NCBI GenBank assembly: GCA_964649615.1
Contig: CAZYPW010000002.1
Span: forward strand, 66,969 to 130,968
Direction of reading: 5' to 3'
Length of the DNA: 64,000 nt
From: an uncultured Gammaproteobacteria bacterium
Lineage (GTDB): Bacteria; Patescibacteriota; Microgenomatia; Daviesbacterales; UBA10151
Within the stretch, counting starts at the first letter, position 1. Each line of letters opens with the position of its first letter. The translations under genes were made by a program, and so were the position numbers. Shown in pieces: positions 1-64,000 of the stretch. The notes below the pieces were generated by a model. It was not told the DNA's origin. It was given only the letters and a program-made list of their open reading frames with translations, and did no database searches.

Positions 1-2
1 CA

Positions 3-287
3 TCAAAAAATATCAGGATAATTTATGATAATGAAAAACCTACCTTAGAAGTTAGCGAACCCGAGGATGGCAAAACTATCCAGGGGGATAGAAAAATTAA
101 GATTACTGGAAAAACAGAGCCGGAAGTAAAAGTTTTTATCAATAGCAACCAGGTGATCGTAGATAAAGAAGGTAATTTTGCAAAGGATTTTGAGCTAAAT
201 GATGGAGAAAATAATTTTGAAATTAAGGCTGTGGATCAAGCATCGAATTCCACAGAAATTTCAAGAAAGGTTAATTTTATACCTTAA
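3..287 (+). CDS. 3' fragment of a protein running into the window (C-terminal ~95 aa). The segment is beta-rich and Ig-like/adhesin-like (…KPTLEVSEPEDGKTIQGD…NFEIKAVDQASNSTEI…).
   Basis: An open frame from the window edge to TAA at 285-287 with no start codon in the window. The composition resembles bacterial Ig-like/S-layer repeat ends. Confidence 0.4.
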   Translation, partial: SKNIRIIYDNEKPTLEVSEPEDGKTIQGDRKIKITGKTEPEVKVFINSNQVIVDKEGNFAKDFELNDGENNFEIKAVDQASNSTEISRKVNFIP

Positions 288-317
288 GATCCTTCGCTTC
301 GCTCAGGATGACAGTTG

Positions 318-1379
318 TCAACTTACCCAATACCCACTCACGAAAAGTGCTGTTAACAGCCCCAGAAAAATTAATCCAAAAACTGAATAGCCAATTTTGA
401 TAAATTTATTTTCTATTAAAGAGAGTGTAATAAATAGCGGGAAAACAGAAAGCACAAAACGTGGCATAGATGTTAAAGATGAAGTAAATAAGGGTAACAA
501 AATGGATAGCAATCCAAAAACACAATAAGATAGGGGTAAAAATCTAAATGACCTTAAGATTAAACCCAAACCAAAGATAGTTGCTGTCAAGTCTAGTATG
601 ATCATGTAATTAGATCCACTTACTAAGCCTTTGAGCAGAGCATTTATTCCCTCCCACAAACTAACTCCTGGAATTGATAGCTGCCTTTGCCAATAGCTCT
701 CTGCAGTTAAAAAATAAAATGGGTCTGATGTTTGAATAAACAAATACCAGCAGTAAATAAAAAACCCCAGTGGTGAAAGCAACACAAACCAGTTTTTCTT
801 GTTTATTCCGCCTCTTAATTGAACTTCTAAAAGCAAAGCAAAAACTACAGCTAGTCCTGTAATTCTGGTCGATGAAACAAGCATTACAGCTACGGTAGCC
901 CAAAAAAGTTTGCCCTGCCTCAAAAAATAAAATGCCAGAATTGTTAAAAGAAAAAATAAGCTTTCTGAGTATGCTGCTAAAAAGAAAAAGGAGGTGGGGA
1001 AAAATAGTAAAAACAGTACAGCAGTTTCAGCTAATTTTTTAGAGAAATCTTTTGCAATTAATTTAAAAAATAAATGTAAACTCAAATATATGCAAGAAAA
1101 ATTTATTAAAATGGCGCTATAGATATAATTATTAATAAACTTATTTAACAGATTTATTAAAATAGGATAGAGTGGGAAAAAAGCATATTGAAATTTTTCG
1201 CTGTAACCATGTTGGGCAATTGAAATAAAATGCCCGCCATCCCAATAAGCTAAAGTATTAATAAACCCTGGTGAAAATTTGCCTGATGGGGGAACGCTAA
1301 AAAGAGCAAAATTTACAACTGCTGCTAGGGCAATTACCCAGATCAAAAAAATAATGTTTATGTTAGGATATAAACTCAT
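318..1379 (-). CDS. Polytopic membrane protein, putative GT-C glycosyltransferase (PIG-V/mannosyltransferase-like motif YWDGGHFISIAQHGY)
   Basis: A 353-aa ORF with about 9-10 hydrophobic segments. It carries the W-D-x-x-H-F-x-x-I-A-x-x-G-Y motif typical of the PIG-V/GT76-like mannosyltransferase family. The 5' end overlaps the divergent neighbour, so the true start may be internal. Confidence 0.45.
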   Translation of the reverse strand: MSLYPNINIIFLIWVIALAAVVNFALFSVPPSGKFSPGFINTLAYWDGGHFISIAQHGYSEKFQYAFFPLYPILINLLNKFINNYIYSAILINFSCIYLSLHLFFKLIAKDFSKKLAETAVLFLLFFPTSFFFLAAYSESLFFLLTILAFYFLRQGKLFWATVAVMLVSSTRITGLAVVFALLLEVQLRGGINKKNWFVLLSPLGFFIYCWYLFIQTSDPFYFLTAESYWQRQLSIPGVSLWEGINALLKGLVSGSNYMIILDLTATIFGLGLILRSFRFLPLSYCVFGLLSILLPLFTSSLTSMPRFVLSVFPLFITLSLIENKFIKIGYSVFGLIFLGLLTALFVSGYWVS

Positions 1380-2541
1380 AATGGGCGTTTTCTTAATTTT
1401 GATTCTAACACTGGCAATTGTTTGTGGTCAATTAATCAGAATACCTCTGGGAAATGGGGCTGTTACTTCCATAGATTTAGCAGTTATATTGTTTTCCGCA
1501 TTTTTGGCTTTTAAGAATAAATTTCATTTTAATAATACTCCCCTTTTTTTAAAATTCTTTTTTTTATTTATCCTAATTGGCTTAATATCTTCTTTTTTTA
1601 CTCCTTTAAAATTAGCTTCCAATGAATTTTTAAATGGTTTTTTTTACCTGATCAGGCTGTTATTTTTTGTAGTCTTTCTGCTATTTTTGTTATCTGATAA
1701 TTCTAAATTTATAAAAATTAAAGTAGCCAATATTTTAATTTTTTCTGGTGTTGCTCTTTCTATTTTAGGAATTATGCAATTTATTTTTTTCCCAGACTTG
1801 GGGATATTATCCAATCAAGGTTGGGACCCGCACTTTTTTAGAACAGTTTCCACCTTTTTAGATCCCAACTTTGCAGGAGCATACTTTGTTTTAACTCTAC
1901 TCGTCATATCCCACCTCCGAGGTGAAAATAGGATGACACCTAGGGTTTTTTATATCATATTTGCTATTGTTTATCTTGCACTCCTTACTACATTTTCCAG
2001 AAGTAGTTATTTAATGTTTTTAGTAGTTGGGCTTAGTTTTTCTTATTTTCAAAAAAGTAAAAAGCTAGCTACATTTATACTAATACTTTTTGTAATTTTA
2101 CTATTATCCTTCCAAATATATACTCAAGTTGTAGCAAAGCCAAGAAACATTAGCAGGGAAGAGTCAGCTTCTTTTAGGTTAAACGCCTGGCAGCAGGGAT
2201 TAACCATTTTTCAAAAATTCCCAATTTTAGGAGTTGGGTATAACAATTATAGATATGCCATCTCTGAATATAAACTTGGTGACAATCAGTTTATTGAAAG
2301 CCATGGTTCTTCCAGTAATGATTCCTCATTACTTTTTGTGGCAGCCACCACAGGTATATTTGGCCTGATAGTTTATCTTCTTTTTTTAATTTCTTTATTT
2401 CAGTTTGGGCTAATTAATAATAATTTTGTTTTAACTTCATCTATCATCGGTCTTTTAGTGCACTCTATCTTTGCCAATAGTTTATTCTACCCCCCCATAC
2501 TGCTTTGGCTTTTCCTTAAATCTGCTGATACAAAAAGTTAA
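1354..2541 (+). CDS. O-antigen ligase/polymerase-like (Wzy_C domain) polytopic membrane protein
   Basis: A multi-TM protein with a periplasmic loop motif RLNAWQQGLTIFQKFPILGVGYNNY, the Wzy_C signature. The start was moved to the internal ATG at 1354, because the track start at 1279 overlaps the divergent gene. Confidence 0.55.
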   Translation: MFMLGYKLIMGVFLILILTLAIVCGQLIRIPLGNGAVTSIDLAVILFSAFLAFKNKFHFNNTPLFLKFFFLFILIGLISSFFTPLKLASNEFLNGFFYLIRLLFFVVFLLFLLSDNSKFIKIKVANILIFSGVALSILGIMQFIFFPDLGILSNQGWDPHFFRTVSTFLDPNFAGAYFVLTLLVISHLRGENRMTPRVFYIIFAIVYLALLTTFSRSSYLMFLVVGLSFSYFQKSKKLATFILILFVILLLSFQIYTQVVAKPRNISREESASFRLNAWQQGLTIFQKFPILGVGYNNYRYAISEYKLGDNQFIESHGSSSNDSSLLFVAATTGIFGLIVYLLFLISLFQFGLINNNFVLTSSIIGLLVHSIFANSLFYPPILLWLFLKSADTKS

Positions 2542-2630
2542 TCTTTGGCTGTTAAACTTATATCGACGTATACTATGTACCCACTTACCTCCCACACCAG
2601 GTGTGTACTAGGTAGACACCTAAGGATTAG

Positions 2631-2703
2631 TGGAGTCATGTGGGCTCGAACCACAGGCCTCTTCAATGTGAATGAAGCGCTCTACCAACTGAGCTATAAC
2701 TCC
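2631..2703 (-). tRNA. tRNA-Val (anticodon CAC), 73 nt, CCA not encoded
   Basis: The reverse complement folds by hand into a cloverleaf. The acceptor stem is GGAGTTA/TGACTCC, the D-arm GCTC-AGTTGGTA-GAGC, the anticodon stem CTTCA/TGAAG with loop TTCACAT, and the T-arm TGTGG-TTCGAGC-CCACA. The track ORF 2545..2760 overlaps it and is spurious. Confidence 0.85.
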
Positions 2704-2759
2704 AACCCAATAAATTTTACCACCCTACCTCTTGCTTCACAACCTAAATTTTTGAGATA

Positions 2760-3353
2760 ATGAGCCTCATGGATGAGGTAAATTATTATGGGGCTGAAGG
2801 TGAAAGTTTTTTTGAAAAATTTCGGAACCATATCATAGACTTTATCCAAACTTTAGTGGTTGTCGGGGCAATTTTTGCCTTAATTTATTTGTTTGTAGCC
2901 CAACCACACAAAGTCTCAGGCAGATCCATGGTACCAACCTTTATGGATGGAGATTATATATTTACAGACAAACTTAGCTTTAGATTAAGAGAACCTACTC
3001 ATGGAGACATTATTGTCTTAAAAAACCCCCGTGATGAAAGCCAGGATTTTATTAAAAGGATAATTGTCGTGCCTGGGGATACTATCAAAGTTGAAAATAA
3101 TTCTATATATGTAAATGGGCAAAAGCTTAATGAAGATTATCTTCCTAAAGCTACTCCCACCAGATCTGGATCTTTTCTAAATGAGGGTGTGGAGATTACT
3201 GCAGGTCCTAATCAATATTTTGTAATTGGTGATAACAGGGAACATTCTTCAGATTCAAGGGAATGGGGAGGAGTTACTAAGGAAGAAATTGTGGGAAGGG
3301 TCTTTTTTAGGTATTTTCCCCTAAATTCCTTTGGTTTAGTTAAGAATCCTTAA
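2760..3353 (+). CDS. lepB: Signal peptidase I
   Basis: N-terminal TM, then SPase I boxes GRSMVPTF, GDIIVLK, KRIIVVPGDT and FVIGDNREHSSDSREWG. Confidence 0.9.
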   Translation: MSLMDEVNYYGAEGESFFEKFRNHIIDFIQTLVVVGAIFALIYLFVAQPHKVSGRSMVPTFMDGDYIFTDKLSFRLREPTHGDIIVLKNPRDESQDFIKRIIVVPGDTIKVENNSIYVNGQKLNEDYLPKATPTRSGSFLNEGVEITAGPNQYFVIGDNREHSSDSREWGGVTKEEIVGRVFFRYFPLNSFGLVKNP

Positions 3354-4194
3354 GCCTAAAATAACCTAAGATAGCCTCATGAATATCATGCAATAAAACA
3401 GTAGTTTTTTCAGTATTCCCATCAAATTTAAGTTCTAATTTAGCATTTTTTCCTGTTTGAATACATTTTACAAATGCCTTATCTGCCCTTTGGGATAAAA
3501 CATTGCTCAAATCATCCCTTACCTTATCCCATTCTTCAGAAATAATATGCATCATGGCAGCATCTGCTCCTTTTCTTGGGCCAAGTCCCTCTTTTGCCCG
3601 GAGTCTTCTTACCATCTCCTCAGTCCCTCTTACAGATAAGTTTCTTTTTAAAACTTCTTTATAGGCATTGATTATAAAGTGCGGATCTTCTAAGGCTGCC
3701 AAGGCCCTGGCATGACCCTCAGAAGTTGCCCCAGACATCAAAGCATCTTTTAGGGCATCTGGCAAAGTTAACAACTTGATGGTATTAGAAATATAAGAAG
3801 GGCTTTTAGAGACTCTTCCTGCAATTTCTGAATTCCCTAAACCAAATTCCTCCATTAATCTTTGATAAGCTTGGGCGCGTTCTAGTGGGTTTAAATCAAT
3901 CCTTTGCACATTTTCTACAATGGCCATCTCCAGCATTCCCTGGGGAGAAGTTTCACGAATAATTACAGGCACTTTAGGTAACCCCACCACTTTAGATGCT
4001 CTCCATCTTCTCTCTCCTGCAATTATTTGAAAACCAGCAGGGGTTTTGGCAACCACTATTGGCTCCAAAACTCCATGTGTCCTGATTGATTCAACGAGCT
4101 CTGACAGCGACTCTGGAGTAATTAATCCCCTGGGCTGAAGTGGGTTTGGCTGCAAAAGGTCTATCTCTAATTCGTAAATCTGTTCCTGATCCAT
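3340..4194 (-). CDS. parB: ParB/Spo0J-family partition protein (CTPase-type N-terminal domain)
   Basis: ParB box motifs LQPNPLQPRG and GERRWRASK, followed by an HTH. No parA was seen adjacent. Confidence 0.8.
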   Translation of the reverse strand: MDQEQIYELEIDLLQPNPLQPRGLITPESLSELVESIRTHGVLEPIVVAKTPAGFQIIAGERRWRASKVVGLPKVPVIIRETSPQGMLEMAIVENVQRIDLNPLERAQAYQRLMEEFGLGNSEIAGRVSKSPSYISNTIKLLTLPDALKDALMSGATSEGHARALAALEDPHFIINAYKEVLKRNLSVRGTEEMVRRLRAKEGLGPRKGADAAMMHIISEEWDKVRDDLSNVLSQRADKAFVKCIQTGKNAKLELKFDGNTEKTTVLLHDIHEAILGYFRLKDS

Positions 4195-4197
4195 ATT

Positions 4198-4443
4198 TTA
4201 AGAAACACTAATCACTGTTTTACTTAATTTCCTTTTGAATTCTACTTTACCAGAAGAGATGGCAAAGATGGTGTAATCATTTCCCTGTTTGGTGCCTTTA
4301 CCCGAATAAAATTTGTTTCCTTTTTGTCGTACTAGAATGTTTCCGGATACTACTTTTTGGCCACCAGATTTCTTAACACCCAAGCGTTTTGAAACAGAAT
4401 CTCTATTTTTTCTAGTGCTTCCTCCACCTGTTTTATGTGCCAT
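4198..4443 (-). CDS. rpmA: 50S ribosomal protein L27
   Basis: MAHKTGGGSTRKNRDS…, the canonical L27 N-terminus; 81 aa. Confidence 0.95.
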   Translation of the reverse strand: MAHKTGGGSTRKNRDSVSKRLGVKKSGGQKVVSGNILVRQKGNKFYSGKGTKQGNDYTIFAISSGKVEFKRKLSKTVISVS

Positions 4444-4468
4444 AGTTTTGTTGGGTAGATTTTACCTG

Positions 4469-4552
4469 CTGTGAAAAATAAAATCAATACTTCAGCTTCG
4501 TTCAGTATTGATACTGAGCGTAGTCGAATGTATCAATCCTTATTTTTCACAG
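4469..4552 (-). promoter_or_regulatory. Intercistronic structured element between rplU and rpmA. A 13-bp perfect inverted repeat (CTGTGAAAAATAA…TTATTTTTCACAG) encloses ~58 nt with an inner 8-bp stem (ATCAATAC/GTATTGAT).
   Basis: Read directly from the sequence. The right arm lies in the last codons of rplU, and the structure spans the rplU stop and the 90-nt spacer before rpmA. Confidence 0.4.
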
Positions 4553-4841
4553 ACCAGACTAATTTTGAATATTTTGGCCTAATACCCACAGTCCTTCTAT
4601 AGTTTGCTTTGGCATGAAACTTACTAACCCTTATTTTAGAACCTAATACCATAGATACAACTTCAAGAGTGATTTTATCCCTAAGGGTTGGTTTACCTAT
4701 TTTTACTCCCATCTTTTGGGATAGAAAAAGAACATCTGCTTCTATTTTACCAGTTATATTTAAGGAATCCACTGTAAATGGTATATTTGGGAAAATTTTA
4801 TATTGTTTACCTGATATGTTACAAATTGCGTATTCTTCCAC
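4533..4841 (-). CDS. rplU: 50S ribosomal protein L21
   Basis: A 102-aa protein with L21-like sequence, sitting immediately upstream of rpmA as in most bacteria. Confidence 0.9.
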   Translation of the reverse strand: MEEYAICNISGKQYKIFPNIPFTVDSLNITGKIEADVLFLSQKMGVKIGKPTLRDKITLEVVSMVLGSKIRVSKFHAKANYRRTVGIRPKYSKLVWSVKNKD

Positions 4842-4864
4842 AGAGAGAAATTTTACCTTAAAAT

Positions 4865-5938
4865 TTATTCCGGGTCAACCATCTTTCTAAATCTGGAGAT
4901 TCTAACGACAGATGCAGCTAATCCTAAAGAGATTAAAGTTGATACTAAAGAGCTTCCTCCATAAGAGATCAAAGGCAGAGTTATTCCAGTTATTGGCAAA
5001 AGCCCAATATTCATCCCGATATTTACAAAGGTTTGGAAAAAGAGCAGGCTCACAATACCTATACAAATCAAATAGCCAAACCCGTCATAAGATGATTGTG
5101 CCACCCTAAGCAGATACAAAAATAAAAAAGCATATAAAATAAGAATTAGAATTGATCCTATAAAACCTAATTCCTCGGCAATCGAGGCAAAGATAAAATC
5201 TGTTCTAAACTCTGGCAGGAATTGAAGCCTGGATTGGGTTCCCCTGCCTATTCCCCTGCCGGAAATTTCACCAGAACCTACTGCTATCATTGATTGGATA
5301 GCATTATACCCTCTACCTAAAGGGTCACTGCCCGGAGCCAAAAAACCAAATAATCTTTGCTTCTGATAATCATGAAGAGAAAACCATGAAAATGGAATAG
5401 TAAAGATAGCAATTAGCAGTAGGATGCTTAGTTTTTTAAAAGAAATTCTGGCTGCAATTAACATTCCAAACCAGATTGCTAAAATTGCTAAGGTAGAGCC
5501 TAAATCCGGCTGGTAAAATATTAGGAATACAGCAGGTAAGGTAAACAGCAAACTTTTTATAATATTTTTCCAGGTTGCTAAATTTTTTGACCAAAAGGAG
5601 GCTAAAAATAATATTAAAACAGGTTTAATAAACTCTGAAGGCTGAATATTAAAAAACCCCAAGGGAATCCACCGCAACGATCCTCTGGTTTCTATCCCGA
5701 TAATAAAAACTACTAACAGCAAAAATAAGGAAAAAAGATATATAGGCAATATAAAACTTCTAGTTGATCTATAATCAAAATTAGCAATTATTAAAAAAAA
5801 CAGAAATCCAAATATGGCAGAGATTGCCTGCAAAACTGCAAGCTCGCTTGATGATGAAAAAATTACTAAAATCCCGATAGACAGCAGCAGCGCACAAGTT
5901 ATAAAAATCTGCCAATTAATTAGACTTAAGATTTTCAT
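4865..5938 (-). CDS. rodA: SEDS-family peptidoglycan glycosyltransferase (RodA/FtsW-like)
   Basis: A 10-TM protein with SEDS motifs GRGIGRGTQSRLQFLPEFRTDFIF and PLISYGGSSLV. It is the second SEDS gene in the window, lying outside the dcw cluster. Confidence 0.8.
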   Translation of the reverse strand: MKILSLINWQIFITCALLLSIGILVIFSSSSELAVLQAISAIFGFLFFLIIANFDYRSTRSFILPIYLFSLFLLLVVFIIGIETRGSLRWIPLGFFNIQPSEFIKPVLILFLASFWSKNLATWKNIIKSLLFTLPAVFLIFYQPDLGSTLAILAIWFGMLIAARISFKKLSILLLIAIFTIPFSWFSLHDYQKQRLFGFLAPGSDPLGRGYNAIQSMIAVGSGEISGRGIGRGTQSRLQFLPEFRTDFIFASIAEELGFIGSILILILYAFLFLYLLRVAQSSYDGFGYLICIGIVSLLFFQTFVNIGMNIGLLPITGITLPLISYGGSSLVSTLISLGLAASVVRISRFRKMVDPE

Positions 5939-8759
5939 TGAATTTAATAACCTTTAACTGCTTACCTTTTTCAATAGAGATTGAAGCAGTCTGTTGCAAG
6001 ATCATTTTTTCAAATTTTTTGGGCCAACTTGGTAGCTTGATATCAGTTTTATCTCTTAAGGTTAAGTTTTGCTCTTTCCTCAATTGTTGAATTTGCCTAA
6101 TTAAATCTCTGGCCTCTCCTTCTTCTTTCAGTTCTGGTGTAATGCTGATATCTAACTCTACTTCTAATCCTTTCTCTGAATAATCTTGATATTCAACCTG
6201 TTTAACATTCAGTTCATCTGCTAATATTTTATCTAACTCCAAATCTAATTGGCTAGTTCCCCTGCAAATTATTTTGGCAAGTGGTTGCCTTAATTTTATG
6301 CCTGCTTCTTTCCTCATAGCATGTCCTAATTCAACAATTTTTCTAATAGTATCCATATTTTTAATTAAATCTTCTCTTAAAAGACTCTCATCTCCCTCTG
6401 GAAAAGAAGTAAGGTGAACAGATTCATCACCTGTTAAATTTTTGTAAATTTCTTCAGATATAAAGGGAGCAATGGGAGCTAGTAATTTAGAGTAGGTTAC
6501 TAAAACACCATATAGAACACTTAAGGCTCTATTTCTATCCTGTTCATTTTCTCCACTGATCCTATCTCTTGATCTTCTAATATACCAAGTCGATAGATCA
6601 TTTACTGCAAATTCACGCAAAAGTTTTACTGCATCAGCAGTATTATAATTTTCATAATTTTTCTTTAGATCTAAACTCAATTCTGTTAATTTAGCTAAAA
6701 TCCATTTATCTAAAATAGTTAGGTGTTCCTTTGACTCTTTTGCTTCTTTTGAATCACAATCCCAATTAAAAGTATTTGCATAATCAGTAAAATATTTATA
6801 ACTATTCCAAAGAATTAATAAAAACCCTCTAACTGCTTCAGGTACCCCTTCATTGGAAAAATTAACATCCTCCCCTTTCATCACAGGGGAACCTAATAAA
6901 TATACTCTTAAAGAATCTCCACCATATTTACCCATAACTTCTTTTGGATCAGGATAATTTCCAAAGTTTTTACTCATTTTTCTGCCATCAGTTCCCAACA
7001 TTACTCCTTCAACTAAAACATTTTTAAAAGCAGGGGAGTCAAATAAAGCTGTACCAATCACATGCAATACATAAAACCAGGCTCTAATTTGACCTGTGTA
7101 TTCAGCAATAAAATCAGGAGGGAAAAAATCTTCCAAATTAACATTTTTTTCAAATGGAAAATGTCTCTCAGCAAAAGAAGCAGAACCAGCTTCTATCCAA
7201 GAATCCAATACTTCTGGCACTCTCCTCACACTTTTGCCACAACTGGGACACTTTATCTCTACTTCATCAATATCTGGTTTATGTAAGTTGGTAATTTTTT
7301 TACCACTTAAGTTTTCTAACTCTTTAATAGATCCAGGAACAATCCTTTCTCCACAAACACATTCCCATACAGGCACTGGTGAACCCCAATATCTATTTCT
7401 GGAGATATTCCAATCTGGTGCTGCTTCCATGCTTTTAGCAAACCTTCCATATTTAAAATGCTTAGGAAACCAATTTATGGATTCATTATTTTTAAATAAT
7501 TGTGATTTTATTTTTTGCACATTTACATACCAAGCATCTTTAGGAGCATAAAAAAGTCTAGTGGCACATCTCCAACAATGAGGGACAGAGTGAGTATATT
7601 CATCAACTCTATATATTAACCCTCTGGAAGTTAAATCCTCAATTATTTTTTCATTTGCCTCTAAATAATTTAACCTGCCAAACTTTGGTACAAAATCTTC
7701 TATGATTCCCTCTTCATCCACATGAGTAACCAGCTGAATATTTTCTCTCTGCATCACCACTAAATCTTCCTCCCCATAAACAGCCAGGGTAACAATTCCT
7801 GTCCCCTCCTCTGCTGTCACAAAATCTCCACCTATTATTATAAATGCTAATTTATCTGGATCAATTTTGTAGAAAGTATAATGCGGTATAAATTCTTTAT
7901 TAATTAATTCACTGCCCTTAAATTCTGAAACTTTTTTATAATCTCCCTTAAGTATTTTTATAGTTGATTTTGCCAGAATATAATTTTCATTATTTTGTGA
8001 AATTTTTACGTAGGTTAATTTCGGGTTCACTGCCAAAGCAGGGGTAACTAATTTATTCCAGGGAGTGGTAGACCAGGCTAAAAGAAAAGTATCTTTCTCA
8101 TCTTTTAATTGATATTTATAAACAGCGGTTGCTTCTTTAACATCTTTATAGTTATCTGCATCCATAGCTACTTCAAAATTAGAAATCGGAGTAGCACAAT
8201 GGGGGCAATATAGAGAAACTCTAAGACCCTTATAAATTAATTCTTTGTCATACATCTGCTTAAAAACCCACATCACAGATTCCATGTAAGGCAAATCCCA
8301 GGTTTTATAAGCATTTTTAAAATCAACCCACCTACCTATATGATCTATATACCATTCCCATTCCTCCGATACATCATTTACATACTTTAAACATTCTTCA
8401 ATGAATCTTTTAACTCCTATCTTTTCTTCTATATCTCTTTTTCTTTTTATTTTCAGCTCTTTTTCAACTTTATTCTCAATAGGTAACCCATGTCCATCCC
8501 ATCCCCAAACCCTCCTTACCCTGTATCCTTTCATAGTCCAATATCTACCAAAAACATCTTTGGGTATAGAAGATAAAAGTGATCCATAATGAGGAGTTCC
8601 TGTAACAAAAGGCGGACCATCTAGAAATGTCCACTTTTTATCTTCCGGACGCGATTGGACAGACTTTTCAAAAATCTTATCTTCTTTCCAAAATTTAATA
8701 ATTTCTTCCTCAAGCTCAGCAAAGTTAACTTGTGATGAAACAGGTTTGAACTTACTCAT
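5916..8759 (-). CDS. ileS: Isoleucyl-tRNA synthetase
   Basis: A class I aaRS carrying PPFVTGTPHYGS (HIGH region, IleRS-type) and KMSKNFGN (KMSKS), plus Cys clusters (CPHCATP, CWRCATR). Its 947-aa length fits IleRS. Confidence 0.85.
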   Translation of the reverse strand: MSKFKPVSSQVNFAELEEEIIKFWKEDKIFEKSVQSRPEDKKWTFLDGPPFVTGTPHYGSLLSSIPKDVFGRYWTMKGYRVRRVWGWDGHGLPIENKVEKELKIKRKRDIEEKIGVKRFIEECLKYVNDVSEEWEWYIDHIGRWVDFKNAYKTWDLPYMESVMWVFKQMYDKELIYKGLRVSLYCPHCATPISNFEVAMDADNYKDVKEATAVYKYQLKDEKDTFLLAWSTTPWNKLVTPALAVNPKLTYVKISQNNENYILAKSTIKILKGDYKKVSEFKGSELINKEFIPHYTFYKIDPDKLAFIIIGGDFVTAEEGTGIVTLAVYGEEDLVVMQRENIQLVTHVDEEGIIEDFVPKFGRLNYLEANEKIIEDLTSRGLIYRVDEYTHSVPHCWRCATRLFYAPKDAWYVNVQKIKSQLFKNNESINWFPKHFKYGRFAKSMEAAPDWNISRNRYWGSPVPVWECVCGERIVPGSIKELENLSGKKITNLHKPDIDEVEIKCPSCGKSVRRVPEVLDSWIEAGSASFAERHFPFEKNVNLEDFFPPDFIAEYTGQIRAWFYVLHVIGTALFDSPAFKNVLVEGVMLGTDGRKMSKNFGNYPDPKEVMGKYGGDSLRVYLLGSPVMKGEDVNFSNEGVPEAVRGFLLILWNSYKYFTDYANTFNWDCDSKEAKESKEHLTILDKWILAKLTELSLDLKKNYENYNTADAVKLLREFAVNDLSTWYIRRSRDRISGENEQDRNRALSVLYGVLVTYSKLLAPIAPFISEEIYKNLTGDESVHLTSFPEGDESLLREDLIKNMDTIRKIVELGHAMRKEAGIKLRQPLAKIICRGTSQLDLELDKILADELNVKQVEYQDYSEKGLEVELDISITPELKEEGEARDLIRQIQQLRKEQNLTLRDKTDIKLPSWPKKFEKMILQQTASISIEKGKQLKVIKFNENLKSN

Positions 8760-8792
8760 AAAGGAAATTTTAACAGAAAAAATATCTTGAAG

Positions 8793-9953
8793 CTAGCGAT
8801 TACTTCTTAAAAATGCCGGGATCTCTAAATCCTCATCATCTTCTTCTACTTTTTGCTTATCTGCTACTGATTCTTCCTCAGCTTCTGAGGATTGGCTGAC
8901 CTGGATAGGCTCTGGTGTTTCCTCAGTTGTCCAACTAGATTGCTGTTGCATGGAAGCGCTGCCTATTCCTGTACCTATAAACTCTCTTAACCTTCTTCTG
9001 GTCTCATCAAAACCTGTAGCAATTACAGAGATTTTTACTTGATCCAGTTGATCTTCTTTAATTGTGGCACCAAAAATAATATTGGCATCAGGATCTGCAG
9101 CTTGAGCAATGATTTGGGCAGCTTCATTTACCTCAGACATTGAAAGATCTGCTCCTCCCACAATGTTGAATAAAACTCCTTTTGCTCCCTCAATGGAAAC
9201 CTCAAGCAGGGGAGAGGCAATAGCCATCCTGGCCGCCGCGGCGGCCCTATTTTCTCCTCCTGCCACTCCAATTCCCATTAAAGCAGAACCTGCACTGGAC
9301 ATAATAGCTTTAACATCTGCAAAATCTACATTAATTAAACCGGGCATAGTAATTAAATCAGAAATCCCCTGCACTCCCTGCCCTAAAACAGAATCAGCTA
9401 ATCTGAAAGCATCCTGTAAAGTAATGTTTTTATCAACTGTCTCAAGTAATCTTTGGTTAGGGATAACAATTAATGCATCCACTTTATCTTTTAATTTTTC
9501 TATCCCCTCTTCTGCTACCACCATTCTTCTGGTTCCCTCAAAAAGGAATGGTTTAGTTACCACAGCTACAGTTAAAGCACCCGCGGCTTTTGCAACAGCA
9601 GCTACAATAGGAATAGACCCCGTTCCGGTTCCACCTCCCATACCTGCTGTTAGAAAAACCATATCAGCATCAGACAGCACATCATCTAATTTTTGGGTAG
9701 ATTCTTCAGCTGCTTGTTTGCCTATCTCTGGATCCCCGCCTGAACCTAAACCTTTTGTCAGCATCTCCCCTATTTGTACTTTAGTCGGGGATTGGTTATT
9801 CATTAAAGCTTGGGCATCTGTATTTATAGCTACAAATTCCACTCCTCCTATTTGTTGGAGGACAATCATGGAGTTAATGGAGTTAGAGCCACCGCCACCC
9901 AATCCTACCACCTTAATCTTAGCAAATCTTTGAACATCTGGTTTTACTAGCAT
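8793..9953 (-). CDS. ftsZ: Cell division GTPase FtsZ
   Basis: The tubulin signature GGGTGTG and the N-terminal GLGGGGSN, with an acidic C-terminal tail. Confidence 0.95.
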   Translation of the reverse strand: MLVKPDVQRFAKIKVVGLGGGGSNSINSMIVLQQIGGVEFVAINTDAQALMNNQSPTKVQIGEMLTKGLGSGGDPEIGKQAAEESTQKLDDVLSDADMVFLTAGMGGGTGTGSIPIVAAVAKAAGALTVAVVTKPFLFEGTRRMVVAEEGIEKLKDKVDALIVIPNQRLLETVDKNITLQDAFRLADSVLGQGVQGISDLITMPGLINVDFADVKAIMSSAGSALMGIGVAGGENRAAAAARMAIASPLLEVSIEGAKGVLFNIVGGADLSMSEVNEAAQIIAQAADPDANIIFGATIKEDQLDQVKISVIATGFDETRRRLREFIGTGIGSASMQQQSSWTTEETPEPIQVSQSSEAEEESVADKQKVEEDDEDLEIPAFLRSNR

Positions 9954-10022
9954 AATTTCGAATTTGGACAGATTTTGACATATCTAAAACCATTAATCAA
10001 GCCCTTTTTTTAAAATCAAAAT

Positions 10023-11327
10023 TTATGGCAGAAATGACTTAATCAAACTAATTCCCTTTTGAATCATCCCTTTGATAGGAAGACTATTAGATAACATTGG
10101 CAAATGAATGCCTCCACCCTCATTTTGGATTGACCCATATAAAATTAACCCTGCGCTTGCGGAAAAAGCAGGAGAATCTATTTCTTCTACTAAACCAGCT
10201 AAACCTTCAATTTGGCCTAAGCGGGCTGGAAAGCCTAATACATATTTAGCCTGCTCTAATGCTCCTATTGTTTGTGACCCGCCACCGCAAAGAACCAATC
10301 CTGAAGGAATTTGGGCTCCAAATCCGCTTTTTTTAATCTCTTTTCCTACATATTTAAATATTTCATGCAATCTTGGCCTGATAATTCCATCTGATATAGC
10401 TTTAATGGAAATTTTTTGAACATCTTCTTCAATTCCTAAAGCCTTAACATCTAAAGACCCTTCCTCTTTCTTTTTTCTTCTGTCGCTTTCATCGTTTTGA
10501 TCATTTGAAATAGCCGGGATTTTCTCAACCTTATCCAACGACAGCTTAATTTTTTCAGCTGACTCCAACGATACTCTTAGGCCGACAGCCATATCAGAGG
10601 TGATATGCCGTGCACCAATTGGTATAACTGAGGAATAAGCTACAGAACCATCTATAAATATCACCACATCTGTTGTTTCCCCACCAATGTCAACCAAAAC
10701 TACCCCCAGCTCTTTTTCTGTATCTGTCAAAATTGCAAAAGAAGAAGCTATACCGGAAAAAACCAGCTCAGAAACATCTATGCCCACTTCCGATACACAT
10801 TTAACCAAATTTCTCATGGAAGTGGTAGAACCTGTAATAATATGCGTTTCAGTTTCAAGCCTTATCCCAGTCATACCTATAGGATCTTTAATACCTTCTT
10901 GCCCGTCAACTGTAAAAGTTCTGGGGATCACATGAAGGATCTCTCTGGAGGAAGGCAGGGGAACTGCTTTTGCAGCATCATTAACCCTGGCAATATCCCC
11001 CTCTTTTATTTCACCTTCAGGCTCAGCAACAGCTACCACTGCATGTGAATTAACGCTTTCAATTTGTGGGCCTCCTACTGAAATATAGGCTGAAGATATG
11101 GAATAGCCTGCCATTCTCTCTGAAGCCTCAACAGATTCCGTAATGGCAGTTATTGCTTCATCTATATCAACCACCTGATTTTTTCTGATTCCCTTTGAAG
11201 CAGTAGCAGAGATCCCTATTAAATTTATTTTTCCCGTCTCATCTACACTTGCAATTAGAGTTGCAATTTTTGAAGAACCAACATCTATTCCGCAAATAAC
11301 TTTATCTTTCATTTTTCTTAGGGGCAA
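10023..11327 (-). CDS. ftsA: Cell division protein FtsA (actin-like ATPase)
   Basis: ICGIDVGSSKI…, an actin-fold phosphate-1 motif, at the position upstream of ftsZ. Confidence 0.9.
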   Translation of the reverse strand: MPLRKMKDKVICGIDVGSSKIATLIASVDETGKINLIGISATASKGIRKNQVVDIDEAITAITESVEASERMAGYSISSAYISVGGPQIESVNSHAVVAVAEPEGEIKEGDIARVNDAAKAVPLPSSREILHVIPRTFTVDGQEGIKDPIGMTGIRLETETHIITGSTTSMRNLVKCVSEVGIDVSELVFSGIASSFAILTDTEKELGVVLVDIGGETTDVVIFIDGSVAYSSVIPIGARHITSDMAVGLRVSLESAEKIKLSLDKVEKIPAISNDQNDESDRRKKKEEGSLDVKALGIEEDVQKISIKAISDGIIRPRLHEIFKYVGKEIKKSGFGAQIPSGLVLCGGGSQTIGALEQAKYVLGFPARLGQIEGLAGLVEEIDSPAFSASAGLILYGSIQNEGGGIHLPMLSNSLPIKGMIQKGISLIKSFLP

Positions 11328-12093
11328 ATTTCACAATTGGCTTATCAAATCTCAAATCGATAACCTCTATCTCTTTATCATCTATTTTAGCCTCCTTTAG
11401 GATTAATTGTAAAGATGCAAGTTGATAGCTTACTGAAAGCTTAAGATTAAAAAATATTTTAGGGTTGGCATCTACAAATAATCCATTATCGGCAAGAGTA
11501 ATCAAACGGTTTATATTTATCCCCAGATTGTTTATGGTCGTTAATATTTTTTTAATATCTTCCATATTTGGCTCAGTGATAACTTTTCCTAATTCAATTT
11601 TTTGCCCAGACAGATAAATTTCAACCAAACTTAAACTCTCATCTTTATTAAAAATAATGCCTGTATCATCCACAATATATCCTCTATCTAAAATGTTTGA
11701 AGAAGATGTGGCCTCAACAAGAGAAAAAGATGAGGTCGCTTCATTTCTTATACTAACTAGTTTGGCGAAGGGTTGTCTGGCTATTAATTCAATGTTAATT
11801 ATATTTGGCAGCGATTTTGAAACAATCATATCTTTTATACAAGGATACCGGGGTTTCAAATCAGAAAATATTTTATGGAAATCTACATTTAAAATATGTT
11901 TGCCTAAAATTCCAAGTTTATTTTCAAATTTATCCCCATTTACACAAAAAGCTTTTTCATTTTTAATATTAATATTGCTGATGGAGAAAATTTTTAACTG
12001 CAAAAAATAGGCAGAGATACCAAGAAAGAGGATTAACAAAAAGAGCACTGCTGCCATAGCATATCTTATTTTTTTCTTTTTTTTAAACCTCAT
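11302..12093 (-). CDS. ftsQ: FtsQ/DivIB-like bitopic division protein (N-terminal TM plus a POTRA-like domain)
   Basis: A single N-terminal TM (AVLFLLILFLGISAYFL), in the conserved position between murG and ftsA. Confidence 0.6.
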   Translation of the reverse strand: MRFKKKKKIRYAMAAVLFLLILFLGISAYFLQLKIFSISNINIKNEKAFCVNGDKFENKLGILGKHILNVDFHKIFSDLKPRYPCIKDMIVSKSLPNIINIELIARQPFAKLVSIRNEATSSFSLVEATSSSNILDRGYIVDDTGIIFNKDESLSLVEIYLSGQKIELGKVITEPNMEDIKKILTTINNLGININRLITLADNGLFVDANPKIFFNLKLSVSYQLASLQLILKEAKIDDKEIEVIDLRFDKPIVKFAPKKNER

Positions 12094-12101
12094 GCCATAA
12101 A

Positions 12102-13211
12102 TTATACATCCCTTAAAAGCAAAATTGTTTCAAGGGCTACTCTTTGTGCTGCATCTACTACCACCACTTTTTTTGCCCCTTTAGCCTTTATCCTTAAATT
12201 ATCCAAATCTTTTACCATTTGCTTAATATTTTCCAGTAGAACTTTACTTGACAGCTTTGATTGAGGAAGAATTCTAGTAAGGCCTAAGTTTTCAAAAAAT
12301 TTAGCGTTTTCGTTCTGTTCATCCTGGTATAAATAAGGTATCGGAATAACTAAGGCGGGCTTTTGAAAATAAGCAAGTTCCATCAAAGTATTAATTCCAG
12401 CCCTAGAAATAACAAGATCTGTTTTTGAAAGCAAACTTGCCCACTGCTCCCCAATCCATTTTTTTACTATATATCCTTCTCCCCTAAATTTCTCCAAACG
12501 TTCAAAGTCCCTAAATTTATTATCTCCGCTCACATGGATTACACAAGCAATTTTAAGTAATTTATCAATACAACCCTCCACAGCCTGGTTTATAACGTGT
12601 GAACCTTGATTGCCACCTGTTATTAGAATAATGGGTAGCTTATTTTTTCTTGCAACATTTATTAGATTTTTAAACTCTGATGTTAGATTGCTGTGAGGAT
12701 GAATTATTTGCTCTCTTAAGGGGTTTCCACTCAAGATATACCTTTTATCATTAAAGTTATTTTGTTTAAAGGAAATGGCAATTTTGCTTGCAAATATATT
12801 GTTGATTATGTTTGCAATTCCTGCGGTTAGTGTCTGCTGATGAGTAATAATAGGAATAGAAAGCAACCAACCCCAAAAAACTAGTGGTATAGATACGTAT
12901 CCTCCAAAAGATAATATTACATCCGGTTTTTGGATTAAAAGTATATATAATGCCTGAAACAAGCCTATTGGAATTTTGAAAAGTGTGTAAAAAGTGAAAA
13001 TATTAAAAGTTCTTTGCCACCTACCTGCCACAATTGGAATGAATTCAACTCCTAAGAGAGGTACTACTTGGGATTCAATAGATTGAGCATTATCACCTTC
13101 CATAGTAGCCCTTCTTCCAACATAAATAATGTCAATATTCTTATTTTTTTTAAGTTCAGAAATCACCGCAACTGCAGGAGTAAAATGTGTACCAGTTAAT
13201 AATATCTTCAT
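12102..13211 (-). CDS. murG: UDP-GlcNAc:lipid I N-acetylglucosaminyltransferase MurG (GT28)
   Basis: MKILLTGTHFTPAVA…, GGYVSIPLV… and ITGGNQGSHVIN, matching the MurG G-loops. Confidence 0.9.
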   Translation of the reverse strand: MKILLTGTHFTPAVAVISELKKNKNIDIIYVGRRATMEGDNAQSIESQVVPLLGVEFIPIVAGRWQRTFNIFTFYTLFKIPIGLFQALYILLIQKPDVILSFGGYVSIPLVFWGWLLSIPIITHQQTLTAGIANIINNIFASKIAISFKQNNFNDKRYILSGNPLREQIIHPHSNLTSEFKNLINVARKNKLPIILITGGNQGSHVINQAVEGCIDKLLKIACVIHVSGDNKFRDFERLEKFRGEGYIVKKWIGEQWASLLSKTDLVISRAGINTLMELAYFQKPALVIPIPYLYQDEQNENAKFFENLGLTRILPQSKLSSKVLLENIKQMVKDLDNLRIKAKGAKKVVVVDAAQRVALETILLLRDV

Positions 13212-13305
13212 TAGATAATTCTACGTTATTGTCTTACCCTAAGCAATTCATAGCCTCATAGGGTTGAACCTTGTGAGACTAAAAAGAATATGTTACATTA
13301 TATTT

Positions 13306-14004
13306 ATGCCCGCCCGTAACAGAACCAAACAATATGTAGGAGAGAGTTATTATCATATTTATAATCGTGGAGTTGAGAAAAGAACAATTTTTTTAGATGA
13401 ACAGGATTATTCAGTTTTCCTTTCTTACTTAAAAGAGTATTTATCCTTTAGAGATGACAGAGCTTTGTCAGACAGGTTAATGGATTATTCTATCTCCTAT
13501 AAGGAAAGAGACCACATTCTAAGAATTTTAAGATTAAACAACTTCTACGAGGAGATTACTCTTCTTGCTTATTGTTTAATGACTAATCACTTTCATTTTT
13601 TTATCAAACAAAAAGGTGCACAATCAATTGATAAATTTATGCAATCATTTGTTACAAGATATGTGATGTACTTTAATAGAAAATACAAAAGAGTTGGGGC
13701 TTTATACCAAGATATCTATAAAGCGGTCCTTCTTGAAAATGATGAGCAATTTGTATACCTATCAAAATACATACATAGACAGGCAAATATCCATGATTTA
13801 CGCACACAGGGTTCAACCTTGGGAGGCTGGAAGCAACCATCTTCTTATCCTGAATACCTTGGAGAAAGAAAAACTGAGTGGATTCACCCAGAAGAAGTTT
13901 TAAGTTATTTTTCTAAAACCAATCCTAAACTCACCTATAAAGCTTTTGTGGAAGAAAAAGATGATTTTTCTGTAATAGAAAATAAGCTTTTAGAAGATAA
14001 TTAA
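13306..14004 (+). mobile_element. IS200/IS605-type Y1 HuH transposase-like gene (RAYT/IS200-like, 232 aa with a C-terminal extension). A single gene, antisense to the dcw cluster.
   Basis: The HuH motif NHFHFFI and the catalytic-Tyr region ALYQDIYKAVLLEND fit the Y1_Tnp pattern (F/L-W/Y-Q…Y…V/I). No TnpB gene and no obvious subterminal hairpins. Confidence 0.7.
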
Positions 14005-14897
14005 TCTTTTATAAAATTAATCACATCTAATAAGTTCCCAGTGGTTATTTGATGTTCATCATTAATTTCAGTATTCACTCTAGCTTTCTGAAAAAGAACA
14101 ACTAAACCAAAACCCAATTGCTCTTTAGGCATTTGTAAATCTCCACCAAAAGAATCACCAACCATAATTGCATTTTTAGTATCAACTGCTTTTCCTAAGT
14201 CTTGTTCTGCTATTTTTATTCCTTTCTCAAAAAAGTCTAAATGTGGTTTATCTTCAGGATCACCAATAGACAAAGCATTAAAACTAACTCCTTTTTCTCT
14301 TAATAGCTCTATTCTTTGTCTCTTTAGTACCTCCGAATATTCTGGATCATAATCAAATTGACCTTCTTGATCCATTTTTAACCTCCCATCACTACTTGTG
14401 ATTAAATAGATTGGTCTATTATGCCTTTTAATCTCTTGAATCAGATTAAGTGCATGAGGATAAACAGTAGTTTGTTCTGTTAAGGTTATCCAGTATGCAT
14501 CAGCAGATTCATGAACTAACTCTGGAGGAATTTTTAAACCTGCTTGCTCTGCTGCGAGTTTCACAAAAACTTCTCTACTCCACTTTTTAATAGCACCATA
14601 CCTTTGTTTTACTCTGACTTGGGCGCTTTCGATATCATCTATCAGTTTGTCAAAAGCCTCTTTCCTTCCTGGTACTTGCTGCCAATCTTCTTCACCTTTC
14701 ACCCTGTATCCAGTCATCATTAATTGGAAAATGTTATTAAAATTGTCTTGAACTTGTTGAGCTTGTTCTGATGTAAATTTTACTGAAAATACTCTTTTTA
14801 TTCCCTTAGAAGCAGACATTGTTGTTCCCGCTGTATCAATCAAAGTATCATCTATGTCAAAAAACCATATAGACTTTAGCCAAGGAATTTTATTCAT
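14001..14897 (-). CDS. HAD-superfamily hydrolase/phosphatase
   Basis: Motif I FFDIDDTLIDT (DxDxT) and motif IV MVGDSFGGD. Confidence 0.7.
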   Translation of the reverse strand: MNKIPWLKSIWFFDIDDTLIDTAGTTMSASKGIKRVFSVKFTSEQAQQVQDNFNNIFQLMMTGYRVKGEEDWQQVPGRKEAFDKLIDDIESAQVRVKQRYGAIKKWSREVFVKLAAEQAGLKIPPELVHESADAYWITLTEQTTVYPHALNLIQEIKRHNRPIYLITSSDGRLKMDQEGQFDYDPEYSEVLKRQRIELLREKGVSFNALSIGDPEDKPHLDFFEKGIKIAEQDLGKAVDTKNAIMVGDSFGGDLQMPKEQLGFGLVVLFQKARVNTEINDEHQITTGNLLDVINFIKD

Positions 14898-14903
14898 AAA
14901 AGA

Positions 14904-15995
14904 CTAATTATTTTTGGAAATATTTAATAATATTCCAACTGCTGTTAAATTTGCTACCAATGCTGAACCTCCATAAGAAATAAAAGGCAGGGGAACTCCG
15001 GTTAAAGGAAGCAATGCTACCATAGATGATAAATTTATTACTACCTGTACACCAAGCCATGAAGTCAAACCAATTGCTAAAATCTTTCCAAAATTATCAG
15101 GGCAATTCTCGGAAATTTTTAATCCCTTAAAAATAAACACCACAAAGAGCATTATTAAAAATAATGTTCCTACAAAACCCAGCTCTTCCCCAACTATGCC
15201 AAAAATTGAATCTGTTGATACCTCAGGTATATATTCAAACTTTTGCCTTGAATGGGAAAGGCCTAATCCAAATAATCCACCCGATCCTAAGGCAATAAGC
15301 ACTTGAGAAATATGATAGGTAAAACCTTGGGGATCTGAAAAAGGATCTAAGAATGCCAATACTCTTTTAAGGCGGTAACTAGATGTAAAAATAAGTGCCA
15401 GTAAAGTTACAATGGCAGCTGGTATTACTAAGAGAAAATGCCAAAGAGGGCCACCTCTTACAAAATAAAGGGCAGCTGTAGCTAGAACAAAAACAATAGT
15501 TGAACCCAAATCCTTTTGAAATACAGCAATGATTAAAGTTACCACTCCTACCAAAGTAATAAACGGGAAAAATCTGACCCCCTTTTCAAAAATTGTTGAC
15601 AAAAAAATTATTCCAGTTAATTTGACAATTTCTGCAGGTTGAATTGTAATAAACCCCAGTTTCAACCATCTATGAGCTCCCCCGCCAGATATTCCCAACC
15701 CTGGTATAAAAACAGCTACTAAAAGTACAAGGGAAATTAAAAGTAGTGGAAAAGCTAATCGTTTAAATTTTTTATAATCTAAATTAGCAAATAAAAGTAG
15801 CGATACAAATCCTAAAACAACCCAAATAAGCTGTTGTCTAATATAATAGTAGCTATCATTAAAATCATTTAAAGCTTGTATAACGGAGGCGTCATAAACC
15901 ATCAAAAGGCCAAAACCAACTAAGAGACCAACTATAGATAACATCTGAAAATCTATCTGTTTATTTTGTTGCTGAAGGCGAAATCTAGTAAACAT
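14904..15995 (-). CDS. ftsW: SEDS-family lipid II polymerase FtsW
   Basis: SEDS motifs (…PLPFISYGGSALVANL…), at the dcw position next to mraY and murG. Confidence 0.85.
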   Translation of the reverse strand: MFTRFRLQQQNKQIDFQMLSIVGLLVGFGLLMVYDASVIQALNDFNDSYYYIRQQLIWVVLGFVSLLLFANLDYKKFKRLAFPLLLISLVLLVAVFIPGLGISGGGAHRWLKLGFITIQPAEIVKLTGIIFLSTIFEKGVRFFPFITLVGVVTLIIAVFQKDLGSTIVFVLATAALYFVRGGPLWHFLLVIPAAIVTLLALIFTSSYRLKRVLAFLDPFSDPQGFTYHISQVLIALGSGGLFGLGLSHSRQKFEYIPEVSTDSIFGIVGEELGFVGTLFLIMLFVVFIFKGLKISENCPDNFGKILAIGLTSWLGVQVVINLSSMVALLPLTGVPLPFISYGGSALVANLTAVGILLNISKNN

Positions 15996-16005
15996 AAATT
16001 ATACC

Positions 16006-17013
16006 TTAATTGGATAACAGTGCAATCCAAACACCTAAAACGGCAAAGAGTGACTGTACTAACCAAAACCTGAATACAATTTTTGGCTCTTGCCAACCAA
16101 TATATTTAAAATACATGTGGATTGGAGCAATGGGTAATATTTTTCTTGCCAAAAATTTCTTGGAGATTATTTGCAGTAGCGATGAGCAAATAATTACAAA
16201 AAACATCCCGCCTATAATTGCAAATGCTAAAATTTTCCCTGATAATAAACCTACAACTGCCAATGTTGCACCAAAAGCAAATGCTCCAGCATCTCCTAAG
16301 AAAATTCTTGCAGGCCAAATATTAAAATAAAGAAAAGCAAGTAAAGCCCCTATCCATATGCCAATAAAAGAACCTAAAGTCAGATCTAAATATTGAGAAA
16401 ATATGGCTAAAAATGCAAATAAGCAGATTGTTAAAAGGCCTGCTGCTAAACCATCAAGGCCATCAGAAATGTTATAAGCATTGGTAAAAGAAACAATTAC
16501 AAATGTAGCAAAAGGAATATACCAAAAATCGATCACATAATTGCCTAATAGAGGAATATATAAATTATTAAGCCCTATTAAAAAATAGAGCAGTGAGGCA
16601 ATAATTAAAGCACAGATTGTTTGCAAAATAAATATTTCTTTCCGTCCTAACCCCAAAAATTTCCCGCTTCTTTTTGTCAAAATAAGCTTGATATCATCAA
16701 CTGCCCCCAAGCTGCCAAAAGAAATTAATGTAGCAATCAGGATAAGAAGAACTGTCCGGTCCGGTTGGCTACTAACAAATGCAAAACCTAAACTCAATAT
16801 AATTAATATAGGAATTAGCAGCAATCCTCCCCCTGAAGGAATTTTCTCATCCATTTTCATTAATTGATCATGAATAGGAGTATCAGAAATTCTTTTTATC
16901 GCCTTAGAATTTTCAAATTTTCTCTTTAAGTAAAATAAAAGATCTATGAAAGGAACTAGAAAAATACTGGTGATAAAAAAAGAAAGCAGTAGCAGTCCTA
17001 GAAGTTGAGTCAT
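16006..17013 (-). CDS. mraY: Phospho-N-acetylmuramoyl-pentapeptide transferase MraY
   Basis: The NAYNISDGLDGLAAG motif in a 10-TM protein. Confidence 0.95.
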   Translation of the reverse strand: MTQLLGLLLLSFFITSIFLVPFIDLLFYLKRKFENSKAIKRISDTPIHDQLMKMDEKIPSGGGLLLIPILIILSLGFAFVSSQPDRTVLLILIATLISFGSLGAVDDIKLILTKRSGKFLGLGRKEIFILQTICALIIASLLYFLIGLNNLYIPLLGNYVIDFWYIPFATFVIVSFTNAYNISDGLDGLAAGLLTICLFAFLAIFSQYLDLTLGSFIGIWIGALLAFLYFNIWPARIFLGDAGAFAFGATLAVVGLLSGKILAFAIIGGMFFVIICSSLLQIISKKFLARKILPIAPIHMYFKYIGWQEPKIVFRFWLVQSLFAVLGVWIALLSN

Positions 17014-17025
17014 AAATTTTTGTGG

Positions 17026-18222
17026 TTATTTCTTAGTAATTCTTTTTACTACTTCATCCAATCTTACCGCACGGGAGCCCTTAATCAAACACACATCACC
17101 TTTCCCTAAGTTCTTTAACAGTTTAGACACCATCTGGGAGTTTTGCAAGTTTACACTCAGCCTTTCTTCAAAGAATCCTAAATTCTTTAACTCATCTGCT
17201 ATAATTTGGGCCTCTCCTTGCCCTAAAAAAACTAAATCAACTTTTTCCTTAAATATTCTCCTTGCTACTTCCCTATGAAGCATCTCCGAATATTTACCTA
17301 ACTCTCTCATCTCACCTAAGACTAAAACTCTTCTTCTGGCTGGAATTTGTAAAAGAGCATCAATGGCCCCGTCAACAGCAGCAGGTGAAGAGTTATAGGT
17401 ATCATCCAAAATTACAGAACCATTCGGACCAGCTACTACTTGCAACCTATGATCGGAAGATTCAACAGATTCTAGCGCTACCTTTATTTTTGTTAAAGGA
17501 ATATTACAAATAATGCCTAAGGCTGCTGCTGCCAAAGCTGGATAAACTTGGTGTAGGCCTAATAATTGGTATTCAATTTTTACTCTTTCCACCCCTACAT
17601 TTAACTCAAAAATGGTTTTAAAATCCTCTATCCTAATATTTCCTGCCCAGACATTGCAGTTTTTAGAATCTGTGCCAAAAAATATCACCTCTCCTTTGCA
17701 AATTTGAGATAATTTCCGGGTATAAACATCATCATAGTTTAATATAGCCACTCCATCTGAAGGTAATTGTTCTACTAATTTACCTTTTTCCTGGGCAATC
17801 TGCTCCACATTTCCGAGATATTCACTATGGGCATAAAAAATTTTGGTGACTATTACAGTTTTTGGGCTAATAATAGAAAGGTAAAAATCCATTTCTCCTG
17901 GGTATTCAATTCCCATCTCAAATATGGCTTTTTTAACAGATGGTCGTAGTTTCAAAACAGTTTCAGGAATATTTAAAATAGGGTCTAAATTTGGGGAAGT
18001 TGTTATAGTTTTGAATTTTTGCGAGAGAATAGCTTGAGAGACTTGAATACAAGTGGTCTTTCCTACAGATCCGCTAACTCCTACAAATAATTCTCTTGGA
18101 TATAATTTGGCGTATTCTCTTGCTAAATGAATCCTTAAAAGATGAAAAGGTTTTTTAAATTTAGATATTTTAGTTTTATAAGGTGTACTTTGATTCCAAA
18201 TAGGATGTGCTTTAATATCCAT
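17026..18222 (-). CDS. murF: Mur ligase, probably UDP-MurNAc-tripeptide:D-Ala-D-Ala ligase MurF (short form, 398 aa)
   Basis: The P-loop GVSGSVGKTT, in the dcw position immediately upstream of mraY. Its N-terminal domain is shortened. Confidence 0.65.
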   Translation of the reverse strand: MDIKAHPIWNQSTPYKTKISKFKKPFHLLRIHLAREYAKLYPRELFVGVSGSVGKTTCIQVSQAILSQKFKTITTSPNLDPILNIPETVLKLRPSVKKAIFEMGIEYPGEMDFYLSIISPKTVIVTKIFYAHSEYLGNVEQIAQEKGKLVEQLPSDGVAILNYDDVYTRKLSQICKGEVIFFGTDSKNCNVWAGNIRIEDFKTIFELNVGVERVKIEYQLLGLHQVYPALAAAALGIICNIPLTKIKVALESVESSDHRLQVVAGPNGSVILDDTYNSSPAAVDGAIDALLQIPARRRVLVLGEMRELGKYSEMLHREVARRIFKEKVDLVFLGQGEAQIIADELKNLGFFEERLSVNLQNSQMVSKLLKNLGKGDVCLIKGSRAVRLDEVVKRITKK

Positions 18223-18228
18223 ATAAAC

Positions 18229-19485
18229 TTAAGCTTTTTTAATCTCCGCTCCTAAGCCTCTTAATTTGCTGACTACATCCTCATACCCTCTCTCTATTAG
18301 TTCAGCTTGATTAATAACACTTTTACCTTTTGCTTTTAAGGAAGCTAAAACAAGTGCCATTCCTGCTCTGATGTCGGGGGTTTCTAGCTCTCTGCCTTTA
18401 AGTTTAGTAGGGCCATATACAAACACTCTGTGTGGATCAGCCAAGCTGATTTGGGCTCCCATACTAATTAACTTATCTACAAAAAACATTCTTGATTCAT
18501 ACATCCAATCATGGCACAGGGTTACACCTTTGCTTTGGGTTGCTAAAACAATAGCTGCACTCATTAAATCAGTTGGGAAACCTGGCCATATATTGGTAAT
18601 GATTTTTGGCACAGATTTCAAATTTGACTCAACCACACTTAATGTTTCATTATCCTGTTCAATTTTTATGCCAAATTTTTTTAAGGGAGACAGTATTGGT
18701 TCTAAGTCTGTAGTATCTAACCCTTTAATTTTAACTTTCCCTCCACAAATTGCGCAAGCAATTATATAGGTCCCAACCTCTATATAATCTATGCCTAATC
18801 TAAATTTAATACCTCGAAGTTGATTAATACCTTGAATAGTTAAGGTATCTGTCCCTATTCCAAGAATCTTTGCACCCATTAGATTTAGCATATTACAAAG
18901 ATCCTGGATATGTGGTTCCGTAGGAGTGTTTTTTATAATAATCTGCCTATTTCCTATCACAGAAACTAGGATTAAATTCTCAGCTGCTGTAACAGATGCT
19001 TCATCCAAAAAGATCTGGCTATTTTGTGTTTTATCAAAAGGGTTATATTCTACTGTATATTTTAAATCATTCTTTTTGATATTTGCCCCTAATTTTTTAA
19101 AACCTTCCAGATGAGTCTCTATGCTTCTTTTACCAATAATATCTCCTCCAGGATGATAAAAAGAAACTTTTTTTTGCCTGGAAAGCATAGCTCCTGATAA
19201 CACCACAGATCCCCTGAGTTTTTTTACTAAATCATCTGGTAAACTAGTTTTTTTAATTTCAGTAGCCTTAATATGAAGGTTAGAACCCATCTTTTTCACC
19301 ATCACGCCAATATTTTGTAAAATTTCTATTAATACCTCACTATCTCTGATTTCTGAAACATTTTCTAAAATTACCTCATCCTGGGTCAAAATGGCAGCAG
19401 CCACACAAGGGAATAAAGAATTTTTATTGCCTGAAACAGTTAATTCTCCTATTAATTTTTTTCCACCTTCAATTATATATTTCAT
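18229..19485 (-). CDS. murA: UDP-GlcNAc 1-carboxyvinyltransferase MurA
   Basis: An EPSP-synthase-fold N-terminus (LTVSGNKNSLFPCVAAAIL), 418 aa. Confidence 0.9.
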   Translation of the reverse strand: MKYIIEGGKKLIGELTVSGNKNSLFPCVAAAILTQDEVILENVSEIRDSEVLIEILQNIGVMVKKMGSNLHIKATEIKKTSLPDDLVKKLRGSVVLSGAMLSRQKKVSFYHPGGDIIGKRSIETHLEGFKKLGANIKKNDLKYTVEYNPFDKTQNSQIFLDEASVTAAENLILVSVIGNRQIIIKNTPTEPHIQDLCNMLNLMGAKILGIGTDTLTIQGINQLRGIKFRLGIDYIEVGTYIIACAICGGKVKIKGLDTTDLEPILSPLKKFGIKIEQDNETLSVVESNLKSVPKIITNIWPGFPTDLMSAAIVLATQSKGVTLCHDWMYESRMFFVDKLISMGAQISLADPHRVFVYGPTKLKGRELETPDIRAGMALVLASLKAKGKSVINQAELIERGYEDVVSKLRGLGAEIKKA

Positions 19486-20066
19486 ATTTTTGCCTTAATT
19501 TTAAATATAGCAGATAAAACAATATGTTTTTTTAAGTTTAACTGCTGAGGATCTATCTCTTCTATATCCTCACCTAAGGTTAATACTTTAATACTTTTGG
19601 CTTTACTTTGCAAAAGTGCACTGATAAATAAATTGCCTCCAATGCTTCCTGGAATATTCCTAAATTGCTCTGATGATAAATTTTGGCTATCTAAGAATTC
19701 TACAAATTTATTCAAACTTACTCCTGACTCCACCTCTATTAGTGCTTCCTCTACTCCAATTCCAAACCTGGTCACTTTACCTTTAACAGAAACTGTTTGA
19801 ATGTTTTTGGTTCTGTTTTTAATAACCAGCCCTGAGAATCCATAATCTGAAAGCATTACTTTACTTCCGGTTCCTAATAAAAAGAAGGGAATCTTTAATT
19901 CCCTGGACATACTGATAATTTTTATCAACTCAGATGTAGTAAAAGCTATAAAAAAAACTCTAGCAGGCCCCCCAACTCCTAAAGCAGCATAATTTTTCAC
20001 TTCCTCATTAAGTTTAAATCTCTCCTGCCCAAAAGAATTTATAATCAGCTTGTATTTATTATCCAT
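19482..20066 (-). CDS. murB: MurB-like FAD-binding domain protein (UDP-N-acetylenolpyruvoylglucosamine reductase, N-terminal domain only; 194 aa)
   Basis: ALGVGGPARVFF…KIPFFLLGTGSKVML…IPGSIGG matches the MurB FAD_binding_4 region. There is no C-terminal substrate domain. The stop overlaps the murA start in an ATGA junction. Confidence 0.6.
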   Translation of the reverse strand: MDNKYKLIINSFGQERFKLNEEVKNYAALGVGGPARVFFIAFTTSELIKIISMSRELKIPFFLLGTGSKVMLSDYGFSGLVIKNRTKNIQTVSVKGKVTRFGIGVEEALIEVESGVSLNKFVEFLDSQNLSSEQFRNIPGSIGGNLFISALLQSKAKSIKVLTLGEDIEEIDPQQLNLKKHIVLSAIFKIKAKI

Positions 20067-21261
20067 TTTCTAGAGTACTTTTTACTGCCTGAAAATCCGA
20101 CCAGGGAATTTCCCTTTTTCCATCAAGATTAATTGATTTTTCATGGCCTTTGCCAAAAATAGCTATGGTATCTCCCTTTTTCCCCAAACTATTTATAGCA
20201 AAATCTATAGCCTTTTTTCTATCATCAATTATAAAAAAATTCCTGTTTAAAGCTCCCCCTGCACTTTCAACTCCTTGCTTTATTTGCTGATTAATTTCTT
20301 GCAGTTGTCCCCTTGGATCTTCTGAGGTAATAATTACAAAATCAGCTAATTTTTTGCTAATCTCCCCCATTAAACTCCTTTTTTTAATATCCCTTTTACC
20401 CGCTGATCCAAAGATAGCAATTAATCTTCCTTTAGTTTCTTTTTTTAAGGTTTTGAGGGCTTGTTCTAAGGCATTAGGCGTATGAGCAAAATCTATAATA
20501 ATTTTAATACCTCTGTTACTGCTTATTTCTTCCATCCTTCCTTCTACTCCGCTAAATTCCTCAAGTTTTCTTTGTGCCACATTTTTATCAATACCCAAGA
20601 CAAAAGCCACAGCCAAAGCTGCTAAGGCATTTTCAAGATTATAATCACCAGGAATTCTTAACTTTAACTTTATCTCTTTCTGATTAAGATCTCCCTGGTT
20701 TAAACCAAAAGTAATTAATTTCTCTTTAAACACTTTTACTACGGCCGTCAGATTTTGATTAATAATTACTCTATCTGATTTTTCAATCAGTTTTATTTTA
20801 GTATTAGAATAATTCTCAAAAGTTTTGTGATAGTCCAAATGCTCATGGGTAATATTAGTGATTACCCCAACATCAAATTTAATCCCCCAAAATCTATATT
20901 GATCTAAGGCATGTGAGGTTACTTCCAAAACTAAATATTCATCTCCACTATGCTTTGCAGAATTTGCAAATTTTTGTATCATAAATGGATCAGGGCTCGT
21001 AACATGAAATCCTGTATCATAAGTTTCCCCTCCAATTTCAGCATTAACAGTAGAAACCATAGAAACTTTTTTTCCAGCAGCTTTTAGAATCTGATAAATC
21101 ATATTTACAGCTGTAGTTTTCCCATCAGTTCCAGTTACCCCAATCACCTTAAGTTTTCTAGTGGGAAATACATATATCCAATTTGCCAAAACAGCTTTTG
21201 GCAGGTGATAAAAATTATTAATAGTTGATTGAGAAATAACCTTTTTTAAAAGTTGCTTCAT
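20059..21261 (-). CDS. murE: UDP-MurNAc-L-Ala-D-Glu:diamino-acid ligase MurE (short N-terminus, 400 aa)
   Basis: GVTGTDGKTT, ITNITHEHLDYH, DYNLENALAALAV and the C-terminal TSEDPRG (DNPR-like), all MurE hallmarks. Confidence 0.8.
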   Translation of the reverse strand: MKQLLKKVISQSTINNFYHLPKAVLANWIYVFPTRKLKVIGVTGTDGKTTAVNMIYQILKAAGKKVSMVSTVNAEIGGETYDTGFHVTSPDPFMIQKFANSAKHSGDEYLVLEVTSHALDQYRFWGIKFDVGVITNITHEHLDYHKTFENYSNTKIKLIEKSDRVIINQNLTAVVKVFKEKLITFGLNQGDLNQKEIKLKLRIPGDYNLENALAALAVAFVLGIDKNVAQRKLEEFSGVEGRMEEISSNRGIKIIIDFAHTPNALEQALKTLKKETKGRLIAIFGSAGKRDIKKRSLMGEISKKLADFVIITSEDPRGQLQEINQQIKQGVESAGGALNRNFFIIDDRKKAIDFAINSLGKKGDTIAIFGKGHEKSINLDGKREIPWSDFQAVKSTLENG

Positions 21262-21540
21262 GTGCCTAATTATAACGTAAACGTTACAAGAAGTTTACGA
21301 TGTAATCGTAAACGATTATAAACTTCCGCGATTTGTAAGTCCGCGGTTTTCTTAAAAGTTTACAAGAAACTGCAGAAAACCTTAACTCAGTATACCACCT
21401 ATCCCGCGGAAGACTGTAATCACTTTAGCATTCATCCCCGCTTTAAGAAAGCGGGGTTTTCTGCTAGTGATTATAACATCAGAAAAATATTTAATGGATA
21501 ATTTCAAACTATATACGGCCGTGAGTAGTTTGAAATTTAT
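21262..21540. promoter_or_regulatory. A 280-bp structured intergenic leader upstream of murE. It has three CGTAAAC(G) copies in alternating orientation plus TTACAAGAA repeats, and a CTTCCGCG…CGCGGAAG long-range inverted repeat. Two plus-strand terminator-like hairpins lie at 21326-21353 and 21436-21462.
   Basis: Read directly. The hairpin CCCCGC-tttaagaaa-GCGGGG followed by TTTTCT is GC-rich in an AT-rich genome. A candidate plus-strand promoter TTTACG-17-TATAAA lies at 21294-21322. Confidence 0.35.
21501..21532. repeat. Direct repeat copy 1 (ATTTCAA-N8-ACGGCCGTGAGTAGTTTG), abutting the stop of the wHTH-Cas2-like gene
   Basis: 16/18 identity to the 22056-22073 copy. The core ACGGCCGT is a perfect palindrome. 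It is embedded in an 11-bp inverted repeat AATTTCAAACT/AGTTTGAAATT. Confidence 0.7.
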
Positions 21541-22041
21541 TTAATCCACATTATTTGACTCAATTACTCTAACCCAATCCTTTATTCCAACTTTTCTAAT
21601 GAACTTTCTCAACAGTTCTGTGCAATTTTTCTTTGTTACCCAAACACTTTGTTGCCAGGGTATAAATCCCCATGATTTTAATTTCTGCCTAAGAACATCT
21701 CTTGCAACTCTTCTTTTCTCAGGAATATCAAATATTATTATTCTCCATTTTCCATCCCATTTGTCCTCATCCATAAGTAATTTTGAGAAAAGAGCCTTTT
21801 CCTTACCCTTATCTGTTAATCTAAGAACAAGTTGAGTATCGTCAATAAAATCTACCAGACCGTTTTCTCTAAGTCTTTTTAGAGCTAAAGCAAAAGATGA
21901 TTTCTTTAAAGGATAATCCCAACCACTATGATAAGCATCATATCCTGGATTATTAATAAGATCATCAAACCTTATAACCCCATCCACTGATTTTTCTAAA
22001 GCTAACAAGATCAAGCTAGATAAACTTTTCTTTTTATACAT
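21541..22041 (-). CDS. Winged-HTH + Cas2-like (VapD/Cas2 fold) small protein, a putative PaaX-like transcriptional regulator; 166 aa
   Basis: The N-terminal ~90 aa look like a wHTH (…ALKRLRENGLVDF…). The C-terminus WRIIIFDIPEKRRVARDVLRQKLKSWGFIPWQQSVWV matches the Cas2 core pattern (b-strand-YD[IV]-x-x-x-KRR-x-K/R-L-x-x-x-L-x-x-x-G-x-R-x-Q-x-S-V-[FW]). No cas1 or array is nearby. Confidence 0.55.
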   Translation of the reverse strand: MYKKKSLSSLILLALEKSVDGVIRFDDLINNPGYDAYHSGWDYPLKKSSFALALKRLRENGLVDFIDDTQLVLRLTDKGKEKALFSKLLMDEDKWDGKWRIIIFDIPEKRRVARDVLRQKLKSWGFIPWQQSVWVTKKNCTELLRKFIRKVGIKDWVRVIESNNVD

Positions 22042-22073
22042 ATTTCAAGATTATCACGGCCGTGGGTACTTTG
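22042..22073. repeat. Direct repeat copy 2 (ATTTCAA-N9-CACGGCCGTGGGTACTTTG), abutting the start codon of the wHTH-Cas2-like gene and overlapping a -10-like GATAAT on the minus strand
   Basis: Read directly. A 10-bp perfect palindrome CACGGCCGTG. Confidence 0.7.
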
Positions 22074-22217
22074 TCGATAATAATCTTAAAAAAGTCTTAG
22101 CTTTAATTTTTCCAGGGAGCCAGAAAATCAGCTGTATACCTCCAAGTGTCCTAAGTAAACACCTCGATATGTTATTCACTGGGAGCAATTTTATAGTAAG
22201 CGAGGCTTGCTTTAAGC

Positions 22218-23921
22218 TCACTCCGAAGGAGCGATCTTAAAGTAGGTAAAAAGTTCTTTGGCTATTTCAAAAAAGGTGGGGGCTGCTGTTTCTGAACCAT
22301 ATACAGAAGATGAAGGTTGATCATATCTAACCAGCATCACAAATTTTGGATCATCGGCTGGGGCAAAACCCACAAATGAAGCAATGGTTTTATTTGGATC
22401 ATAATGCCCTGCAATAGGAATTTGAGCAGTACCTGTTTTACCGGCAATTTTAAACCCCTTAGGTTTAGCAAATTTTGCTTCTCCTTCCTCTACTGCTGCC
22501 ACCATCATCTCTGTTACAATCTTGGCAGTACTTTCTTTGATGACTTGTTTTACAATCTTAGGTTTTATCTCATAGGTATCGTTATCTCCTACAATTTTTT
22601 TTACAATTTGTGGCTCCATTAGAGATCCTCCATTAGCAATAGCTGCTACAGCCCTAACCATTTGAATAGGAGTAACTGCAATTCCCTGACCAAAGGAAGC
22701 TGTTGCCAGATCAATCTCACGCCAGTTTGTTTTATCCCTTATTTCAGGTGAGGATTCATCCTGCAAGTCAATTTTTGTCTGTTCACCAAAGCCAAAATTT
22801 TGCAAATATTCATAAAATTTATCCAAACCCAATTTTTGGGCAGTAAAAACCATTCCAGTATTATCTGAGTGAATAATTACCTCCTTTAAGCTAATTTCCT
22901 CCTGGTATTTATTATTCCAGGTTCTAATAATAAACCCACCTTGAGAGATTGGCCCTGAACATATATCACATTTGGTATCAGGTTTGACTAAATCCTCATT
23001 TATTGCTCCTGCCATCACTAAAACTTTAAAAGTAGAACCAGGCTCATACTGGTCAGCAACTACTGGATTTTTATAATTTTCTTTAGGAAAATCAAAATAT
23101 TTTAACGGATCATAATTAGGGTAAGAGGCCATTCCTAAAATAGCCCCTGTGCTGGGCTCCATCACTACCACCAAACCAGCCTTAGCCCCATATTTTTCCA
23201 TCCCTTTTTTAAGGATATTCTCTACTATAAATTGGACTGAACGGTCAATATGAAGCACTAAATCCTTACCATTTTTAGCATCAGTGGTTAAAAAATTACC
23301 TATCAAAATTGGTAAACCTAAAGCATCTTTTTCATGTTTAATTAAGCCTGATACACCCTTTAGCTCACCCTCATAAAAACCTTCAACTCCAAAATATCCT
23401 GTACTTGCCCCTTTAGCATCAGATCCGACAAACCCAAGCAGATGGGCGGTACTTGATCCTTCTGGATAAAAACGGAGGCTGCTTTGCTCAAAACCTACCC
23501 CGGTAATCTTTTGATCCTCAATCTCTTTTTTTTGCCCAACTGTGATATTTTTTTTCAAAGATACCCAATATAAATCCTGTGATAGCTTTTCTATAAAATT
23601 TTTAGCCAGCTCTTCAATTTGGCTTTCTTTCACATCAGGCAATAAAATTCTGGCCAATTTATAAACAGTCTCTATTCTTTTTTCTTTTTCAATTGATTTT
23701 GGCAGGCCAAAAAGAGAATATGCAGGATTAGTGGAAGCAATCAGAGTACCATCAGAAAAATGGATATTGCCCCGGGTAGCACTGACTCTTATGCTGCTTG
23801 TATACTGGTTCTCTGCTTGAGCTTGTAAAAACTCTGCTTTAACTATCTGCCAGTAAAAAAGCCTTAAGGTAATGCTTACAAAAAAGATTATAAAAAATAA
23901 TTTAATCCAATATATCCGCAT
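22218..23921 (-). CDS. ftsI: Penicillin-binding protein transpeptidase FtsI (class B PBP)
   Basis: An N-terminal TM, with STFK (SxxK), SDN (SxN) and KTGTAQ (KTG). Confidence 0.9.
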   Translation of the reverse strand: MRIYWIKLFFIIFFVSITLRLFYWQIVKAEFLQAQAENQYTSSIRVSATRGNIHFSDGTLIASTNPAYSLFGLPKSIEKEKRIETVYKLARILLPDVKESQIEELAKNFIEKLSQDLYWVSLKKNITVGQKKEIEDQKITGVGFEQSSLRFYPEGSSTAHLLGFVGSDAKGASTGYFGVEGFYEGELKGVSGLIKHEKDALGLPILIGNFLTTDAKNGKDLVLHIDRSVQFIVENILKKGMEKYGAKAGLVVVMEPSTGAILGMASYPNYDPLKYFDFPKENYKNPVVADQYEPGSTFKVLVMAGAINEDLVKPDTKCDICSGPISQGGFIIRTWNNKYQEEISLKEVIIHSDNTGMVFTAQKLGLDKFYEYLQNFGFGEQTKIDLQDESSPEIRDKTNWREIDLATASFGQGIAVTPIQMVRAVAAIANGGSLMEPQIVKKIVGDNDTYEIKPKIVKQVIKESTAKIVTEMMVAAVEEGEAKFAKPKGFKIAGKTGTAQIPIAGHYDPNKTIASFVGFAPADDPKFVMLVRYDQPSSSVYGSETAAPTFFEIAKELFTYFKIAPSE

Positions 23922-24220
23922 TAACGGATATATTGTATATTGGTTAGCTTAGAAAAACCAAGGCTAGCAGATGATGAAGCAATAGTTGATAAAGAGGACC
24001 CCTGGGCAATTTGGTTTTCCAGGATTCGATTTTCTTGTGTCAAATTTTTTCTAATAGCCTGCAAGGATTCAAATTTTTGGCCATAAGTGACTGTGGTATT
24101 ACTAACCCAAATTTCCAGCATCACTAGAGAAAACAGTCCAAAAATTGAGAGGACTATATATTTTTTGCTAAGCCTACTTGGTTTTATTTCTTCTGTGTCA
24201 AATTTTTTAATTATAGTCAT
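23921..24220 (-). CDS. ftsL: FtsL-like septum-formation bitopic protein
   Basis: A 99-aa protein with a single TM and a coiled-coil region, in the position between rsmH and ftsI. Confidence 0.6.
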   Translation of the reverse strand: MTIIKKFDTEEIKPSRLSKKYIVLSIFGLFSLVMLEIWVSNTTVTYGQKFESLQAIRKNLTQENRILENQIAQGSSLSTIASSSASLGFSKLTNIQYIR

Positions 24221-25095
24221 AGTTCAAATATCCTCATTTTTGCCGATCTTGAGCGGGGATTACTCTTCAGCTCTTCCTCGCTTGGTGTAATCGGTTTATC
24301 TGTTAGAATGTGGCCTAAATTTTGATCTTGCCATCTCAAAAATGTATTTTTGACAATCCTGTCTTCCAAAGAATGAAAGGAAATTAACACAATCCTTCCT
24401 TCCACCAGATCTTTAACCTCATCTAACCCTTCTTGTAAAACATTCAATTCATCATTCACTGCTATTCTTAATGCTTGAAAAGCTTTAGTTGCAGGATGCA
24501 TTTTTCCCCTTCTTCCTAAACTTTTCTCTGCAATTTCTGCCAGATCCTTGGTTGTCTTAATCTGCCTTATTTGACGGGCGCTGATAATAGCAGCAGATAA
24601 GGCTTTAGCAAATTTTTCTTCACCCAATTTAGTAAATAGCTCATATAATTCTCCTTTATTTAATACATTCACCAAATCTAAAGCCTTAACTTGTAAGGTA
24701 GGATCCATTCTCATATCCAAAGAGCCTTCATACATAAAAGAAAACCCCCTTTCAGGAGTCTGAAGTTGCAAACTGGAGACCCCCAAATCAAAAATTGCCC
24801 CCACAAATTTTTGGCCTGTAAGTTCCGCGGGCTCTAATAAATTTTTAATGTCTCTAAAATTTCCCTGAACTAACTTAAATCTATTCTCATCTATCCCTAA
24901 ACCCTTCAGCCTTATCTTTACCCTTTGGAGGGCCTGCGGATCTACATCAATTCCCAAAACCTTCCCGCCTCTTTTAAGTATTTCAACCGTATGCCCTCCA
25001 TCACCCAAAGTTGTATCCAGATACCACCTATCTCCTACAACTTTTAATGCTTCAATTGCTTCTTTTAAAAGAACACTCCTGTGATACCCTTCCAT
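24217..25095 (-). CDS. rsmH: 16S rRNA (cytosine1402-N4)-methyltransferase RsmH/MraW
   Basis: HRSVLLKEAIEAL…DTTLGDGGHT, the standard RsmH N-terminus. Confidence 0.9.
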   Translation of the reverse strand: MEGYHRSVLLKEAIEALKVVGDRWYLDTTLGDGGHTVEILKRGGKVLGIDVDPQALQRVKIRLKGLGIDENRFKLVQGNFRDIKNLLEPAELTGQKFVGAIFDLGVSSLQLQTPERGFSFMYEGSLDMRMDPTLQVKALDLVNVLNKGELYELFTKLGEEKFAKALSAAIISARQIRQIKTTKDLAEIAEKSLGRRGKMHPATKAFQALRIAVNDELNVLQEGLDEVKDLVEGRIVLISFHSLEDRIVKNTFLRWQDQNLGHILTDKPITPSEEELKSNPRSRSAKMRIFEL

Positions 25096-25099
25096 AACC

Positions 25100-25492
25100 C
25101 TATTTCAATCGTTCTTGCTGCTTTTTCCAAAGATTTAAATCCCATACCTCAAAATGATCACCTGCACCGATAATAAACACCTCTTTCTTCAAATTTAAAT
25201 TCTCTATAAACTCTTGGGGAAGAATAAATCTTCCCTGAGTATCCAAGGTGCATTCCTCCGCTTTAGGAAAAAGCTTCAGCCTTTTTACTCTACCCTCCTC
25301 TGTGGAAAGTGGGAATTCCAGAATACTACCTGTTAATTTCGACCAATTTCTAGGATCAAATCCCCATATTTCCCCATTTTCCCCCAAAAGTATATAAAAC
25401 TTATCTTCATTCCCTAATTCCTTCCTAAACCTCTTTGGTAAAATTAGTCTATTTCTGCCACTGAAGTAAGTTTTAAATCTACCCAAGAACAT
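25100..25492 (-). CDS. mraZ: Transcriptional regulator MraZ
   Basis: The MFLGRFKTYFSGRNRLILPKRFR… duplicated MraZ fold, 130 aa, at the head of the dcw cluster. Confidence 0.9.
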   Translation of the reverse strand: MFLGRFKTYFSGRNRLILPKRFRKELGNEDKFYILLGENGEIWGFDPRNWSKLTGSILEFPLSTEEGRVKRLKLFPKAEECTLDTQGRFILPQEFIENLNLKKEVFIIGAGDHFEVWDLNLWKKQQERLK

Positions 25493-25605
25493 GAAGCCAT
25501 CTTCTTTCTGGGCAGTTTCACCATCTATTACTATTTTCCGCCATTTTAATACTAATTGTCAATACCCATTTTGGGCTTTTTGGCTAGGCGAACTGCGATG
25601 CGGCT

Positions 25606-26523
25606 CTATTTTTTAGGAGTTAAAACTGCAAATATACCTGCACCTTCTGCTTTTCCAGATAATTTAGATCCATCTATTTTTGTATCTATTTCTTCCCAGT
25701 CATTTTTAGATTCATTAAACCTGTAAACTAAAGCACCCTCTGCAGGACTTTCGGCAAGTTCCAAAGTTATATCTCCATGAGGCAAATCCTTAGCTGTAGG
25801 AACATTTAAAGCATAAACTTTCCCTAAAACCTCTTTTCCATTTGGCAGCTTGGGTACTCCTGTTAAATCCTGAGTAATAGAAAATCCTACTGCATTCAAT
25901 TCCTCTCTTTTGGCATCAACTTTATAGCTAAAATGGTTGTCTCCTGAAGTTAAATTCCCTAATGCTAGGTCTGGCTTTTGCAAATGCCACAATGTTACCA
26001 TTCTATATGCTTTATTGCCTTTCCTGATGTGCAAAGTTAATGTCCCGTTTTCCACTCCTTTATCATATTTACAAACCTGCTTAGAACAAGTCCCAAATAA
26101 AATCTCCTGCTCATACTCACCTTTTTTATCCCCTGTTTCGATTGTTCCTGAAACTCCTCTGTCTATGCTTCCTCCAACTGATCCTTCTCCATCATCTTCT
26201 GTTATTCTGTTACCAGAAACCACAGTCTCCTCAGGAGTACTACTGTAAGCTAGATCATAAGAAATGGAATCATAAGAGCTAGTTCTTTTAATATTTAAAA
26301 CTAAGGCATTTCCATCACGTCTTGGGTAAGTTAGCGCATATGGACCTTCAGCATCAAAAAATAGATCAACTTCTTCTGAAACTTCTTGATTGGAATTAAA
26401 ATTTTGAAAAACAAAAGACCCTGCACTAATAATAAGAAGTAAACCAAGGGCCAAAAAAACAGTCACCTTGTGGGCAACCAGAAAAATACGAAATTTTTCT
26501 AACAAAGCATTAAATGCGTTCAT
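25606..26523 (-). CDS. Hypothetical membrane-anchored extracytoplasmic protein (305 aa)
   Basis: An N-terminal TM (VTVFLALGLLLIISAGSFVF) and an acidic/Gly-rich ectodomain. No recognizable motif. Confidence 0.5.
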   Translation of the reverse strand: MNAFNALLEKFRIFLVAHKVTVFLALGLLLIISAGSFVFQNFNSNQEVSEEVDLFFDAEGPYALTYPRRDGNALVLNIKRTSSYDSISYDLAYSSTPEETVVSGNRITEDDGEGSVGGSIDRGVSGTIETGDKKGEYEQEILFGTCSKQVCKYDKGVENGTLTLHIRKGNKAYRMVTLWHLQKPDLALGNLTSGDNHFSYKVDAKREELNAVGFSITQDLTGVPKLPNGKEVLGKVYALNVPTAKDLPHGDITLELAESPAEGALVYRFNESKNDWEEIDTKIDGSKLSGKAEGAGIFAVLTPKK

Positions 26524-27817
26524 TTAAATAATTTTTAAGCTCAGTTATCTTCACCCTATTCTGCTTTGCAGAATCCCTATCTCTGACTGTCACCATCTCA
26601 TCTTCTAAGGATTGAAAATCAACTGTAATGCAAAAAGGCGTTCCAATTTCATCTTGAGAAGCATATCTTTTACCAATATTGCCCCTATCATCCCACGCTA
26701 CCATAAAATCCTGCTTTAATCCATCATATATGCTTTTAGCCTTTTTAATCAGCTCTTCTTTATTTCCAAGGAGCGGAAAAACAGCTGCCTTAAATGGGGC
26801 AAGTTTTGGATGAAGCTTAAGCAGAACTCTTCCTTCATCTTCTGTATAAGCATCGATTAGTAAAAATAAGGTAGACCTATCAACTCCTGCAGATGTTTCT
26901 ATATCATGGGGAATATATTCCTCACCAATCTCAGGATCCCTGTAACTTAAATCCTGGCCGCTGAATTTTGTATGCCTGGATAAATCGAAGTCACCCCTGT
27001 GGTGTATTCCCATAAATTCAGACCATCCAAAGGGAGCATTATATTCTATATCTGTGGCCATCTTTGCATAATGAGCTCTTTCATGATCTGCATGGTCTCT
27101 AAACCTTAGATTCTCTTTTTTCATCCCCAGAGATAGATAGAAATCCATCATGTTTTGTTTCCAATATTCAAACCATTTTTTACCCTCTTTTTGATCAGGC
27201 TTGATGTAGAACTGAACTTCCATTTGTTCAAATTCTCTAGATCTAAACGTAAAATTTCCAGGAGTTATCTCATTTCTAAAAGCCTTGCCAATTTGGGCAA
27301 TGCCGAAAGGTATTTTTACCCTGGTGGAATCCAAAACATTTTTAAAATTAACATGTACTCCATTTGTTATTTCTCCCCGCAAATATATTTCTGATTGTTT
27401 TCCTTCTAAAACTCCCAAATATGCTTTAACAAGTAAATTAAATTGCTGAGGTTCTGTCCATTCAACTTTTTCTCCTTTGTGGGTTTCCTCATGTGATTTA
27501 ATTTCCTCACTCTTATCTGCTCTAAATCTTTGGTTACAGGCTTTACACTCCACCAATGGATCAGAAAATGCCTCCACATGGCCAGATGCTTCCCAAGCTT
27601 TAGGATTCATCATGATGGCTGCATCCACCCCAACTATATCCTCCCTAAGCTGTACCATCTCCTTCCACCAAAGATCTTTGAGATTTTTCTTTAAAAGTGC
27701 TCCAGCAGGTCCATAATCCCAAGTTCCACCCAATCCCCCATAGATCTCAGATCCGGGATATATAAACCCTCTTCTTTTACAAAGAGCTACAATTTTTTGC
27801 ATTAAATCTTCATCCAT
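26510..27817 (-). CDS. glyQS: Glycyl-tRNA synthetase (class II, dimeric type)
   Basis: N-terminus …RRGFIYPGSEIYGGLGGTWDYGPAGALLKKN…, the classic GlyRS motif 1 region. Confidence 0.85.
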   Translation of the reverse strand: MDEDLMQKIVALCKRRGFIYPGSEIYGGLGGTWDYGPAGALLKKNLKDLWWKEMVQLREDIVGVDAAIMMNPKAWEASGHVEAFSDPLVECKACNQRFRADKSEEIKSHEETHKGEKVEWTEPQQFNLLVKAYLGVLEGKQSEIYLRGEITNGVHVNFKNVLDSTRVKIPFGIAQIGKAFRNEITPGNFTFRSREFEQMEVQFYIKPDQKEGKKWFEYWKQNMMDFYLSLGMKKENLRFRDHADHERAHYAKMATDIEYNAPFGWSEFMGIHHRGDFDLSRHTKFSGQDLSYRDPEIGEEYIPHDIETSAGVDRSTLFLLIDAYTEDEGRVLLKLHPKLAPFKAAVFPLLGNKEELIKKAKSIYDGLKQDFMVAWDDRGNIGKRYASQDEIGTPFCITVDFQSLEDEMVTVRDRDSAKQNRVKITELKNYLNERI

Positions 27818-28467
27818 ATTTTTTTCAAGAACCTTCTACTTTTAAGTGATCCTTCTACCACCTTTTCTAAATGATATCTTAAAACACGCTCCAGTTCCAG
27901 AGCTTCTTTTTCCTTAATTTCCATTTTCTCAATTTCATCCCAAGATCCCATCTCCAATTTCTTCATCAACTCTTCTATATTTCCACCTCGGAGGTGGAAT
28001 TGTAGCTCCACCTCGGGATTTTTAAAACTAATGAAACCTAAATTAACTAAAATTTTTACTTCAAATGCCCTGATAAAAATTTGTCTAGGTTTTTGCTCAA
28101 GTCTTTTTAAAACTTCCACCAAATACTCATATAATATTCTGTTTTCCTGGTTTTCAGCCGTAAGTTTATCTACTAACTCTATAATGTGATACGCATAAGT
28201 TGAAAGAGTCAAATCGCTCTTTATTTTTTGGAAAGTATCTAAACTAGAAGCTTCTGTAAGAATTAAAAAACTCTTTGCCTGATGCAAATATATTAAACTT
28301 CTATTTAAAAGTTCCACATTCCCTGACCTTTTTGAGGTAATTCTTCTAACTCCTTTTGCTAATACTGATATTTTACCTAGCTTTTGAGTAAATACAGTTA
28401 AAATTCTATCAGCTTCTGAAAAATCTTTCCTTTTTAAAATTATCCCCTCTGTTTTTACTGCAACCAT
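27802..28467 (-). CDS. recO: DNA repair protein RecO
   Basis: EGIILKRKDFSEADRILTVFTQKLGKISVLAKGVRR, matching the RecO N-terminal OB fold. Confidence 0.75.
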   Translation of the reverse strand: MVAVKTEGIILKRKDFSEADRILTVFTQKLGKISVLAKGVRRITSKRSGNVELLNRSLIYLHQAKSFLILTEASSLDTFQKIKSDLTLSTYAYHIIELVDKLTAENQENRILYEYLVEVLKRLEQKPRQIFIRAFEVKILVNLGFISFKNPEVELQFHLRGGNIEELMKKLEMGSWDEIEKMEIKEKEALELERVLRYHLEKVVEGSLKSRRFLKKIWMKI

Positions 28468-30350
28468 TACTTAAGGGAAAACCCTAACTCCCTATCCGTA
28501 TCTAACTCAAAATCTGCCTTTTTGCTCCCATTTATTTTAATGATGTAATGGAAATCTTTGGCACCTGGTTGTTTTTGAACCATTAATTTATACTCATTTT
28601 TTGGATTATATGGAACTGTATATTCTACTTCCAGTTTTCTTGAATTTTGTGGCCTGACAGTAATAAAGGCCTCAATCACACTTTTACCTAACTCATCCTC
28701 TATTTGTCTTACCCCATCCTCAGATCCTTTTCCAGAAATTAACTTACTACCCTTTGGCACATAAACCCTTACATAGTCTCTGTTTATCCCATTTAACCAA
28801 GTATTAAAGGCTTGGGGATTCTTATATTCTATAGTTAGTTTTTTCTTAATCCCTCCCTCTTTTTGAATAGTTATGTCTTGGATAACTGTTTGTTCTACAT
28901 ATAAATTAGACTTGCCTCCTGCAAAATTAGAATCATTAATATGCAGATAATCTCCATCAAAATTTTGGATTTCTCCTGTCCAGTTTAATTTGGATAAAGA
29001 ATTCTGCAAAAGAGAATCATGGGCAAAAAACATAATGTGCTTATGGTTAGCCAGCCTGGCAATAGTTTCAATAAATTGAGGAATTTTTTCAACATCAGCA
29101 CTCATTGTTTTTGCTAGTATTTGTTGCATCAAAACTCCTAAAACTGCTTTTCTGTCTTGCTGGCCTTTGGCTGCAATTTCTGCATAGGATTCCAGCTCAT
29201 AAATAACATTTGGGCAGTTACATCTTTTATCTACCTCTGATGAATAAACAGTATCAAACACATTAATTGGCCCTGTACCTTCAATTAATTCTTCCACAAC
29301 TTGTGAATCAATAAAAATTATTCCATCAAATGGCAACTTTTCACCTAAAAGCTGGTACATTCTTTCAAATTCCTTTGCAGCTTCAGGCAAATGGGGAGAG
29401 ATATTAGAGTCTCTCATACTCCAAGCAGATCTTGGTTTGCCACTCACTTCAGGCAGATATTTCACTATTTGCGAGGGAGGTGTTAGAGGGCAAATTTTAG
29501 ATAGGCATACTTTTAGCAGTTTTTCATCTAACCTGTAGATATCATCTGACGAGGAAGATGCAACCTGGCCATTATTTAAAGTTAAAGTAGCATAGGCTGT
29601 GATAAATCCCCCTGTCGGCCTTATTTCTTTATCATTTTGAAATAAAAGTAAATAAGTTTTTGGTGATCCTAAGCCCAAAGCTGCAGGTGCCAAAGCTAGC
29701 GCCTCCTGGCCATCAGTTAAAGCAACTGAGGCACCCATTATAAAGCTTTTCAAAACCGCAATATTTCTTTTTATATCAATGCCCCTAGAACTATCGGGAT
29801 ATTTGTTAGTATCTATATCTTTTACCAATTTTGCTGCTTTCTCCAGATTTTTTTGAATATCTTTAAAGTAAGGCTTTGATTTGTCCAAAACTCTGATTAC
29901 TTGAGTCATTCTTTCTGGCCCACTTTTCTCTCTCCCGTCAAAACCCAATTCGCTTTTGATAGGCTCTAGTTTATTAATTAAAATTTCAGTGGCACGCAAC
30001 TGCTCTACTCCCGCTGAACTAAAAGATTTTATATCATGATAATAACCTCCCAAAATAGGAATTATTCTTACCCAAAATAGAAAATTAAGAGAAGAATCAA
30101 CTAGTTGCAAAGATCCTTTCGTAGCAAGTATGCCACTCTTAATTTGGCCAAAATCCTGGCTCTTATAGCCATTTACTAACGCTTTAGTGTTTTTTGCTAA
30201 GTTGCTTGCTGCAAAAAAAATAAAAAAAGATGGAATAACTATAAGAATTAATATAAAAACCAAACCAACTAAAATTCTTCTCCTACTTTTATTATGAGGT
30301 TTATATAATCCTGATCTGTCTATTTTTTTATTTAAGTTAATAAAAGCCAT
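28467..30350 (-). CDS. Large membrane-anchored extracytoplasmic protein, DUF4012-like (627 aa)
   Basis: An N-terminal TM followed by an ~580-aa ectodomain. The segment LLLFQNDKEIRPTGGFI resembles the DUF4012 family, which is often next to sugar transferases. The family assignment comes from memory only. Confidence 0.45.
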   Translation of the reverse strand: MAFINLNKKIDRSGLYKPHNKSRRRILVGLVFILILIVIPSFFIFFAASNLAKNTKALVNGYKSQDFGQIKSGILATKGSLQLVDSSLNFLFWVRIIPILGGYYHDIKSFSSAGVEQLRATEILINKLEPIKSELGFDGREKSGPERMTQVIRVLDKSKPYFKDIQKNLEKAAKLVKDIDTNKYPDSSRGIDIKRNIAVLKSFIMGASVALTDGQEALALAPAALGLGSPKTYLLLFQNDKEIRPTGGFITAYATLTLNNGQVASSSSDDIYRLDEKLLKVCLSKICPLTPPSQIVKYLPEVSGKPRSAWSMRDSNISPHLPEAAKEFERMYQLLGEKLPFDGIIFIDSQVVEELIEGTGPINVFDTVYSSEVDKRCNCPNVIYELESYAEIAAKGQQDRKAVLGVLMQQILAKTMSADVEKIPQFIETIARLANHKHIMFFAHDSLLQNSLSKLNWTGEIQNFDGDYLHINDSNFAGGKSNLYVEQTVIQDITIQKEGGIKKKLTIEYKNPQAFNTWLNGINRDYVRVYVPKGSKLISGKGSEDGVRQIEDELGKSVIEAFITVRPQNSRKLEVEYTVPYNPKNEYKLMVQKQPGAKDFHYIIKINGSKKADFELDTDRELGFSLK

Positions 30351-30354
30351 AAAT

Positions 30355-30993
30355 TTAAACTGCCCCCTTGCCAGAAATAACTGCTGGAATGGTTTTTAGT
30401 ATAATCCAAAGATCATAAAAAATGGATTTTTTACTAACATATTGTGCGTCTAACTCAACTCTTTTCTCAAAATCAATTTCAGACCTTCCTGTTACCTGCC
30501 AGAGACCGGTTACTCCTGGTTTACCTGATAAAATAATTTTAACAAATTTTTTTGATTCTGGGTACTTTTGTTGTTGGTTGCTAAGTTCATCTGGATAATA
30601 TGCTCTGGGACCCACCAAACTCATTTCTCCTTGCAGCACATTCATAAATTGAGGCAGCTCATCAAGGGAGTATTTTCTAATAAATTTACCAACTCTGGTG
30701 ATACGGGGATCTTTTGCCAATTTATAACTGCCCTTTTTATATTCTTCATAAAGCTTTTTAAAATCAGGGTCTGTTCTTAAAATCTCATGGGCATTGGCAA
30801 TCATAGAACGGAATTTATACATCTTAAAAAGCTTCCCATCCTTCCCTACTCTCATAGGAGTATCTGCTAAAACTGGGCCAACTGAATCAAGTTTAATTGC
30901 AACCGTTACTAAAAGATAAATTGGTAAAAGCAAAAATAATCCTACCGCTGAACCGATAACATCCATCACTCTTTTAAAGAAATCGTATAACAT
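30355..30993 (-). CDS. Initiating phosphoglycosyltransferase (bacterial sugar transferase, PglC/WbaP C-terminal-domain type)
   Basis: An N-terminal re-entrant helix, DELPQF, and LVGPRAYYPDE…GKPGVTGLWQV, the Bac_transf signature. Confidence 0.85.
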   Translation of the reverse strand: MLYDFFKRVMDVIGSAVGLFLLLPIYLLVTVAIKLDSVGPVLADTPMRVGKDGKLFKMYKFRSMIANAHEILRTDPDFKKLYEEYKKGSYKLAKDPRITRVGKFIRKYSLDELPQFMNVLQGEMSLVGPRAYYPDELSNQQQKYPESKKFVKIILSGKPGVTGLWQVTGRSEIDFEKRVELDAQYVSKKSIFYDLWIILKTIPAVISGKGAV

Positions 30994-31001
30994 AAAAAGC
31001 C

Positions 31002-32081
31002 TTAATTAATAGTGTATCCTACTTGCGCAACTATTTGCTTAAAATCTGCTTTAAATTTCTCTTTATTAAATCTTTCTGCATTCTTTTTACAAGCTTGGGG
31101 ATCAATCCTGGCTTTTGATAATTTATTTATGGCATCTTTTATGCTTAAAATGTTTTGCTTGCTAAACAATATCCCTGTTTTAGAATCAACCAAAGCTTCA
31201 CAACTACCACCTTGGTTATAAGCAATTACAGGCTTGCCTAAAACTTGAGCCTCTAGCGAAACCAATCCAAAATCTTCCTCTCCTGGCACAATTAAAGCCC
31301 GGCATCCAGCCAGCACTTTTACCAAAAGCTCTTCATCTGCACTACCCAACATTTCTACATTTTGGTGCCGGTCAGCGCTAACTTGTAGATTTCTTAACTC
31401 TGGCCCAATTCCTATCACTTTAAGGCTTAAGCCCAATTTTACACAAGCCTCAATTGCTAAATTCACTTTTTTATATTTATTAAGCCTTGAAACAACCAAG
31501 AAATATCCTCCATCAAAAGTTTCAACATTTTTGAATCTATCTAAATCCACAAAAGGGTAAAGCACTTTTGAATCTCTTCTATAAATTTTCTTAATTCTTT
31601 TTTGGGCATTTTTAGAACCTGCTATATAAAAATCAACTCTTCTGGATGAAATTTGGTCATAAATTCTTAAATTATTTAAAAGAAAATCTAATTTAGGATA
31701 AATTTCGGAGGAGAGATGCCATAAAAATCTAGGCGGAGTATGGCAATAAGATAAATGTAGCGTTTGAGGTTTGCTGATAACTGCTTTGGCAAATCTGGTG
31801 GTGTGGGATATTACTAAATCATATTTATCAAAAGAAAATTGCTCAAAGGCAATGGGGTAGAGGGGGAGTAAGGCTTTATAAAAATTTCTCCAACCAGGAA
31901 TTTTTTGTAAAAAAGAAGTTATAATTTTTTTGGTACCAAATTTTTGCAATAGCAGAGAATTGGTTTTATCGTAAACAGAGGTGTAAATTGGAGCATTAGG
32001 AAAAATTTCACAAATTCCTAACAGTACCCTTTCTGCTCCTCCCCATTGGACTAAATCATCATGGACAATTGCCACTTTCAT
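31002..32081 (-). CDS. Glycosyltransferase family 4 (GT-B)
   Basis: EEDFGLVSLEAQVLGKPVIAYNQGG (the EX7E-type GT4 motif). The start was reset to the internal ATG, which overlaps the upstream stop in an ATGA junction. Confidence 0.75.
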   Translation of the reverse strand: MKVAIVHDDLVQWGGAERVLLGICEIFPNAPIYTSVYDKTNSLLLQKFGTKKIITSFLQKIPGWRNFYKALLPLYPIAFEQFSFDKYDLVISHTTRFAKAVISKPQTLHLSYCHTPPRFLWHLSSEIYPKLDFLLNNLRIYDQISSRRVDFYIAGSKNAQKRIKKIYRRDSKVLYPFVDLDRFKNVETFDGGYFLVVSRLNKYKKVNLAIEACVKLGLSLKVIGIGPELRNLQVSADRHQNVEMLGSADEELLVKVLAGCRALIVPGEEDFGLVSLEAQVLGKPVIAYNQGGSCEALVDSKTGILFSKQNILSIKDAINKLSKARIDPQACKKNAERFNKEKFKADFKQIVAQVGYTIN

Positions 32082-33199
32082 AAATATGCCTCCAGAGTTT
32101 GTTTTGCTAATTTTTCCCAATTAAATAACTTAACTCTTTTTTTACCCTTATTAACTAGGTCTTGCCTTAACTTTTGAGATTTTAAAACAATATCTATCTT
32201 GGCTACCATATCTTCCATATCTGATGGATCAAAATAAATAGCAGCTTCTCCTCCAACCTCTGGTAATGATCCCTTATTTGAGGAAACAACAGCACAATCA
32301 CAAGTAAAAGCTTCTAAAATTGGTATGCCAAAGCCTTCCTCAAAAGATGGCATAATAAAACTTTGAGCATTTTTATATAAAGCTACTAAATCCTCATCTG
32401 TCACATAACCTGTATAAATTATATCCTTTTGGGAGTACATACTTTTAACTTTCTGCCAAAAATAATGATCATTACCAGATAAAACAAGTTGCAAGTATTG
32501 ATATCTTTCTCTTAATTTTAAAAAGGCCTCAATTAATCCTTCAACATTTTTATGTGGATGTGCATTACCCACATAAAAAATATAGGGAGGCTTAACATTA
32601 AACTTCTTTATCACCTGATTAATTTTCTTTTCCCTCATTATATTCGCGATCGCGAATATAATGCCGTCAACTGCTTCATAAGTTACTGCTACTTTATCTT
32701 CAGCTATTTTCCATTCACTAACTAATAACTGTTTCACATAATTTGATGGGACCAAAATTTTCTCCGCTTTTGAGATAGCATTCTTAAAGACTTTTTTGTA
32801 AGCAAACTGTTTTATTTTATAAGTAACAGGATTTAGAGTGGTTGCTCTTCTCATTTGAAAGTGTTGATGAATTAAATCATGAATTGTAACTATAAACTTG
32901 TGTTTATTAAAAATTGGGACATTAAAATGGGGAAAGTGAACAAGGTCTGGTTGTAAACTATCTAATAATTTAGGTAAATTAATTTGTTCATTAACTCCAT
33001 ACCATTTAAAGTTAGCCAGAACTTTATGGAAGTTACTATGATAAACTAGAGTATCATATTGTTCTTTAAGTAAAAGAATATAATACTCATTTTTGTGGTC
33101 TAGTTTTGCTAAACTGGCTATCAAATTCCTGATATACCTGCCAATTCCTGACTCATTGTACATTCTTCCATCAATTACTATTTTCATAATTCTTCTCAC
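32078..33199 (-). CDS. Glycosyltransferase family 4
   Basis: FEEGFGIPILEAFTCDCAVVSS…, the GT4 C-terminal domain motif. Confidence 0.8.
   Translation of the reverse strand: MRRIMKIVIDGRMYNESGIGRYIRNLIASLAKLDHKNEYYILLLKEQYDTLVYHSNFHKVLANFKWYGVNEQINLPKLLDSLQPDLVHFPHFNVPIFNKHKFIVTIHDLIHQHFQMRRATTLNPVTYKIKQFAYKKVFKNAISKAEKILVPSNYVKQLLVSEWKIAEDKVAVTYEAVDGIIFAIANIMREKKINQVIKKFNVKPPYIFYVGNAHPHKNVEGLIEAFLKLRERYQYLQLVLSGNDHYFWQKVKSMYSQKDIIYTGYVTDEDLVALYKNAQSFIMPSFEEGFGIPILEAFTCDCAVVSSNKGSLPEVGGEAAIYFDPSDMEDMVAKIDIVLKSQKLRQDLVNKGKKRVKLFNWEKLAKQTLEAYL
32636..32663. repeat. A 28-bp perfect palindrome CATTATATTCGCGATCGCGAATATAATG inside the GT4 coding sequence
   Basis: Read directly. The core GCGATCGC is GC-rich and unusual in this AT-rich genome. 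Confidence 0.8.
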
Positions 33200-34379
33200 T
33201 ACCTAACTGCTCATATATATCACTTAATTTTTTAGCAATTGGGTCCCAATCATAAATCCTAGTAACCATATCTTTAGCATTCTTGGCAATTTTCTGGTAA
33301 AGATCCACATCAGTTAATAATTCAACAGCCATCTCAGCAATCCCCTTTGGATCATCTCTAATCATAATCTCCTGGTTATCTTCAGCCTCAGTGCCTCTAA
33401 TGCCAATTGAGGTGGTAACAACCGGCAGGCCAGATGCAAAGGCTTCAAAATTTTTATATCTAGTTCCGCCTCCGCCATAAATAGGAGCCACTAAAATTGA
33501 TGCTTGCTGGTAAATCTCTCTAACATCCTTCACCTCATCCACTCTAACATCTTCTTTTTCAATATCAGAGAAAAAATCCTTGGCATTTTTACCAATTATC
33601 CAAAGCTTGGCATTTTTTATCTTAGACTTAATTTCTGGCCAGACTTTGCTAACCAAAACCCTAACTGCTTCCCTGTTCTGCAGCCAGGTAAAATTTCCTA
33701 AATATAAAATAGTCGGTGTACTTGATCTTTTTTCTAACTTTTCAGAAAAAAATTTACTATCCACCCCGTTTGGTACAATATCAACATCCAAGCTTGGAAT
33801 TTGAAAAAGCATTGACTTTTTATCATCATCTGACATAGCTACCACCTTTTTTGCTCTTTTCCAATAAGTCAGTTCCCAAAATTTCATTTTTATCACATCT
33901 AAATAAAGCAGTTGTTTAATAATTGGTATTTTAAATCCATCTGCAAAATGCTTATAAACTAAATATTCAATCGTTTGCTCAGCCAGCAGTATTGGGATAT
34001 TAGTTTTAGGAATATGTGGCATTACATAAAAAGTCTCTGCATGGATTAAATCAAATTCTTCCTCTCTAAGCTTTTTTTCAATCTCTTTTTTTTCCCCTTT
34101 TGCCCAATTTCTTATCACCAAAAATGGATAAAAACTAAAACCTGTTTTAAGGATGTTTTTTAAAGTCCATGGTTTCTGTGCTCTTTTAAAAACTCTCACT
34201 TCCTGGCAATATTTCTCCAGCTCCCCCACATATTTTCTTTCACTCTCTTTCTTTATTAAACAGAATAAAGTTATCTGATGGCCTAAAGACGACAATCTTT
34301 TTATTAAATTATATGAACGAGTTTGGCCCCCAGTTAATAAAGGATATGGTAAGTAGGGTGTTAACATGAGGACTCTCAT
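33171..34379 (-). CDS. Glycosyltransferase family 4
   Basis: …IYGGGGTRYKNFEAFASGLPVVTT…, the GT4 signature. Confidence 0.8.
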   Translation of the reverse strand: MRVLMLTPYLPYPLLTGGQTRSYNLIKRLSSLGHQITLFCLIKKESERKYVGELEKYCQEVRVFKRAQKPWTLKNILKTGFSFYPFLVIRNWAKGEKKEIEKKLREEEFDLIHAETFYVMPHIPKTNIPILLAEQTIEYLVYKHFADGFKIPIIKQLLYLDVIKMKFWELTYWKRAKKVVAMSDDDKKSMLFQIPSLDVDIVPNGVDSKFFSEKLEKRSSTPTILYLGNFTWLQNREAVRVLVSKVWPEIKSKIKNAKLWIIGKNAKDFFSDIEKEDVRVDEVKDVREIYQQASILVAPIYGGGGTRYKNFEAFASGLPVVTTSIGIRGTEAEDNQEIMIRDDPKGIAEMAVELLTDVDLYQKIAKNAKDMVTRIYDWDPIAKKLSDIYEQLGSEKNYENSN

Positions 34380-34382
34380 AAT

Positions 34383-35846
34383 TTATCTTGGTTCAGGATC
34401 ATTTTTTTCATCAAACTCATTTGCTAATTTAGATAAATCAACAATGTAAAACCTAGGGTTTTGTTCTATTGGATAAAAATGCCTTAGTACCCATGAAGTT
34501 CTTTCATCTTTGGCAGTTGATACATAAAATGTCACTCCATAATCTGCAATCAAATCTTTGACAGAAGTCGGTACAAAAGGCCAACCCGCTCTATTGGTCT
34601 GATATAAAAAGGCAGTATCACCATTATATGGAGCAAGAACCACTGCATCTTCTGGGGTTAATTGATCTATCTTTTTGCCTGCCTCAACAATGACTGGATT
34701 GTTAATGCGGTATAGCTCGATTACATGTTTATAGCTAAAATAGAATGACAATATAAAAAGGAGTAATCCCACCGTAATGGTAAATATCCTAGGAAGAAAA
34801 ATATTTTCTCCCCTAATTAGCCTCAAAAATCCTGAGGAAAAAAATACTGCCCCTATAGGAACAAATAAAAGCTGGTAATAATTATGCCTTACATTTCCAG
34901 TTGCAAAAATAATAAAGTACAGGAAAATAGATAAAAGCCAAAAATGGAAGAAATAGTTCCCGTTTTTAGGCCTCATTATAATTCCCAGTAAAAATAGCCC
35001 TAGTCCTGTGGCGCCCAAAATTTCTCCCCCTATTCTTTCTGATACTATCCACCAAAAGAAAGCTGGCCTAAGCCTAATCCCATCTGCATTCATCAACCAA
35101 GAAGATGCTGGAATTCCTTGGGGCTGTTGTAATATCCAAAGCCTCCATAAAATAAATGGAAATATTGCGAGTAGAGAAAAGATTAAAAATCTTTTTAAAA
35201 CTCCTTTTTTCCTTAACACCAAATAGAAAAGGGGCAGATAGAAAAAAATCGCCCATGGCTTTATTAAAAATGCCACCGAGGTAAATATAAAAGCTGGCAC
35301 TAAACTATTTATTTTTTCCTCTTCTATCCATTGGCTAACAAAATAAATCATTCCCAGAGAAAAAAATATAAATGTTGGTTCAGGAAGAGTGGACCTTGAA
35401 AAAAAAATATTAAAGGGAAGCATTGTAAAAGTGAGTGCTGAAAAAAAAGCGAGAAATCTATCTGAATATTTTTTTACTATTAAATAAAGAAAAATGATGC
35501 TTCCCAAAGAAAAAATAGAGGAAACTAACCTATGAAATAGGTCTCCTGTACCAAATAAAAGATATAATGGATAAACAAAAATATTATAGATAGGAAATTC
35601 TACAAATCTAAATCTTTGAGGATTAGGAATGGGAGTTTCAGCATTCCCTGACATATCATCATACTTTGGGATAAATGGATTGAATCCTTCCCTTATAAAA
35701 TTTCTGGTTACAGCTGCTGTATCAGCTTGCCTCCATGAATGCCAATCTGCAATTGGAGCATCTATCATCCAAAACCTTAAAATAAATCCTAAAATTACAA
35801 GTAGTAAAATCGCAATTTTTTCGTTTTTTAATAAATTTAAAAACAT
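34383..35846 (-). CDS. GT-C fold membrane glycosyltransferase (ArnT/PMT, GT39/83-like)
   Basis: A polytopic membrane protein. The first periplasmic loop, IADWHSWRQADTAAVTRNF, resembles the GT39-family loop 1. Confidence 0.55.
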   Translation of the reverse strand: MFLNLLKNEKIAILLLVILGFILRFWMIDAPIADWHSWRQADTAAVTRNFIREGFNPFIPKYDDMSGNAETPIPNPQRFRFVEFPIYNIFVYPLYLLFGTGDLFHRLVSSIFSLGSIIFLYLIVKKYSDRFLAFFSALTFTMLPFNIFFSRSTLPEPTFIFFSLGMIYFVSQWIEEEKINSLVPAFIFTSVAFLIKPWAIFFYLPLFYLVLRKKGVLKRFLIFSLLAIFPFILWRLWILQQPQGIPASSWLMNADGIRLRPAFFWWIVSERIGGEILGATGLGLFLLGIIMRPKNGNYFFHFWLLSIFLYFIIFATGNVRHNYYQLLFVPIGAVFFSSGFLRLIRGENIFLPRIFTITVGLLLFILSFYFSYKHVIELYRINNPVIVEAGKKIDQLTPEDAVVLAPYNGDTAFLYQTNRAGWPFVPTSVKDLIADYGVTFYVSTAKDERTSWVLRHFYPIEQNPRFYIVDLSKLANEFDEKNDPEPR

Positions 35847-35847
35847 T

Positions 35848-37269
35848 TTAATCCTTTAAAATACCTAAATTTAAACCCAGTAACATCCAAAAAAGTGAGG
35901 CCACCTTTGATGCTTCAAATACATCTATAAATGTTCCGTTCACCAAAAAAGCGATAATGACTGAAAGGCTGCCTGCCGAGAAAAAACGTATCCACTTATC
36001 ATCATTTCTTAAACCCTTAGCAATTTTCTTCCAACAAGCTACTAAGATTAATATGAAGGCAATTGTTCCCAAAAGCCCTATCTCTCCTAAAGATCTTAAA
36101 AAATCATTATCTGTAGCAATGCCTAAAGATGAATATCCAGTTCCCAGTAAAGGATTTTTCAAAAAGGCATTTATGGCTCTGGGCCACTCAATATCTAATC
36201 TAATCTGAAAGGAACGGTAAACTCCAAGTTGGGTGGTATCAATAGGTTCTCCTGGAGTTATATCTGTGGCTGTCTGGCCTGAGGGAGAAGCAAAAGAGGA
36301 GATACTGGCAGAGTGGCTTGAAGTTTTGTATGCTACAGTTGGGATATTCAGTTTACTTCTTATGTTTTGGTCCAGATTTTTGCCTGAATATCTTTGTCCC
36401 AAATTGAGAAAATTTACTGTTATTGTTGATACAAATCTATCCCGCAGTTGTGAAGGATACAATAAAATTAAGATTGAAAAGATAAATATAAGTAATAAAT
36501 ATTTTTTCTTTTTTACAAAAAGAAGGCTGCTGACTATCCCTACAAATGCAGCTACAAATGAGATTCTAGCTGCAGTCATCATAAGTACTAATAACGATAA
36601 TCCTCCCAAAAGTGCGATCCATATCTTAAATAATTTCCCAGCTGCAAAAAATAGAGCCGTTATTAGGACTAAAGCTATCGCCAAAAATACTGCTAAATCA
36701 TAATGCCCTGCAAAAGTGGAATTTACTCTGGCACCTGGAGTTAAGCGTAAACTTAAACCTTTAGAAAATTCAGAATTGGTGGTAGATATGACAGGCCAAT
36801 CCAAATATTGTTGGCCTAAAGCATAGATATTAACTAAAAGCAAAACTAAAGTAAGAGTAATAAGAGTAATTATCAATCTTTTTTTGGAATTAATTACCGC
36901 TGCTACAACTGGCAAAAGCAAGATAAATTCAACCCTTCTAAAAAAATGGATAATCCCTAAATGAGGAACTACAGTATGGGTGAGAAAAATTGCTGAAAAA
37001 GTGGAAACAATTCCTATAAAGAAAAACAGTAGAATTAACCTATTAATATTATCTTTAATAAGTATCTTAACTTGACTGGAAAGCACTATAAAAATAGCCC
37101 AAAGCCCTATTGTCAGGGCAATAAATATATCTTCTAATCTTACTGCCACAAAGGTTCCACTAATATTTAAAAGTGGATATTTGGGATAAAGAGGAATAAA
37201 TATAAATAACCCCAAACACAAATAAAAAATCACAGAATTTAAGGAATTTGTTAGCTTAGATAAAGTCAT
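35848..37269 (-). CDS. O-antigen ligase/Wzy-like polymerase membrane protein
   Basis: About 11 TM segments, with the Wzy_C-type loop RLDIEWPRAINAFLKNPLLGTGYSS. Confidence 0.55.
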   Translation of the reverse strand: MTLSKLTNSLNSVIFYLCLGLFIFIPLYPKYPLLNISGTFVAVRLEDIFIALTIGLWAIFIVLSSQVKILIKDNINRLILLFFFIGIVSTFSAIFLTHTVVPHLGIIHFFRRVEFILLLPVVAAVINSKKRLIITLITLTLVLLLVNIYALGQQYLDWPVISTTNSEFSKGLSLRLTPGARVNSTFAGHYDLAVFLAIALVLITALFFAAGKLFKIWIALLGGLSLLVLMMTAARISFVAAFVGIVSSLLFVKKKKYLLLIFIFSILILLYPSQLRDRFVSTITVNFLNLGQRYSGKNLDQNIRSKLNIPTVAYKTSSHSASISSFASPSGQTATDITPGEPIDTTQLGVYRSFQIRLDIEWPRAINAFLKNPLLGTGYSSLGIATDNDFLRSLGEIGLLGTIAFILILVACWKKIAKGLRNDDKWIRFFSAGSLSVIIAFLVNGTFIDVFEASKVASLFWMLLGLNLGILKD

Positions 37270-37814
37270 ATTTTAAATAACCTCCTACTCTCTTTATAAA
37301 TAAGCATCATTGCTATAACAATCCCTAACCAAACTAAATATCTAATTAATATATTAGAGGGATAAAATTTCAGTGTGGTTTTAGTAAACCAGGCATTATT
37401 GTCTATTTCAAATTTTGTGGAACCCCAGAACTTTTCAGAACCATCAGAGTAAAATGGTTCAAATCCATTGACATATAGAGAATCCCTTAAGGGATAAACT
37501 AGCTCTTCTAAGTATGTTGAATCTGTATGCCTTTTAATAGCAGTCCAGGAATATTCAGGTGGATGGTTAATTTTGAGAGGAGGAAATAGAAAATGGGACT
37601 TCTGCTGATAATTTTTCAAGTAAAATGGCACAATAAATTCCCTAAAGTTATCTGAAAAATAAGCAGCTACATTAGGAATTTCAGTGGTATCTCCACTCAA
37701 GGTTGATTTATCAGACGAGGGAAGCGGCCTAAAGTCAGAAATATTGGAAGGAGCAGGCCATATCATATATATTAAAAGCAGTAGAGAAAAAACTGTATAA
37801 ATTTTGCTTATCAT
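37266..37814 (-). CDS. Hypothetical bitopic membrane protein (182 aa)
   Basis: TM segments at the N- and C-termini. No recognizable motif. Confidence 0.4.
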
Positions 37815-38428
37815 TGGAAAAGTCTAGCCCTGCCTAACTTGTAATGAAACTCTTTTATCTTTCTTTCCCCTATCACTTCTGCTGGAACCCCGCCTACTAT
37901 TTTAAAATCCAAAACATCTTTTGTCACCACTGCCCCAGCAGCAACCGCTGCTCCTTTACCAATTTTTACGCCAGGCAAAATTATTGCTCTGGGTCCAATA
38001 AAAACATAATCCTCAATAATAACTGGGGCCGAAATTGGAGAAAAATCTTCAGAGTTTATATCATGCTCACTATTATAGATTAAAACCCCAGAGGCTATAT
38101 CAACATGGTTACCTATTATTAAACTATCTCTTCCATCTAGAAAAGCATTGTCACCAATAATTGTGCCTTCACCAATTTTTATCTTAGATGGGTAAAAAAA
38201 CTTGGCGCCCATGTGTATTCTTGAACCTTTGCCAATTCTCACTCCTGCCATTTTATAAATAAATAATCTAAAAAAATGTGAAGGGAAAAAACCAACCCAA
38301 GCTAAAATAAGCAGCTCAAAATCTAATGCCCAATTTAGTAACCTATTGCCAATCTTTTTGGAAGCTTCATTACTTGTTAGTGGTTTGCCCATACGATCAT
38401 AAAACAAAGCCATATATAAATTATACAC
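37811..38428 (-). CDS. Left-handed beta-helix (hexapeptide-repeat) O-acetyltransferase, WcaF/CapG-like
   Basis: Hexapeptide repeats IGDNAFLDG…[11 protein letters not shown]…[29 protein letters not shown]. Confidence 0.75.
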
Positions 38429-38437
38429 TGAAGAGTT

Positions 38438-39559
38438 TCATTTTGAAAACTTTTCAAAAACCTTGAGTACTTCTTTGGCCATTTGCTTCCAAGAAAACTT
38501 TTTAACTCTTTTTAAAGATTCTTTGGCTAATTTCTGCCTTAATTTAGTATCAGATATTACAGTTCTGATAGCCTGCTCTATTTGATCTAGCGAATATGGA
38601 TCAAAAGTAAGCCCAGCCTTACCAACTATTTCTGGCAAAGAGGAAACATTAGAGACAATAACAGCTGTTCCAGTAGCCATTGCTTCCAAAACAGAAATAC
38701 CAAATCCTTCATATAGAGACGGCTGTATAAAAGCTTTTGCTCCTTTTATCAATTGGGGCAGTTCTTCAGTTGCTACATATCCTAAAAACTCTACTCTATC
38801 CTCAATCCCTAAATTTTTAGGAGTATTTAATATCTCTTCATACATCCAACCCTCTTTTCCTTCACCCTTGGATTTACCAATAATCTTTAACTTTAAACCC
38901 TCTATTCTGGAAACAGCTTCTATTAACCTAACCAAATTTTTTCTGGGTTGAATAGTCCCTATATATATAATGTAGTTATCCCCTATATTATATTGCTTTT
39001 TTATTTTTTCAACTTTTAACTTTTCACTTTGAACTTTGAACTTATCTCTGTCATATCCTGGATAAGCTACAGTCACTTTATCTTTATTAATTTTATATTC
39101 AGATAGGATATCTTTTTTGGAAAAGTTTGAGATAGTAATTATGTGGTCTGCATTTTGAATAGAATACTTAGTCCAATTAGTAAGTTTCCAAAGGTCATCA
39201 CCCTTAAACATTTGGGGGAAGTGTAAAAATGATAAGTCAAAAATAGTAGCTATTCTTTTAACTGGGGAAAACCTGGGAATATAATGCGTAGGAGAAAAAA
39301 ATAAATCTATCTTGCCTTTGTTAGTATATAGAAATAAAGGTAATGCAACCCTGGTCCAAAGCCTTTTGGGTTTTAGGATTTTATATTTCCAGCCTAACCT
39401 TTCTTTTGGTAAATCATCCAAAGGCTTATCTGGTAATAAAATTATGTACTCATTAACATGGTCTATTTTCTCGATATTCCTCAAAAGCTCAAAGGCCACT
39501 TGAGATGACCCTAGTCTTTGGAAAACATTAGCCTCATACCCATCAATAGCAATCTTCAT
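38438..39559 (-). CDS. Glycosyltransferase family 4
   Basis: YEGFGISVLEAMATGTAVIVSN. The start was reset to the internal ATG (MKIAIDGYE), which forms an ATGA overlap with the upstream stop. Confidence 0.75.
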   Translation of the reverse strand: MKIAIDGYEANVFQRLGSSQVAFELLRNIEKIDHVNEYIILLPDKPLDDLPKERLGWKYKILKPKRLWTRVALPLFLYTNKGKIDLFFSPTHYIPRFSPVKRIATIFDLSFLHFPQMFKGDDLWKLTNWTKYSIQNADHIITISNFSKKDILSEYKINKDKVTVAYPGYDRDKFKVQSEKLKVEKIKKQYNIGDNYIIYIGTIQPRKNLVRLIEAVSRIEGLKLKIIGKSKGEGKEGWMYEEILNTPKNLGIEDRVEFLGYVATEELPQLIKGAKAFIQPSLYEGFGISVLEAMATGTAVIVSNVSSLPEIVGKAGLTFDPYSLDQIEQAIRTVISDTKLRQKLAKESLKRVKKFSWKQMAKEVLKVFEKFSK

Positions 39560-40581
39560 TTCACTAACCTCCTGTAAACTGCTGCTGTCTGCTCTGCGCA
39601 TTTTTCCCAGGAAAATAATTTAGCCCTGCTAGATCCTTTAGCAATAAGTTCACGCCTCATCTCTGTATCTTCCATAACTATCTTAATCTTTTTTTGAATA
39701 TCTTCAACAGAATACGGATCTGCCAACAATGCAGCATCTCCAGCCACTTCAGGCATAGAAGAAACTTTGGAGGTAATAACAGCTAACCCAGAGTAAAATG
39801 CATCAACTATTGGCAGCCCAAATCCCTCATACAATGAACAGTAAACTAAAACAGATGCTGACTGGTATAGCAATCCCAATTCATCCAAATTTAACCAGGG
39901 AATTGTCTGGCCGGCAATTACCAGATGATAACCAGATGAGGCCACTTTAATCCTTTCCAGATTCCTCCTTTCCCCAATTCCTCCTATTGCCAGAATAAAT
40001 CTTTGGGGAAGATCATATTTTTCTCTAAATTCTTTTATTTGGATCTGGGATGCTTTTTGGAAATTCATTGTTGGGCCTTCATATATGACCTTAATTTTTT
40101 TCTCAGGGATTTTTGAAACTTCCATCAAATCCTTTTTTGTTGATTCTGACACTGCAATCACACAGTCTATTTCCCTTTCTATCAGCTTCAGCCTTCTTGT
40201 ATGTACATCTACAATCTGTGGATATGACCACTCTGGATATTTTATAGCTACAAGATCATGAACTGTTGTAACCTTGATAGCCTTAGAGGGAGGTTGAGTC
40301 CAATCTGAAGAGTGGAAGATATCTAAAAACCCTAAAAATTTTTCAATTGATATATTTCTCCATCTGTTAAATAACATTTCAAAAAGTTTAGGAGGCAATC
40401 TATATTTTTTAACATTCTTCAAATTACCAAGGTAAGGCTTTCTTAAAGAGAAGTAGAGATAAACCATTTCTAAATCATCTATTTGAAAAAGTTGGCTGGC
40501 TAAATTTTGTGTATAGGTAGCTACCCCTCCTCTATGAGCTAACTGTGAAATATCCATTCCCACCCGTATTTTTCTAACCAT
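39556..40581 (-). CDS. Glycosyltransferase family 4
   Basis: YEGFGLPIVDAFYSGLAVITSK. Confidence 0.8.
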   Translation of the reverse strand: MVRKIRVGMDISQLAHRGGVATYTQNLASQLFQIDDLEMVYLYFSLRKPYLGNLKNVKKYRLPPKLFEMLFNRWRNISIEKFLGFLDIFHSSDWTQPPSKAIKVTTVHDLVAIKYPEWSYPQIVDVHTRRLKLIEREIDCVIAVSESTKKDLMEVSKIPEKKIKVIYEGPTMNFQKASQIQIKEFREKYDLPQRFILAIGGIGERRNLERIKVASSGYHLVIAGQTIPWLNLDELGLLYQSASVLVYCSLYEGFGLPIVDAFYSGLAVITSKVSSMPEVAGDAALLADPYSVEDIQKKIKIVMEDTEMRRELIAKGSSRAKLFSWEKCAEQTAAVYRRLVK

Positions 40582-40590
40582 ATTACTATT

Positions 40591-41955
40591 TTAGTCTTTT
40601 TTGCGAAGAATTTCTGCAGCCCCTACATTATCTATCATGTAATAATTTTCTAAAATATATTGATCAATATCTTTGGCAAAATCAGTAATTTTCATTCCTT
40701 CAATTTCAACTGTCCTGTCAGCCACAATAATCTCGGGTTGGTCTTTTTTAATTCCTGCTAATATTTTATCCTCTGCAACTTTCAAAAACCAGGGAAACTG
40801 AAATACAAAAACCTCTCCTGCGGGTAGGGTTTGTGACATTTGATAAAGATGCGGAGCTGCTCCAAAGACAAAAATTTTATCTCCCTTATTTGTATACTGC
40901 TTAACCTTTTCTGCAATCCCGTAAGTTGATTTATCAAAGAAAAATACCATGTTAGATAAATGGCCCCTATAAAAAATGTTTTGCCACCAAAGAGTAACAA
41001 CCAAATAGAAAGAAGTTAAGATAAAAAGCGCTTTTTTCTTGGGTAATGAATATACTCCTATAGCCGTTCCCAGCATTGCAAAGGGGAGAGAAGGTTGAAA
41101 GTGGACAAAGTTTGCCCTATCAAATGCCCCAACTGCGGACCCTATCAAAAAAAGGGAAAGAATAACTTTAAACCTTTTATCTTTGTACAAAAAATAAGAT
41201 AGCGATGCTGTATAAACTACTAAAACTCTGGAAATAAATCCAAAATTCTCAGGAATTTGTGTACCCGATGAGGCGTAAATAGTTAAATTAAAAACAATGG
41301 TCCAGTACCAAAAATCCTCAAACACACCGATCCAAATAAAGTATAAAACCATTAAAAGAATTGGTGGAAGAAGTCCCACAAGATATTTAACTATTTCTTG
41401 TTTACTTTTTTCTGACCATAATATATAAATGAATACTAAAATAGATAAGGGAATCATTGTCTGCTTAAAAATTATTCCCAATCCAAGAAATATTCCAACC
41501 AGAAAGAACCTTTTTCTGTAAAGTAAATAAAATGCGGGTAAAAGAAATAGCGGTAAAAAATTATCTATCCATAAAACCCATCCTTCAAAAAATGGCTGCC
41601 AGATTAAATATAAAAAGTTTACTAAAAGAGCTTTGTAGCCACTTTTTAAAAAATATCTTGAGATAAAAAATAAAAGTAAATGAGTAATTAATACCACAGA
41701 AATCAACCATGCTCTGGCAACAATTTCATTAACCATTCCTAAATTATCAAAATTAAAGGGTAAAAACATAAATCCAGGAAAATGTTGGTCCAAAATCTGG
41801 GAGTAAGGTTTAAGCCCATTATTTGTTAAATAAGGATAAATAAAAAGCTCTGGATATGGAAAAAAAATTAGTCTGGTTACGACTAGAGAATGAACCAGCA
41901 AAATAATACCTAGTAGTAGATAACACAATCTATCTTTTAACATAATGGTAAACAA
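40591..41955 (-). CDS. Polytopic membrane protein, putative GT-C-type glycosyltransferase
   Basis: A 454-aa protein with at least 10 hydrophobic segments, sitting in a cluster of GT-C genes. No unambiguous motif. Confidence 0.4.
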   Translation of the reverse strand: MFTIMLKDRLCYLLLGIILLVHSLVVTRLIFFPYPELFIYPYLTNNGLKPYSQILDQHFPGFMFLPFNFDNLGMVNEIVARAWLISVVLITHLLLFFISRYFLKSGYKALLVNFLYLIWQPFFEGWVLWIDNFLPLFLLPAFYLLYRKRFFLVGIFLGLGIIFKQTMIPLSILVFIYILWSEKSKQEIVKYLVGLLPPILLMVLYFIWIGVFEDFWYWTIVFNLTIYASSGTQIPENFGFISRVLVVYTASLSYFLYKDKRFKVILSLFLIGSAVGAFDRANFVHFQPSLPFAMLGTAIGVYSLPKKKALFILTSFYLVVTLWWQNIFYRGHLSNMVFFFDKSTYGIAEKVKQYTNKGDKIFVFGAAPHLYQMSQTLPAGEVFVFQFPWFLKVAEDKILAGIKKDQPEIIVADRTVEIEGMKITDFAKDIDQYILENYYMIDNVGAAEILRKKD

Positions 41956-43366
41956 AACCTACTCCATTAAAATTGCGAGTGTCAGTTTGCTCATATCCTA
42001 ACTCTACCAATTTTTTTGAAAGTAACCTATTAGGATCACTAATCTGCACTAAATAATCAACTAAATAAACATCTTTAGAATTTCCCAGTGAAGAGTTTAA
42101 ATCTGAAACTGAATTTTCATCTTTTGCTGGAAAATCTTTTAAGCCTCCCATGGCATTTAAATTTCCCTTTGAATAATAATCAAAAGGGGGCAATGTTCCA
42201 GAGCTTTCAAATAATATAGCTGATGGTTGAAGTTTTTCAAAAAAAACAACTAAGCCTTTCCAATCTTCTCTTTGATACTTTGGATTTAATAAATAAACCA
42301 TGCTGCAAAAAAGTTCTATTAGAACAATGCTTACTAAAAAAATATATTGAAATCTTTTTTTAAAACTTAAAATACCTAAAGAGATTAAAATAATAAAAGC
42401 TGGGATAACAAATAAGACTCTGAAATAGTTATAGATAGGGATAAAAAATGAAATAATAGATGCTAAGCTAAGAGGAATTATTATCCAAAAAAGAAGAAGC
42501 TTAACTGCAAAATCTTTTAATGATCTAACTGCCCGCCAATAAAGATAGATGAATAAACTGCAAACTGGCAGGAGTAAGAGTGTATAAATAACTTTATCAG
42601 CCAAACTAATTCTGCCGATAATAAATTTAACAAAAGTCAGGGGCAGTGCCTTAAAATCAAACTCCCCTACTATAAATTTCCATGTTGGTAAATTAGCAGA
42701 GGCTACAGATCCAACGTCAAATTGATTTAAAAATGTAGGAAGATGCCAGAAACCTGCTAAAACTGCTGCGCTAAATGCCATAATCCACTTTTTAAGGATT
42801 TCTTTTTTAAATAACAAAATAAAAAGTAGCTGGGAGGGAAAAATAAAGTAAGCCACATAATCAGATGCCAGAACAGCTGCATTACTCAGAATAAGAAAAA
42901 TTAAATTAATTTTTTCTCCTTTAATTAATTTTATGAGAAGTAAAATATTAACTGAGACAGCCAAACAGGCAAGTGCATACATTCTGGCCTCCTGGCTATA
43001 GTAGATATGCAAAGGATTAAGGCAAATTAGCAGTGCTGCAACTATACCAAGATGTCTTGAAACTAACTTTTTGCCGATAAGATAAACAACCCAAATATTT
43101 ACCGTCCCAAAAATTACCGATGGCATCCTTACTGCAATTTCAGAGTAACCAAAAATTTTAGTCCAAAACCATAAAATTATAAACCAGCCAGGAGGATGAA
43201 AATCAGCTTTAGCATATTGGGTAATTAAATCAAAAAAAGAATAGTTCTGGGCAGCTTGGGTATTAATTGCCTCATCCAGCCAAAGACTTTGATTTAAGCT
43301 AACTAAGCGGAGTATTAATCCTACTGATATAATCAACCATATCATTTTTTCTTCTCCAGCTCCCAA
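41930..43366 (-). CDS. GT-C fold membrane glycosyltransferase (GT39/PMT_2-like)
   Basis: The first loop SLWLDEAINTQAAQ carries the DE motif of PMT/ArnT-type enzymes. Confidence 0.6.
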   Translation of the reverse strand: MGAGEEKMIWLIISVGLILRLVSLNQSLWLDEAINTQAAQNYSFFDLITQYAKADFHPPGWFIILWFWTKIFGYSEIAVRMPSVIFGTVNIWVVYLIGKKLVSRHLGIVAALLICLNPLHIYYSQEARMYALACLAVSVNILLLIKLIKGEKINLIFLILSNAAVLASDYVAYFIFPSQLLFILLFKKEILKKWIMAFSAAVLAGFWHLPTFLNQFDVGSVASANLPTWKFIVGEFDFKALPLTFVKFIIGRISLADKVIYTLLLLPVCSLFIYLYWRAVRSLKDFAVKLLLFWIIIPLSLASIISFFIPIYNYFRVLFVIPAFIILISLGILSFKKRFQYIFLVSIVLIELFCSMVYLLNPKYQREDWKGLVVFFEKLQPSAILFESSGTLPPFDYYSKGNLNAMGGLKDFPAKDENSVSDLNSSLGNSKDVYLVDYLVQISDPNRLLSKKLVELGYEQTDTRNFNGVGFVYHYVKR

Positions 43367-44097
43367 ATTTTAATCATAACTTGCAGTTGATAAACCATCA
43401 TCAGATAAGTTAGACAAAAACCATAAAATCCATCTAAAAATCCTGCGTGTTTTATATATCTTGTTAAAAATTCTCTAGTTGGTTTCCAAAAAAAGTTTGC
43501 CCAGGAGAATCTCTCTCCTGCTAAATATAAATTTTGAGCCTCAATTGTGGAATATCTATTTTGCCTATTAATAAAATCCTCAATTGTTCGGTATCCAAAA
43601 TGTTCAATTGCTAACTCTTTTTTGGCAGGTAGGTCTAAAACTAATCCTTCAACTTTAGGATAAAGATGGATTTTTTCCTCCCACCCCACTTTTCCCTTTT
43701 TAAAAAATCTCACATGCCTATCAGGCCACCAGTTGGTATGGGCAATCCATTTACCAAAAAAAATATTTTTTCTGGGAATATTAACTGCTGCATATTTATT
43801 CTCTGATTTTATTTCTTTAAGTTTTTTCCATAAAGTTGCTGTTAATCTCTCATCTGGATCCAAAATTAAAATCCAATCTCCACTTGCTTTTGATACTGCA
43901 AAATCACGGACTTTTTCTACATATTCAACTAAAGTATGGGTAAAGATTTTAGCCTTAAAACTTTCAGCAATTTTTAAAGTATTATCTCCAGATCCTAAAT
44001 CTAATATGACAATCTCATCACCCTTTCCTTCTACGCTCCTTAGGCAATCTTTCAGAACATCTTCTTCATTATAAGTAACTATTACTGTTGAGATCAT
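43342..44097 (-). CDS. Glycosyltransferase family 2
   Basis: VIVTYNEEDVL…, DLGSGDNT and LDPDE (DxD). Confidence 0.75.
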   Translation of the reverse strand: MISTVIVTYNEEDVLKDCLRSVEGKGDEIVILDLGSGDNTLKIAESFKAKIFTHTLVEYVEKVRDFAVSKASGDWILILDPDERLTATLWKKLKEIKSENKYAAVNIPRKNIFFGKWIAHTNWWPDRHVRFFKKGKVGWEEKIHLYPKVEGLVLDLPAKKELAIEHFGYRTIEDFINRQNRYSTIEAQNLYLAGERFSWANFFWKPTREFLTRYIKHAGFLDGFYGFCLTYLMMVYQLQVMIKIWELEKKK

Positions 44098-45032
44098 AAA
44101 TTCATAAAAGCCTCCTCATATCTTTTGGCTATCTTTTCCCAGGAAAATTTCTTAGCCTGATTTATAGCTTTAGCCTTCCAATCCCCTTTTAATGCTTGTT
44201 TAATTGCTTGAGCATAATTTTTGATGTCTGAAACATCAACTAAAATCCCTGCCTCCCCTATTATCTCATTTCTTGTCTCATCATTTGGAGCAACTACTCC
44301 TAAGCCCGATGCCATAGCTTCAAGGTAAACTATTCCAAAAGCCTCTCTTTCCCAGGAAGGTAGTACAAAAAGATCAGCACTCCTATATACTTTTGGCAAG
44401 TTTTTATAATCTGCTTTCATAATTTTAAATCTATCTCCTAGTAATCTTTTACCCAAATCCTGCAGTTTATCTTTCTCCTTCCCTTCTCCAACTAAGACTA
44501 AAGATACATCTTTTAATGAACTTAATGCTTTAATAGTCCTCTGATGATATTTATACCAAACCAATGCCCCCACAGATAATACAACTGGCCCTTTGAGTTT
44601 CAAATCTTCCCTTTCCCCATTTGGCTTAAATTTATTTAGATCCACACCATTAGGGATTTTAATTACCTTGCTTCCCCAAGCCCATTTTTTTGACCATCTA
44701 TACATGGAATCCGTTAAAGCAACATATAAATCAGGCTTAGAAATGGCAATATTAAAAATCTCTCCTTTTCCAATTCCAGCTTGTCCAGTAATTGCCAGCT
44801 TGTAATTTTTTTGAAGCCTTCCCAAAGACGCCTTTAAACTTTGTACTCCTCCGTTTACTGCAATAACTATCTGATACTCACCCTTTAAAATCTCATCCAA
44901 AGAATCAGCTTTATCCCCAGATAAAATATTTACCTCATGTCTTTTGCTCAGTTCCCTGCTTAACTCATAAACAAAGGTTTCAGCCCCTCTTTGAACACTA
45001 TCTTGGTACCTACTTAAAAATGCTATCTTCAT
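44094..45032 (-). CDS. Glycosyltransferase family 4 (short)
   Basis: REAFGIVYLEAMASGLGVVAPN. Confidence 0.7.
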   Translation of the reverse strand: MKIAFLSRYQDSVQRGAETFVYELSRELSKRHEVNILSGDKADSLDEILKGEYQIVIAVNGGVQSLKASLGRLQKNYKLAITGQAGIGKGEIFNIAISKPDLYVALTDSMYRWSKKWAWGSKVIKIPNGVDLNKFKPNGEREDLKLKGPVVLSVGALVWYKYHQRTIKALSSLKDVSLVLVGEGKEKDKLQDLGKRLLGDRFKIMKADYKNLPKVYRSADLFVLPSWEREAFGIVYLEAMASGLGVVAPNDETRNEIIGEAGILVDVSDIKNYAQAIKQALKGDWKAKAINQAKKFSWEKIAKRYEEAFMNL

Positions 45033-45037
45033 ATAAT

Positions 45038-46561
45038 TTAATTTCTCTTAATATATGCCCTATATCCACCTTCTTTAATGGAAGATATACCCAACAGGTC
45101 CTCTGATAAAGGTATTCTATCTTCAGATAAAATTATAGTGTAAACAGGAAACCTTTTACTAATCTCGTCAGGATACAGCCACCCTAAACTGTTATCAGTA
45201 TAACTTTGATCAGGAACTCTTCCATATGCTTTAAATAAATATCTCCATCCCTCATAGTTATGGCATATTCCCCTTCCTTCAATAGCAAAACTTTTATCAC
45301 CTACCATACCCATTACTTTATTAATTAACTTTTCTTTAGGGCCTAAACTAAATTCATCTGATGAATTTAAGACTGTATTAATGCCCAAGAGAGAAACAAT
45401 TAATATTAAACCAAAGGCAATCCACTTCATTTTTTTGTTTAGTTCCCCTATCAAAATTGCTGGTACAAAAATAAAGAGAGCGAGAAAAACTAAAGTATAA
45501 TATTCATAAGAACCCCCAGGATAAATAAGATAAAAAAGGGCCGAGACAGTTAAAAATAGGGCTAAAAGTTTATTAGGAAATTTCCTACTATTTAAATTTT
45601 TTCCTATGAAATATAAAACTAATCCTAGAGAAATTATGGATAACCAAGAGGGAGAATATGTTCTTTGGGTATATTTATTAATTACTTCATAACCTGTTGA
45701 TAAAGATAAGGCTGAACAGCCAAAATTTACTTCATCTGCATTAGGAGCTCCAGGTTTTAAATGCCAAAATCGACCCATGCTATCAAATAACGTTCCAAAT
45801 TTTTCTGGTGGATTAAAACTAACCTGTAATTGATGGTTACTTTCCAAAAGTTTACTAAGAACTCTCAAATTACTGAAATTATGGTTCATATCAAAAATAA
45901 TTAGTGGCCAGTAAAAGATTAGAAAAGCAGCTGAGCATAAGATGATTAACTTAATATCCTTAAAGTGCTTATCCTTTATAAAGTACCAGACACCTATCAA
46001 AAGAAGTGGAAAGGGGGGTAGATGGGTTTCAAAGATAAGTCCTGCTAGTCCTGCAAATAAAATCCACCACCATTTATTTTTTTTTACTAATACTAAGGAT
46101 AAAAATAAAAGCACTGCTACTGAAGGCCCAAACATGGGGTTCCAGTATTTTTGATCAAAGAAAACAAACAAAGGTAAAGTTGCATATAATAAAGAAGAAA
46201 TAACTGCCACAGTCAAATTAAAAACTCTTTTTCCTGCCAAAAAAATAACTGCTGTAGTAATTACTCCTAAAAAGGCTGCAAAATAGGCAGTAATTAAAGG
46301 ATCTCCTCTTGATAAAGCCAAAAGGATAGCTGTTAAGTAGACTACATAGGGCCCAATATAAAATTCTAAAGCAGCTGCAACCAAACCAATCCAAATAGGA
46401 TGAGGGTTCAAAACTTGAGTCCAAGCATAAGTGGCTTGATATTCTTCATCTAAATTAAATACATATAAATCAGGCAAACGGTTAAACCTTAAAAAAGCAG
46501 AAATAATTATGATAATTATTAAAAATAGATAAACTCGATATTTTTTTATTAAAGTCCACAT
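45038..46561 (-). CDS. GT-C fold membrane glycosyltransferase, paralog A (507 aa)
   Basis: A DEE loop (FNLDEEYQATYAW). It is about 65% identical to the ORF at 49046..50584, including the C-terminal motif FAIEGRGICHNYEGWRYLFK. Confidence 0.55.
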   Translation of the reverse strand: MWTLIKKYRVYLFLIIIIIISAFLRFNRLPDLYVFNLDEEYQATYAWTQVLNPHPIWIGLVAAALEFYIGPYVVYLTAILLALSRGDPLITAYFAAFLGVITTAVIFLAGKRVFNLTVAVISSLLYATLPLFVFFDQKYWNPMFGPSVAVLLFLSLVLVKKNKWWWILFAGLAGLIFETHLPPFPLLLIGVWYFIKDKHFKDIKLIILCSAAFLIFYWPLIIFDMNHNFSNLRVLSKLLESNHQLQVSFNPPEKFGTLFDSMGRFWHLKPGAPNADEVNFGCSALSLSTGYEVINKYTQRTYSPSWLSIISLGLVLYFIGKNLNSRKFPNKLLALFLTVSALFYLIYPGGSYEYYTLVFLALFIFVPAILIGELNKKMKWIAFGLILIVSLLGINTVLNSSDEFSLGPKEKLINKVMGMVGDKSFAIEGRGICHNYEGWRYLFKAYGRVPDQSYTDNSLGWLYPDEISKRFPVYTIILSEDRIPLSEDLLGISSIKEGGYRAYIKRN

Positions 46562-47101
46562 TTATTGTAGTTTTCTTATTATTTTTGCAGGAACTCCAGC
46601 TACTAAAACTTGTGAGGGAACATCTTTTGTCACCACTGCCCCAGCAGCTACCATGGAATTTTCTCCAATTGTTACCCCAGGTAGAATTGTTGCACAAGCA
46701 CCTATTACAGAACCTCTCTTTAAAATGGTAGGTGAACTGATAGGAGGAAAATATTTTTGTAATGGATGGTCTTTATATCCAACGTTCATATGGGTTAAAA
46801 TTGTAACTCGTTGAGCCAGAGTTACTTCATCTTCCAAAATTACTTTATTATATAAATCTATTAAAGCTTCATCTCCCAAAAAACATTTTTGTCCTAAACT
46901 TAATCCTTTTAATCCTTGATGGTGCCAGTTAAAAAAATGGACATCCATAATAATAGAATCTTGGCCTATTTTTGCTCCTCCTAATATGAGTACCAATTTT
47001 CTCAATTGGGGCAAGAATAATAATTTATAGAATATTTGGAAAAGACTAAAGATAAAAAATTTAAAAGCTTTTTTAAGACCGACTTCTTGAATCGCTTTCA
47101 T
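46562..47101 (-). CDS. Hexapeptide-repeat acetyltransferase (WcaF/PglD-like)
   Basis: [29 protein letters not shown]. Confidence 0.75.
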
Positions 47102-47186
47102 GTTAATATTCTTAGACTATTTGAAGTCTTGCATTCCTAGGATTATAATAACATAACTTTATATTGTAAAAATTTATTAAAATAAT

Positions 47187-47906
47187 ATGTCAAAACCTTA
47201 TCTTTCTTTAGTGCTAGCGCTTTATAATGAAGGACCAACTTTAGAACACAGCCTAAAAAGTATTTACCAATCTTTAAATAGCACTAAGAAATCTTGGGAA
47301 GTAATTCTAGTGGAAGATAAGAGCACTGATAATACCCTGGAAAGGATACAAAAATTATTGCCTAATTTAAAAAATACTAAACTGATTACACACCAAGAAA
47401 ACCAGGGGCGGGGAAGAACTGTTAGTGATGGAATCAAAGCTGCTAAAGGTATTTACAGTGGATTCTTAGATGTGGATTTAGAAGTTTCATCCGAATATAT
47501 ACCACTATTTATTAAAGAATTAGAAAAAGGATTTGATATGGTTGTGGCTAATAGATTTTATGAAAAAAACTTTAGAGCAATCACAAGAGTCGTTAGCTCC
47601 GTGGGTTATAAAATAATCGTTAATACTCTTTTACATCTTCCTATCAATGATACTGAAGCCGGGTACAAATTTTTTAAAACAAACAAAATACTGCCTGTAT
47701 TATCAAAAATTACAGAGAAAGGATGGTTTTGGGATACTGAAATTTGTGCTAGGGCCTACTGGACAGGACTAAAACTTAGCCAAATACCAGTTCTATTTGT
47801 TAGAAATACTAACAAGAAATCTACGGTCAGATTAATACCTGACACTTTGGATTATCTGATAAAAATATATCAATTCAGAATGAAAAATTCTGATAATTTT
47901 AAATAA
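47187..47906 (+). CDS. GT2 polyprenyl-phosphate sugar transferase (ArnC/DPM1/GtrB-like)
   Basis: LSLVLALYNEGPTL, VEDKSTDNT and FLDVDLE (DxD), with a C-terminal amphipathic region. Confidence 0.7.
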   Translation: MSKPYLSLVLALYNEGPTLEHSLKSIYQSLNSTKKSWEVILVEDKSTDNTLERIQKLLPNLKNTKLITHQENQGRGRTVSDGIKAAKGIYSGFLDVDLEVSSEYIPLFIKELEKGFDMVVANRFYEKNFRAITRVVSSVGYKIIVNTLLHLPINDTEAGYKFFKTNKILPVLSKITEKGWFWDTEICARAYWTGLKLSQIPVLFVRNTNKKSTVRLIPDTLDYLIKIYQFRMKNSDNFK

Positions 47907-47910
47907 TTAA

Positions 47911-49041
47911 ATGCCAGTTAATAACTACATTATACCTTTGCACAAACCCTTTTGGGGAAGGGAGGAAGAAAAAGCAGCTGTGCTAGCTATGCGTAATGGA
48001 ATAGGAATCGGGGATTTAAGTTATAGTGAAGAATTATCTAAAGCATTATCGAAATTAATTGGCAGCAAATACGCTCTTCCAGTTGGCTCAGGTACTTCTG
48101 CACTGGAATTAGCCTGCGCTTGTATTTTAAAAAAGGGAGATGAGGTCATTTTACCCTCCTTCACCTTTTCCTCTTGTGCAAATGCTGTGCTTTTGGCTGG
48201 TGCAAAACCTGTCTTTGCAGATATCGATATTCAAACTTACAACATTGATCCGCTAGAGATAGAAAAATTGATCACTAAAAAAACAAAAGCTATCATGGTC
48301 GTGCATTATGCTGGCATGGCAGCTGATATGGCAGCAATCAATAGAATTGCCCAGAACTATAACCTTTTGGTCATTGAAGATGCAGCCCATGCCTTAGGGG
48401 CAAAATACCAGGGAGTGCATTTGGGAACTATCGGCACAATAGGCTGTTACTCATTCCATGGCACTAAAAATGCCGTTTCTGGAGAAGGCGGGGCCTTTAT
48501 TACCAGTGACTCTAAAATTCATAAAGTAGCTGAGATTATCAGGGAAAAAGGAACAAATCGCTCTTCATTTATGAGGGGTGAGAGAAGAAAATATTCTTGG
48601 GTCAGGATCGGACGAAGCTTAATTTTATCTGATATTTTATCAGCAATAGCTCTAGTACAAATCAGAAAATTAAACCAGATTACCACCTTAAGGCAAGAAA
48701 AAGCCCAAAATTTATTGAAGAAGTTGCAGATACTCTCTTCAAAAATCATTTTACCTATAGTAAGCAGTGGAACTGATCCGAACTGGCATATTTTTGCCAT
48801 ACGGGTACCCAGATCTTCCCGCAACCGTATTATAAAAGACCTTAAATCTTATGGAATTGAAGCTGCTTTTCATTTTTTACCTCTCCATACCTCACTGATG
48901 GGACAACAACTGGGTTTTAAAAAAGGAGATTTAGCAGTAACAGAAGAGGTTTCCCAAACATTAATTAGATTGCCAATTTATCCACAGCTGAAAAATAGTG
49001 AAATTGATTATCTGGTGGATGTGTTAAAGAAAATACTTTAA
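47911..49041 (+). CDS. DegT/DnrJ/EryC1/StrS-family PLP-dependent sugar aminotransferase (ArnB/PglE-like)
   Basis: The N-terminus follows the …HKPFWGREE… pattern, and SFHGTKN carries the PLP-binding Lys. Confidence 0.85.
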   Translation: MPVNNYIIPLHKPFWGREEEKAAVLAMRNGIGIGDLSYSEELSKALSKLIGSKYALPVGSGTSALELACACILKKGDEVILPSFTFSSCANAVLLAGAKPVFADIDIQTYNIDPLEIEKLITKKTKAIMVVHYAGMAADMAAINRIAQNYNLLVIEDAAHALGAKYQGVHLGTIGTIGCYSFHGTKNAVSGEGGAFITSDSKIHKVAEIIREKGTNRSSFMRGERRKYSWVRIGRSLILSDILSAIALVQIRKLNQITTLRQEKAQNLLKKLQILSSKIILPIVSSGTDPNWHIFAIRVPRSSRNRIIKDLKSYGIEAAFHFLPLHTSLMGQQLGFKKGDLAVTEEVSQTLIRLPIYPQLKNSEIDYLVDVLKKIL

Positions 49042-49045
49042 TAAT

Positions 49046-50584
49046 TTATTCTTCCTTTCTTATATAGACTCTATATCCTCCAGCTTTAAAAGACTGTAAC
49101 GTTGATAAATCTTCATTCAAAGGTATTCTATCTTCTGAAAGAATAACTGTATACTCTACCTTTATTTTACTTATTTCACTGGGATATAACCATCCTAGGC
49201 TACTATCTGTATAGCTTTGAGCAGGTGTTCTTCCATATACCTTAAATAAATATCTCCAACCTTCATAGTTATGGCATATTCCCCTTCCTTCAATAGCAAA
49301 GCTATCACCTACCACACTCATTACTTTACTAATTAACTGCCTTTTAGGGCCTAAACTAAATTCATCAGAGGTTCTTAAAACAGTATTAATGCCTAAAAAA
49401 GAAATAATAAATATTAGAATTAGTGAAAACAGCTGCTGTCTTTTTTTAAGCCCACTAATTAATATTCCAGGTACAAATATAAATAACACCATAATAGAAA
49501 GAGTGTAGTATTCTGAAGAAGCCCCGGGATAAATTACAAATGAAAGAAGCGCCACTAATAGAAAAAGGGCCAATAATTTATACTCTTTATTTTTACTGCT
49601 TTTGCTTACCCAAAAGAAATAAATAAGTAAAAATAAAGTTAGTATAGATAAGAGGGATGGGGCATCTGTTCTACTAGAGTGAAGATCCATATTTTTAAAT
49701 TCTGATTTAATTGTTAGAGGGTTGCAGCTAAAATTTATTTCATCTGCATTTGGGTTTCCAGCTCTCAAGTACCAGAATCTTCCCAGGCTATCAAAAAGGG
49801 ATTTAAACTTCGTCTCTGGATCAAATGCAATCTTCGATTGGCTAAAACTACTTTTAATCCGGGCAAAAGCAGTTAAATTACTAAAATCATGGTTAAGATC
49901 AAAAACAATAAGCGGCCAATAAAAAAATAAAAATACTAAAACACAACTCAAAAATAATTTTAAATTCTTAAAATATTTATCTTTTAAAAAGAAAAATAAT
50001 CCTATTAGGAAAAGGGGGGCGGGTATTAGATGAGTCTCTAAAACCACTCCAAAAAGTGCTGCATATAAAATCCAAAACCAAGCATTTTTTTTAATTAAAA
50101 CAATTGTCAATAGTAAAAGAACTGTTATTAGATTGGAAAACATAGTATTCCAATATTTTTGATCATAAAAAACAAATAAGGGTAAGGTGGCATATAATAA
50201 TGAGGCTACAGCTCCTGTGGTTAGATTAAATATTTTCCAGCCTACAAAAAATATAACAGTTGTAGTAATCACACCCAAAAATGCAGCAAAGTAGGCAGTA
50301 ATCATTGGGTCACCTGAAGATAACCAAAGAAGGAATGCGCTAAAGTAGGTAAAATAAGGTCCTAGATAAAATTCTAAAAAAGAGGCGCTTACACCAATCC
50401 AGATAGGATGAGGGTCTAAAACTTGGGTCCAGGCATAAGTTGCTTGATACTCTTCATCAAAATTAAATACATAAATATTATTTAAATTATAAAACCGTAA
50501 GAAAGCCGAAAGCCCAACAATTACACTTATTAAAATATAAATTTTAAATTTTTTAAGTAATGTAAAAATACTCATTTTAATCAA
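49046..50584 (-). CDS. GT-C fold membrane glycosyltransferase, paralog B (512 aa)
   Basis: FNFDEEYQATYAWTQVLDPHPIWIG…, which is nearly the same as in paralog A. A shared 38-nt identical stretch lies at 49263-49300 and 45252-45289. Confidence 0.55.
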   Translation of the reverse strand: MIKMSIFTLLKKFKIYILISVIVGLSAFLRFYNLNNIYVFNFDEEYQATYAWTQVLDPHPIWIGVSASFLEFYLGPYFTYFSAFLLWLSSGDPMITAYFAAFLGVITTTVIFFVGWKIFNLTTGAVASLLYATLPLFVFYDQKYWNTMFSNLITVLLLLTIVLIKKNAWFWILYAALFGVVLETHLIPAPLFLIGLFFFLKDKYFKNLKLFLSCVLVFLFFYWPLIVFDLNHDFSNLTAFARIKSSFSQSKIAFDPETKFKSLFDSLGRFWYLRAGNPNADEINFSCNPLTIKSEFKNMDLHSSRTDAPSLLSILTLFLLIYFFWVSKSSKNKEYKLLALFLLVALLSFVIYPGASSEYYTLSIMVLFIFVPGILISGLKKRQQLFSLILIFIISFLGINTVLRTSDEFSLGPKRQLISKVMSVVGDSFAIEGRGICHNYEGWRYLFKVYGRTPAQSYTDSSLGWLYPSEISKIKVEYTVILSEDRIPLNEDLSTLQSFKAGGYRVYIRKEE

Positions 50585-51281
50585 AAAATCTATATCTAAA
50601 AATTGTCCAAACAGCTTTTAGTCCATCAAAAAAATTAATCTTCTTGCCCTCCTCGTAAGTTCTTGGTATAACCTTTATAGGAATCTCCAATATTTTGGCT
50701 CCTTTTTTTAAAAACTTGGCAGTTATTTCAGGCTCAAACTCAAACCCCCTGCTTTTTAGTTTAATTCCGTCAAGGCAGCTTTTTCTAAAAACTTTATAAC
50801 ATGTTTCCATATCAGTCAGGTTGGAATTAAAAAGCAAATTGGTAAGATTTGTTAAAATCTTATTAGCAATCAAATGGGAAGGCAAAATAGTTTTATTCTT
50901 ACCCCAAAACCTAAGAGGATAATCTATGAGCCTGCTTCCATATACTACTTTTGTACGGTTTTGCAGAATTGGTTTAAGTAAAATAGGGTAGTAACTGGGA
51001 TCATATTCTAAATCAGCATCTTGAATAAGGATGATATCCCCCGCTGCAATTTTTAATCCATCTCTTATAGCTGTGCCTTTTCCTAAATTATTTTCATGAA
51101 AAATTTTTTTTATACCCCTCTCATCTCTTATTTCTTTAGAAGTGGCGTCTGTTGAGCCATCATCAACAACAATAATTTCTTTTTTAATCAGGCCTGGTAA
51201 TTTAACAGCATAAACTCTTCTTAAAATTTCATTGATAGTTTTCTCCTCATTAAAGACTGGAATAATTATCGATAAAATCAT
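50577..51281 (-). CDS. GT2 polyprenyl-phosphate glycosyltransferase (DPM1/GtrB/CsbB-like)
   Basis: ILSIIIPVFNEE, VVDDGSTDAT and LIQDADLEY. Confidence 0.75.
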   Translation of the reverse strand: MILSIIIPVFNEEKTINEILRRVYAVKLPGLIKKEIIVVDDGSTDATSKEIRDERGIKKIFHENNLGKGTAIRDGLKIAAGDIILIQDADLEYDPSYYPILLKPILQNRTKVVYGSRLIDYPLRFWGKNKTILPSHLIANKILTNLTNLLFNSNLTDMETCYKVFRKSCLDGIKLKSRGFEFEPEITAKFLKKGAKILEIPIKVIPRTYEEGKKINFFDGLKAVWTIFRYRFFD

Positions 51282-51973
51282 TTGTTAATTTTTCTGGCAA
51301 TAACCAATATAGAAGTTCCCACTGGTGGCTCAAAAATATTTTCAAGCAATAAAAAAATGGGAGAGATTAGATTAAATATTTTAATTTTTCCTTCACTAAC
51401 TTGGGTTTCTTTAAAAAATTTACCTGCAATGAACCATCCGATACTTCCTAGAAAATTTAAGTTTCTAATTTTAACTATTTCAAAATTGCACTCTTTTAGT
51501 AATCTTTCCAATTGTCCCCTTTCGTAACGCCGATAATGACCAATAGATTGATCAATTAAGTTATAAAGAAATTGATGTGCAGGCACAAGTAAAATTAGAA
51601 TTCTATTAGTTGCTAATAATTTATGAATATTTTTAAGGGCTGCTTTATCATCCTTAATATGTTCTAAAACATTTATGCAAACTACAGTACTGAAATTTCT
51701 TTCCTTAAAAAAATACTTTCCACTTTCAACATCTCCAAACCCAATTTGGGCTTTACCTTGAACCCGTTTTTTAGCCTCTTTTATATAATCTTCATTTATA
51801 TCTATAGCTAATAAATGCCCATACTTTGCTAGAAAACTGGTAAAATTACCTATTCCGCAACCAATTTCCAAAATAGGAGGAGTTAAATAATTACTAAATT
51901 GCTTCTTGGTCCATCTGTTATACCAGGTGGCTTGGCTCATTGATTCTAAAGTTTTGCTGGATTGATCAATCAT
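51278..51973 (-). CDS. Class I SAM-dependent methyltransferase
   Basis: ILEIGCGIGNFTSFLAKYG, the glycine-rich motif I. Confidence 0.75.
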   Translation of the reverse strand: MIDQSSKTLESMSQATWYNRWTKKQFSNYLTPPILEIGCGIGNFTSFLAKYGHLLAIDINEDYIKEAKKRVQGKAQIGFGDVESGKYFFKERNFSTVVCINVLEHIKDDKAALKNIHKLLATNRILILLVPAHQFLYNLIDQSIGHYRRYERGQLERLLKECNFEIVKIRNLNFLGSIGWFIAGKFFKETQVSEGKIKIFNLISPIFLLLENIFEPPVGTSILVIARKINK

Positions 51974-52761
51974 AGAATTATTCTCTTTATTTTTCTCAAG
52001 GGGGTTAACATTTTAGCTGTGAGATATTTCAAACCAGAAATTTTTGTCCAGGGAGAGGCAATAAATTCAGGATTTTGATATAAAACTTCTGGAAATTTAA
52101 ATCCATCTTTCACTTGATTCCCTATTTCATACTTAAATTTATCATATTCTCTTTTTTTAGAAGATCTTTTTAAATGAGTTACATGCAAAAATGGAGCATC
52201 CAAAAAAATAATCTTTTCTCTTTCCTGAATTAATTTTCCTTTATTATCAAAAAAGCCCTCTTTTCCGTAAGGCCAATCTAAATGTAGGCCAGAAATACTC
52301 TTACTGAAGGCTTTTAAACTCAAATGCCCGGTTTTGCCTAAAATTTTATATCTGCCTGCTTTCTCATCCTGTAAATGATAAATATCGCCAACTGGAACCA
52401 CCATGGGTACAACTATGCCTTCAATTTTACTGCCAATTTTCTTAATTTCCTTTACCAGACTGTTAATAGAATCTTTCCACCAGATCTCATCTCCATCTAA
52501 AATTAGTATCCAGTCTGCCCTTGACTCTTCAAGCATCTTCTGGCGCATTTTAGTAAACTCAAGGGGGGTAACCTTTCCCACCTGTTTAAACTCAATCTTC
52601 TCTCCTTTAATCTTTTTTAACTCTTTTATAATATCTACAGTTCTGTCTTTAGATCCTGTATCATAAATCAATACTTTATCTACATAATCCACCACACTCA
52701 TGACTGCAAAATACAAAAAATTTTCTTCATTATTCACAATAGTATTAGCCCAAACTTTCAC
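51970..52761 (-). CDS. GT2-like glycosyltransferase
   Basis: LIYDTGSKDRT and ILILDGDE (DxD). Confidence 0.55.
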   Translation of the reverse strand: MKVWANTIVNNEENFLYFAVMSVVDYVDKVLIYDTGSKDRTVDIIKELKKIKGEKIEFKQVGKVTPLEFTKMRQKMLEESRADWILILDGDEIWWKDSINSLVKEIKKIGSKIEGIVVPMVVPVGDIYHLQDEKAGRYKILGKTGHLSLKAFSKSISGLHLDWPYGKEGFFDNKGKLIQEREKIIFLDAPFLHVTHLKRSSKKREYDKFKYEIGNQVKDGFKFPEVLYQNPEFIASPWTKISGLKYLTAKMLTPLRKIKRIIL

Positions 52762-54023
52762 TTTGATTTCCTTAATTTAAATATTAACCAAATTAGAGGA
52801 TAGAGAAAATTAAAAGTCGTACCAGCTAATACTGTTAAAGATGCACCAATAACTCCATAACTTTGTATCATCAGATAACCTAAACTTCCGATTAATAATA
52901 AATGCCCAATTGATACCCATATAAAAACATCTGGCCTGCCAAAATAAAAAATAACACTATGGTGCACTGGTAAAGAGATTAGGAAAACAAGCATTGCTAG
53001 GAATAAAAATATAAATGGCATAATTACCTCCTGGTAGTTTGAACCTAAAAGTATTGGAATAAGATATATTAAGATAGGAATTGTTAAAATGCCCAATAAA
53101 CATAGGCTCAAAACAAACAGTTGGAATTTTTTAAAATAAACTAACATATCTTTACTGCTTTGAAATGAGGCAAATTTTGGTGCTGCCACTAGCCCCAAAG
53201 CAGAAACCAGTTGCGGCATAACTTGAACCAGTTGAGTCGCAGCTCCATAAATTCCTACCTCCCTGCTAGAAAGTAGCGCCGCGTTTAAATAAATATCTAA
53301 TCGGGCGGAAAATGCAGCTATAGCGGTGAAGACAGCAACAGGAATATTATACTTAAATAATTCTTTAGACAAACTAAATTCATCCTTGCTTGCTAAAATT
53401 TTCCTGGAGGGAAGGATAAAAAGAGTTACAAAAAAACCAAAAAATGGCATTAATATATATACTAATAGGCTGTTTTCAACATTAAGCATAAGAAAATACG
53501 CTAGTATAAGTATCAAGATTAATCTTAAAGAGTTAGTAAAAATATTCATCGCACTCCAAAGGAAATATTTCTGGTATGCCTGTAAAGAGGAAGTTGCAAA
53601 GCTAAAAAGTAAAGCTCCTCCTATACCAAAGCAGATTAATCTTAACGGTAAAATTAACTCCGCCTTATGAAAAACTTCAGTTGCTAAAAATGGAGCTAAA
53701 AAGAAAATAATCAAAGAGGATACAAACCAAGCCATCAATTTTATTTCCAGGCTTAGTTTTAAAAATTGGTATGCTTTTATGCTATTTACTGCCAAATTTG
53801 AAGATACAAAACGAATTAATCCGGTATTTGTCCCTAAATCTACTATATCTGCAATTAAAACTAGAGTTGTCAGGGCAATTGTGAGTAATCCAAAATCAGA
53901 GGGACCTAGCAGTCTTGCTAAGATTACATAGAATAAGGCTCCTAAAACCCCATTAATAAGCGTACCAAAAACTGTAATTTGAGATTGTTTAAAAGTGGCT
54001 GTTCTAATAATAGATCTGAGCAT
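52758..54023 (-). CDS. wzx: Wzx-type polysaccharide flippase (MOP superfamily)
   Basis: About 12 TM segments, with the N-terminus FGTLINGVLGALFYVILARLLGPSDFGLL typical of the Polysacc_synt family. Confidence 0.65.
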   Translation of the reverse strand: MLRSIIRTATFKQSQITVFGTLINGVLGALFYVILARLLGPSDFGLLTIALTTLVLIADIVDLGTNTGLIRFVSSNLAVNSIKAYQFLKLSLEIKLMAWFVSSLIIFFLAPFLATEVFHKAELILPLRLICFGIGGALLFSFATSSLQAYQKYFLWSAMNIFTNSLRLILILILAYFLMLNVENSLLVYILMPFFGFFVTLFILPSRKILASKDEFSLSKELFKYNIPVAVFTAIAAFSARLDIYLNAALLSSREVGIYGAATQLVQVMPQLVSALGLVAAPKFASFQSSKDMLVYFKKFQLFVLSLCLLGILTIPILIYLIPILLGSNYQEVIMPFIFLFLAMLVFLISLPVHHSVIFYFGRPDVFIWVSIGHLLLIGSLGYLMIQSYGVIGASLTVLAGTTFNFLYPLIWLIFKLRKSK

Positions 54024-54030
54024 ATAGCCA

Positions 54031-56715
54031 TTATATAGTTAAATTTTTAGATTTGCTGTATCTTATTAAAAGTAATATTAATATAAGAACTGTCAGGGAA
54101 GAAATTATCAATCCAAAGTTAACATATTTCTGGGCCTCAAATTCCACAATATATTGTCCATCTTTATCAATTTTATATCCATTCAATAAACTATATACTG
54201 GCAGGGAAGGCTGACCATTCATCTTCCATAGAGAATCATAGTTTTGAGAAAAAACCAAAAATGATTCTCCTGCTAAACCCTCAATAGTTACTATATATTT
54301 AGTAGGATCTATCTTCTGATAAGTTATCTTTGGATTATTTGTATTATTAATATTTACATTAGCAAAATCCAAAACTCTATCCTGTAAGCTCTTTGCTTTA
54401 TCCTGATAATTGAGCCATTCGTTTTTATCTATAGTTACTAATGCATTGACTACATTAATTGGTCCTGTAGAACTTATTTGTAAATCTTCTCCATCTTTTG
54501 GCAACTCCCCAACTTCAAACCATCTAATATTAGTCTTAGCTTCTACCTTAGTTGTTATTTCCCCAATCAATTGATCATCCTGATAAAATTTTAAATCTCC
54601 ACTTCTTGAACTCTCCATTACTCTTACCAAAAGTATGTCATCTTTTTTCACTTTTAACTTTTCATTTTTCACTTTTAACTTTAAATTTCCCTCTCCAACT
54701 GCCCAGCCACCGCCTAAATCAAAATCTTGATTATCAATCTGGTATTTGTTAACTAAAAAATCCCTCCATCTACCTAAATCAGCTGACTCCCTTTTCCACC
54801 AGCCGCTTTGATTAGGTTCAAAATCCAGTTGGTTAGCAGGAAAAATTAAATCAGAAACTTTTATAAAACTGGCTGCCAAATCCACTTCAGTTTTATTATT
54901 TAAAATAATTTTGGCAGTGGGTAATTCATCAATTCTTTTTCCTAGCCCTGGGGATTCTTCTGCAAAAATTAGGGCATTTTTTGATAATTGTAAATTTGCA
55001 CTTTTAGTTGCTTCCTTATAAATACTGTCAGATCCAATTACCCACCATATATTAGAGGGAGCAAAAAATCTATCTTGATGTTTAGTAGTTTTTAGAACAG
55101 GTATTTTCAGAGAATCTACTTTTGAAAGCCAGGGTAATTTGGAGAGCTGATCCAAAAAAAGATAATAATATCTAATATTATCTGGGTGCAAATTATCACG
55201 TCTTTGGTTCAGATATGGATAAACTATATATCCTATTCCTGCTACATCAAAAATTTCCCCCATATATGGAGCTTCTCTTAAGTAGTTAAGGGTTTCATAA
55301 CTTCCTGTTATTCCTACTGCAAATGGTCTCTTTTGAGCATATCTTGATGCTTCGAGTAATGGATGGTTATTACTTACATGTCCAAGAGGCGCCTTAGTGG
55401 GAATCCAAAAAACTCTTGAGTAATTATGGTCATTTTTAAGATATTCACTTAACTCCAAATATTCAAGAATAAATAATGGCTGGGAAAGTAATCCAGTCAT
55501 TTGACCTAAAAAAGCAGGCCTTATTAACCATACAAAATATATCAAAATTAAATATGGGATTATCTTAAAAATATAGCTTTTAAATTTACTTTTTCTTAAA
55601 CTAATTTCCTGAATAGTTATAGCTATCAGAACACTGTAAGCTAAACATATATAAAAGTAGAACTTTGTGGGATCCCTAAAAAGGGAGAATCCAGGGATAT
55701 GCGTAAATAACCAAGAATAAATTTGCCCAAAAGGATTCTGTGATCCCTTAGATAAAAAGACACCTAAAACTGCAACAATCAACCAAAAACCAACAACTTT
55801 ATCTTTCCTCCGCAAAATTGGCGCAAGAAAAACTAAGATTGGAATAAAAATAAAATCCCATCCTAGATTAGATATTTGTCCAAAAATGTTTTTATACCAA
55901 TGGGGTTGTTGTAGCAATAGTGCATGGCCAACTGAAGAAAAACTTAAGAAATCAACCTGAGAAATTCTTTCATAAGTTTGTGGCAATTGGGGAGTCTTTA
56001 TTAAAATTGAAGGCAATATCCAATATGCATGAAATGAAATTAGTACAACTGCAAGAAACATCATACCTAAAAAAGATTGTTTAATTAACTCTAATCTTTT
56101 ACCTATTTTTCTAAAAATTTCAAAAATGAAGCTTAAAAATAATATGGGTATTAAAAGATAAATAAATCTAATATCTAAAATTGATATTAGTAGAATTGAA
56201 GAAGTAAAATATAATTTATATCTGAAACTGTAAACATCCATCATTTTCAAAAAGAGATAAAAAACTAACGGTGAAATGGCATAAACTAAAGCTAAAGAAA
56301 TCTGTCCTCCATCAAAAAGTAAAATAAAATAGCTATTTGCTAGATAAAAAAAGATTCCTAAATATTTTCCAAAACCTTTAATATTAAAGAACCCAAGCAG
56401 TTTTGATGAAGAAAAAAATCCTATTAAAAATACCAGTCCACCCATTAATTTTGTTTGCATGGATGGTGGAATTGATAAAGCTGAAAGAATACTAAATAAA
56501 GAGTGAAGTGGTTGAGCCCAAAGAGTTATGCCAGTGTACTCACCTAAACCATCAGCTACATTTGTTTCTCTAAAGATCCAGGGAATTATCTGTTCTGATA
56601 CAGGAACATCATGCGGTAGGTGATAATCATTAGCTACTCTTACACCCGGTATCCAAAATATCCAAAAGGTAGAAATAAATAGCAGTAAAATTAAAATTGT
56701 AAATTTTTTGTCCAT
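54031..56715 (-). CDS. Giant membrane protein, paralog C (894 aa). It has a polytopic N-terminal domain, a large extracytoplasmic domain and a C-terminal TM anchor. Putative YfhO/GT-C-like glycosyltransferase.
   Basis: Its architecture and its conserved C-terminal module (…NGYKIDKDGQYIVEFEAQKYV…+TM) are shared with the ORFs at 56888..60325 and 60679..64000. Confidence 0.45.
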   Translation of the reverse strand: MDKKFTILILLLFISTFWIFWIPGVRVANDYHLPHDVPVSEQIIPWIFRETNVADGLGEYTGITLWAQPLHSLFSILSALSIPPSMQTKLMGGLVFLIGFFSSSKLLGFFNIKGFGKYLGIFFYLANSYFILLFDGGQISLALVYAISPLVFYLFLKMMDVYSFRYKLYFTSSILLISILDIRFIYLLIPILFLSFIFEIFRKIGKRLELIKQSFLGMMFLAVVLISFHAYWILPSILIKTPQLPQTYERISQVDFLSFSSVGHALLLQQPHWYKNIFGQISNLGWDFIFIPILVFLAPILRRKDKVVGFWLIVAVLGVFLSKGSQNPFGQIYSWLFTHIPGFSLFRDPTKFYFYICLAYSVLIAITIQEISLRKSKFKSYIFKIIPYLILIYFVWLIRPAFLGQMTGLLSQPLFILEYLELSEYLKNDHNYSRVFWIPTKAPLGHVSNNHPLLEASRYAQKRPFAVGITGSYETLNYLREAPYMGEIFDVAGIGYIVYPYLNQRRDNLHPDNIRYYYLFLDQLSKLPWLSKVDSLKIPVLKTTKHQDRFFAPSNIWWVIGSDSIYKEATKSANLQLSKNALIFAEESPGLGKRIDELPTAKIILNNKTEVDLAASFIKVSDLIFPANQLDFEPNQSGWWKRESADLGRWRDFLVNKYQIDNQDFDLGGGWAVGEGNLKLKVKNEKLKVKKDDILLVRVMESSRSGDLKFYQDDQLIGEITTKVEAKTNIRWFEVGELPKDGEDLQISSTGPINVVNALVTIDKNEWLNYQDKAKSLQDRVLDFANVNINNTNNPKITYQKIDPTKYIVTIEGLAGESFLVFSQNYDSLWKMNGQPSLPVYSLLNGYKIDKDGQYIVEFEAQKYVNFGLIISSLTVLILILLLIRYSKSKNLTI

Positions 56716-56717
56716 AT

Positions 56718-56888
56718 CTATTTACTCAATCTTAAAATATAGAAAACTGTTCCTAGAATAATTAAAATGAAAATATATTCAGAAAAAATTAGTGCAAAAC
56801 CAAAATGATTGGTAATTAGTATTAATCCTAAAAGTAACAATTCCAAAACTGAAAGGATAAATATATTTTGTATTAACTGATTATTCAT
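56718..56888 (-). CDS. Unannotated 56-aa two-TM peptide (MNNQLIQNIFILSVLELLLLGLILITNHFGFALIFSEYIFILIILGTVFYILRLSK)
   Basis: A hand translation. Its ATG overlaps the TGA of the upstream giant gene (TGATG), and its stop lies 2 nt before the start of the next giant gene. It is absent from the ORF track because it falls below the apparent ~60-aa reporting cutoff. Confidence 0.4.
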   Translation of the reverse strand: MNNQLIQNIFILSVLELLLLGLILITNHFGFALIFSEYIFILIILGTVFYILRLSK

Positions 56889-59800
56889 CAATGCTTTCTG
56901 GATTTGAAATCTTTTATAAATATAACTATCAATAAAATTATAAAACTAATTCCGGCAATGATGAAACCTTTATATACACTTTTTTGCGGCTCAAATTCAA
57001 GATCAAATGTATAGTCTCCTGCTTTATCAACAAACCAGGCATTTCCATAAAGATTTGCCAAGATGTGCTTATCCGGAGTAACTACTGTCCCGTCTGATGA
57101 TTTTAGTTTAAGTTTCCATCCCGGATGATAAGTCTCATTAAAAAGAAAAAAAGCAGGTTTAATTAACTTGAAATTACCTTTGTATGAGCTGGAAGTTTGT
57201 TTACTGAAATCTGGTAATGTTTCATCTGATCTAGAATTTATATTATTTTTATTTTCACTCATTAAGATAAGCGAATTATTTAAAAATCTTTCTATCTTCA
57301 GGTTTCTGATAGACATTGCCGAAATATCGGCCAGTGCAAATCTAATTGTTGCTTTCTGACTCATTGAATTTAAAGGTGGCAATGTAAAGTTAAAGCTTTG
57401 CCAATCATTTGAACTGTTCTGGGGAATAAATTGGTTTATGCGAAATTCTTTTCTTCCTGACAAATCTAAAGTATCTGTATCTTGCTCTAATTGAAGGTAA
57501 AAACCACTACCCTTAAGCATCTTAGTTTCAAAACTTATTTGATAAATATCACCTCCTGAAACATTCCCTAAATTTGCATCTAAGAATGTCTCCTTTTGTC
57601 CGCTGGTAGATAAATTAATAATAGATTCGTCCTGTTGTTTAACATCGCCAGATGCATTTAATGCATTTGGCAAAGATACCAGGTTTAAACCGGAAGGAAT
57701 AAAGTAGCTGATTTCGTACTCTCCCGGATTAAGTTCCACTTCTCCAAAAGCTATAAAATTAGCCTCTTTTTTACCTGCTAACAAAAACTGTTGATGATTA
57801 ATTTGAAAATTAAGCTCCGTCAGGTTGTCTGAATACTTATTTTGGATTTGAGAATTAGTCATCAAAATTTGATAATGCGCGCGCTCGGGTATCTTAAATT
57901 TAAAAATTTGTCTAAGCAGGCTTGATGACTTCAGATCACTAACAGAGTAGCGGGAGATCAGATCGTTGCTTACCAGACTTTCCCTTAAGCTGGTAGCTAT
58001 ATCATCTATTTCTTTAGTGCTTAAAAAAGTTTTAATTTGCTCAAGTATTGATAAGTGTTGTTTGAAAATAGATGAAATAGTAGATTCATTAATAAAAATA
58101 AATATTCGTGATGTATGAATATCTTTTCTAAATATTTCTGCTACTTTTTTCCCATAAGCTTTTATTAAATCTTTATTCATTTCTTTTTGATTGTTGTTAA
58201 ATGCATTAATAATTTCAATCATTGTTTGGTTCGCTGAAATAATTTTACCTACCATTTCTTCAGCCTGAATTTCTCCGTATTGGCTTAATATACTGCGGCT
58301 TTTTTCCAGTTGGCTTATGGGAGAATTTTCATTACCGGGATCTAAAGAGGCGCTGTTTGTAGACTCATCAGATAAAAGAAAAGTTCTTGGTAGAATTATT
58401 GTCTGGTTGCTGTTACTTAAAGTCGAATCATCTAAAAGATCACCAATTGGCGATATAAAATTATTTTCCTTACCTAATAACCAAGGCCATATAAAACTGC
58501 TCTTTCCCGGAAGGACAACTCCAATATTATCGGTAATAATTATTTTATGTTTATAATACTCATCTTTAACCCGATAAATCCTAAGGTCACCAAATTCAAC
58601 TCTTTTATCTAAAAAAGTCAGCTTATTAAGTATTCCTTCGGTTTCAGCCGGATCATATAAATTACCCCCTCTCCACTCAATATCCTTATGGAGAATTATA
58701 AATTTTATATTAAATGCTTGAAGTAATTCTAAAATTTTATTTGGGTTCCCTGTATATGGAGCATGGAAGATAAGGGATAGTGCTGACAAACTGGCAGAAA
58801 CCATCGGTAAGTCTAAACCTCTGGCAATAGAAGGCAGAGAGGTGAATATAGCTGCAGATGGCTCTACCCCATTGTAACCTTTTGGCCAATTATATTTAAC
58901 ATCCTCCGATCTAGGCAGCGGCAGATGAAGAATTCTTCCTTCCGACATACCCGCAGTTACTTTAATATCTTGTTTAATCCACTCATTAGCTTCAGTGTAG
59001 CTTTTGGGAACTTCCACAAATGCCGGCCTGTCTAAACTGCCAAATAGTTTTCCTGTAAACATAGGGTGGAAAAATGCTAAATGAAGACCAATAAAAACTA
59101 CCAATAATAGGTACGTTTTATACCTGCCAATATATTTACTAGAGGTAATGAATAAAAAATGTAGCCCAAGGGCAAACAAGATGGCAAAAACTAAAGGAAG
59201 TAGAATACCTAATTTCTCAAAAGGGTTTCTGATCACTCCCAACGGGAAAAAATGAGAGAAGCCGTAGATATAGGGAAAGTTAAAAGGAGCCGCTGCACCT
59301 TTTGCCAGAAAAACTACAATTAGAAAAAGCAGACTCCAAAAAGCATATGCTTTTTCTTTAAATCCTCTTAAAAAGCCGATAAATACTATCACTGCAAACA
59401 ACCAGGATACTGCAACAAGGAATATATTTTGATAAATGCTCCCCCAGTCAGCATGCCAATATAGGTAGAAAGGATTAATTAGACGGAGGGTAAAAGGGAG
59501 AACGGTTTGTATGCTTAAAGCAACCAGGTTAGTTAAACTATCATCTATGGTATGTTGGGTAGCAAATAAAGCAGGACTGATGCTGAAGGTGGGAATCAGC
59601 CACCAGCTATTGGTTAAAAGCCAGAACAGTAGTCCCATTAAAAAAGCAAAGAATATTTTAAGGGTAGTCTCCTTACCTTTCCAGGGCACTAATACTTCCA
59701 ATAAGGTTATTGAAAAAAGTAATGTCCAAACAGCTACAATAAAGGCTATCGTTCCATAAACATAAACTGCTAAAAAATTGGCTAGAAGAAAAAGCAGTAA

Positions 59801-60325
59801 AAATTTAGGATCACGTTTCCGTATCCACCAAAGCCAAGTCAATACCAAAAAGGGCAAAAATGCCACAAAAACCATAGAGTTATGAATAAATCTATGCCAG
59901 ATTTGAATCATCATGTATGGGTTAAAGACATAAAATATTCCGGCTGCGTAAGCTAACAGGATTTTATCTTTCCCAAAGATATACAAAGCCAGAAGATACA
60001 TGCCATAACCAATCAGAAATAACAGAATAAAAAACAGAAAAGCCTGGATAAAAACAGGGCTTGCCCCTAAAGCTTGAGGGATAGATAAAAACAACATCAG
60101 GGGGACTGAAGTTAATCCCTGGGCTACAGGAATACCCGGAGCCAGAGAATCCCACCAGATATTTTTGGCAATATTCACTGCAACCTGGGGACTGTATGTT
60201 GGCAGACCCGTATCCCCACCTCCATACATATATCCAAACCTAAACCAGCAAAATATTAATCCTGCAGAAAGGAGTAAAAAGATAAGAGGTGGAAGTAATG
60301 CTACTTTCTTCATCAAAAGTCTCAA
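56888..60325 (-). CDS. Giant membrane protein, paralog B (1145 aa). It has a polytopic N-terminal domain, an ~750-aa extracytoplasmic domain and a C-terminal TM.
   Basis: An ORF with at least 12 N-terminal hydrophobic segments and the C-terminal module LANLYGNAWFVDKAGDYTFDLEFEPQKSV+TM. Residues ~88-263 are encoded by a tract 100% identical to the one in paralog A. Confidence 0.5.
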   Translation of the reverse strand: MRLLMKKVALLPPLIFLLLSAGLIFCWFRFGYMYGGGDTGLPTYSPQVAVNIAKNIWWDSLAPGIPVAQGLTSVPLMLFLSIPQALGASPVFIQAFLFFILLFLIGYGMYLLALYIFGKDKILLAYAAGIFYVFNPYMMIQIWHRFIHNSMVFVAFLPFLVLTWLWWIRKRDPKFLLLFLLANFLAVYVYGTIAFIVAVWTLLFSITLLEVLVPWKGKETTLKIFFAFLMGLLFWLLTNSWWLIPTFSISPALFATQHTIDDSLTNLVALSIQTVLPFTLRLINPFYLYWHADWGSIYQNIFLVAVSWLFAVIVFIGFLRGFKEKAYAFWSLLFLIVVFLAKGAAAPFNFPYIYGFSHFFPLGVIRNPFEKLGILLPLVFAILFALGLHFLFITSSKYIGRYKTYLLLVVFIGLHLAFFHPMFTGKLFGSLDRPAFVEVPKSYTEANEWIKQDIKVTAGMSEGRILHLPLPRSEDVKYNWPKGYNGVEPSAAIFTSLPSIARGLDLPMVSASLSALSLIFHAPYTGNPNKILELLQAFNIKFIILHKDIEWRGGNLYDPAETEGILNKLTFLDKRVEFGDLRIYRVKDEYYKHKIIITDNIGVVLPGKSSFIWPWLLGKENNFISPIGDLLDDSTLSNSNQTIILPRTFLLSDESTNSASLDPGNENSPISQLEKSRSILSQYGEIQAEEMVGKIISANQTMIEIINAFNNNQKEMNKDLIKAYGKKVAEIFRKDIHTSRIFIFINESTISSIFKQHLSILEQIKTFLSTKEIDDIATSLRESLVSNDLISRYSVSDLKSSSLLRQIFKFKIPERAHYQILMTNSQIQNKYSDNLTELNFQINHQQFLLAGKKEANFIAFGEVELNPGEYEISYFIPSGLNLVSLPNALNASGDVKQQDESIINLSTSGQKETFLDANLGNVSGGDIYQISFETKMLKGSGFYLQLEQDTDTLDLSGRKEFRINQFIPQNSSNDWQSFNFTLPPLNSMSQKATIRFALADISAMSIRNLKIERFLNNSLILMSENKNNINSRSDETLPDFSKQTSSSYKGNFKLIKPAFFLFNETYHPGWKLKLKSSDGTVVTPDKHILANLYGNAWFVDKAGDYTFDLEFEPQKSVYKGFIIAGISFIILLIVIFIKDFKSRKH
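59535..60062. repeat. A 528-bp tract 100% identical to 63473-64000, lying inside giant paralog B
   Basis: A base-by-base comparison shows a sharp boundary at 59534/59535 against 63472/63473, where identity drops from 100% to ~75%. Confidence 0.9.
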
Positions 60326-60673
60326 TTAAAATTTTTCAATATAACCTTTTTTGATAATTTTAGGAAGGTATAAAACAATTGTTATCACCAGTAAACTAAA
60401 TCCAAAATCACCGATAACTTTAGAAAAATTTGGCAGATTTAGAAGATTAAATATCATCATTAACACCAAACAAAAACCAGTCATAAAAAGAATAAAGCGT
60501 CTAAAATTCGGTTTAAAAACCATTATGGTTGTAAGTATGGAGAGTAATAAAGGTTGCGGTAATCTTTCCCAAGAGTCAAAATTAAATCCATATTCAAGAA
60601 TATAAAATATCCCCAGTAGAAAAATTGTAGTTAAAAACGGCTTTAATATTAAGTAGCTGCGGAGTGATTTCAT
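60326..60673 (-). CDS. Small 3-4 TM membrane protein (115 aa), possibly a GtrA-like lipid-linked sugar flippase
   Basis: Hydrophobic profile. Its stop directly abuts the start of the giant gene at 60323-60325. Confidence 0.4.
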   Translation of the reverse strand: MKSLRSYLILKPFLTTIFLLGIFYILEYGFNFDSWERLPQPLLLSILTTIMVFKPNFRRFILFMTGFCLVLMMIFNLLNLPNFSKVIGDFGFSLLVITIVLYLPKIIKKGYIEKF

Positions 60674-60678
60674 AAAAT

Positions 60679-63600
60679 TTAGGAAACTTTACGGAAATAT
60701 AATCTTATTACCAGTATTAAGGCTACTATAACCCATCCTGAAATAGCAAACAATATGGCTATTTTAATGAATTTTTGCGGACTGTAGTTTAGGGTGAAGT
60801 CATAATCCCCTGTTTTTTCTATCACCCAGGCATTCGCATATGAATTGGCAAGCAAATGTTCTCGGGGCCGATAAATTTCTTTCCCGTTATATAACGATAA
60901 CTCCCAACCCGGATCAAAGGATTCCTTAAAAAATATCCATGTTGGTCTGATAATTCTTACCTTACCCAGATATTGGCTAGAACTTAATTTTTGGGCTTCC
61001 AGCACCATGCCGGAAGGGGAAGCTGATTGAACCAACGCTAAATCGGCTCTCAAGAAAATATCATTATTTAATATCCTTACTACATTTATATTTCTAATAA
61101 GAAACCTGGAAGATTGATTATAAGTTTTACTTACTTTTTCATCTGCGCATTTCTTTTTATCGCCTAATACTGTCAGACAATCATCCCAAGGCTCCGCCTG
61201 AATTCTTAGCTTGGCCTTTTGGGTATTTGATCTTAAAACTACATTCCCTTCAAAACGGCGCCATTGGTTGCTGGCGGAACTGCCTGGAAAATAGTAGTTG
61301 TTGTAACCTAAACCTAACTCATCGGGATCGCTACTCAACTGATCCGTATCCTGACTGACTTGTACCCTGATCCCTATTCCTGATAGCAATTGAAAATCAA
61401 AGCTTATCAGATAACTGTCTCCTCCGTAGGCGGGATCAATATTACTCTCAATATATGAAGAGTCTTGCTTTCCGGAAATTATTTCCACAATACCTAAATC
61501 AGAAACACGAACATCACCAACCTTATTCATTAAAGATATGCTGGAAACAAGATTTATGGATGGTAATCCCAAAATGTTCATTGAGTGCTCACCGGATTCT
61601 ATCTGAACTTCCCCGAAAGACATTAATTTTTGCTCACCCTCTTGAGTCATCCTCATTCGCTGATCATCAACCTGAAAATCCAACTCCGACAAATTATTTG
61701 GATATATATTCTTCGTTTCGGGCCTATTCATTAAAACCTCATAGTTTAATCTTAGGGGGATACTAAAAAGATACAGCTGATTATACTGCTGGTTTGATAT
61801 ATCTTCATTTTTTAACTGATGCTCCGGGATTAATCCCTTCGCAACTAATAATTTGGTAATTAGTATAGTTAAATTATCTATTGTTTTTTTCTCATTTTGA
61901 TCCGATATTCCGCCTTTAATGTAATTTAACAGGCCCAAATGCCTTAAAAACACATCTAAGGTATCAGCTTGATAGCCGTTTATAACAACAGCATCAGGTA
62001 CGAATACCTCATCAAAAATCTCTATGAGAATTTTTCTATACCTTTCAATTTGTAAATCACCCAACTTCTTACCTTTCTCCTTACTGATAATCCCCGATTC
62101 CTCCATCCTGCGAATTTTATACATTTCCACCAGTCTTTTTTCAGCATAGATTATCTTTCTCTGCTGTATCTCAAACTGGCTTTTTGCAATCAAACTTAAA
62201 GATTCTTTGATCTCCAGCAGGAAATAAAACGGCGATGTTGGCAGTATCCGGATATGATTAAAATTCTCGAGATTCCCATGAAATTCAGGGACCTCAAAAT
62301 TCCTGGATAATTCGCCTCTTTCAGAGGATATAATAATTTTGTCAATCTTGTTTATTAGACTTTTGTCTTGTTCTTCGGATAAAGCACTCACCATCTCTGC
62401 CGACGGCGTACTGACTATCCAGGACCAGAAGAGATTCTTCCTTGCAGGTTTAAGCAATTCGACATTATCGGAAATTATTATCTTGGGGCTAAAATAATCC
62501 GTTTTCAATTTGTAGATGGTTAAGTTTTCAAATATTACTGCCTTTTCCAAAAATTCCCATTTGTTAAGAAAGTTTTCTGTTTCGTAGGGACTATATAACT
62601 CCCCGTTCAACCAGTTAATATCTTTATGCAAGATAATATATTTAATATTAAAATCCTTGAGCATCTTCAGTATAACCTCCTGATTTGAAGCATATGGAGT
62701 ATGGAATATTAAAGATAGTCCTGATAGAGCATCACTCACTCCCGGAACAGCTAAACCTCTGGCAATTGAGGGTAGGGAGGTAAATATAGCCGCAGATGGC
62801 TCTACCCCATTGTAGCCATACTGCCAGTTGTAGCTGACTGCTTCTGATTTAGGTAAAGGCAGATGAAGAATCCTCCCCTCCCAACTATTGGTAGTATTGC
62901 CAAGATCTCTCTTAATCCAATCATTGGCTTGGGTATAACTTTTAGGTACCTCAACAAAATTCTGCTTGTCCAAAGTACCAAACAACTTCCCGGCAAACAT
63001 AGGCCAAAAAAAGCTCATATAAAAACAGACAATAATTCCCAGTACACAGTATGCCCTAAACCTACCAATATATTTATCGAGCTGCATTAATACCCACCGC
63101 AATCCCAAGGCAAACAAGATGGCAAAAACCAAAGGCAGTAAAATACCCAACTTTTCAAAAGGATTCCTGATGACTCCCAATGGAAAAAAATTAGAGAAGC
63201 CAAATATATATGGAAAAGAAAAAGGGGGTGCTGCCCCTTTGCCTAAAAATATCACTATCAGAAAAAGTAAACTCCAAAAAGCATATGCTTTTTTTTTAAG
63301 GCCTTTGATAAAGCCGATAAATACAAAAAGTAGCGGTATCCAGGAGATTAGGTTAAATAATAAAGTGTGATAGATATTCCCAAAGTCAGCATGCCAGTAT
63401 AGGTAGAAGGGGTTAATTAAACGTAAGGTGTAGGGTAAGATTGTTTGGGCAGAAAGAGATATTAATGTAGACAAACTATCATCTATGGTATGTTGGGTAG
63501 CAAATAAAGCAGGACTGATGCTGAAGGTGGGAATCAGCCACCAGCTATTGGTTAAAAGCCAGAACAGTAGTCCCATTAAAAAAGCAAAGAATATTTTAAG

Positions 63601-64000
63601 GGTAGTCTCCTTACCTTTCCAGGGCACTAATACTTCCAATAAGGTTATTGAAAAAAGTAATGTCCAAACAGCTACAATAAAGGCTATCGTTCCATAAACA
63701 TAAACTGCTAAAAAATTGGCTAGAAGAAAAAGCAGTAAAAATTTAGGATCACGTTTCCGTATCCACCAAAGCCAAGTCAATACCAAAAAGGGCAAAAATG
63801 CCACAAAAACCATAGAGTTATGAATAAATCTATGCCAGATTTGAATCATCATGTATGGGTTAAAGACATAAAATATTCCGGCTGCGTAAGCTAACAGGAT
63901 TTTATCTTTCCCAAAGATATACAAAGCCAGAAGATACATGCCATAACCAATCAGAAATAACAGAATAAAAAACAGAAAAGCCTGGATAAAAACAGGGCTT
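60679..64000 (-). CDS. Giant membrane protein, paralog A (>=1107 aa). Its N-terminus lies beyond the window edge.
   Basis: The frame stays open to position 64000 and keeps matching paralog B (…LIGYGMYLLALYIFG…), so the real start is outside the window. The C-terminal module is LANSYANAWVIEKTGDYDFTLNYSPQKF+TM. Confidence 0.5.
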   Translation of the reverse strand, partial: SPVFIQAFLFFILLFLIGYGMYLLALYIFGKDKILLAYAAGIFYVFNPYMMIQIWHRFIHNSMVFVAFLPFLVLTWLWWIRKRDPKFLLLFLLANFLAVYVYGTIAFIVAVWTLLFSITLLEVLVPWKGKETTLKIFFAFLMGLLFWLLTNSWWLIPTFSISPALFATQHTIDDSLSTLISLSAQTILPYTLRLINPFYLYWHADFGNIYHTLLFNLISWIPLLFVFIGFIKGLKKKAYAFWSLLFLIVIFLGKGAAPPFSFPYIFGFSNFFPLGVIRNPFEKLGILLPLVFAILFALGLRWVLMQLDKYIGRFRAYCVLGIIVCFYMSFFWPMFAGKLFGTLDKQNFVEVPKSYTQANDWIKRDLGNTTNSWEGRILHLPLPKSEAVSYNWQYGYNGVEPSAAIFTSLPSIARGLAVPGVSDALSGLSLIFHTPYASNQEVILKMLKDFNIKYIILHKDINWLNGELYSPYETENFLNKWEFLEKAVIFENLTIYKLKTDYFSPKIIISDNVELLKPARKNLFWSWIVSTPSAEMVSALSEEQDKSLINKIDKIIISSERGELSRNFEVPEFHGNLENFNHIRILPTSPFYFLLEIKESLSLIAKSQFEIQQRKIIYAEKRLVEMYKIRRMEESGIISKEKGKKLGDLQIERYRKILIEIFDEVFVPDAVVINGYQADTLDVFLRHLGLLNYIKGGISDQNEKKTIDNLTILITKLLVAKGLIPEHQLKNEDISNQQYNQLYLFSIPLRLNYEVLMNRPETKNIYPNNLSELDFQVDDQRMRMTQEGEQKLMSFGEVQIESGEHSMNILGLPSINLVSSISLMNKVGDVRVSDLGIVEIISGKQDSSYIESNIDPAYGGDSYLISFDFQLLSGIGIRVQVSQDTDQLSSDPDELGLGYNNYYFPGSSASNQWRRFEGNVVLRSNTQKAKLRIQAEPWDDCLTVLGDKKKCADEKVSKTYNQSSRFLIRNINVVRILNNDIFLRADLALVQSASPSGMVLEAQKLSSSQYLGKVRIIRPTWIFFKESFDPGWELSLYNGKEIYRPREHLLANSYANAWVIEKTGDYDFTLNYSPQKFIKIAILFAISGWVIVALILVIRLYFRKVS
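63473..64000. repeat. Second copy of the identical tract, inside giant paralog A and truncated by the window end
   Basis: As above. Confidence 0.9.

Follow-up and report, generated by a model that had tools for sequence, protein, structure and literature searches.

A short PaaX-like gene bracketed by paired palindromes in the dcw cluster of Daviesbacteria: a putative autoregulatory module

Background

PaaX is a phenylacetyl-CoA-responsive repressor in Escherichia coli and Pseudomonas. Relatives of Cas2 and VapD include RNases. Repressor genes with more than one operator are well known: the lambda repressor gene has an operator region on either side, and in the lac system the 3' end of lacI carries O3, which feeds back on lacI transcripts. 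CPR bacteria have tiny genomes and, to our knowledge, almost no characterised gene regulation. In E. coli, the targets of PaaX are inverted repeats with a wide spacing (TGATTC-N27-GAATCA), and the protein represses Px, the promoter of its own gene, by getting in the way of RNA polymerase (PMC9493321). No literature was found that pairs PaaX with Cas2, Patescibacteria or CPR.

Here we describe a gene found between ftsI and murE in a window of 64 kb, i.e. the whole stretch of Daviesbacteria DNA that was analysed. Its product resembles PaaX, the top structural match, in having a winged-helix (wHTH) domain followed by a Cas2-like central domain (PF20803). The candidate site is a spaced inverted repeat, as is the PaaX operator, and lies in the gene's own promoter, the place that PaaX occupies in autorepression (PMC9493321). 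However, the protein has 166 aa against about 305-316 aa for PaaX, is without PaaX_C and shows no paa linkage; the putative operator adds an invariant central ACGRYCGT and has a second copy past the stop codon, and the gene belongs to a multi-paralogue family in CPR bacteria. Unlike Rv0674, the protein keeps the Cas2-type beta1 Asp. It shares the ferredoxin-like fold and the motif (F/Y)DI..(K/R)R...QxSVW/F with Cas2 and VapD, and it superposes on Cas2 with an rmsd of 2.6-3.3 Å over ~70 columns and gives weak Cas2 profile matches, but these are sub-threshold, the domain is fused to a wHTH, and cas1, a CRISPR array and a toxin-antitoxin partner are missing. The two putative cognate operators, hundreds of bp apart and one of them promoter-borne, recall LacI O1/O2/O3, GalR OE/OI and lambda CI OL/OR. 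In contrast to these systems, the pair brackets the repressor gene alone, and the layout, known here from sequence, is conserved across dozens of paralogues.

Genomic context

The dcw genes of the window are all on the minus strand, in the order mraZ, rsmH, ftsL, ftsI, PaaX-like gene, murE, murB, murA, murF and mraY (Table 1). A sequence-only reading of this DNA had placed an ORF of 166 aa in a ftsI-murE gap of ~960 bp; the ORF is real, starts with ATG and lies in a gap of 956 nt. A family profile search revealed no second member of the PaaX-like family among the window ORFs. The reported lack of cas1 and of a CRISPR array was borne out: TRF found no CRISPR-like array in the 64 kb, the flanking genes are ftsI and murE, and the neighbourhoods of the homologues contain no annotated cas genes. 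In Rfam searches, tRNA was the sole match in the window at gathering thresholds, and the e-value mode over 21150-22300 returned sub-threshold chance matches only.

Table 1. Coordinates of the gene, its putative control sites and neighbouring dcw genes in the window
Feature	Position	Strand	Basis
mraZ	25100-25492	-	dcw cluster
ftsI	22218-23921	-	dcw cluster
Putative upstream operator within the gene's own promoter	22043..22077	-	ortholog footprint, family geometry
ORF for short PaaX-like protein	21541..22041	-	ORF list, Pfam, AF2/Foldseek
Putative downstream (auxiliary) operator	21500..21537	-	19+19 nt palindrome, conserved in orthologues
Probable separate murE promoter	21262..21274	-	TATAAT 21269-21274, 7 nt, murE ATG 21261
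murE	20059-21261	-	dcw cluster, ATG at 21261

Four other Daviesbacteria assemblies (L071, L006, L008 and L017) have orthologues with 65-90% identity immediately ahead of murE, and both palindromic sites are kept in each. The gene had been regarded as inserted into the cluster. Comparison of the ftsI-murE junction speaks against this, and on that comparison the gene belongs to the ancestral content of the Daviesbacteria dcw region and is not a recent insertion or a CRISPR remnant. The flanks cannot be aligned among the five loci; alignment is confined to the operator/promoter block and the downstream palindrome. A promoter/operator block of ~42 nt is the sole conserved part of the five upstream regions, and at the downstream site TTCAAAs-N5-ACGryCGT-N5-sTTTGAA is kept within diverged flanks. 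The murE gene is probably served by its own TATAAT-7-ATG promoter: TATAATTAG(G/C) is found immediately before its start in the window, L071, L008 and L017 (ATG, or GTG in L008), while L006 has a TATAAT ~22 nt upstream of the start. In this SD-poor genome, start codons commonly have a TATAAT ~7 nt ahead of them.

Domain structure of the protein

The encoded protein is most likely a short PaaX-type DNA-binding protein, predicted to consist of a wHTH and a Cas2-like domain without the PaaX effector domain. Residues 93-164 match PF20803 (PaaX_M) with E=5.5e-23 and 81.3 bits against a Pfam cut-off of 24. Searches of PDB sequences with the single sequence, a profile or the Cas2-like domain alone gave weak matches only (3kfw, E=0.085; 8a39, E=0.19; eL22/VapD noise), so that a fold search was necessary. 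The AF2 model has a pLDDT of 79, rising to ~90 in the Cas2-like part. Its helices and strands delimit an N-terminal wHTH at about residues 7-93, with many MarR-type wHTH matches in Foldseek, and a C-terminal Cas2-like ferredoxin fold at about residues 95-166, with beta-alpha-beta-beta-alpha-beta in 99-162. PaaX 8a39 was the top Foldseek match (E=3e-5, 164 columns), followed by Rv0674, Cas2 and MarR-type wHTHs; PaaX structures in the PDB are 8a39, 3l09 and 3kfw. This structure check upholds the PaaX-like arrangement that had been proposed, a wHTH N-terminus and a Cas2-like C-terminus.

The label of orphan Cas2 fared differently. Cas2 profiles stay below their curated thresholds (PF09827, 17.5 vs 23.8 bits; TIGR01573, 21.6 vs 24.5 bits), although the Cas2 structure 5zyf superposes with an rmsd of 2.6 Å over 69 columns. 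With these scores, PaaX as the top structural match and no adjacent cas1 or array, an identity as a Cas2 of CRISPR adaptation is not supported. Some NCBI records name paralogues 'Cas2', which is a mis-annotation by similarity. The protein is not a full-length PaaX either: PF07848 was undetected in the 166 aa at E<=1, TIGR02277 scored 29 bits (cut-off 264.55) and covered only positions 60-143 of its 279, and the PaaX_C effector domain is absent, the protein ending at residue 166. No linkage to paa genes was found at any locus, the neighbours being dcw or other housekeeping genes.

The motif FDIPEKRR is present, and its D105 is invariant in 39/39 sequences of the family alignment, which has a mean column identity of 69%. 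By analogy, the Cas2-like domain would mediate dimerisation. The recognition helix KKSxLxxALKRLRExG is near-invariant across paralogues although their operator arms differ. Mutual information between protein and DNA positions gave hints at residues 1-6, 119 and 123, with top pairs that were dominated by phylogeny.

Palindromes at the window gene

Two repeats of ~32 bp had been described as bracketing the ORF, and both were found (21501-21532 and 22042-22073); the two copies agree in 24 of their 32 positions. They had been called direct repeats. The repeats stand, but each copy is a long palindrome centred on CGGCCG, and direct and inverted are therefore equivalent descriptions. The two sites are related palindromes of ~34 bp with the core ACGGCCGT. 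A perfect palindromic core had also been claimed for both; this holds for the 8-mer, whereas the 10-bp CACGGCCGTG is confined to the upstream copy and the post-stop copy reads TACGGCCGTG in its place.

The pair is specific to this gene within the window. At one mismatch or less, CACGGCCGTG occurs at two places in the 64 kb, both of them the bracketing sites (expected 0.05; two or more in 0/100 shuffles), there are just two ACGGCCGTG-type sites, and no further own-type site was detected. One family-type site is present at 32636-32663, inside a glycosyltransferase gene.

The upstream site is composed of a -35 TCGACA (22072-22077), the core at 22056-22063 and a -10 GATAAT (22050-22055). The hexamers are separated by a 16-nt spacer, and 8 nt separate GATAAT from the ATG at 22041, a leaderless-type geometry. 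With 10/12 positions, TCGACA-16-GATAAT is the top promoter-like match of the region. The downstream site, AATTTCAAACTA..ACGGCCGT..TAGTTTGAAATT, has its core at 21515-21522, begins 4 nt past the stop codon and shows 84% complementarity over its 19+19 nt. The operator centres are 541 bp apart.

The gene family

The layout was compared in 50 family genes from Daviesbacteria and related candidate-phyla bacteria. These form at least 7 paralogue groups, with 3 or more copies per genome. In 49/50 genes the upstream site is inside a leaderless-type promoter, TTGACA-16/17-(-10)-~8-ATG, and its centre lies 18-23 nt before the ATG in 41 of these 49 (range 18-60). The upstream consensus from 45 genes is TGACA...CGRYCG...TA-rich...TG. 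A second site is found just past the stop codon in 48 of the 50, and the distance between the two centres is 540 +/- 10.6 bp (45 genes). At 10.5 bp, the pair shows weak helical phasing (R=0.33), with relatedness as a confounder.

The two sites of a gene belong together. Arm identity is 0.70 between the upstream and downstream sites of the same gene and 0.46 between genes (permutation, 0/10000), and the arm sequences vary between paralogues, with the arm type tracking the protein tree. The paralogue groups share ~55-65% identity and mostly hold their own synteny; by this comparison they are old, each with its own operator arms. The same paired layout was found in 5/6 homologues of 31-40% identity. 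L067, L069, L074, L075 and L076, with 36-40% identity on other low-GC contigs (0.39-0.46), also have the paired sites.

The TGA at -35 and the T at -10, both conserved in the upstream sites, are missing from the downstream ones. A role as a general promoter was rejected on this ground and on the variable distance to the next start.

A few family-type sites were found apart from family genes, and the proteins may therefore have other targets. Such sites include one upstream of dprA (L044), one 7 kb off (L039) and solitary ones in metagenome contigs. A metagenome scan for sites of the dcw type gave 15 loci, about half of them chance matches in high-GC contigs and the rest solitary palindromes with no nearby family gene. 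These are too few to define a regulon. A single functional theme of the neighbouring genes was also sought, and none was convincing, though envelope genes recur.

A model of autoregulation

The fold, both sites, the promoter geometry, their conservation and the gene-specific co-variation are established by comparison of family members. From these we infer that the encoded protein binds the palindromes, that binding represses, and that the downstream site serves a loop or a roadblock. We give a probability of about 70% to the reading that the gene encodes an autorepressor with one operator in its promoter and an auxiliary operator downstream.

A dimer would bind the ~34-bp palindrome CA(-14/-13)...ACGRYCGT...TG(+13/+14), with its paralogue-specific AT-rich arms. 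The upstream palindrome would fill the spacer of the gene's own sigma-70-type promoter, and the mRNA is probably leaderless since this promoter ends ~8 nt ahead of the ATG. Protein on the upstream site would exclude RNA polymerase and produce negative autoregulation, as PaaX does at Px. Autoregulation at this copy had been suggested from the window alone, and the position of the site in the TCGACA-16-GATAAT spacer, 8 nt before the ATG, together with the family-wide geometry, gives it strong comparative backing. The second cognate copy, ~540 bp off, is most likely an auxiliary operator. It may work together with the promoter operator by way of a DNA loop around the gene, for which bridging would need a higher oligomer, or protein bound there may be a roadblock, terminating transcription out of or into the gene.

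A wider and rather doubtful proposal is that protein and operator pair form a self-contained looped or roadblocked unit, which would combine autoregulation with a protein-made transcription boundary between housekeeping operons, such as ftsI and murE, PBP2 and dprA, or dnaB and pepN. In this proposal, the conserved Cas2-like domain may be the sensor of a shared signal. The genomes concerned are largely without Shine-Dalgarno sites and would use leaderless mRNAs.

Alternative explanations

The downstream copy had also been read as an operator or promoter that gates murE-murB-murA-murF-mraY, the protein being a dedicated regulator of the cell wall encoded within the dcw operon. Several paralogues do neighbour envelope genes (ftsI, PBP2, mreB, ftsW/rodA, PMT_2, Wzy_C), and the next gene is co-oriented in 33/50. 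Moreover, the downstream operator ends near the murE promoter in L017 and L071 (centre 38 and ~59 nt from the ATG), and in L038 and L050 it lies ~20 nt before the next gene start, as does the separate family-type site of L044. However, the downstream site is present whatever follows, be it dprA, pepN, ZIP, tRNAs, ribosomal protein L1, RNase HII or others, and it persists in the 17/50 genes with a convergent neighbour and likewise in the stand-alone L067. It has no counterpart of the conserved -35/-10 positions, it is found anywhere between 38 and 257 nt from the murE start in different species, and in the window murE probably has a promoter of its own, 230 nt past the site. A dedicated gate on murE is weakly supported and appears unlikely.

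Slightly poorer odds are given to an RNA role in place of that of a DNA operator. Folded into a hairpin at the 3' end, the downstream palindrome would stabilise the mRNA or terminate it, and the Cas2-like (RRM-like) domain might bind this hairpin. The site is part of the transcribed 3' UTR, its predicted stem has 13-19 bp, and the invariant D105 is at the Cas2 beta1 position in a domain with RNases among its relatives. Nevertheless, no U-tract follows the hairpin, and the same invariant CA/TG and ACGRYCGT positions are found in the promoter spacer, which is probably untranscribed. Constraint on DNA accounts for both copies, and an RNA role for one only.

Finally, it is highly improbable that the gene came into the dcw cluster on a mobile or recombining cassette with the repeats as its ends: gene and sites have been duplicated as a unit to many genomic places, a sister clade with CCAAAC arms occupies four different genomic contexts and solitary palindromes of the same type occur in other low-GC contigs, but no copy has a transposase or integrase beside it, five genomes share the location ahead of murE, the paralogue groups are old and mostly syntenic, the upstream repeat looks like a functional promoter, only two own-type sites exist in 64 kb, phage matches were none and plasmid matches were distant PaaX regulators only. 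An empty site with a single palindrome was not found at the tRNA-Trp/tRNA-Thr locus, where the gap of L019 carries rpmG.

Conclusions

An ancestral regulatory gene, rather than a mobile insert, explains why the Daviesbacteria dcw cluster is broken, and the 'Cas2' annotations of these genes are corrected. The family provides a concrete regulatory module for CPR bacteria, with ~100 naturally paired protein-operator examples. Its paralogue-specific arms around a common ACGRYCGT core constitute a data set for the recognition rules of PaaX-type wHTH proteins and for orthogonal repressors. If the operators that bracket each gene act by looping or roadblocking, they would represent an unusual form of gene insulation. 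Should the units also be boundaries between operons, they would be an undescribed type of operon insulator or valve, with at least 5 orthogonal copies in a genome of 0.8 Mb.

A short PaaX-like protein in the dcw cluster

The dcw cluster is encoded on the minus strand and runs mraZ, rsmH, ftsL, ftsI, a 166-aa ORF, murE, murB, murA, murF and mraY; the ORF positions leave one gene only in the 956-nt gap between ftsI and murE. Its product matches Pfam PF20803 (PaaX central Cas2-like domain) at residues 93-164 (E=5.5e-23). Cas2 profiles stayed below threshold on this protein (PF09827, 17.5 vs 23.8 bits; TIGR01573, 21.6 vs 24.5), as did the PaaX equivalog (29 bits vs 264.55). An AlphaFold2 model made with 39 homologues (pLDDT 79, rising to about 90 in the C-terminal half) predicts a winged helix in front of a beta-alpha-beta-beta-alpha-beta unit. 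The top Foldseek match in the PDB was E. coli PaaX (8a39, E=3e-5, 164 columns), and next came Rv0674 (3kfw), S. pyogenes Cas2 (rmsd 2.6 A, 69 columns) and 3l09, besides numerous wHTH proteins of the MarR type. Because of these profile and structural results, we classify it as a short PaaX-like protein, with wHTH and Cas2-like domains but without the PaaX_C effector domain. The PaaX-like arrangement proposed by the sequence-only reading was thus borne out, while the label of orphan Cas2 was not supported: the fold and the Cas2-type aspartate D105 (in FDIPEKRR), invariant across the family, are there, but the scores fall under the Cas2 thresholds and PaaX ranks first structurally. At least one paralogue is misnamed at NCBI; P0044 (locus L005/L011) carries the GenBank name 'CRISPR-associated endonuclease Cas2' and is actually a wHTH+PaaX_M protein outside any CRISPR context.

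Positions of genes, palindromic sites and other elements in the window and in loci from other genomes or contigs (L-numbers)
Feature	Sequence	Position	Strand	Remark
ftsI	window	22218-23921	minus	
166-aa ORF	window	21541-22041	minus	
murE	window	20059-21261	minus	
32-nt flanking stretch	window	22042-22073		
32-nt flanking stretch	window	21501-21532		
Spacer	window	21262-21500		240 nt, downstream site to murE
GC hairpin, 9 bp	window	21436-21456		in spacer
Long-range pairing, 10 bp	window	21372-21381 with 21455-21464		in spacer
52-nt element	window	21270-21321		just 5' of murE
52-nt element	L020	2936-2987		right after mreB; 92% identity
Perfect 28-bp palindrome CATTATATTCGCGATCGCGAATATAATG	window	32636-32663		inside GT4-like glycosyltransferase ORF 32078..33199, minus
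Family-type operator/promoter site	L044	10875-10909		19 nt before start of dprA, a gene outside the family
Third site with local paralogue's own arms	L039	2724-2758		7 kb off, before small CxxxCxxC ORF
Orthologue directly upstream of murE	L071			90% identity
Orthologue directly upstream of murE	L006			75% identity
Orthologue directly upstream of murE	L008			73% identity; complete genome CP066688.1
Orthologue directly upstream of murE	L017			65% identity

Paired palindromes around the gene and its homologues

The two stretches flanking the gene are identical at 24/32 positions. The motif CACGGCCGTG (up to one mismatch) occurs in both and nowhere else in the 64-kb window, where 0.05 copies are expected and 0/100 shuffles gave two or more, confirming that palindrome-containing repeats bracket the gene. 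Both copies are long palindromes centred on CGGCCG, the downstream one being 19+19 nt with 84% complementarity; 'direct repeat' and 'inverted repeat' are therefore equivalent labels, and the direct repeats noticed earlier stand with this correction. Their palindromic core also stood, except that the 10-bp perfect palindrome is found in the upstream copy only, the perfect core common to both being ACGGCCGT.

A family scan that took one genome for each species gave 46 loci, and at least three paralogues were present in several genomes, such as CP066688.1 (L008, L011 and L018). Site statistics were based on 50 non-redundant gene copies. An upstream CGRYCG-centred site exists in 49/50, its centre 18-23 nt before the ATG in 41/49 (full range 18-60). 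Downstream, a site with exact core lies 8-37 nt past the stop in 45/50, and three further copies have a degenerate or stop-overlapping one (total 48/50). The consensus shared by both sites is CA at -14/-13, a central ACGRYCGT and TG at +13/+14, to which upstream sites add TGACA at -35 and a TA-rich -10 (TTGACA-16/17-(-10)-~8-ATG). The AT-rich arms around the core show an identity of 0.70 between the two sites of a gene vs 0.46 between genes, a likeness reached in 0/10000 permutations, and the arm types (TTCAAAC, CCAAAC, GACAAAT, CATTAA, TCAAAAT, TACAAAT and others) match the protein tree. Independent drift of both sites would not give this pattern, and the protein encoded between them would be their simplest common reader. 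Paired sites were also detected in homologues of 36-40% identity (L067, L069, L074, L075, L076), on contigs of 39-46% GC, and were not found at the L070 homologue (31% identity).

Proposed mechanism

In the best-supported model, a putative dimeric wHTH repressor would fill the spacer of its own promoter. Such self-repression would be like that of PaaX, which binds TGATTC-N27-GAATCA, Px being repressed through steric hindrance of RNA polymerase (PMC9493321). The autoregulation suggested previously holds at the sequence level, with a site in the gene's own promoter and arms co-varying within the gene. The second cognate site lies about 540 +/- 11 bp from the first; most likely it would tighten autorepression via a loop around the gene. 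The helical phasing of the pair is weak (R=0.33). Alternatively, the second operator could be a roadblock ending transcription out of the gene or in from a convergent neighbour. An RNA-hairpin role would account for the downstream copy only, and no U-tract follows that palindrome.

The protein tree has at least seven orthologous groups, most with their own synteny: ftsI/SDR-X-murE, PBP2-X-dprA, dnaB/tRNA-Leu-X-pepN-efp, X..mreB, tRNA-Trp|X|tRNA-Thr, X-ZIP and X..PRTase, X being the family gene. Further neighbours encode ribosomal protein L1, GDPD, PMT_2, Wzy_C, RNase HII, DHODH, CDF, VIT1 and ClpB; envelope genes recur, with no single functional theme. The following gene is co-oriented in 33/50 copies and convergent in 17/50, with a downstream site in both arrangements, and L067 is a stand-alone unit between a divergent gene upstream and a convergent one downstream. 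Downstream sites lack the -35 TGA and -10 T conserved upstream, and lie 11 to about 740 nt from the next start codon (38-257 nt in murE orthologues). In the window and in L071, L008 and L017, TATAATTAG(G/C) stands immediately before the murE start codon. The conserved downstream site therefore does not serve to gate murE specifically, although it may have a roadblock effect on read-through, and the proposed role as a dedicated cell-wall regulator is only weakly supported.

Age and position of the gene

The homologues number 493, are about 165-175 aa long and in most cases carry the label Candidatus Daviesbacteria; in the wider family of short wHTH+PaaX_M proteins there are 3869 cluster representatives at E<=1e-3 (783 at E<=1e-10). 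The gene had been read as an insertion, but four orthologues adjoin murE (table). Between ftsI and the orthologue, L006 and its duplicate locus L001 have an SDR gene plus an ORF on the opposite strand, and L017 has a co-oriented 246-aa ORF, equal in length to the SDR gene, immediately 5' of the orthologue. Since murE is kept as neighbour while the ftsI side varies, the gene travels with murE. Alignment of five orthologues left only one conserved block upstream (ATCGACAAAsTAyyyACGryCGTGATAAyCTTGAAAyATG) and one downstream (TTCAAAs-N5-ACGryCGT-N5-sTTTGAA), with unalignable flanks. Rearrangement of family units does occur, as the CCAAAC-arm sister clade (L007, L009, L072, L073) occupies four different genomic contexts. 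A mobile cassette was nevertheless not supported: no recombinase was found beside any family copy examined, the phage search gave no matches, and plasmid matches were distant actinobacterial PaaX regulators only.

Probable leaderless expression and the spacer before murE

Shine-Dalgarno sequences are almost absent upstream of start codons in the window, and in many operon-first genes (e.g. 11302..12093, 14904..15995, 20059..21261, 52758..54023) a TATAAT-like hexamer stops about 7 nt short of the start codon, so leaderless expression is apparently normal here; this suggests that leaderless mRNAs are widespread in this Daviesbacteria genome. The spacer before murE is unusually structured on both strands (z = -5.5 and -6.25), contains a TGTTATAAT extended -10 and has no match in Rfam. 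It is missing in L071, where the gap to murE is 80 nt. The 52-nt element, with GTTTACG/CGTAAAC hairpins, recurs in another genome (L020) in opposite orientation relative to the flanking genes and with a compensatory hairpin change (GTAAAC/GTTTAC vs GTTCAC/GTGAAC). Possible roles are a conserved terminator/promoter module and a binding site for another factor.

Sites away from family genes and significance

Most sites in available sequence are gene-flanking pairs. The generic pattern CA-N9-CGRYCG-N9-TG was matched 9 more times in 875 kb vs about 0.5 expected (our own estimate from base composition), among them the sites before dprA in L044 and before a small ORF in L039, and the family-type palindrome CATTATATTCGCGATCGCGAATATAATG in the window. 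The arms of this palindrome are similar to the operators found in the dprA-linked paralogue group (L049, L021, L034), and the ATG within its ..TAATGAGG.. is in frame with the glycosyltransferase (Met of 'IANIMREKK'). The palindrome may serve as a trans target, an internal promoter or a roadblock. Solitary intergenic AATGTTTCAAA..ACGRYCGT..TTTGAAACATT palindromes (36-40 bp), with no family gene nearby, were detected in low-GC JGI metagenome contigs (L056, L058, L063, L065, L066). L056 has a second palindrome, ACGACCGT-centred, about 100 nt away. It is therefore likely, on this sequence evidence, that some trans targets exist.

The protein type is already known by domain. We found no description in the searchable literature of the conserved operator-gene-operator module or of its growth, in Daviesbacteria and related CPR lineages, into a set of orthogonal paralogues, and both appear undescribed there. 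The Cas2-like half is near-invariant across paralogues differing in DNA specificity, which suggests a common role, such as dimerisation or binding of an effector or partner.

Follow-up and report, generated by a model that had tools for sequence, protein, structure and literature searches.

In the Arn (Pmr) system, through which Gram-negative bacteria modify lipid A with aminoarabinose (ArnA, ArnB, ArnC, ArnD, ArnE/F and ArnT), a sugar passes in order through a 4-aminotransferase, N-acyl transfer, loading onto undecaprenyl phosphate by a GT2 enzyme and transfer by a GT-C enzyme outside the membrane. ArnA joins a decarboxylase to a formyltransferase and formylates Ara4N prior to lipid loading. 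In the Gac system of Streptococcus pyogenes (GacI/GacJ/GacK/GacL) and the PpgS/Rv3632/Rv3779 system of Mycobacterium tuberculosis, a GT2 without transmembrane (TM) helices makes polyprenyl-phosphate-(N-acetyl)hexosamine from ready-made UDP-GlcNAc or UDP-GalNAc, with no dedicated aminotransferase or acetyltransferase, and a GT-C adds the sugar as a side chain to a monoderm cell-wall polysaccharide. The flippase proposed for the Gac system is the Wzx-family protein GacK (10.1101/180810). Similarly, three-component systems (GtrA/GtrB/Gtr-type; CsbB/GtcA/YfhO; the pentofuranose systems of Kelly et al. 2024, PMC11127046) combine a polyprenyl-phosphate-sugar synthase, a flippase and a GT-C to attach neutral hexoses or pentofuranoses as side chains after polymerisation. 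In the dTDP-Fuc4NAc branch of enterobacterial common antigen (ECA) synthesis (RmlA/RmlB/WecE/WecD/WecF), amination is again followed by acetylation. The acetyltransferase of that branch, WecD, is a GNAT enzyme, and Fuc4NAc is added by the cytoplasmic Leloir enzyme WecF.

Here we describe a system resembling Arn. It comes from an uncultured, ultrasmall, Daviesbacteria-type bacterium of the CPR, in which synthesis of lipid A and lipopolysaccharide (LPS) is not expected, so the acceptor must differ from that of Arn. In the window (the whole 64-kb stretch of DNA analysed), genes for a GT2, a DegT aminotransferase and an LbH acetyltransferase lie between two GT-C genes. We favour, at a probability of roughly 0.55, an Arn-like, three-component-type module decorating a cell-surface glycan outside the membrane, encoded by a Microgenomates cassette located between tandem GT-C paralogs. 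The probable role of the cassette is to charge a lipid carrier in the membrane with an acetylated amino sugar, which the duplicated GT-Cs most likely attach to the surface glycan.

Organisation of the locus

An earlier note on this DNA described two GT-Cs of ~510 aa flanking a divergent LbH (minus strand) and GT2 plus DegT (plus strand). All five ORFs were found where it placed them, the GT-Cs measuring 507 and 512 aa, but its bounds left out GT2b, which is coupled to GT-C B. The features are as follows:

45038-46561, minus strand: GT-C A, 507 aa, polytopic, with a C-terminal soluble domain at aa ~400-507
45252-45289, minus strand: 38-nt identical tract, GT-C A copy, coding for FAIEGRGICHNY(E)
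46562-47101, minus strand: LbH (hexapeptide-repeat) acetyltransferase, 179 aa, abutting the GT-C A start
47102-47186, unstranded: LbH/GT2 divergent intergenic region, 85 bp, with back-to-back promoter-like sites
47187-47906, plus strand: GT2, 239 aa, ArnC/GtrB/DPMS-like GT-A glycosyltransferase without TM helices
47911-49041, plus strand: DegT, PLP sugar 4-aminotransferase, 376 aa, beginning 4 nt past the GT2 stop
49046-50584, minus strand: GT-C B, 512 aa (509 aa with the alternative start), paralog of GT-C A
49263-49300, minus strand: 38-nt identical tract, GT-C B copy, partner of 45252-45289
50577-51281, minus strand: GT2b, a second TM-less, DPM1/AglJ/PpgS-like GT2, 234 aa
52758-54023, minus strand: Wzx/Polysacc_synt candidate flippase (Polysacc_synt 71.6 bits)

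The intergenic region holds the two best sigma-70-like matches of 44800-51500 (TTTACA-17-TATAAT on the minus strand, 11/12; TTGAAG-17-TATAAT on the plus strand, 10/12), which are consensus matches only, their total in that interval being no higher than in shuffles. Around these genes lies a cluster rich in Leloir GT2/GT4 enzymes that also encodes a PGT, Wzx and Wzy_C. The Wzx gene shares one minus-strand operon with GT2c-MT-GT2b-GT-C B and holds a conserved backbone position; by analogy with GacK, its product may flip lipid-linked sugars or repeat units. No 4-keto-sugar supplier (SDR, RmlA/B, UGDH or UXS) was found in the 64-kb window.

Enzymes of the trio

DegT (DegT_DnrJ_EryC1, 317 bits, Pfam) is a sugar 4-aminotransferase by its fold and its PLP lysine, K186 within SFHGTKN, with a putative substrate considered below. 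Among NCBIfam models it passes the WecE-type NF008687 alone (385.9 versus a cutoff of 375) and misses ArnB (233 versus 631) and PseC (246 versus 423.5), which led us to reject the kinship with PglE/PglD suggested previously. Its closest solved relative is WecE (6BLG, 8.5e-75; ArnB, 6e-53).

In LbH (Hexapep, 47.9 bits, Pfam), aa 12-30 near the N-terminus form a hydrophobic/amphipathic segment, and two histidines, His104 and His112, are invariant, the second aligning with the LacA catalytic loop. The best NCBIfam family of LbH, WcaF, is missed (69 versus a cutoff of 192), and its family profile matches FdtD (1e-19) and LacA (9e-18) in the PDB. As LbH scores alike against sugar N-acetyltransferases and Maa/LacA/WcaF O-acetyltransferases, the N-acetylation proposed in the earlier note is not established. 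LbH orthologs (61-74% identical) always have GT2/DegT alongside.

GT2 (Glycos_transf_2, 91 bits, Pfam) carries the invariant residues D44/S46/D48, D95-x-D97 and D155-T-E157 of the nucleotide-binding and catalytic DxD motifs. When its AF2 model (pLDDT 88.7) was searched with Foldseek, ranks 1-23 were all ArnC/GtrB/DPMS polyprenyl-phosphate glycosyltransferases, ArnC first, with nearly the full chain covered (E 7e-17 to 1.6e-13, TMq 0.65-0.80), ordinary GT2 enzymes following only modestly behind (RmlT, 1.6e-13). Every NCBIfam equivalog cutoff was missed by far (ArnC, 39 versus 529), those of all polyprenyl-phosphate glycosyltransferase models included. No TM segment or C-terminal anchor is present in its 239 aa, and no GtrA, ArnE/F or GacJ-like small membrane partner was found at the locus. 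Absence of the anchor had been proposed as grounds for refutation, yet this test is too strict, as GacI and PpgS are TM-less polyprenyl-phosphate GT2 enzymes (10.1101/180810). The modelled fold is consistent with GT2 being a polyprenyl-phosphate amino-sugar synthase.

The GT-C pair and GT2b

Over 507 aa, GT-C A and B share 60% identity, below the ~65% first estimated, and 78% similarity. The common C-terminus FAIEGRGICHNYEGWRYLFK is present in both, and the longest DNA tract they share is exactly 38 nt, as claimed (45252-45289 = 49263-49300). This tract sits in an 82-84% identical block encoding the C-terminal domain, where third-codon-position identity is 0.675 and the gene-wide value barely lower (0.63), and the run is mildly unusual (P~0.03 for 38 nt or longer, given the observed local identity profile and assuming site independence). 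Exact tracts between the paralogs reach 397 nt in L001 and 141 nt in L032 in the same 3' region. The extracytoplasmic C-terminal domain, nearly identical in A and B and apparently homogenised by gene conversion in sister genomes, suggests one common acceptor served with two different donors. Such a soluble domain can bind the acceptor, as described for ORF12-C, a CBM (PMC11127046).

PMT_2 (Pfam) is passed by GT-C A (30.2 versus a cutoff of 26.1), with GT-C B below it at 17.8. For GT-C A, the AF2 model (pLDDT 86.6) and Foldseek confirm a predicted GT-C fold: the top match is ArnT (5F15, E 8e-8, TM 0.57/0.54), and all 12 of the 12 matches at E<=1e-3 are GT-C enzymes. An invariant D38-E39-E40 follows directly past TM1. 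The best local match of GT-C A (114 bits) is the GT-C found with the trio in loci of Curtissbacteria type, and the trio-travelling GT-Cs of L030 and L031 match GT-C A at E 6e-30 and 3e-26, matching B less well. GT-C A is put forward as a candidate for transferring the lipid-linked sugar of the cassette. However, A-type GT-Cs also occur without the trio (L032 and the CAZYBP MAG), and the A proteins found with the trio depart from other family members at just two diagnostic positions (V60L and G119A, both conservative), giving no sign that A gained a new donor specificity.

By position, GT-C B is the ortholog of the gene that relatives carry in single copy, and it groups in the clade of slot-1 single-copy GT-C genes. 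With a TTG start at 50584 it shares 8 nt with GT2b; the public gene call begins at ATG 50575 (509 aa). GT2b (Glycos_transf_2, 114.5 bits, Pfam) scores 114.5 bits against AglJ and 60.9 against PpgS in NCBIfam, neither reaching cutoff, and is 26% identical to GT2 over its full length. In Daviesbacteria with a slot-1 GT-C it is the gene immediately upstream, with synteny kept in more than 10 loci, and it is likely the donor synthase for GT-C B.

Distribution of the cassette

In related genomes the same slot holds a single GT-C or a direct tandem of two, and in L032 and the CAZYBP MAG the tandem is bare. The trio lies between a GT-C pair in four loci only, namely the window and L001, L029 and L033, where the arrangement is kept with intact genes at 65-80% protein identity. 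The bare tandems of relatives indicate that the trio sits between pre-existing duplicates, so the bracketing was not borne out as a designed unit.

The co-occurrence that the earlier note proposed to check is present: GT2, DegT, LbH and GT-C recur across Microgenomates in several gene orders, and the GT2-DegT-LbH trio is a conserved cassette widespread in this group. Orthologs of all three occur together in L028 (another UXS-less Daviesbacteria-type version), L030 (Curtissbacteria) and L031 (GT2 56-73%, DegT 70-82% and LbH 61-68% identical). DegT is directly 3' of GT2 in 33 of 35 metagenome loci (32 plus L059, with overlapping genes) having a GT2 at least 49% identical and at least 500 nt downstream, orthologous LbH and GT-C are usually near, and all long loci examined have GT-C genes bordering the trio. 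Of 21 loci, 18 contain a UXS-type UDP-glucuronate decarboxylase, which lies directly past DegT in 13 and at another position in the other 5. The cassette UXS matches human UXS1 at E 4e-98, and that of L115 matches a Daviesbacteria protein. GT2-DegT-UXS is the commonest operon form, its DegTs being 63-75% identical to that of the window. The decarboxylase past DegT in most versions strengthens the Arn analogy.

A more distantly related GT2 clade has LbH as the next gene downstream in 17 of 26 loci; in at least six of them a polytopic protein of 460-640 aa comes after it. Two of these proteins pass PMT_2, and four share 30-34% identity with the L030 GT-C. This GT2-LbH-GT-C operon form is abutting and co-oriented, and the sugar aminotransferases that partner the clade vary, with WecE, ArnB and PseC types represented.

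Proposed pathway and alternatives

The previously suggested logic, with synthesis of a lipid-linked amino sugar on the inner side and its transfer by GT-C enzymes on the outer, is supported in its Arn form (GT2 resembles ArnC, GT-C A resembles ArnT, DegT has K186 and the trio co-occurs) and not in its Pgl form. The structural matches correspond to identities of only ~10% to ArnT and ~20-22% to ArnC. The cassette has an LbH acetyltransferase in place of the ArnA formyltransferase, a WecE-like rather than ArnB-like aminotransferase, a TM-less GT2, and a UXS-like decarboxylase that is missing from the window; no ArnD-type deacylase or ArnE/F was seen in it. Likeness to the Gac and PpgS systems extends to GT2b (61 bits against the PpgS model), but the DUF2304/GacJ partner is absent. 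Unlike three-component systems, whose GtrB and CsbB carry C-terminal TM helices, the locus has no adjacent GtrA- or MATE-type flippase and would handle an amino sugar. It differs from ECA in its LbH acetyltransferase, its polyprenyl-phosphate and GT-C route and its lack of linked RmlA/RmlB.

In the proposed pathway, DegT would aminate C4 of a nucleotide-activated 4-keto sugar, and LbH would acetylate the product, most simply on the new amine by comparison with ArnA. GT2 would then move the sugar onto polyprenyl phosphate at the inner membrane face, and a flippase, for which the nearby Wzx is a candidate, would carry it across. GT-C A, co-oriented with LbH and read away from the shared divergent promoter-like region, would place it on the glycan made by the surrounding PGT/GT4/Wzx/Wzy_C cluster, and GT-C B would do likewise with the product of its partner GT2b.

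Alternatively, GT2 could be an ordinary Leloir enzyme of the cytoplasm and add the acetamido sugar made by DegT and LbH directly to an undecaprenyl-diphosphate-linked repeat unit, both GT-Cs being unrelated to the trio and using only the GT2b hexose donor. The neighbouring Leloir enzymes, the missing TM helix and GacJ/GtrA partner, the sub-cutoff NCBIfam scores, the trio-free A-type GT-Cs and the absence of a diagnostic change in GT-C A are all compatible with this. However, the 23 top structural matches of GT2, the abutting operons of the distant clade and the GT-C genes flanking the trio in all long loci argue against it, and we consider it unlikely. It is far less probable still that the trio is an orphaned leftover of a larger cassette that lost its UXS, other SDRs and cognate GT-Cs and no longer serves a glycan. 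Alongside L030, L031 and L115, the window's version of the cassette does lack the decarboxylase, an epimerase-like SDR, a methyltransferase and the DUF2142/PMT_2 partners, but the three genes are intact with invariant catalytic residues kept, the reduced arrangement persists in the three other loci, and L028 is likewise UXS-less.

Identity of the sugar

Under the preferred Arn-like reading, the sugar may be a 4-amino-4-deoxypentose, to which gene context points, or a 4-amino-4,6-dideoxyhexose, to which the WecE-type DegT points. For the pentose, the UXS supplier in most other cassettes suggests 4-acetamido-4-deoxypentose (Ara4NAc-like). The module would then be a true Arn analogue making polyprenyl-phosphate-4-acetamido-4-deoxy-L-arabinose (or its xylo epimer) from UDP-glucuronate via a UXS-type decarboxylase, to which we give just short of even odds. 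The prevalent GT2-DegT-UXS form with its closely related DegTs and the top structural neighbours ArnC and ArnT support it, the path to UDP-4-keto-pentose is common to UXS and ArnA (PMC3438964), and WecE-type stereochemistry (galacto, axial C4) would yield the L-arabino configuration. Against it stand the DegT score far under the ArnB model and the absence of UXS and UGDH from the window.

The best family of DegT suggests instead 4-acetamido-4,6-dideoxyhexose, that is, a lipid-linked Fuc4NAc- or Qui4NAc-like sugar from dTDP- or CDP-4-keto-6-deoxyglucose made elsewhere in the genome, with UXS serving another step. This is quite possible, if at somewhat poorer odds. WecE structures surpass ArnB by more than 20 orders of magnitude, L030 has a near-cutoff glucose-1-phosphate cytidylyltransferase (277 versus 300) and a CDP-glucose 4,6-dehydratase-like SDR, and L108 couples GT2-LbH with a WecE-type DegT (436 bits). 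However, a best-match HMM does not settle the substrate, and a 4,6-dehydratase adjoins DegT in no cassette examined, UXS being the conserved neighbour. To our knowledge, no polyprenyl-phosphate-linked 4-amino-4,6-dideoxyhexose has been described. SDR319, which resembles a canonical UDP-xylose synthase, keeps the Arg/Glu pair that retains the keto-pentose in human UXS1 and may therefore simply make UDP-xylose, which weighs against the pentose and for the hexose.

A conserved, probable amino-sugar cassette between paralogous glycosyltransferases

Two paralogous membrane glycosyltransferases, GT-C A and GT-C B, bracket a cassette of three genes encoding a left-handed beta-helix (LbH) acetyltransferase, a GT2 glycosyltransferase and a DegT aminotransferase. 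We read the locus as one with Arn-like logic, in which a lipid-linked sugar would be made inside the cell and transferred outside by a GT-C enzyme, a general mechanism to which we assign a probability of about 0.55. The five open reading frames match their description in an earlier note that had proposed an Arn/Pgl-like module, and Pfam bears out the Hexapep, Glycos_transf_2 and DegT_DnrJ_EryC1 domains of the three enclosed proteins. None of the five carries a public name, and homologs of GT-C A, found in Candidatus Daviesbacteria and other Microgenomates/Patescibacteria, are labelled only 'glycosyltransferase family 39' or hypothetical.

Genes of the locus (coordinates in the window, strand where assigned, product).
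45038-46561, minus strand, GT-C A, 507 aa
46562-47101, minus strand, LbH acetyltransferase, 179 aa
47187-47906, plus strand, GT2, 239 aa
47911-49041, plus strand, DegT aminotransferase, 376 aa
49046-50584, minus strand, GT-C B, 512 aa (509 aa from the ATG of the public gene call)
50577-51281, GT2b, a second GT2 directly upstream of GT-C B, TM-less and DPM1/AglJ/PpgS-like

The two lengths of GT-C B reflect its start region (50573-50584), where a TTG at 50584 gives the 512-aa protein with an 8-nt overlap of the GT2b stop, while the ATG three codons on leaves, by coordinate reading, a 1-nt gap to GT2b.

The association of the four enzyme types is conserved. The GT2 family is much wider than the GT-C family, with 1,127 matches that include Curtissbacteria, and scanning metagenomes with the alignment of GT2 proteins gave 80 loci. 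Where the GT2 was at least 49% identical to that of the window, DegT lay immediately downstream in 32 of the 35 loci with room for it, as well as in L059, where the genes overlap, and an LbH ortholog was found in 13 of the 18 loci having at least 7 kb upstream. At 42-48% identity, an LbH ortholog was located immediately downstream of GT2 (17 of 26 loci) and was followed in at least six by a polytopic protein of 460-640 aa; two of these proteins pass PMT_2 and four are 30-34% identical to the GT-C of the Curtissbacteria locus L030. The amino-sugar enzymes of these distant operons vary, being WecE-type in L108 (436 bits), ArnB-like in L094 and L112 and PseB/PseC-like in L103. The stable core is therefore an aminotransferase, an LbH protein, an ArnC-like GT2 and a GT-C in several gene orders, and the co-occurrence across genomes that the earlier note had proposed to assess is borne out by the recurrence of all four types together across Microgenomates loci. 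L028, L030 and L031 carry co-located orthologs of the window's GT2 (56-73%), DegT (70-82%) and LbH (61-68%), and a membrane protein of 527-537 aa in L030 and L031 matches GT-C A (E 6e-30 and 3e-26, respectively) better than GT-C B.

Upstream of its trio, the Daviesbacteria-like contig L028 (positions 1-4836) also encodes a WbpA/B/E/D- or TviB/C-like set (UDPG_MGDP_dh, SDR, GFO_IDH_MocA oxidoreductase, a second DegT and a second LbH), which suggests a separate pathway to a di-N-acetylated uronic acid. Several 'binchicken' MAGs with the Daviesbacteria-type cluster (L004-L006, L011, L012, L016, L018, L020, L022, L024 and L027) are titled 'uncultured Gammaproteobacteria bacterium', which from gene content and synteny looks like a placeholder or mislabel.

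Enzyme families of the cassette

The DegT protein retains the PLP lysine (K186) and passes the WecE-type equivalog model NF008687 (385.9 versus a cutoff of 375), while falling below ArnB NF008658 (232.8 versus 631) and TIGR02379 (337 versus 435). Its best solved relatives are WecE structures (8.5e-75, versus 6e-53 for ArnB). The PglE/PglD (bacillosamine) alternative of the earlier note did not hold, as the PseC/PglE-like model scored far under cutoff for DegT (246 versus 423.5) and so did the NeuD/PglB/VioB model TIGR03570 for LbH (59 versus 160.8), the latter match being confined to the repeat region.

LbH belongs to the left-handed beta-helix family by its Pfam matches (Hexapep 47.9 bits, Hexapep_2 32.9 bits). 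Its best NCBIfam model is WcaF (69 versus 192), closely followed by the Maa, LacA and NeuD families, and a profile of seven orthologs matched in the PDB FdtD (1e-19), LacA (9e-18, with the longest coverage), 7S43 (7e-17) and WlbB (1e-15). FdtD is a sugar N-acetyltransferase, and overall these scores fit an N-acetylating and an O-acetylating enzyme about equally. LbH and the backbone LbH at 37811-38428 are ~36% identical and so did not arise by recent duplication; nor did GT2 and GT2b, which are only 26% identical.

The GT2 model (AF2, pLDDT 88.7) comprises a GT-A domain with a DxD motif and ends in a helix at 216-238. In Foldseek, ranks 1-23 were all polyprenyl-phosphate glycosyltransferases, led by ArnC (9BHC, E 7e-17) and then GtrB and the P. 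furiosus DPMS, with TMq of 0.65-0.80 over 219-250 columns; ordinary GT2 enzymes followed from E 1.6e-13. Residues D44/S46/D48, D95-x-D97, D155-T-E157 and W180-FWDTE185 are invariant, and the gene is coupled to a GT-C gene across loci. By curated models the protein lies far under all NCBIfam equivalog cutoffs (ArnC 39 versus 529, PpgS 20 versus 370, AglJ 46 versus 325). The earlier note had treated a C-terminal membrane anchor as typical of such enzymes, and the GT2 has none, there being no hydrophobic segment in the protein. Human DPM1 also has no C-terminal TM anchor. GacI and PpgS are TM-less yet active polyprenyl-phosphate GT2 enzymes (10.1101/180810), so that C-terminal TM helices are not universal in the family and their absence from GT2 does not refute a polyprenyl-phosphate role.

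GT-C A was modelled from a 50-sequence alignment (AF2, pLDDT 86.6, pTM 0.89) and has a polytopic N-terminal GT-C fold, all 12 Foldseek matches at E<=1e-3 being GT-C enzymes. ArnT ranked highest (5F15, E 8e-8, TM 0.57/0.54), then AglB/STT3/PglB, Pmt4 and ALG9/12, with AftA just past the cut (E 1.4e-3) and identities of 10-14% among the matches. Against the Pfam PMT_2 gathering score of 26.1, GT-C A scores above (30.2) and GT-C B below (17.8). An acidic motif, D38-E39-E40, is invariant in 50 family members ~10 residues after TM1 and probably faces the extracytoplasmic side, judging by the positively charged N-terminus and by analogy. C282 is invariant too, as are C433-H434 and W439-R440 in the C-terminal domain. 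An exhaustive profile search placed 212 representative clusters in the family at E<=1e-30 and 1,475 at E<=1e-10. Neither GT-C matched any NCBIfam family at E<=1e-3, ArnT (GT83) included, and GT-C A is ~10% identical to ArnT.

Candidate sugars

The gene that follows DegT in most cassettes encodes an SDR with FASTSEVYGDP/YDEAKR motifs that matches human UXS1 at E 4e-98 (next best 3e-46) and is, on this sequence evidence, a UDP-glucuronate decarboxylase of the UDP-xylose synthase (UXS) type, the name that public sources also give to its orthologs. Its best NCBIfam match, dTDP-glucose 4,6-dehydratase (166 bits), is overturned by the TSE motif and the UXS1 match. Of 21 informative loci, 13 have UXS directly after DegT and 5 others have it at another place in the locus; the UXS of L115 matches a Daviesbacteria protein, and a neighbouring SDR resembles UDP-glucuronate 4-epimerases. 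UXS and ArnA follow a common reaction path up to UDP-4-keto-pentose, and human UXS1 retains the keto-pentose intermediate via Arg277/Glu120 (PMC3438964). As both residues are conserved in the cassette enzyme, they are uninformative as predictors, and its release of the intermediate is not predictable from them.

This gene context favours a 4-amino-4-deoxypentose (Ara4N-like) product, whereas the WecE-type assignment of DegT favours a 4-amino-4,6-dideoxyhexose, so that the evidence on the sugar is split. A linked RmlA/RmlB supply of dTDP-4-keto-6-deoxyglucose, as expected of a WecE-type enzyme, is absent from the window, the conserved neighbour elsewhere being UXS; the window has neither upstream enzyme, with no RmlA/RmlB, UGDH, UXS or other SDR gene within its 64 kb and no RmlA/RmlB, UGDH or UXS just beyond its left edge. 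In its fullest form the aminopentose reading is a Microgenomates (CPR) pathway in which UXS and the WecE-like DegT would yield UDP-4-amino-4-deoxy-L-arabinose, LbH would N-acetylate it, the TM-less ArnC-like GT2 would load it on polyprenyl phosphate and the ArnT-like GT-C would pass it to an S-layer or cell-wall glycan; the GT-C pair, with its gene-converted acceptor domains, would serve to add two different side-chain sugars to a single polymer. This chain as a whole is tentative, and we consider it rather unlikely to hold at every step.

In L030, a near-cutoff glucose-1-phosphate cytidylyltransferase (277 versus 300 bits) and a CDP-glucose 4,6-dehydratase-like SDR (14834-16557) indicate a CDP-6-deoxyhexose branch beside the UXS branch, and these genes adjoin an ABC-2 transporter pair and a GtrA-like gene.

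A candidate mechanism for donor assembly and transfer

Under the general Arn-like mechanism, LbH may acetylate the new amine before lipid loading, by analogy with ArnA formylation, and GT2 would then load the sugar on polyprenyl phosphate. The lipid-linked sugar may be flipped by Wzx (52758-54023), which lies in the GT2b/GT-C B operon, on the model of GacK, the proposed flippase for a lipid-linked sugar (10.1101/180810). A GtrA_DPMS_TM gene is present in L030, and the window contains no GtrA-like gene. GT-C A could take the donor made by the trio and GT-C B the product of GT2b, both acting on a single acceptor glycan, the product of the surrounding cluster. Several observations favour a link between GT-C A and the trio: its gene abuts LbH, the LbH/GT2 gap holds, back to back, the region's two best promoter-like sites (consensus matches only), and GT-C A is closer than GT-C B to the GT-C found with the trio in other loci. 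Other observations speak against a dedicated link, as A-type genes occur without the trio, and trio-associated A-type proteins differ by only two diagnostic substitutions (V60L and G119A), both conservative, with no hint of a shift in donor specificity.

History of the GT-C pair

GT-C A and GT-C B are homologous, as the earlier note had described, and their full-length identity is 60% (78% similar), not ~65%; both contain FAIEGRGICHNYEGWRYLFK. When the window proteins were mapped onto 27 Daviesbacteria-type loci, a conserved backbone emerged with the order big894 – Wzx – GT2c – MT – GT2b – [slot 1] – GT4 – GT2d – GT-C C – GT-C D – GT4 – [slot 2] – GT4 – LbH2, in which the A/B family occupies one or both slots.

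Arrangement of A/B-family genes in Daviesbacteria-type loci.
Slot 1 only: L005-L008, L011
Slot 2 only: L012, L014, L015, L022
Both slots: L003/L009
B- and A-type in direct tandem in slot 1, no gene between: L032, CAZYBP MAG
B, opposite-strand DegT and GT2, LbH, A: window, L001 (GCA_943356485.1), L029, L033

These arrangements form an evolutionary series. In a neighbour-joining tree, the A-type proteins of tandem-only and trio-containing genomes form one clade and GT-C B falls among the single-copy slot-1 genes; the duplication is therefore older than the split of these lineages. Located exactly between the B stop and the A start, the 2.5-kb trio (46562-49045) either came in by insertion at this point or has disappeared from the bare-tandem lineages.

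The C-terminal region appears homogenised between paralogs of the same genome. Exact tracts far beyond chance (L001, 397 nt; L032, 141 nt) are restricted to the 3' part of the genes, whose identity outside the tracts is ~46-73%. The L001 paralogs (6027-7538 versus 10001-11530) share an additional 60-nt tract near column 379; those of L032 lie at 6511-8004 and 8001-9530. Unless they reflect assembly artefact or MAG chimerism, these tracts indicate gene conversion of the region encoding the C-terminal domain. The 38-nt stretch that the earlier note had reported for the window is the longest identical tract between GT-C A and GT-C B (45252-45289 = 49263-49300) and falls in the same 3' hotspot. 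It is real and, taken alone, not striking: a run like it has P~0.03 from the local identity profile, assuming site independence, and synonymous (third-position) identity there rises slightly (0.675 versus 0.63 gene-wide), leaving recent gene conversion a weakly supported cause of this particular tract.

Relation to known systems

CPR/Patescibacteria, which live attached to host cells, account for much of bacterial diversity; to our knowledge, almost nothing has been established about their surface glycans. Arn-type chemistry is known from polymyxin resistance in Gram-negative bacteria, and CPR are not expected to make lipid A. A literature search for Ara4N/ArnT or Arn-type chemistry in CPR returned nothing substantive. 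If the aminopentose reading is true, this would be, as far as we know, the first Arn-type system not targeting lipid A, with no other known from a monoderm-type, LPS-free lineage.

In operating logic the window system resembles Arn, and likewise Gtr, GacIJKL, PpgS/Rv3779 and the three-component systems of PMC11127046; it is not Pgl-like. By curated sequence models, its proteins are not members of the ArnT, ArnC or ArnB families. It also differs from the known systems in its WecE-like aminotransferase, in the LbH acetyltransferase that replaces a formyltransferase, in a TM-less GT2 without a GacJ-like partner, in the UXS-like decarboxylase of full cassettes and in a host not expected to make LPS. 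The conserved, portable set of aminotransferase, acetyltransferase, ArnC-like GT2 and GT-C thus offers a testable hypothesis for CPR surface amino sugars, one that would extend Arn-type chemistry to an LPS-free lineage. The series from single GT-C to tandem pair to pair with cassette, with conversion confined to the C-terminal domain, clearly illustrates the assembly of glycan side-chain diversity. Should the mechanism prove ordinary, the value would lie mainly in the improved annotation of several thousand unnamed proteins.

Genomic surroundings

The organism is low in GC (~33%), and nearly every gene of the window is encoded on the minus strand. Its dcw/peptidoglycan cluster (MraZ, MraW, PBP, Mur ligases, MraY, FtsW, MurG, FtsA, FtsZ) is adjoined by a ~28-kb glycan cluster encoding a DUF4012 protein, a small Bac_transf phosphoglycosyltransferase, six GT4, three further GT2, a methyltransferase, a second LbH, Wzy_C, Wzx, an 894-aa membrane protein and at least six GT-C-type genes.

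Further GT-C and Wzy_C genes of the window.
34383-35846, PMT_2-like GT-C, glycan cluster
40591-41955, PMT_2-like GT-C, glycan cluster
41930-43366, PMT_2-like GT-C, glycan cluster
318-1379, PIG-V-like (Mannosyl_trans2) GT-C
35848-37269, Wzy_C (O-antigen ligase/polymerase-like) protein
1279-2541, Wzy_C (O-antigen ligase/polymerase-like) protein

The other GT-C proteins are unrelated to A and B at the BLAST level (E>=0.003), and GT-C density is unusual for 64 kb. As Wzy_C domains also occur in the O-oligosaccharyltransferases of S-layer-glycosylating Gram-positive bacteria, the glycan may be destined for proteins.

Three very large proteins adjoin the glycan cluster (54031-56715, 894 aa; 56888-60325, 1145 aa; 60679-63939, 1086 aa), none with a Pfam match, and could be further glycan-handling enzymes or export components. 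For the 894-aa protein, several TM segments are predicted and the MmpA family gives a weak match (37 bits versus a cutoff of 210); in every Daviesbacteria locus its ortholog heads the conserved backbone. The 1145- and 1086-aa proteins have hydrophobic N-termini.

Within the minus-strand dcw cluster, an IS200-like Y1 transposase ORF (13264-14004, plus strand) lies between MurG and the HAD-hydrolase/FtsW genes. A 194-aa ORF with only a FAD_binding_4 domain (19482-20066, minus strand), between the MurA-like and Mur-ligase genes in the place expected for MurB, may be a truncated or split MurB, and a 166-aa protein with a PaaX central Cas2-like domain (PaaX_M, 81 bits; 21541-22041, minus strand) lies between a Mur ligase and the PBP. 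Two FtsW/RodA/SpoVE-family paralogs (4865-5938 and 14904-15995, minus strand) suggest separate elongation and division SEDS proteins in a reduced genome.

Follow-up and report, generated by a model that had tools for sequence, protein, structure and literature searches.

Concerted evolution of bacterial paralogs by gene conversion is known, for example, from tufA and tufB of Salmonella and Escherichia coli and from the bab/sab outer-membrane protein paralogs of Helicobacter pylori, and embC-embA-embB is an array of tandem GT-C arabinosyltransferases. A full-text literature search for gene conversion in the Candidate Phyla Radiation (CPR) or among AftD/GT-C paralogs returned nothing relevant and no prior description. 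The window analyzed here, a stretch of 64,000 nucleotides, comes from a Daviesbacteria-like (CPR) genome and carries two minus-strand tandem paralogs, genes A and B, within a glycan-biosynthesis cluster whose other members include a Polysacc_synt flippase, GT2 enzymes, and a methyltransferase (Table 1). The two genes share an internal tract of exact identity. We consider it about 90% probable that this tract is the product of a recent gene conversion between old tandem duplicates and that such conversion has recurred independently in related genomes. The process itself is well known, and the tract is a new example of it.

Table 1. Features of the locus in the window and the corresponding exact tracts in related genomes
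Feature	Position in window	Strand	Description
Gene C	54031..56715	(-)	894 aa; third, distant paralog; 27% identity over 415 aa to gene A (E = 3e-15)
Gene A (P0001)	56888..60313	(-)	ORF, 1141 aa; predicted AftD-like GT-C membrane glycosyltransferase
Diverged homologous 3' flank, gene A	58500..59534	(-)	55-80% identical; pairs with ~62438-63472 in gene B
Conversion tract, gene A copy	59535..60162	(-)	628 bp; gene A nt 152-779, codon 51 (2nd base) to 260, residues 52-260
Diverged 5' flank, gene A	60163..60313	(-)	Codons 1-51; gene B counterpart outside the window
Small membrane ORF	60326..60673	(-)	115 aa; between genes B and A; conserved in relatives
Gene B (P0002)	60679..64000, start expected ~64254	(-)	1191-aa paralog; translation runs off the window edge
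Conversion tract, gene B copy	63473..64000	(-)	528 bp visible; exact identity; expected end ~64100, past the window
A/B tract in L007			680 bp; gene A nt 49-728
A/B tract in L006			1674 bp; gene A nt 28-1701
A/B tract in L004			1581 bp; gene A nt 57-1637

P0001, which is the exact gene A protein, and the full-length P0002 are both on record from one NCBI contig of 137,768 bp. The small ORF between the two genes is found in the same place in the four diverged genomes L004, L006, L007, and L008, where it encodes 113-115 aa, with 51-56% amino acid identity for L006, L007, and L008. No repeat was found between gene C and genes A or B, which places gene C outside the conversion.

The first-pass annotation had described these genes as surface machinery, a description that can be sharpened by the fold, which indicates that genes A and B encode distant AftD-like GT-C membrane glycosyltransferases with a predicted glycosyltransferase activity. 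The AF2 model of the gene A product (pLDDT of 78.9, pTM of 0.71) retrieved three AftD structures, 6W98, 6WBX, and 6WBY, as the top three Foldseek matches, with E values from 5.5e-16 (6W98, the best) to 9e-15 and query TM-scores of 0.41-0.46, followed by STT3 and PglB. In the model, an N-terminal multi-helix membrane domain is joined to extracytoplasmic domains resembling those of AftD, as in the GT-C fold. Each protein begins with a predicted catalytic module of ~560 residues built of multiple membrane helices, continues into an extracytoplasmic C-terminal half that is variable and comprises a helical region and CBM-like beta-sandwiches, and ends in a membrane anchor. This fold was found by structure-based search alone: genes A and B had no Pfam match even at E <= 10, including the PF11847 (GT-C_AftD) HMM, and no NCBIfam match, and phmmer and profile searches against PDB sequences found nothing. 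PF11847 was matched by 16 of the 27 aligned homologs (best E = 4.4e-11) but not by A or B, and the link to this family is therefore transitive only. A Y30-G-G-G-D34 motif after TM1 is invariant in the 27 homologs and, according to the alignment and the model, may contain the GT-C acidic residue of the first extracytoplasmic loop.

A base-by-base comparison within the window bore out the identity of 59535-60062 with 63473-64000 over all positions (528/528, offset 3938), and the first bordering mismatch is T versus C at 59534/63472. This identity had been thought to be cut off only by the window edge. Copy B does probably continue past 64000, but copy A ends at 60162, short of the gene start. 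The tract totals 628 bp, and in copy B its final 100 bp would lie past 64000. The end at 60162 was assigned because P0002 differs from gene A up to N51/D52 and is identical from residue 52, and because the independent Logan contig L002 stops at 60133, which is 60162 minus 29. Gene A nt 779 is the last position of the stretch with zero mismatches, followed by mismatches at nt 780, 781, 785, 786, 787, and onward. The shared residues, ~176 of them, had been assigned to TM helices 3-7. They are indeed the same in both paralogs, but the full span extends from residue 52 to 260, which in the predicted model starts where the first outer loop ends and takes in about TM2-TM8. With sequence outside the run diverged by 32%, a clean run of 527 nt would arise somewhere in the homologous module with a probability of ~10^-86, which excludes chance as the source of the tract. 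Small bubbles get popped by assemblers, and the 100% identity might therefore be 98-99% or more, with a few real SNPs between the copies masked.

On the 3' side, the sequence nearest the tract (59461-59534) is 59% identical to its gene B counterpart (63400-63472), not ~75-80% as first estimated; identity is 70% over the next 300 nt and 67% over the next 1000 nt. The boundary, which had been called abrupt, is with such flanks even sharper than claimed. Below ~58500, the homology between A and B decays to a random level (~25-30%) at the fixed offset of 3938. For the 5' flank, which was compared at the protein level only, P0001 and P0002 differ by 11 substitutions and one indel in 51-52 residues. 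The tract is thus an internal patch bordered by diverged homologous sequence on both sides, at the 3' side by DNA and at the 5' side by protein. Among the codons of the 3' flank that encode the same amino acid in both genes, 88 of 201 (44%) differ synonymously, compared with 0 of 209 in the tract.

Orthologous loci were compared for mosaic patterns, as had been recommended, and independent exact tracts with differing boundaries were found. Three of the four diverged genomes (L004, L006, and L007) carry exact A/B tracts at syntenic loci; L008 has no exact tract, and its A and B are 75-92% identical across the module. In another pair, P0011/P0015, known from protein only, 551 identical residues are held in common. 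Exact tracts are therefore present in five of the seven genome pairs of the clade and absent from two, and their boundaries vary from genome to genome. Between genomes, the tract region is 70-77% identical in nucleotides (70-76% for the window tract versus the four relatives) and the neighboring genes are 51-69% identical in amino acids, which indicates that the tract events were independent. In the protein collection searched, no relative of the window genome was closer than ~50% amino acid identity. The C-terminal halves have amino acid identities across genomes of 0.31-0.68 for B-B, 0.32-0.48 for A-A, and 0.27-0.32 for A-B; they group by ortholog type, and the duplication is thus older than the lineage splits. 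The identity matrices are therefore phylogenetically incongruent: in the tract, A equals B within the window genome, L007, L006, and L004, whereas the C-terminal half groups by ortholog type. Residues 261-560, in the middle region, carry little orthology signal. Eleven pairs of paralogs from more distant parts of the family, each pair on one contig, have 43-50% amino acid identity in the N-terminal half and no identical runs, which makes the phenomenon clade-specific rather than family-wide.

Assembly collapse had been raised as a possible source of the tract, and the window does come from a metagenome-assembled contig, the exact 628-bp repeat exceeds typical short-read k-mers, and SNPs could have been masked by bubble popping. 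It is nevertheless highly improbable that duplication or collapse during assembly, or the joining of different strains, produced two identical copies that are not both present in one genome. Independent Logan assemblies of SRA runs (k = 31) match the window exactly over 51150-59564 and 60133-63502, and their contigs break off at three junctions, each exactly 30 nt (k-1) into the tract: L001 at 59564 (dA) and L002 at 63502 (dB) and 60133 (uA). A true graph branch behaves in this way, and the repeat was therefore not created by this assembly. Since L002 connects the 3' part of gene B, the small ORF, and the 5' end of gene A, the sole linear path is uB-R-dB-uA-R-dA, with two tract copies in one DNA molecule. 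Exact tracts in the same architecture also occur in three other MAGs with separate accessions, and at the L006 tract boundary, four contigs from four SRA runs likewise end 30 nt inside. The conversion of 70%-identical into identical sequence is in any case beyond any assembler. Extreme purifying selection at the protein or nucleotide level might instead hold both copies identical without recombination, given that the tract region codes for the conserved membrane core of GT-C enzymes, in which the family alignment shows many invariant residues. Its probability is close to negligible, because synonymous sites are homogenized as well, tract boundaries are not shared between genomes, and 23-30% of nucleotides differ between the window tract and the orthologs, with 66-75 codons changed synonymously. 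The equal conservation among orthologs that had been named as favoring selection is thus not seen, and a reading based on selection alone is refuted by the divergence between genomes.

A variation mechanism had also been suggested, in which the tracts would be kept by selection for a system that swaps or fuses C-terminal ectodomains, or deletes or amplifies the 3.9-kb unit, and thereby varies the surface glycan. Consistent with it are the exact tracts in most genome pairs of the clade, the several types of C-terminal half per array position, which evolve faster than the neighboring genes (30-50% versus 51-69% amino acid identity), and the suitability of direct repeats of 0.6-1.7 kb for unequal exchange. 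However, no evidence for programmed variation was found: no recombinase, invertase, or retroelement is implicated, and the absence of tracts from two of seven pairs is what sporadic neutral conversion would give. Hybrid or deletion variants were not met either, although k-mer assemblies cannot reveal them. We regard this scenario as very unlikely. The template and variable repeats of diversity-generating retroelements differ at adenines and the template repeats measure roughly 100-150 bp; such an element is ruled out by the perfect identity of the tract, which is also far longer. A related and more speculative idea, to which we give a low but somewhat higher chance, is that the module may be kept identical as a common catalytic core with interchangeable acceptor-binding ectodomains, in which case the repeats would be a hotspot for shuffling, fusing, deleting, or amplifying ectodomain cassettes in the Daviesbacteria clade. 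If this is true, it would amount to population-level variation of the surface glycan in episymbiotic CPR bacteria.

Gene conversion, by contrast, accounts for the internal patch, the homogenized synonymous sites, the divergence of 70-77% identity between genomes, and the independent tracts with other boundaries. The conversion and concerted evolution first proposed for these tandem paralogs passed every test that was run, on the internal patch, the synonymous sites, and the relatives. What the data show is the tract with its boundaries, homogenization at synonymous sites, recurrence in separate genomes, and the fold of the protein; we infer the enzymology of the exchange and any selective benefit. 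Genes B and A are old tandem duplicates, between which a recent non-reciprocal homologous recombination, intrachromosomal, between direct repeats 3.9 kb apart and presumably RecA-dependent, most probably overwrote 628 bp in one gene with the sequence of its neighbor, erasing the differences in codons 52-260 and leaving the first 51 codons and everything downstream ~30% diverged. Because conversion has recurred independently in the relatives, the N-terminal membrane module evolves in concert inside each genome, and the C-terminal halves retain their ortholog identity; recurrent conversion of this kind is concerted evolution of that module. Since flanks of ~70% identity are a poor substrate for starting a RecA-mediated exchange, the first event in each lineage must have been rare, or short identical patches must have seeded it. 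Donor and recipient are indistinguishable by distance, the tract being about equally distant from the A and B copies of every relative. The GC3 of the tract (0.37), compared with that of gene B overall (0.37-0.39) and of the gene A flanks (0.32), weakly hints at gene B as the donor, a difference that is not significant. GC-biased gene conversion was also considered: all five genomes have an elevated GC3 at gene nt 151-780, both where this part belongs to a tract and where it does not, and within the L006 tract, nt 781-1680 show no such elevation.

The locus is a clean case of ongoing gene conversion, validated independently, in a CPR/Patescibacteria bacterium that is uncultivated and has a small genome. 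In most of the genomes examined, two large cell-envelope enzymes share an identical module of 0.6-1.7 kb, and homologous recombination in this clade is evidently active enough to maintain that identity. The locus also defines a conserved array of three AftD-like GT-C genes with a common core and fast-evolving ectodomains, which bears on how surface glycans are built and varied in these organisms. Exact internal repeats of this kind fragment short-read assemblies and can mislead the orthology and phylogeny of the family.

Compared with the known systems, genes A and B share with tufA/tufB and bab/sab the same non-reciprocal homologous exchange, internal identical patches, homogenized synonymous sites, and the grouping of paralogs by genome. 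Unlike those pairs, they lie next to each other as direct repeats and belong to a CPR/Patescibacteria genome, they are homogenized in the N-terminal membrane module only, with C-terminal halves that are ~25-30% identical in amino acids, and their type of exact tract arose independently in several deeply diverged genomes. Mycobacterial AftD (6W98) is likewise a large GT-C enzyme, in which an N-terminal multi-helix membrane domain is followed by extracytoplasmic carbohydrate-binding-like domains. However, the structural alignment has an identity of ~10%, AftD belongs to another phylum, and PDB sequences gave no match to genes A and B even with a profile. The A/B family further differs from AftD in a helical DUF5667-like insert and a C-terminal anchor helix. 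As in embCAB, three tandem paralogs (genes A, B, and C) are arranged in a glycan-biosynthesis cluster.

When aligned at a constant offset of 3938 nt, positions 59535-60062 of gene A and 63473-64000 of gene B, two tandem minus-strand paralogs, match at 528 of 528 positions, as the first-pass annotation had reported; because assemblers pop small bubbles, a few A/B SNPs could be hidden behind this perfect identity. The first mismatch is at 59534/63472 (T versus C), and the sequence adjoining the tract is homologous and diverged. The flank had been put at 75-80% identity, but we measured only 59% over 59461-59534, followed by 70% over the next 300 nt and 67% over the next 1000 nt, and the similarity reaches a random level (~25-30%) below ~58500. 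The abruptness of the boundary was borne out: within the tract gene A has no mismatch to gene B through nt 779, and it then differs at nt 780, 781, 785, 786, 787, 789 and onward. Given the 32% divergence outside the run, the probability of such a clean run anywhere in the homologous module is ~10^-86, and no second long exact repeat turned up when the entire window was scanned for repeats.

For the far boundary, the gene B product P0002 was taken from the same 137,768-bp NCBI contig as the gene A protein. Its first 51-52 residues show 11 residue differences and one indel relative to the gene A protein, the last difference being N51 of gene A versus D52 of gene B, and the proteins are identical thereafter through gene A residue 260. 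The first base of codon 51 (60163) must therefore differ, which sets the boundary at 60162. The tract is thus 628 bp long, covering gene A residues 52-260, with the last 100 bp of copy B deduced from P0002 and the end of the Logan contig L002, and lies internal to both genes; its end in copy B should fall near 64100, outside the window.

Coordinates of the genes and of the longest exact A/B matches (window positions unless a related locus is named)
Feature	Position	Strand	Remarks
Gene A	56888-60313	minus	ATG start; 1141 aa (P0001)
Gene B	start outside window, end 60679	minus	full product 1191 aa (P0002)
Small membrane ORF between B and A	60326-60673	minus	115 aa
Small membrane ORF in relatives	L006 13582-13926; L007 9647-9988; L008 9673-10017; L004 13531-13875
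ORF overlapping gene A stop, preceding gene C	56718-56888; L006 16980-17147	minus in window	55-56 aa; called in Logan contig and L006
Gene C, third, distant paralog	54031-56715	minus	27% identity over 415 aa
Second paralogous GT-C-like (PMT_2) pair	45038-46561 and 49046-50584	minus	~4.0 kb apart
Longest exact A/B DNA match, window	gene A nt 152-779		628 bp
Longest exact A/B DNA match, L007	gene A nt 49-728		680 bp
Longest exact A/B DNA match, L006	gene A nt 28-1701		1674 bp
Longest exact A/B DNA match, L004	gene A nt 57-1637		1581 bp
Longest exact A/B DNA match, L008			71 bp only; 75-92% A/B identity across whole N-terminal module

It had also been proposed that the repeat might be an assembly collapse, the two identical copies not truly both being present in the genome. 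This is contradicted by Logan contigs, independent assemblies of SRA runs (for the window, L001-L003 from SRR12113430 and SRR12113384; for L006, L010-L013 from SRR12113431, SRR4343428, SRR4343430 and SRR12113433) produced by a different assembler from that of the window contig. A de Bruijn contig that runs from unique sequence into a repeat is expected to stop k-1 nt inside it, or 30 nt for k = 31, the type and k value that we assume for Logan. L001 equals window 51150-59564 exactly and L002 (SRR12113430) equals 60133-63502 exactly, and three contig ends fit the prediction (59564 = 59535 + 29; 63502 = 63473 + 29; 60133 = 60162 - 29), so that these assemblies branch exactly at the tract boundaries and agree to the base with the protein-derived one. 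Moreover, L002 physically joins the 3' part of gene B, the small ORF and the 5' end of gene A. The only linear graph path is therefore upstream-B, tract, downstream-B, upstream-A, tract, downstream-A, and on that path a single molecule must carry the tract twice. At the L006 tract, four Logan contigs from four SRA runs each end exactly 30 nt inside.

In a protein search, most family members came from MAGs of Daviesbacteria and other Microgenomates/Patescibacteria. We compared four syntenic loci, L006 (GCA_964415615.1), L007 (GCA_041643115.1), L008 (GCA_030689965.1) and L004 (Daviesbacteria STD1_94), all of which share the order GT2, B, small ORF, A, C, while the two outer genes differ in L004. 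Among further protein pairs of the family, P0011/P0015 have 551 identical residues in common and P0004/P0006 show no long identical run at the protein level. A perfect tract is thus present in five of the seven genome pairs of the clade, P0011/P0015 being counted from protein. From one genome to another, nucleotide identity in the tract region is only 70-77% and amino acid identity of the neighbouring genes 51-69%, indicating that the tracts are independent events in deeply separated lineages. The C-terminal halves are more similar within a type (B-B 0.31-0.68, A-A 0.32-0.48 amino acid identity across genomes) than between types (A-B 0.27-0.32), which dates the duplication to before these lineages split. 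No identical runs occurred in eleven same-contig pairs of the family that are more distant (N-terminal half 43-50% identical), so the homogenisation is specific to this clade.

Purifying selection holding both copies identical without recombination is refuted by the divergence of the tract region between genomes and by the homogenisation of synonymous sites: 0 of 209 codons differ in the tract, versus synonymous differences in 88 of 201 same-amino-acid codons of the 3' flank. The first-pass annotation had named an equally conserved tract with equally diverged flanks in orthologs as the sign of selection; the orthologous loci decided this in favour of conversion. A programmed variation system, in which cassettes would be exchanged through the repeats, is unlikely, with no evidence in its support, and a diversity-generating retroelement is ruled out by the perfect identity of the copies. 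The finding is real, and the main interpretation of the annotation, gene conversion between tandem paralogs, is upheld as the best explanation. The event would be an intrachromosomal, non-reciprocal homologous recombination, presumably RecA dependent, between direct repeats 3.9 kb apart, recurring frequently enough to leave perfect tracts in most of these genome pairs. The outcome is that the membrane catalytic module evolves in concert within a genome, and the ectodomains remain distinct, probably evolving faster than neighbouring genes. Homogeneity of the module may be neutral, or it may be selected, e.g., if both enzymes depend on one lipid-linked donor or on one partner such as the small ORF. 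The PMT_2 pair has patches of 68-83% nucleotide identity and no exact tract, and serves as an internal control that conversion does not act on every paralog pair here.

Sequence searches of Pfam, NCBIfam and PDB found no match for genes A and B, and a profile built from 27 sequences gave none either; of the 27 homologs in that alignment, 16 hit Pfam GT-C_AftD (PF11847) and 8 hit DUF5667. The AlphaFold2 model of gene A (mean pLDDT 78.9, pTM 0.71) has a helical membrane domain to ~residue 420, then mixed alpha/beta and helical regions, beta-sandwich domains from ~residue 800 and a terminal anchor helix. In a fold search of PDB, the model matched the three mycobacterial AftD entries best (6W98, E = 5.5e-16) and next the STT3 and PglB oligosaccharyltransferases, and CBM-like domains matched its C-terminus. 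Genes A and B belong to a predicted AftD-like GT-C array. The YGGGD34 motif that follows TM1 does not vary in the family alignment, and the tract runs from the last part of the first outer loop through approximately TM2-TM8 as predicted; the earlier assignment to TM3-7 roughly holds for the portion within the window. Downstream of gene A lie the 56-aa ORF, gene C, a Polysacc_synt flippase, GT2 glycosyltransferases and a methyltransferase, and every gene of this region lies on the minus strand.

In NCBIfam, residues 293-374 of gene C gave a sub-threshold match to the model of the MmpA-family trehalose lipid delivery protein (NF053599; E = 1.1e-9; 37 bits, cutoff 210), probably just a common membrane-domain motif. 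The small ORF (113-115 aa in the window and all four loci) is 51-56% identical in amino acids in the three relatives that were compared, with a conserved motif, GDFGFSLL...YLP.IIKKG, at its end; its sole family match, a weak one, is to part of the GT-C family Dpy19 (E = 0.0027). Its product might serve the glycosyltransferases as an accessory subunit. The C-terminal halves of A and B in the five genomes include several ectodomain types per array position, with protein lengths of 1177 or 1191-1196 aa (B) and 1000-1026 or 1141-1169 aa (A), and are 30-50% identical between genomes, versus 51-69% for neighbouring genes, which suggests fast evolution or cassette replacement. In all five genomes, the N-terminal module of genes A and B (nt 151-780) has a GC3 of 0.32-0.38, compared with 0.26 +/- 0.025 for 23 other window genes, and gene B of the window keeps a value of ~0.37-0.39 over its whole visible length; GC-biased conversion, codon constraints or foreign origin might account for it. 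The window organism and that of L006 both occur in runs SRR121133xx-SRR121134xx, which may share one study, and their A/B modules are only ~70% identical in nucleotides. If these runs represent one habitat, two diverged clade members coexist there.

Full-text literature searches found no earlier description of gene conversion in the Candidate Phyla Radiation or in AftD/GT-C paralogs. Gene conversion is a well-known process in bacteria; what is new here is that it acts in a CPR host and on an AftD-like GT-C array, that it recurs in diverged genomes and that homogenisation is restricted to one module.
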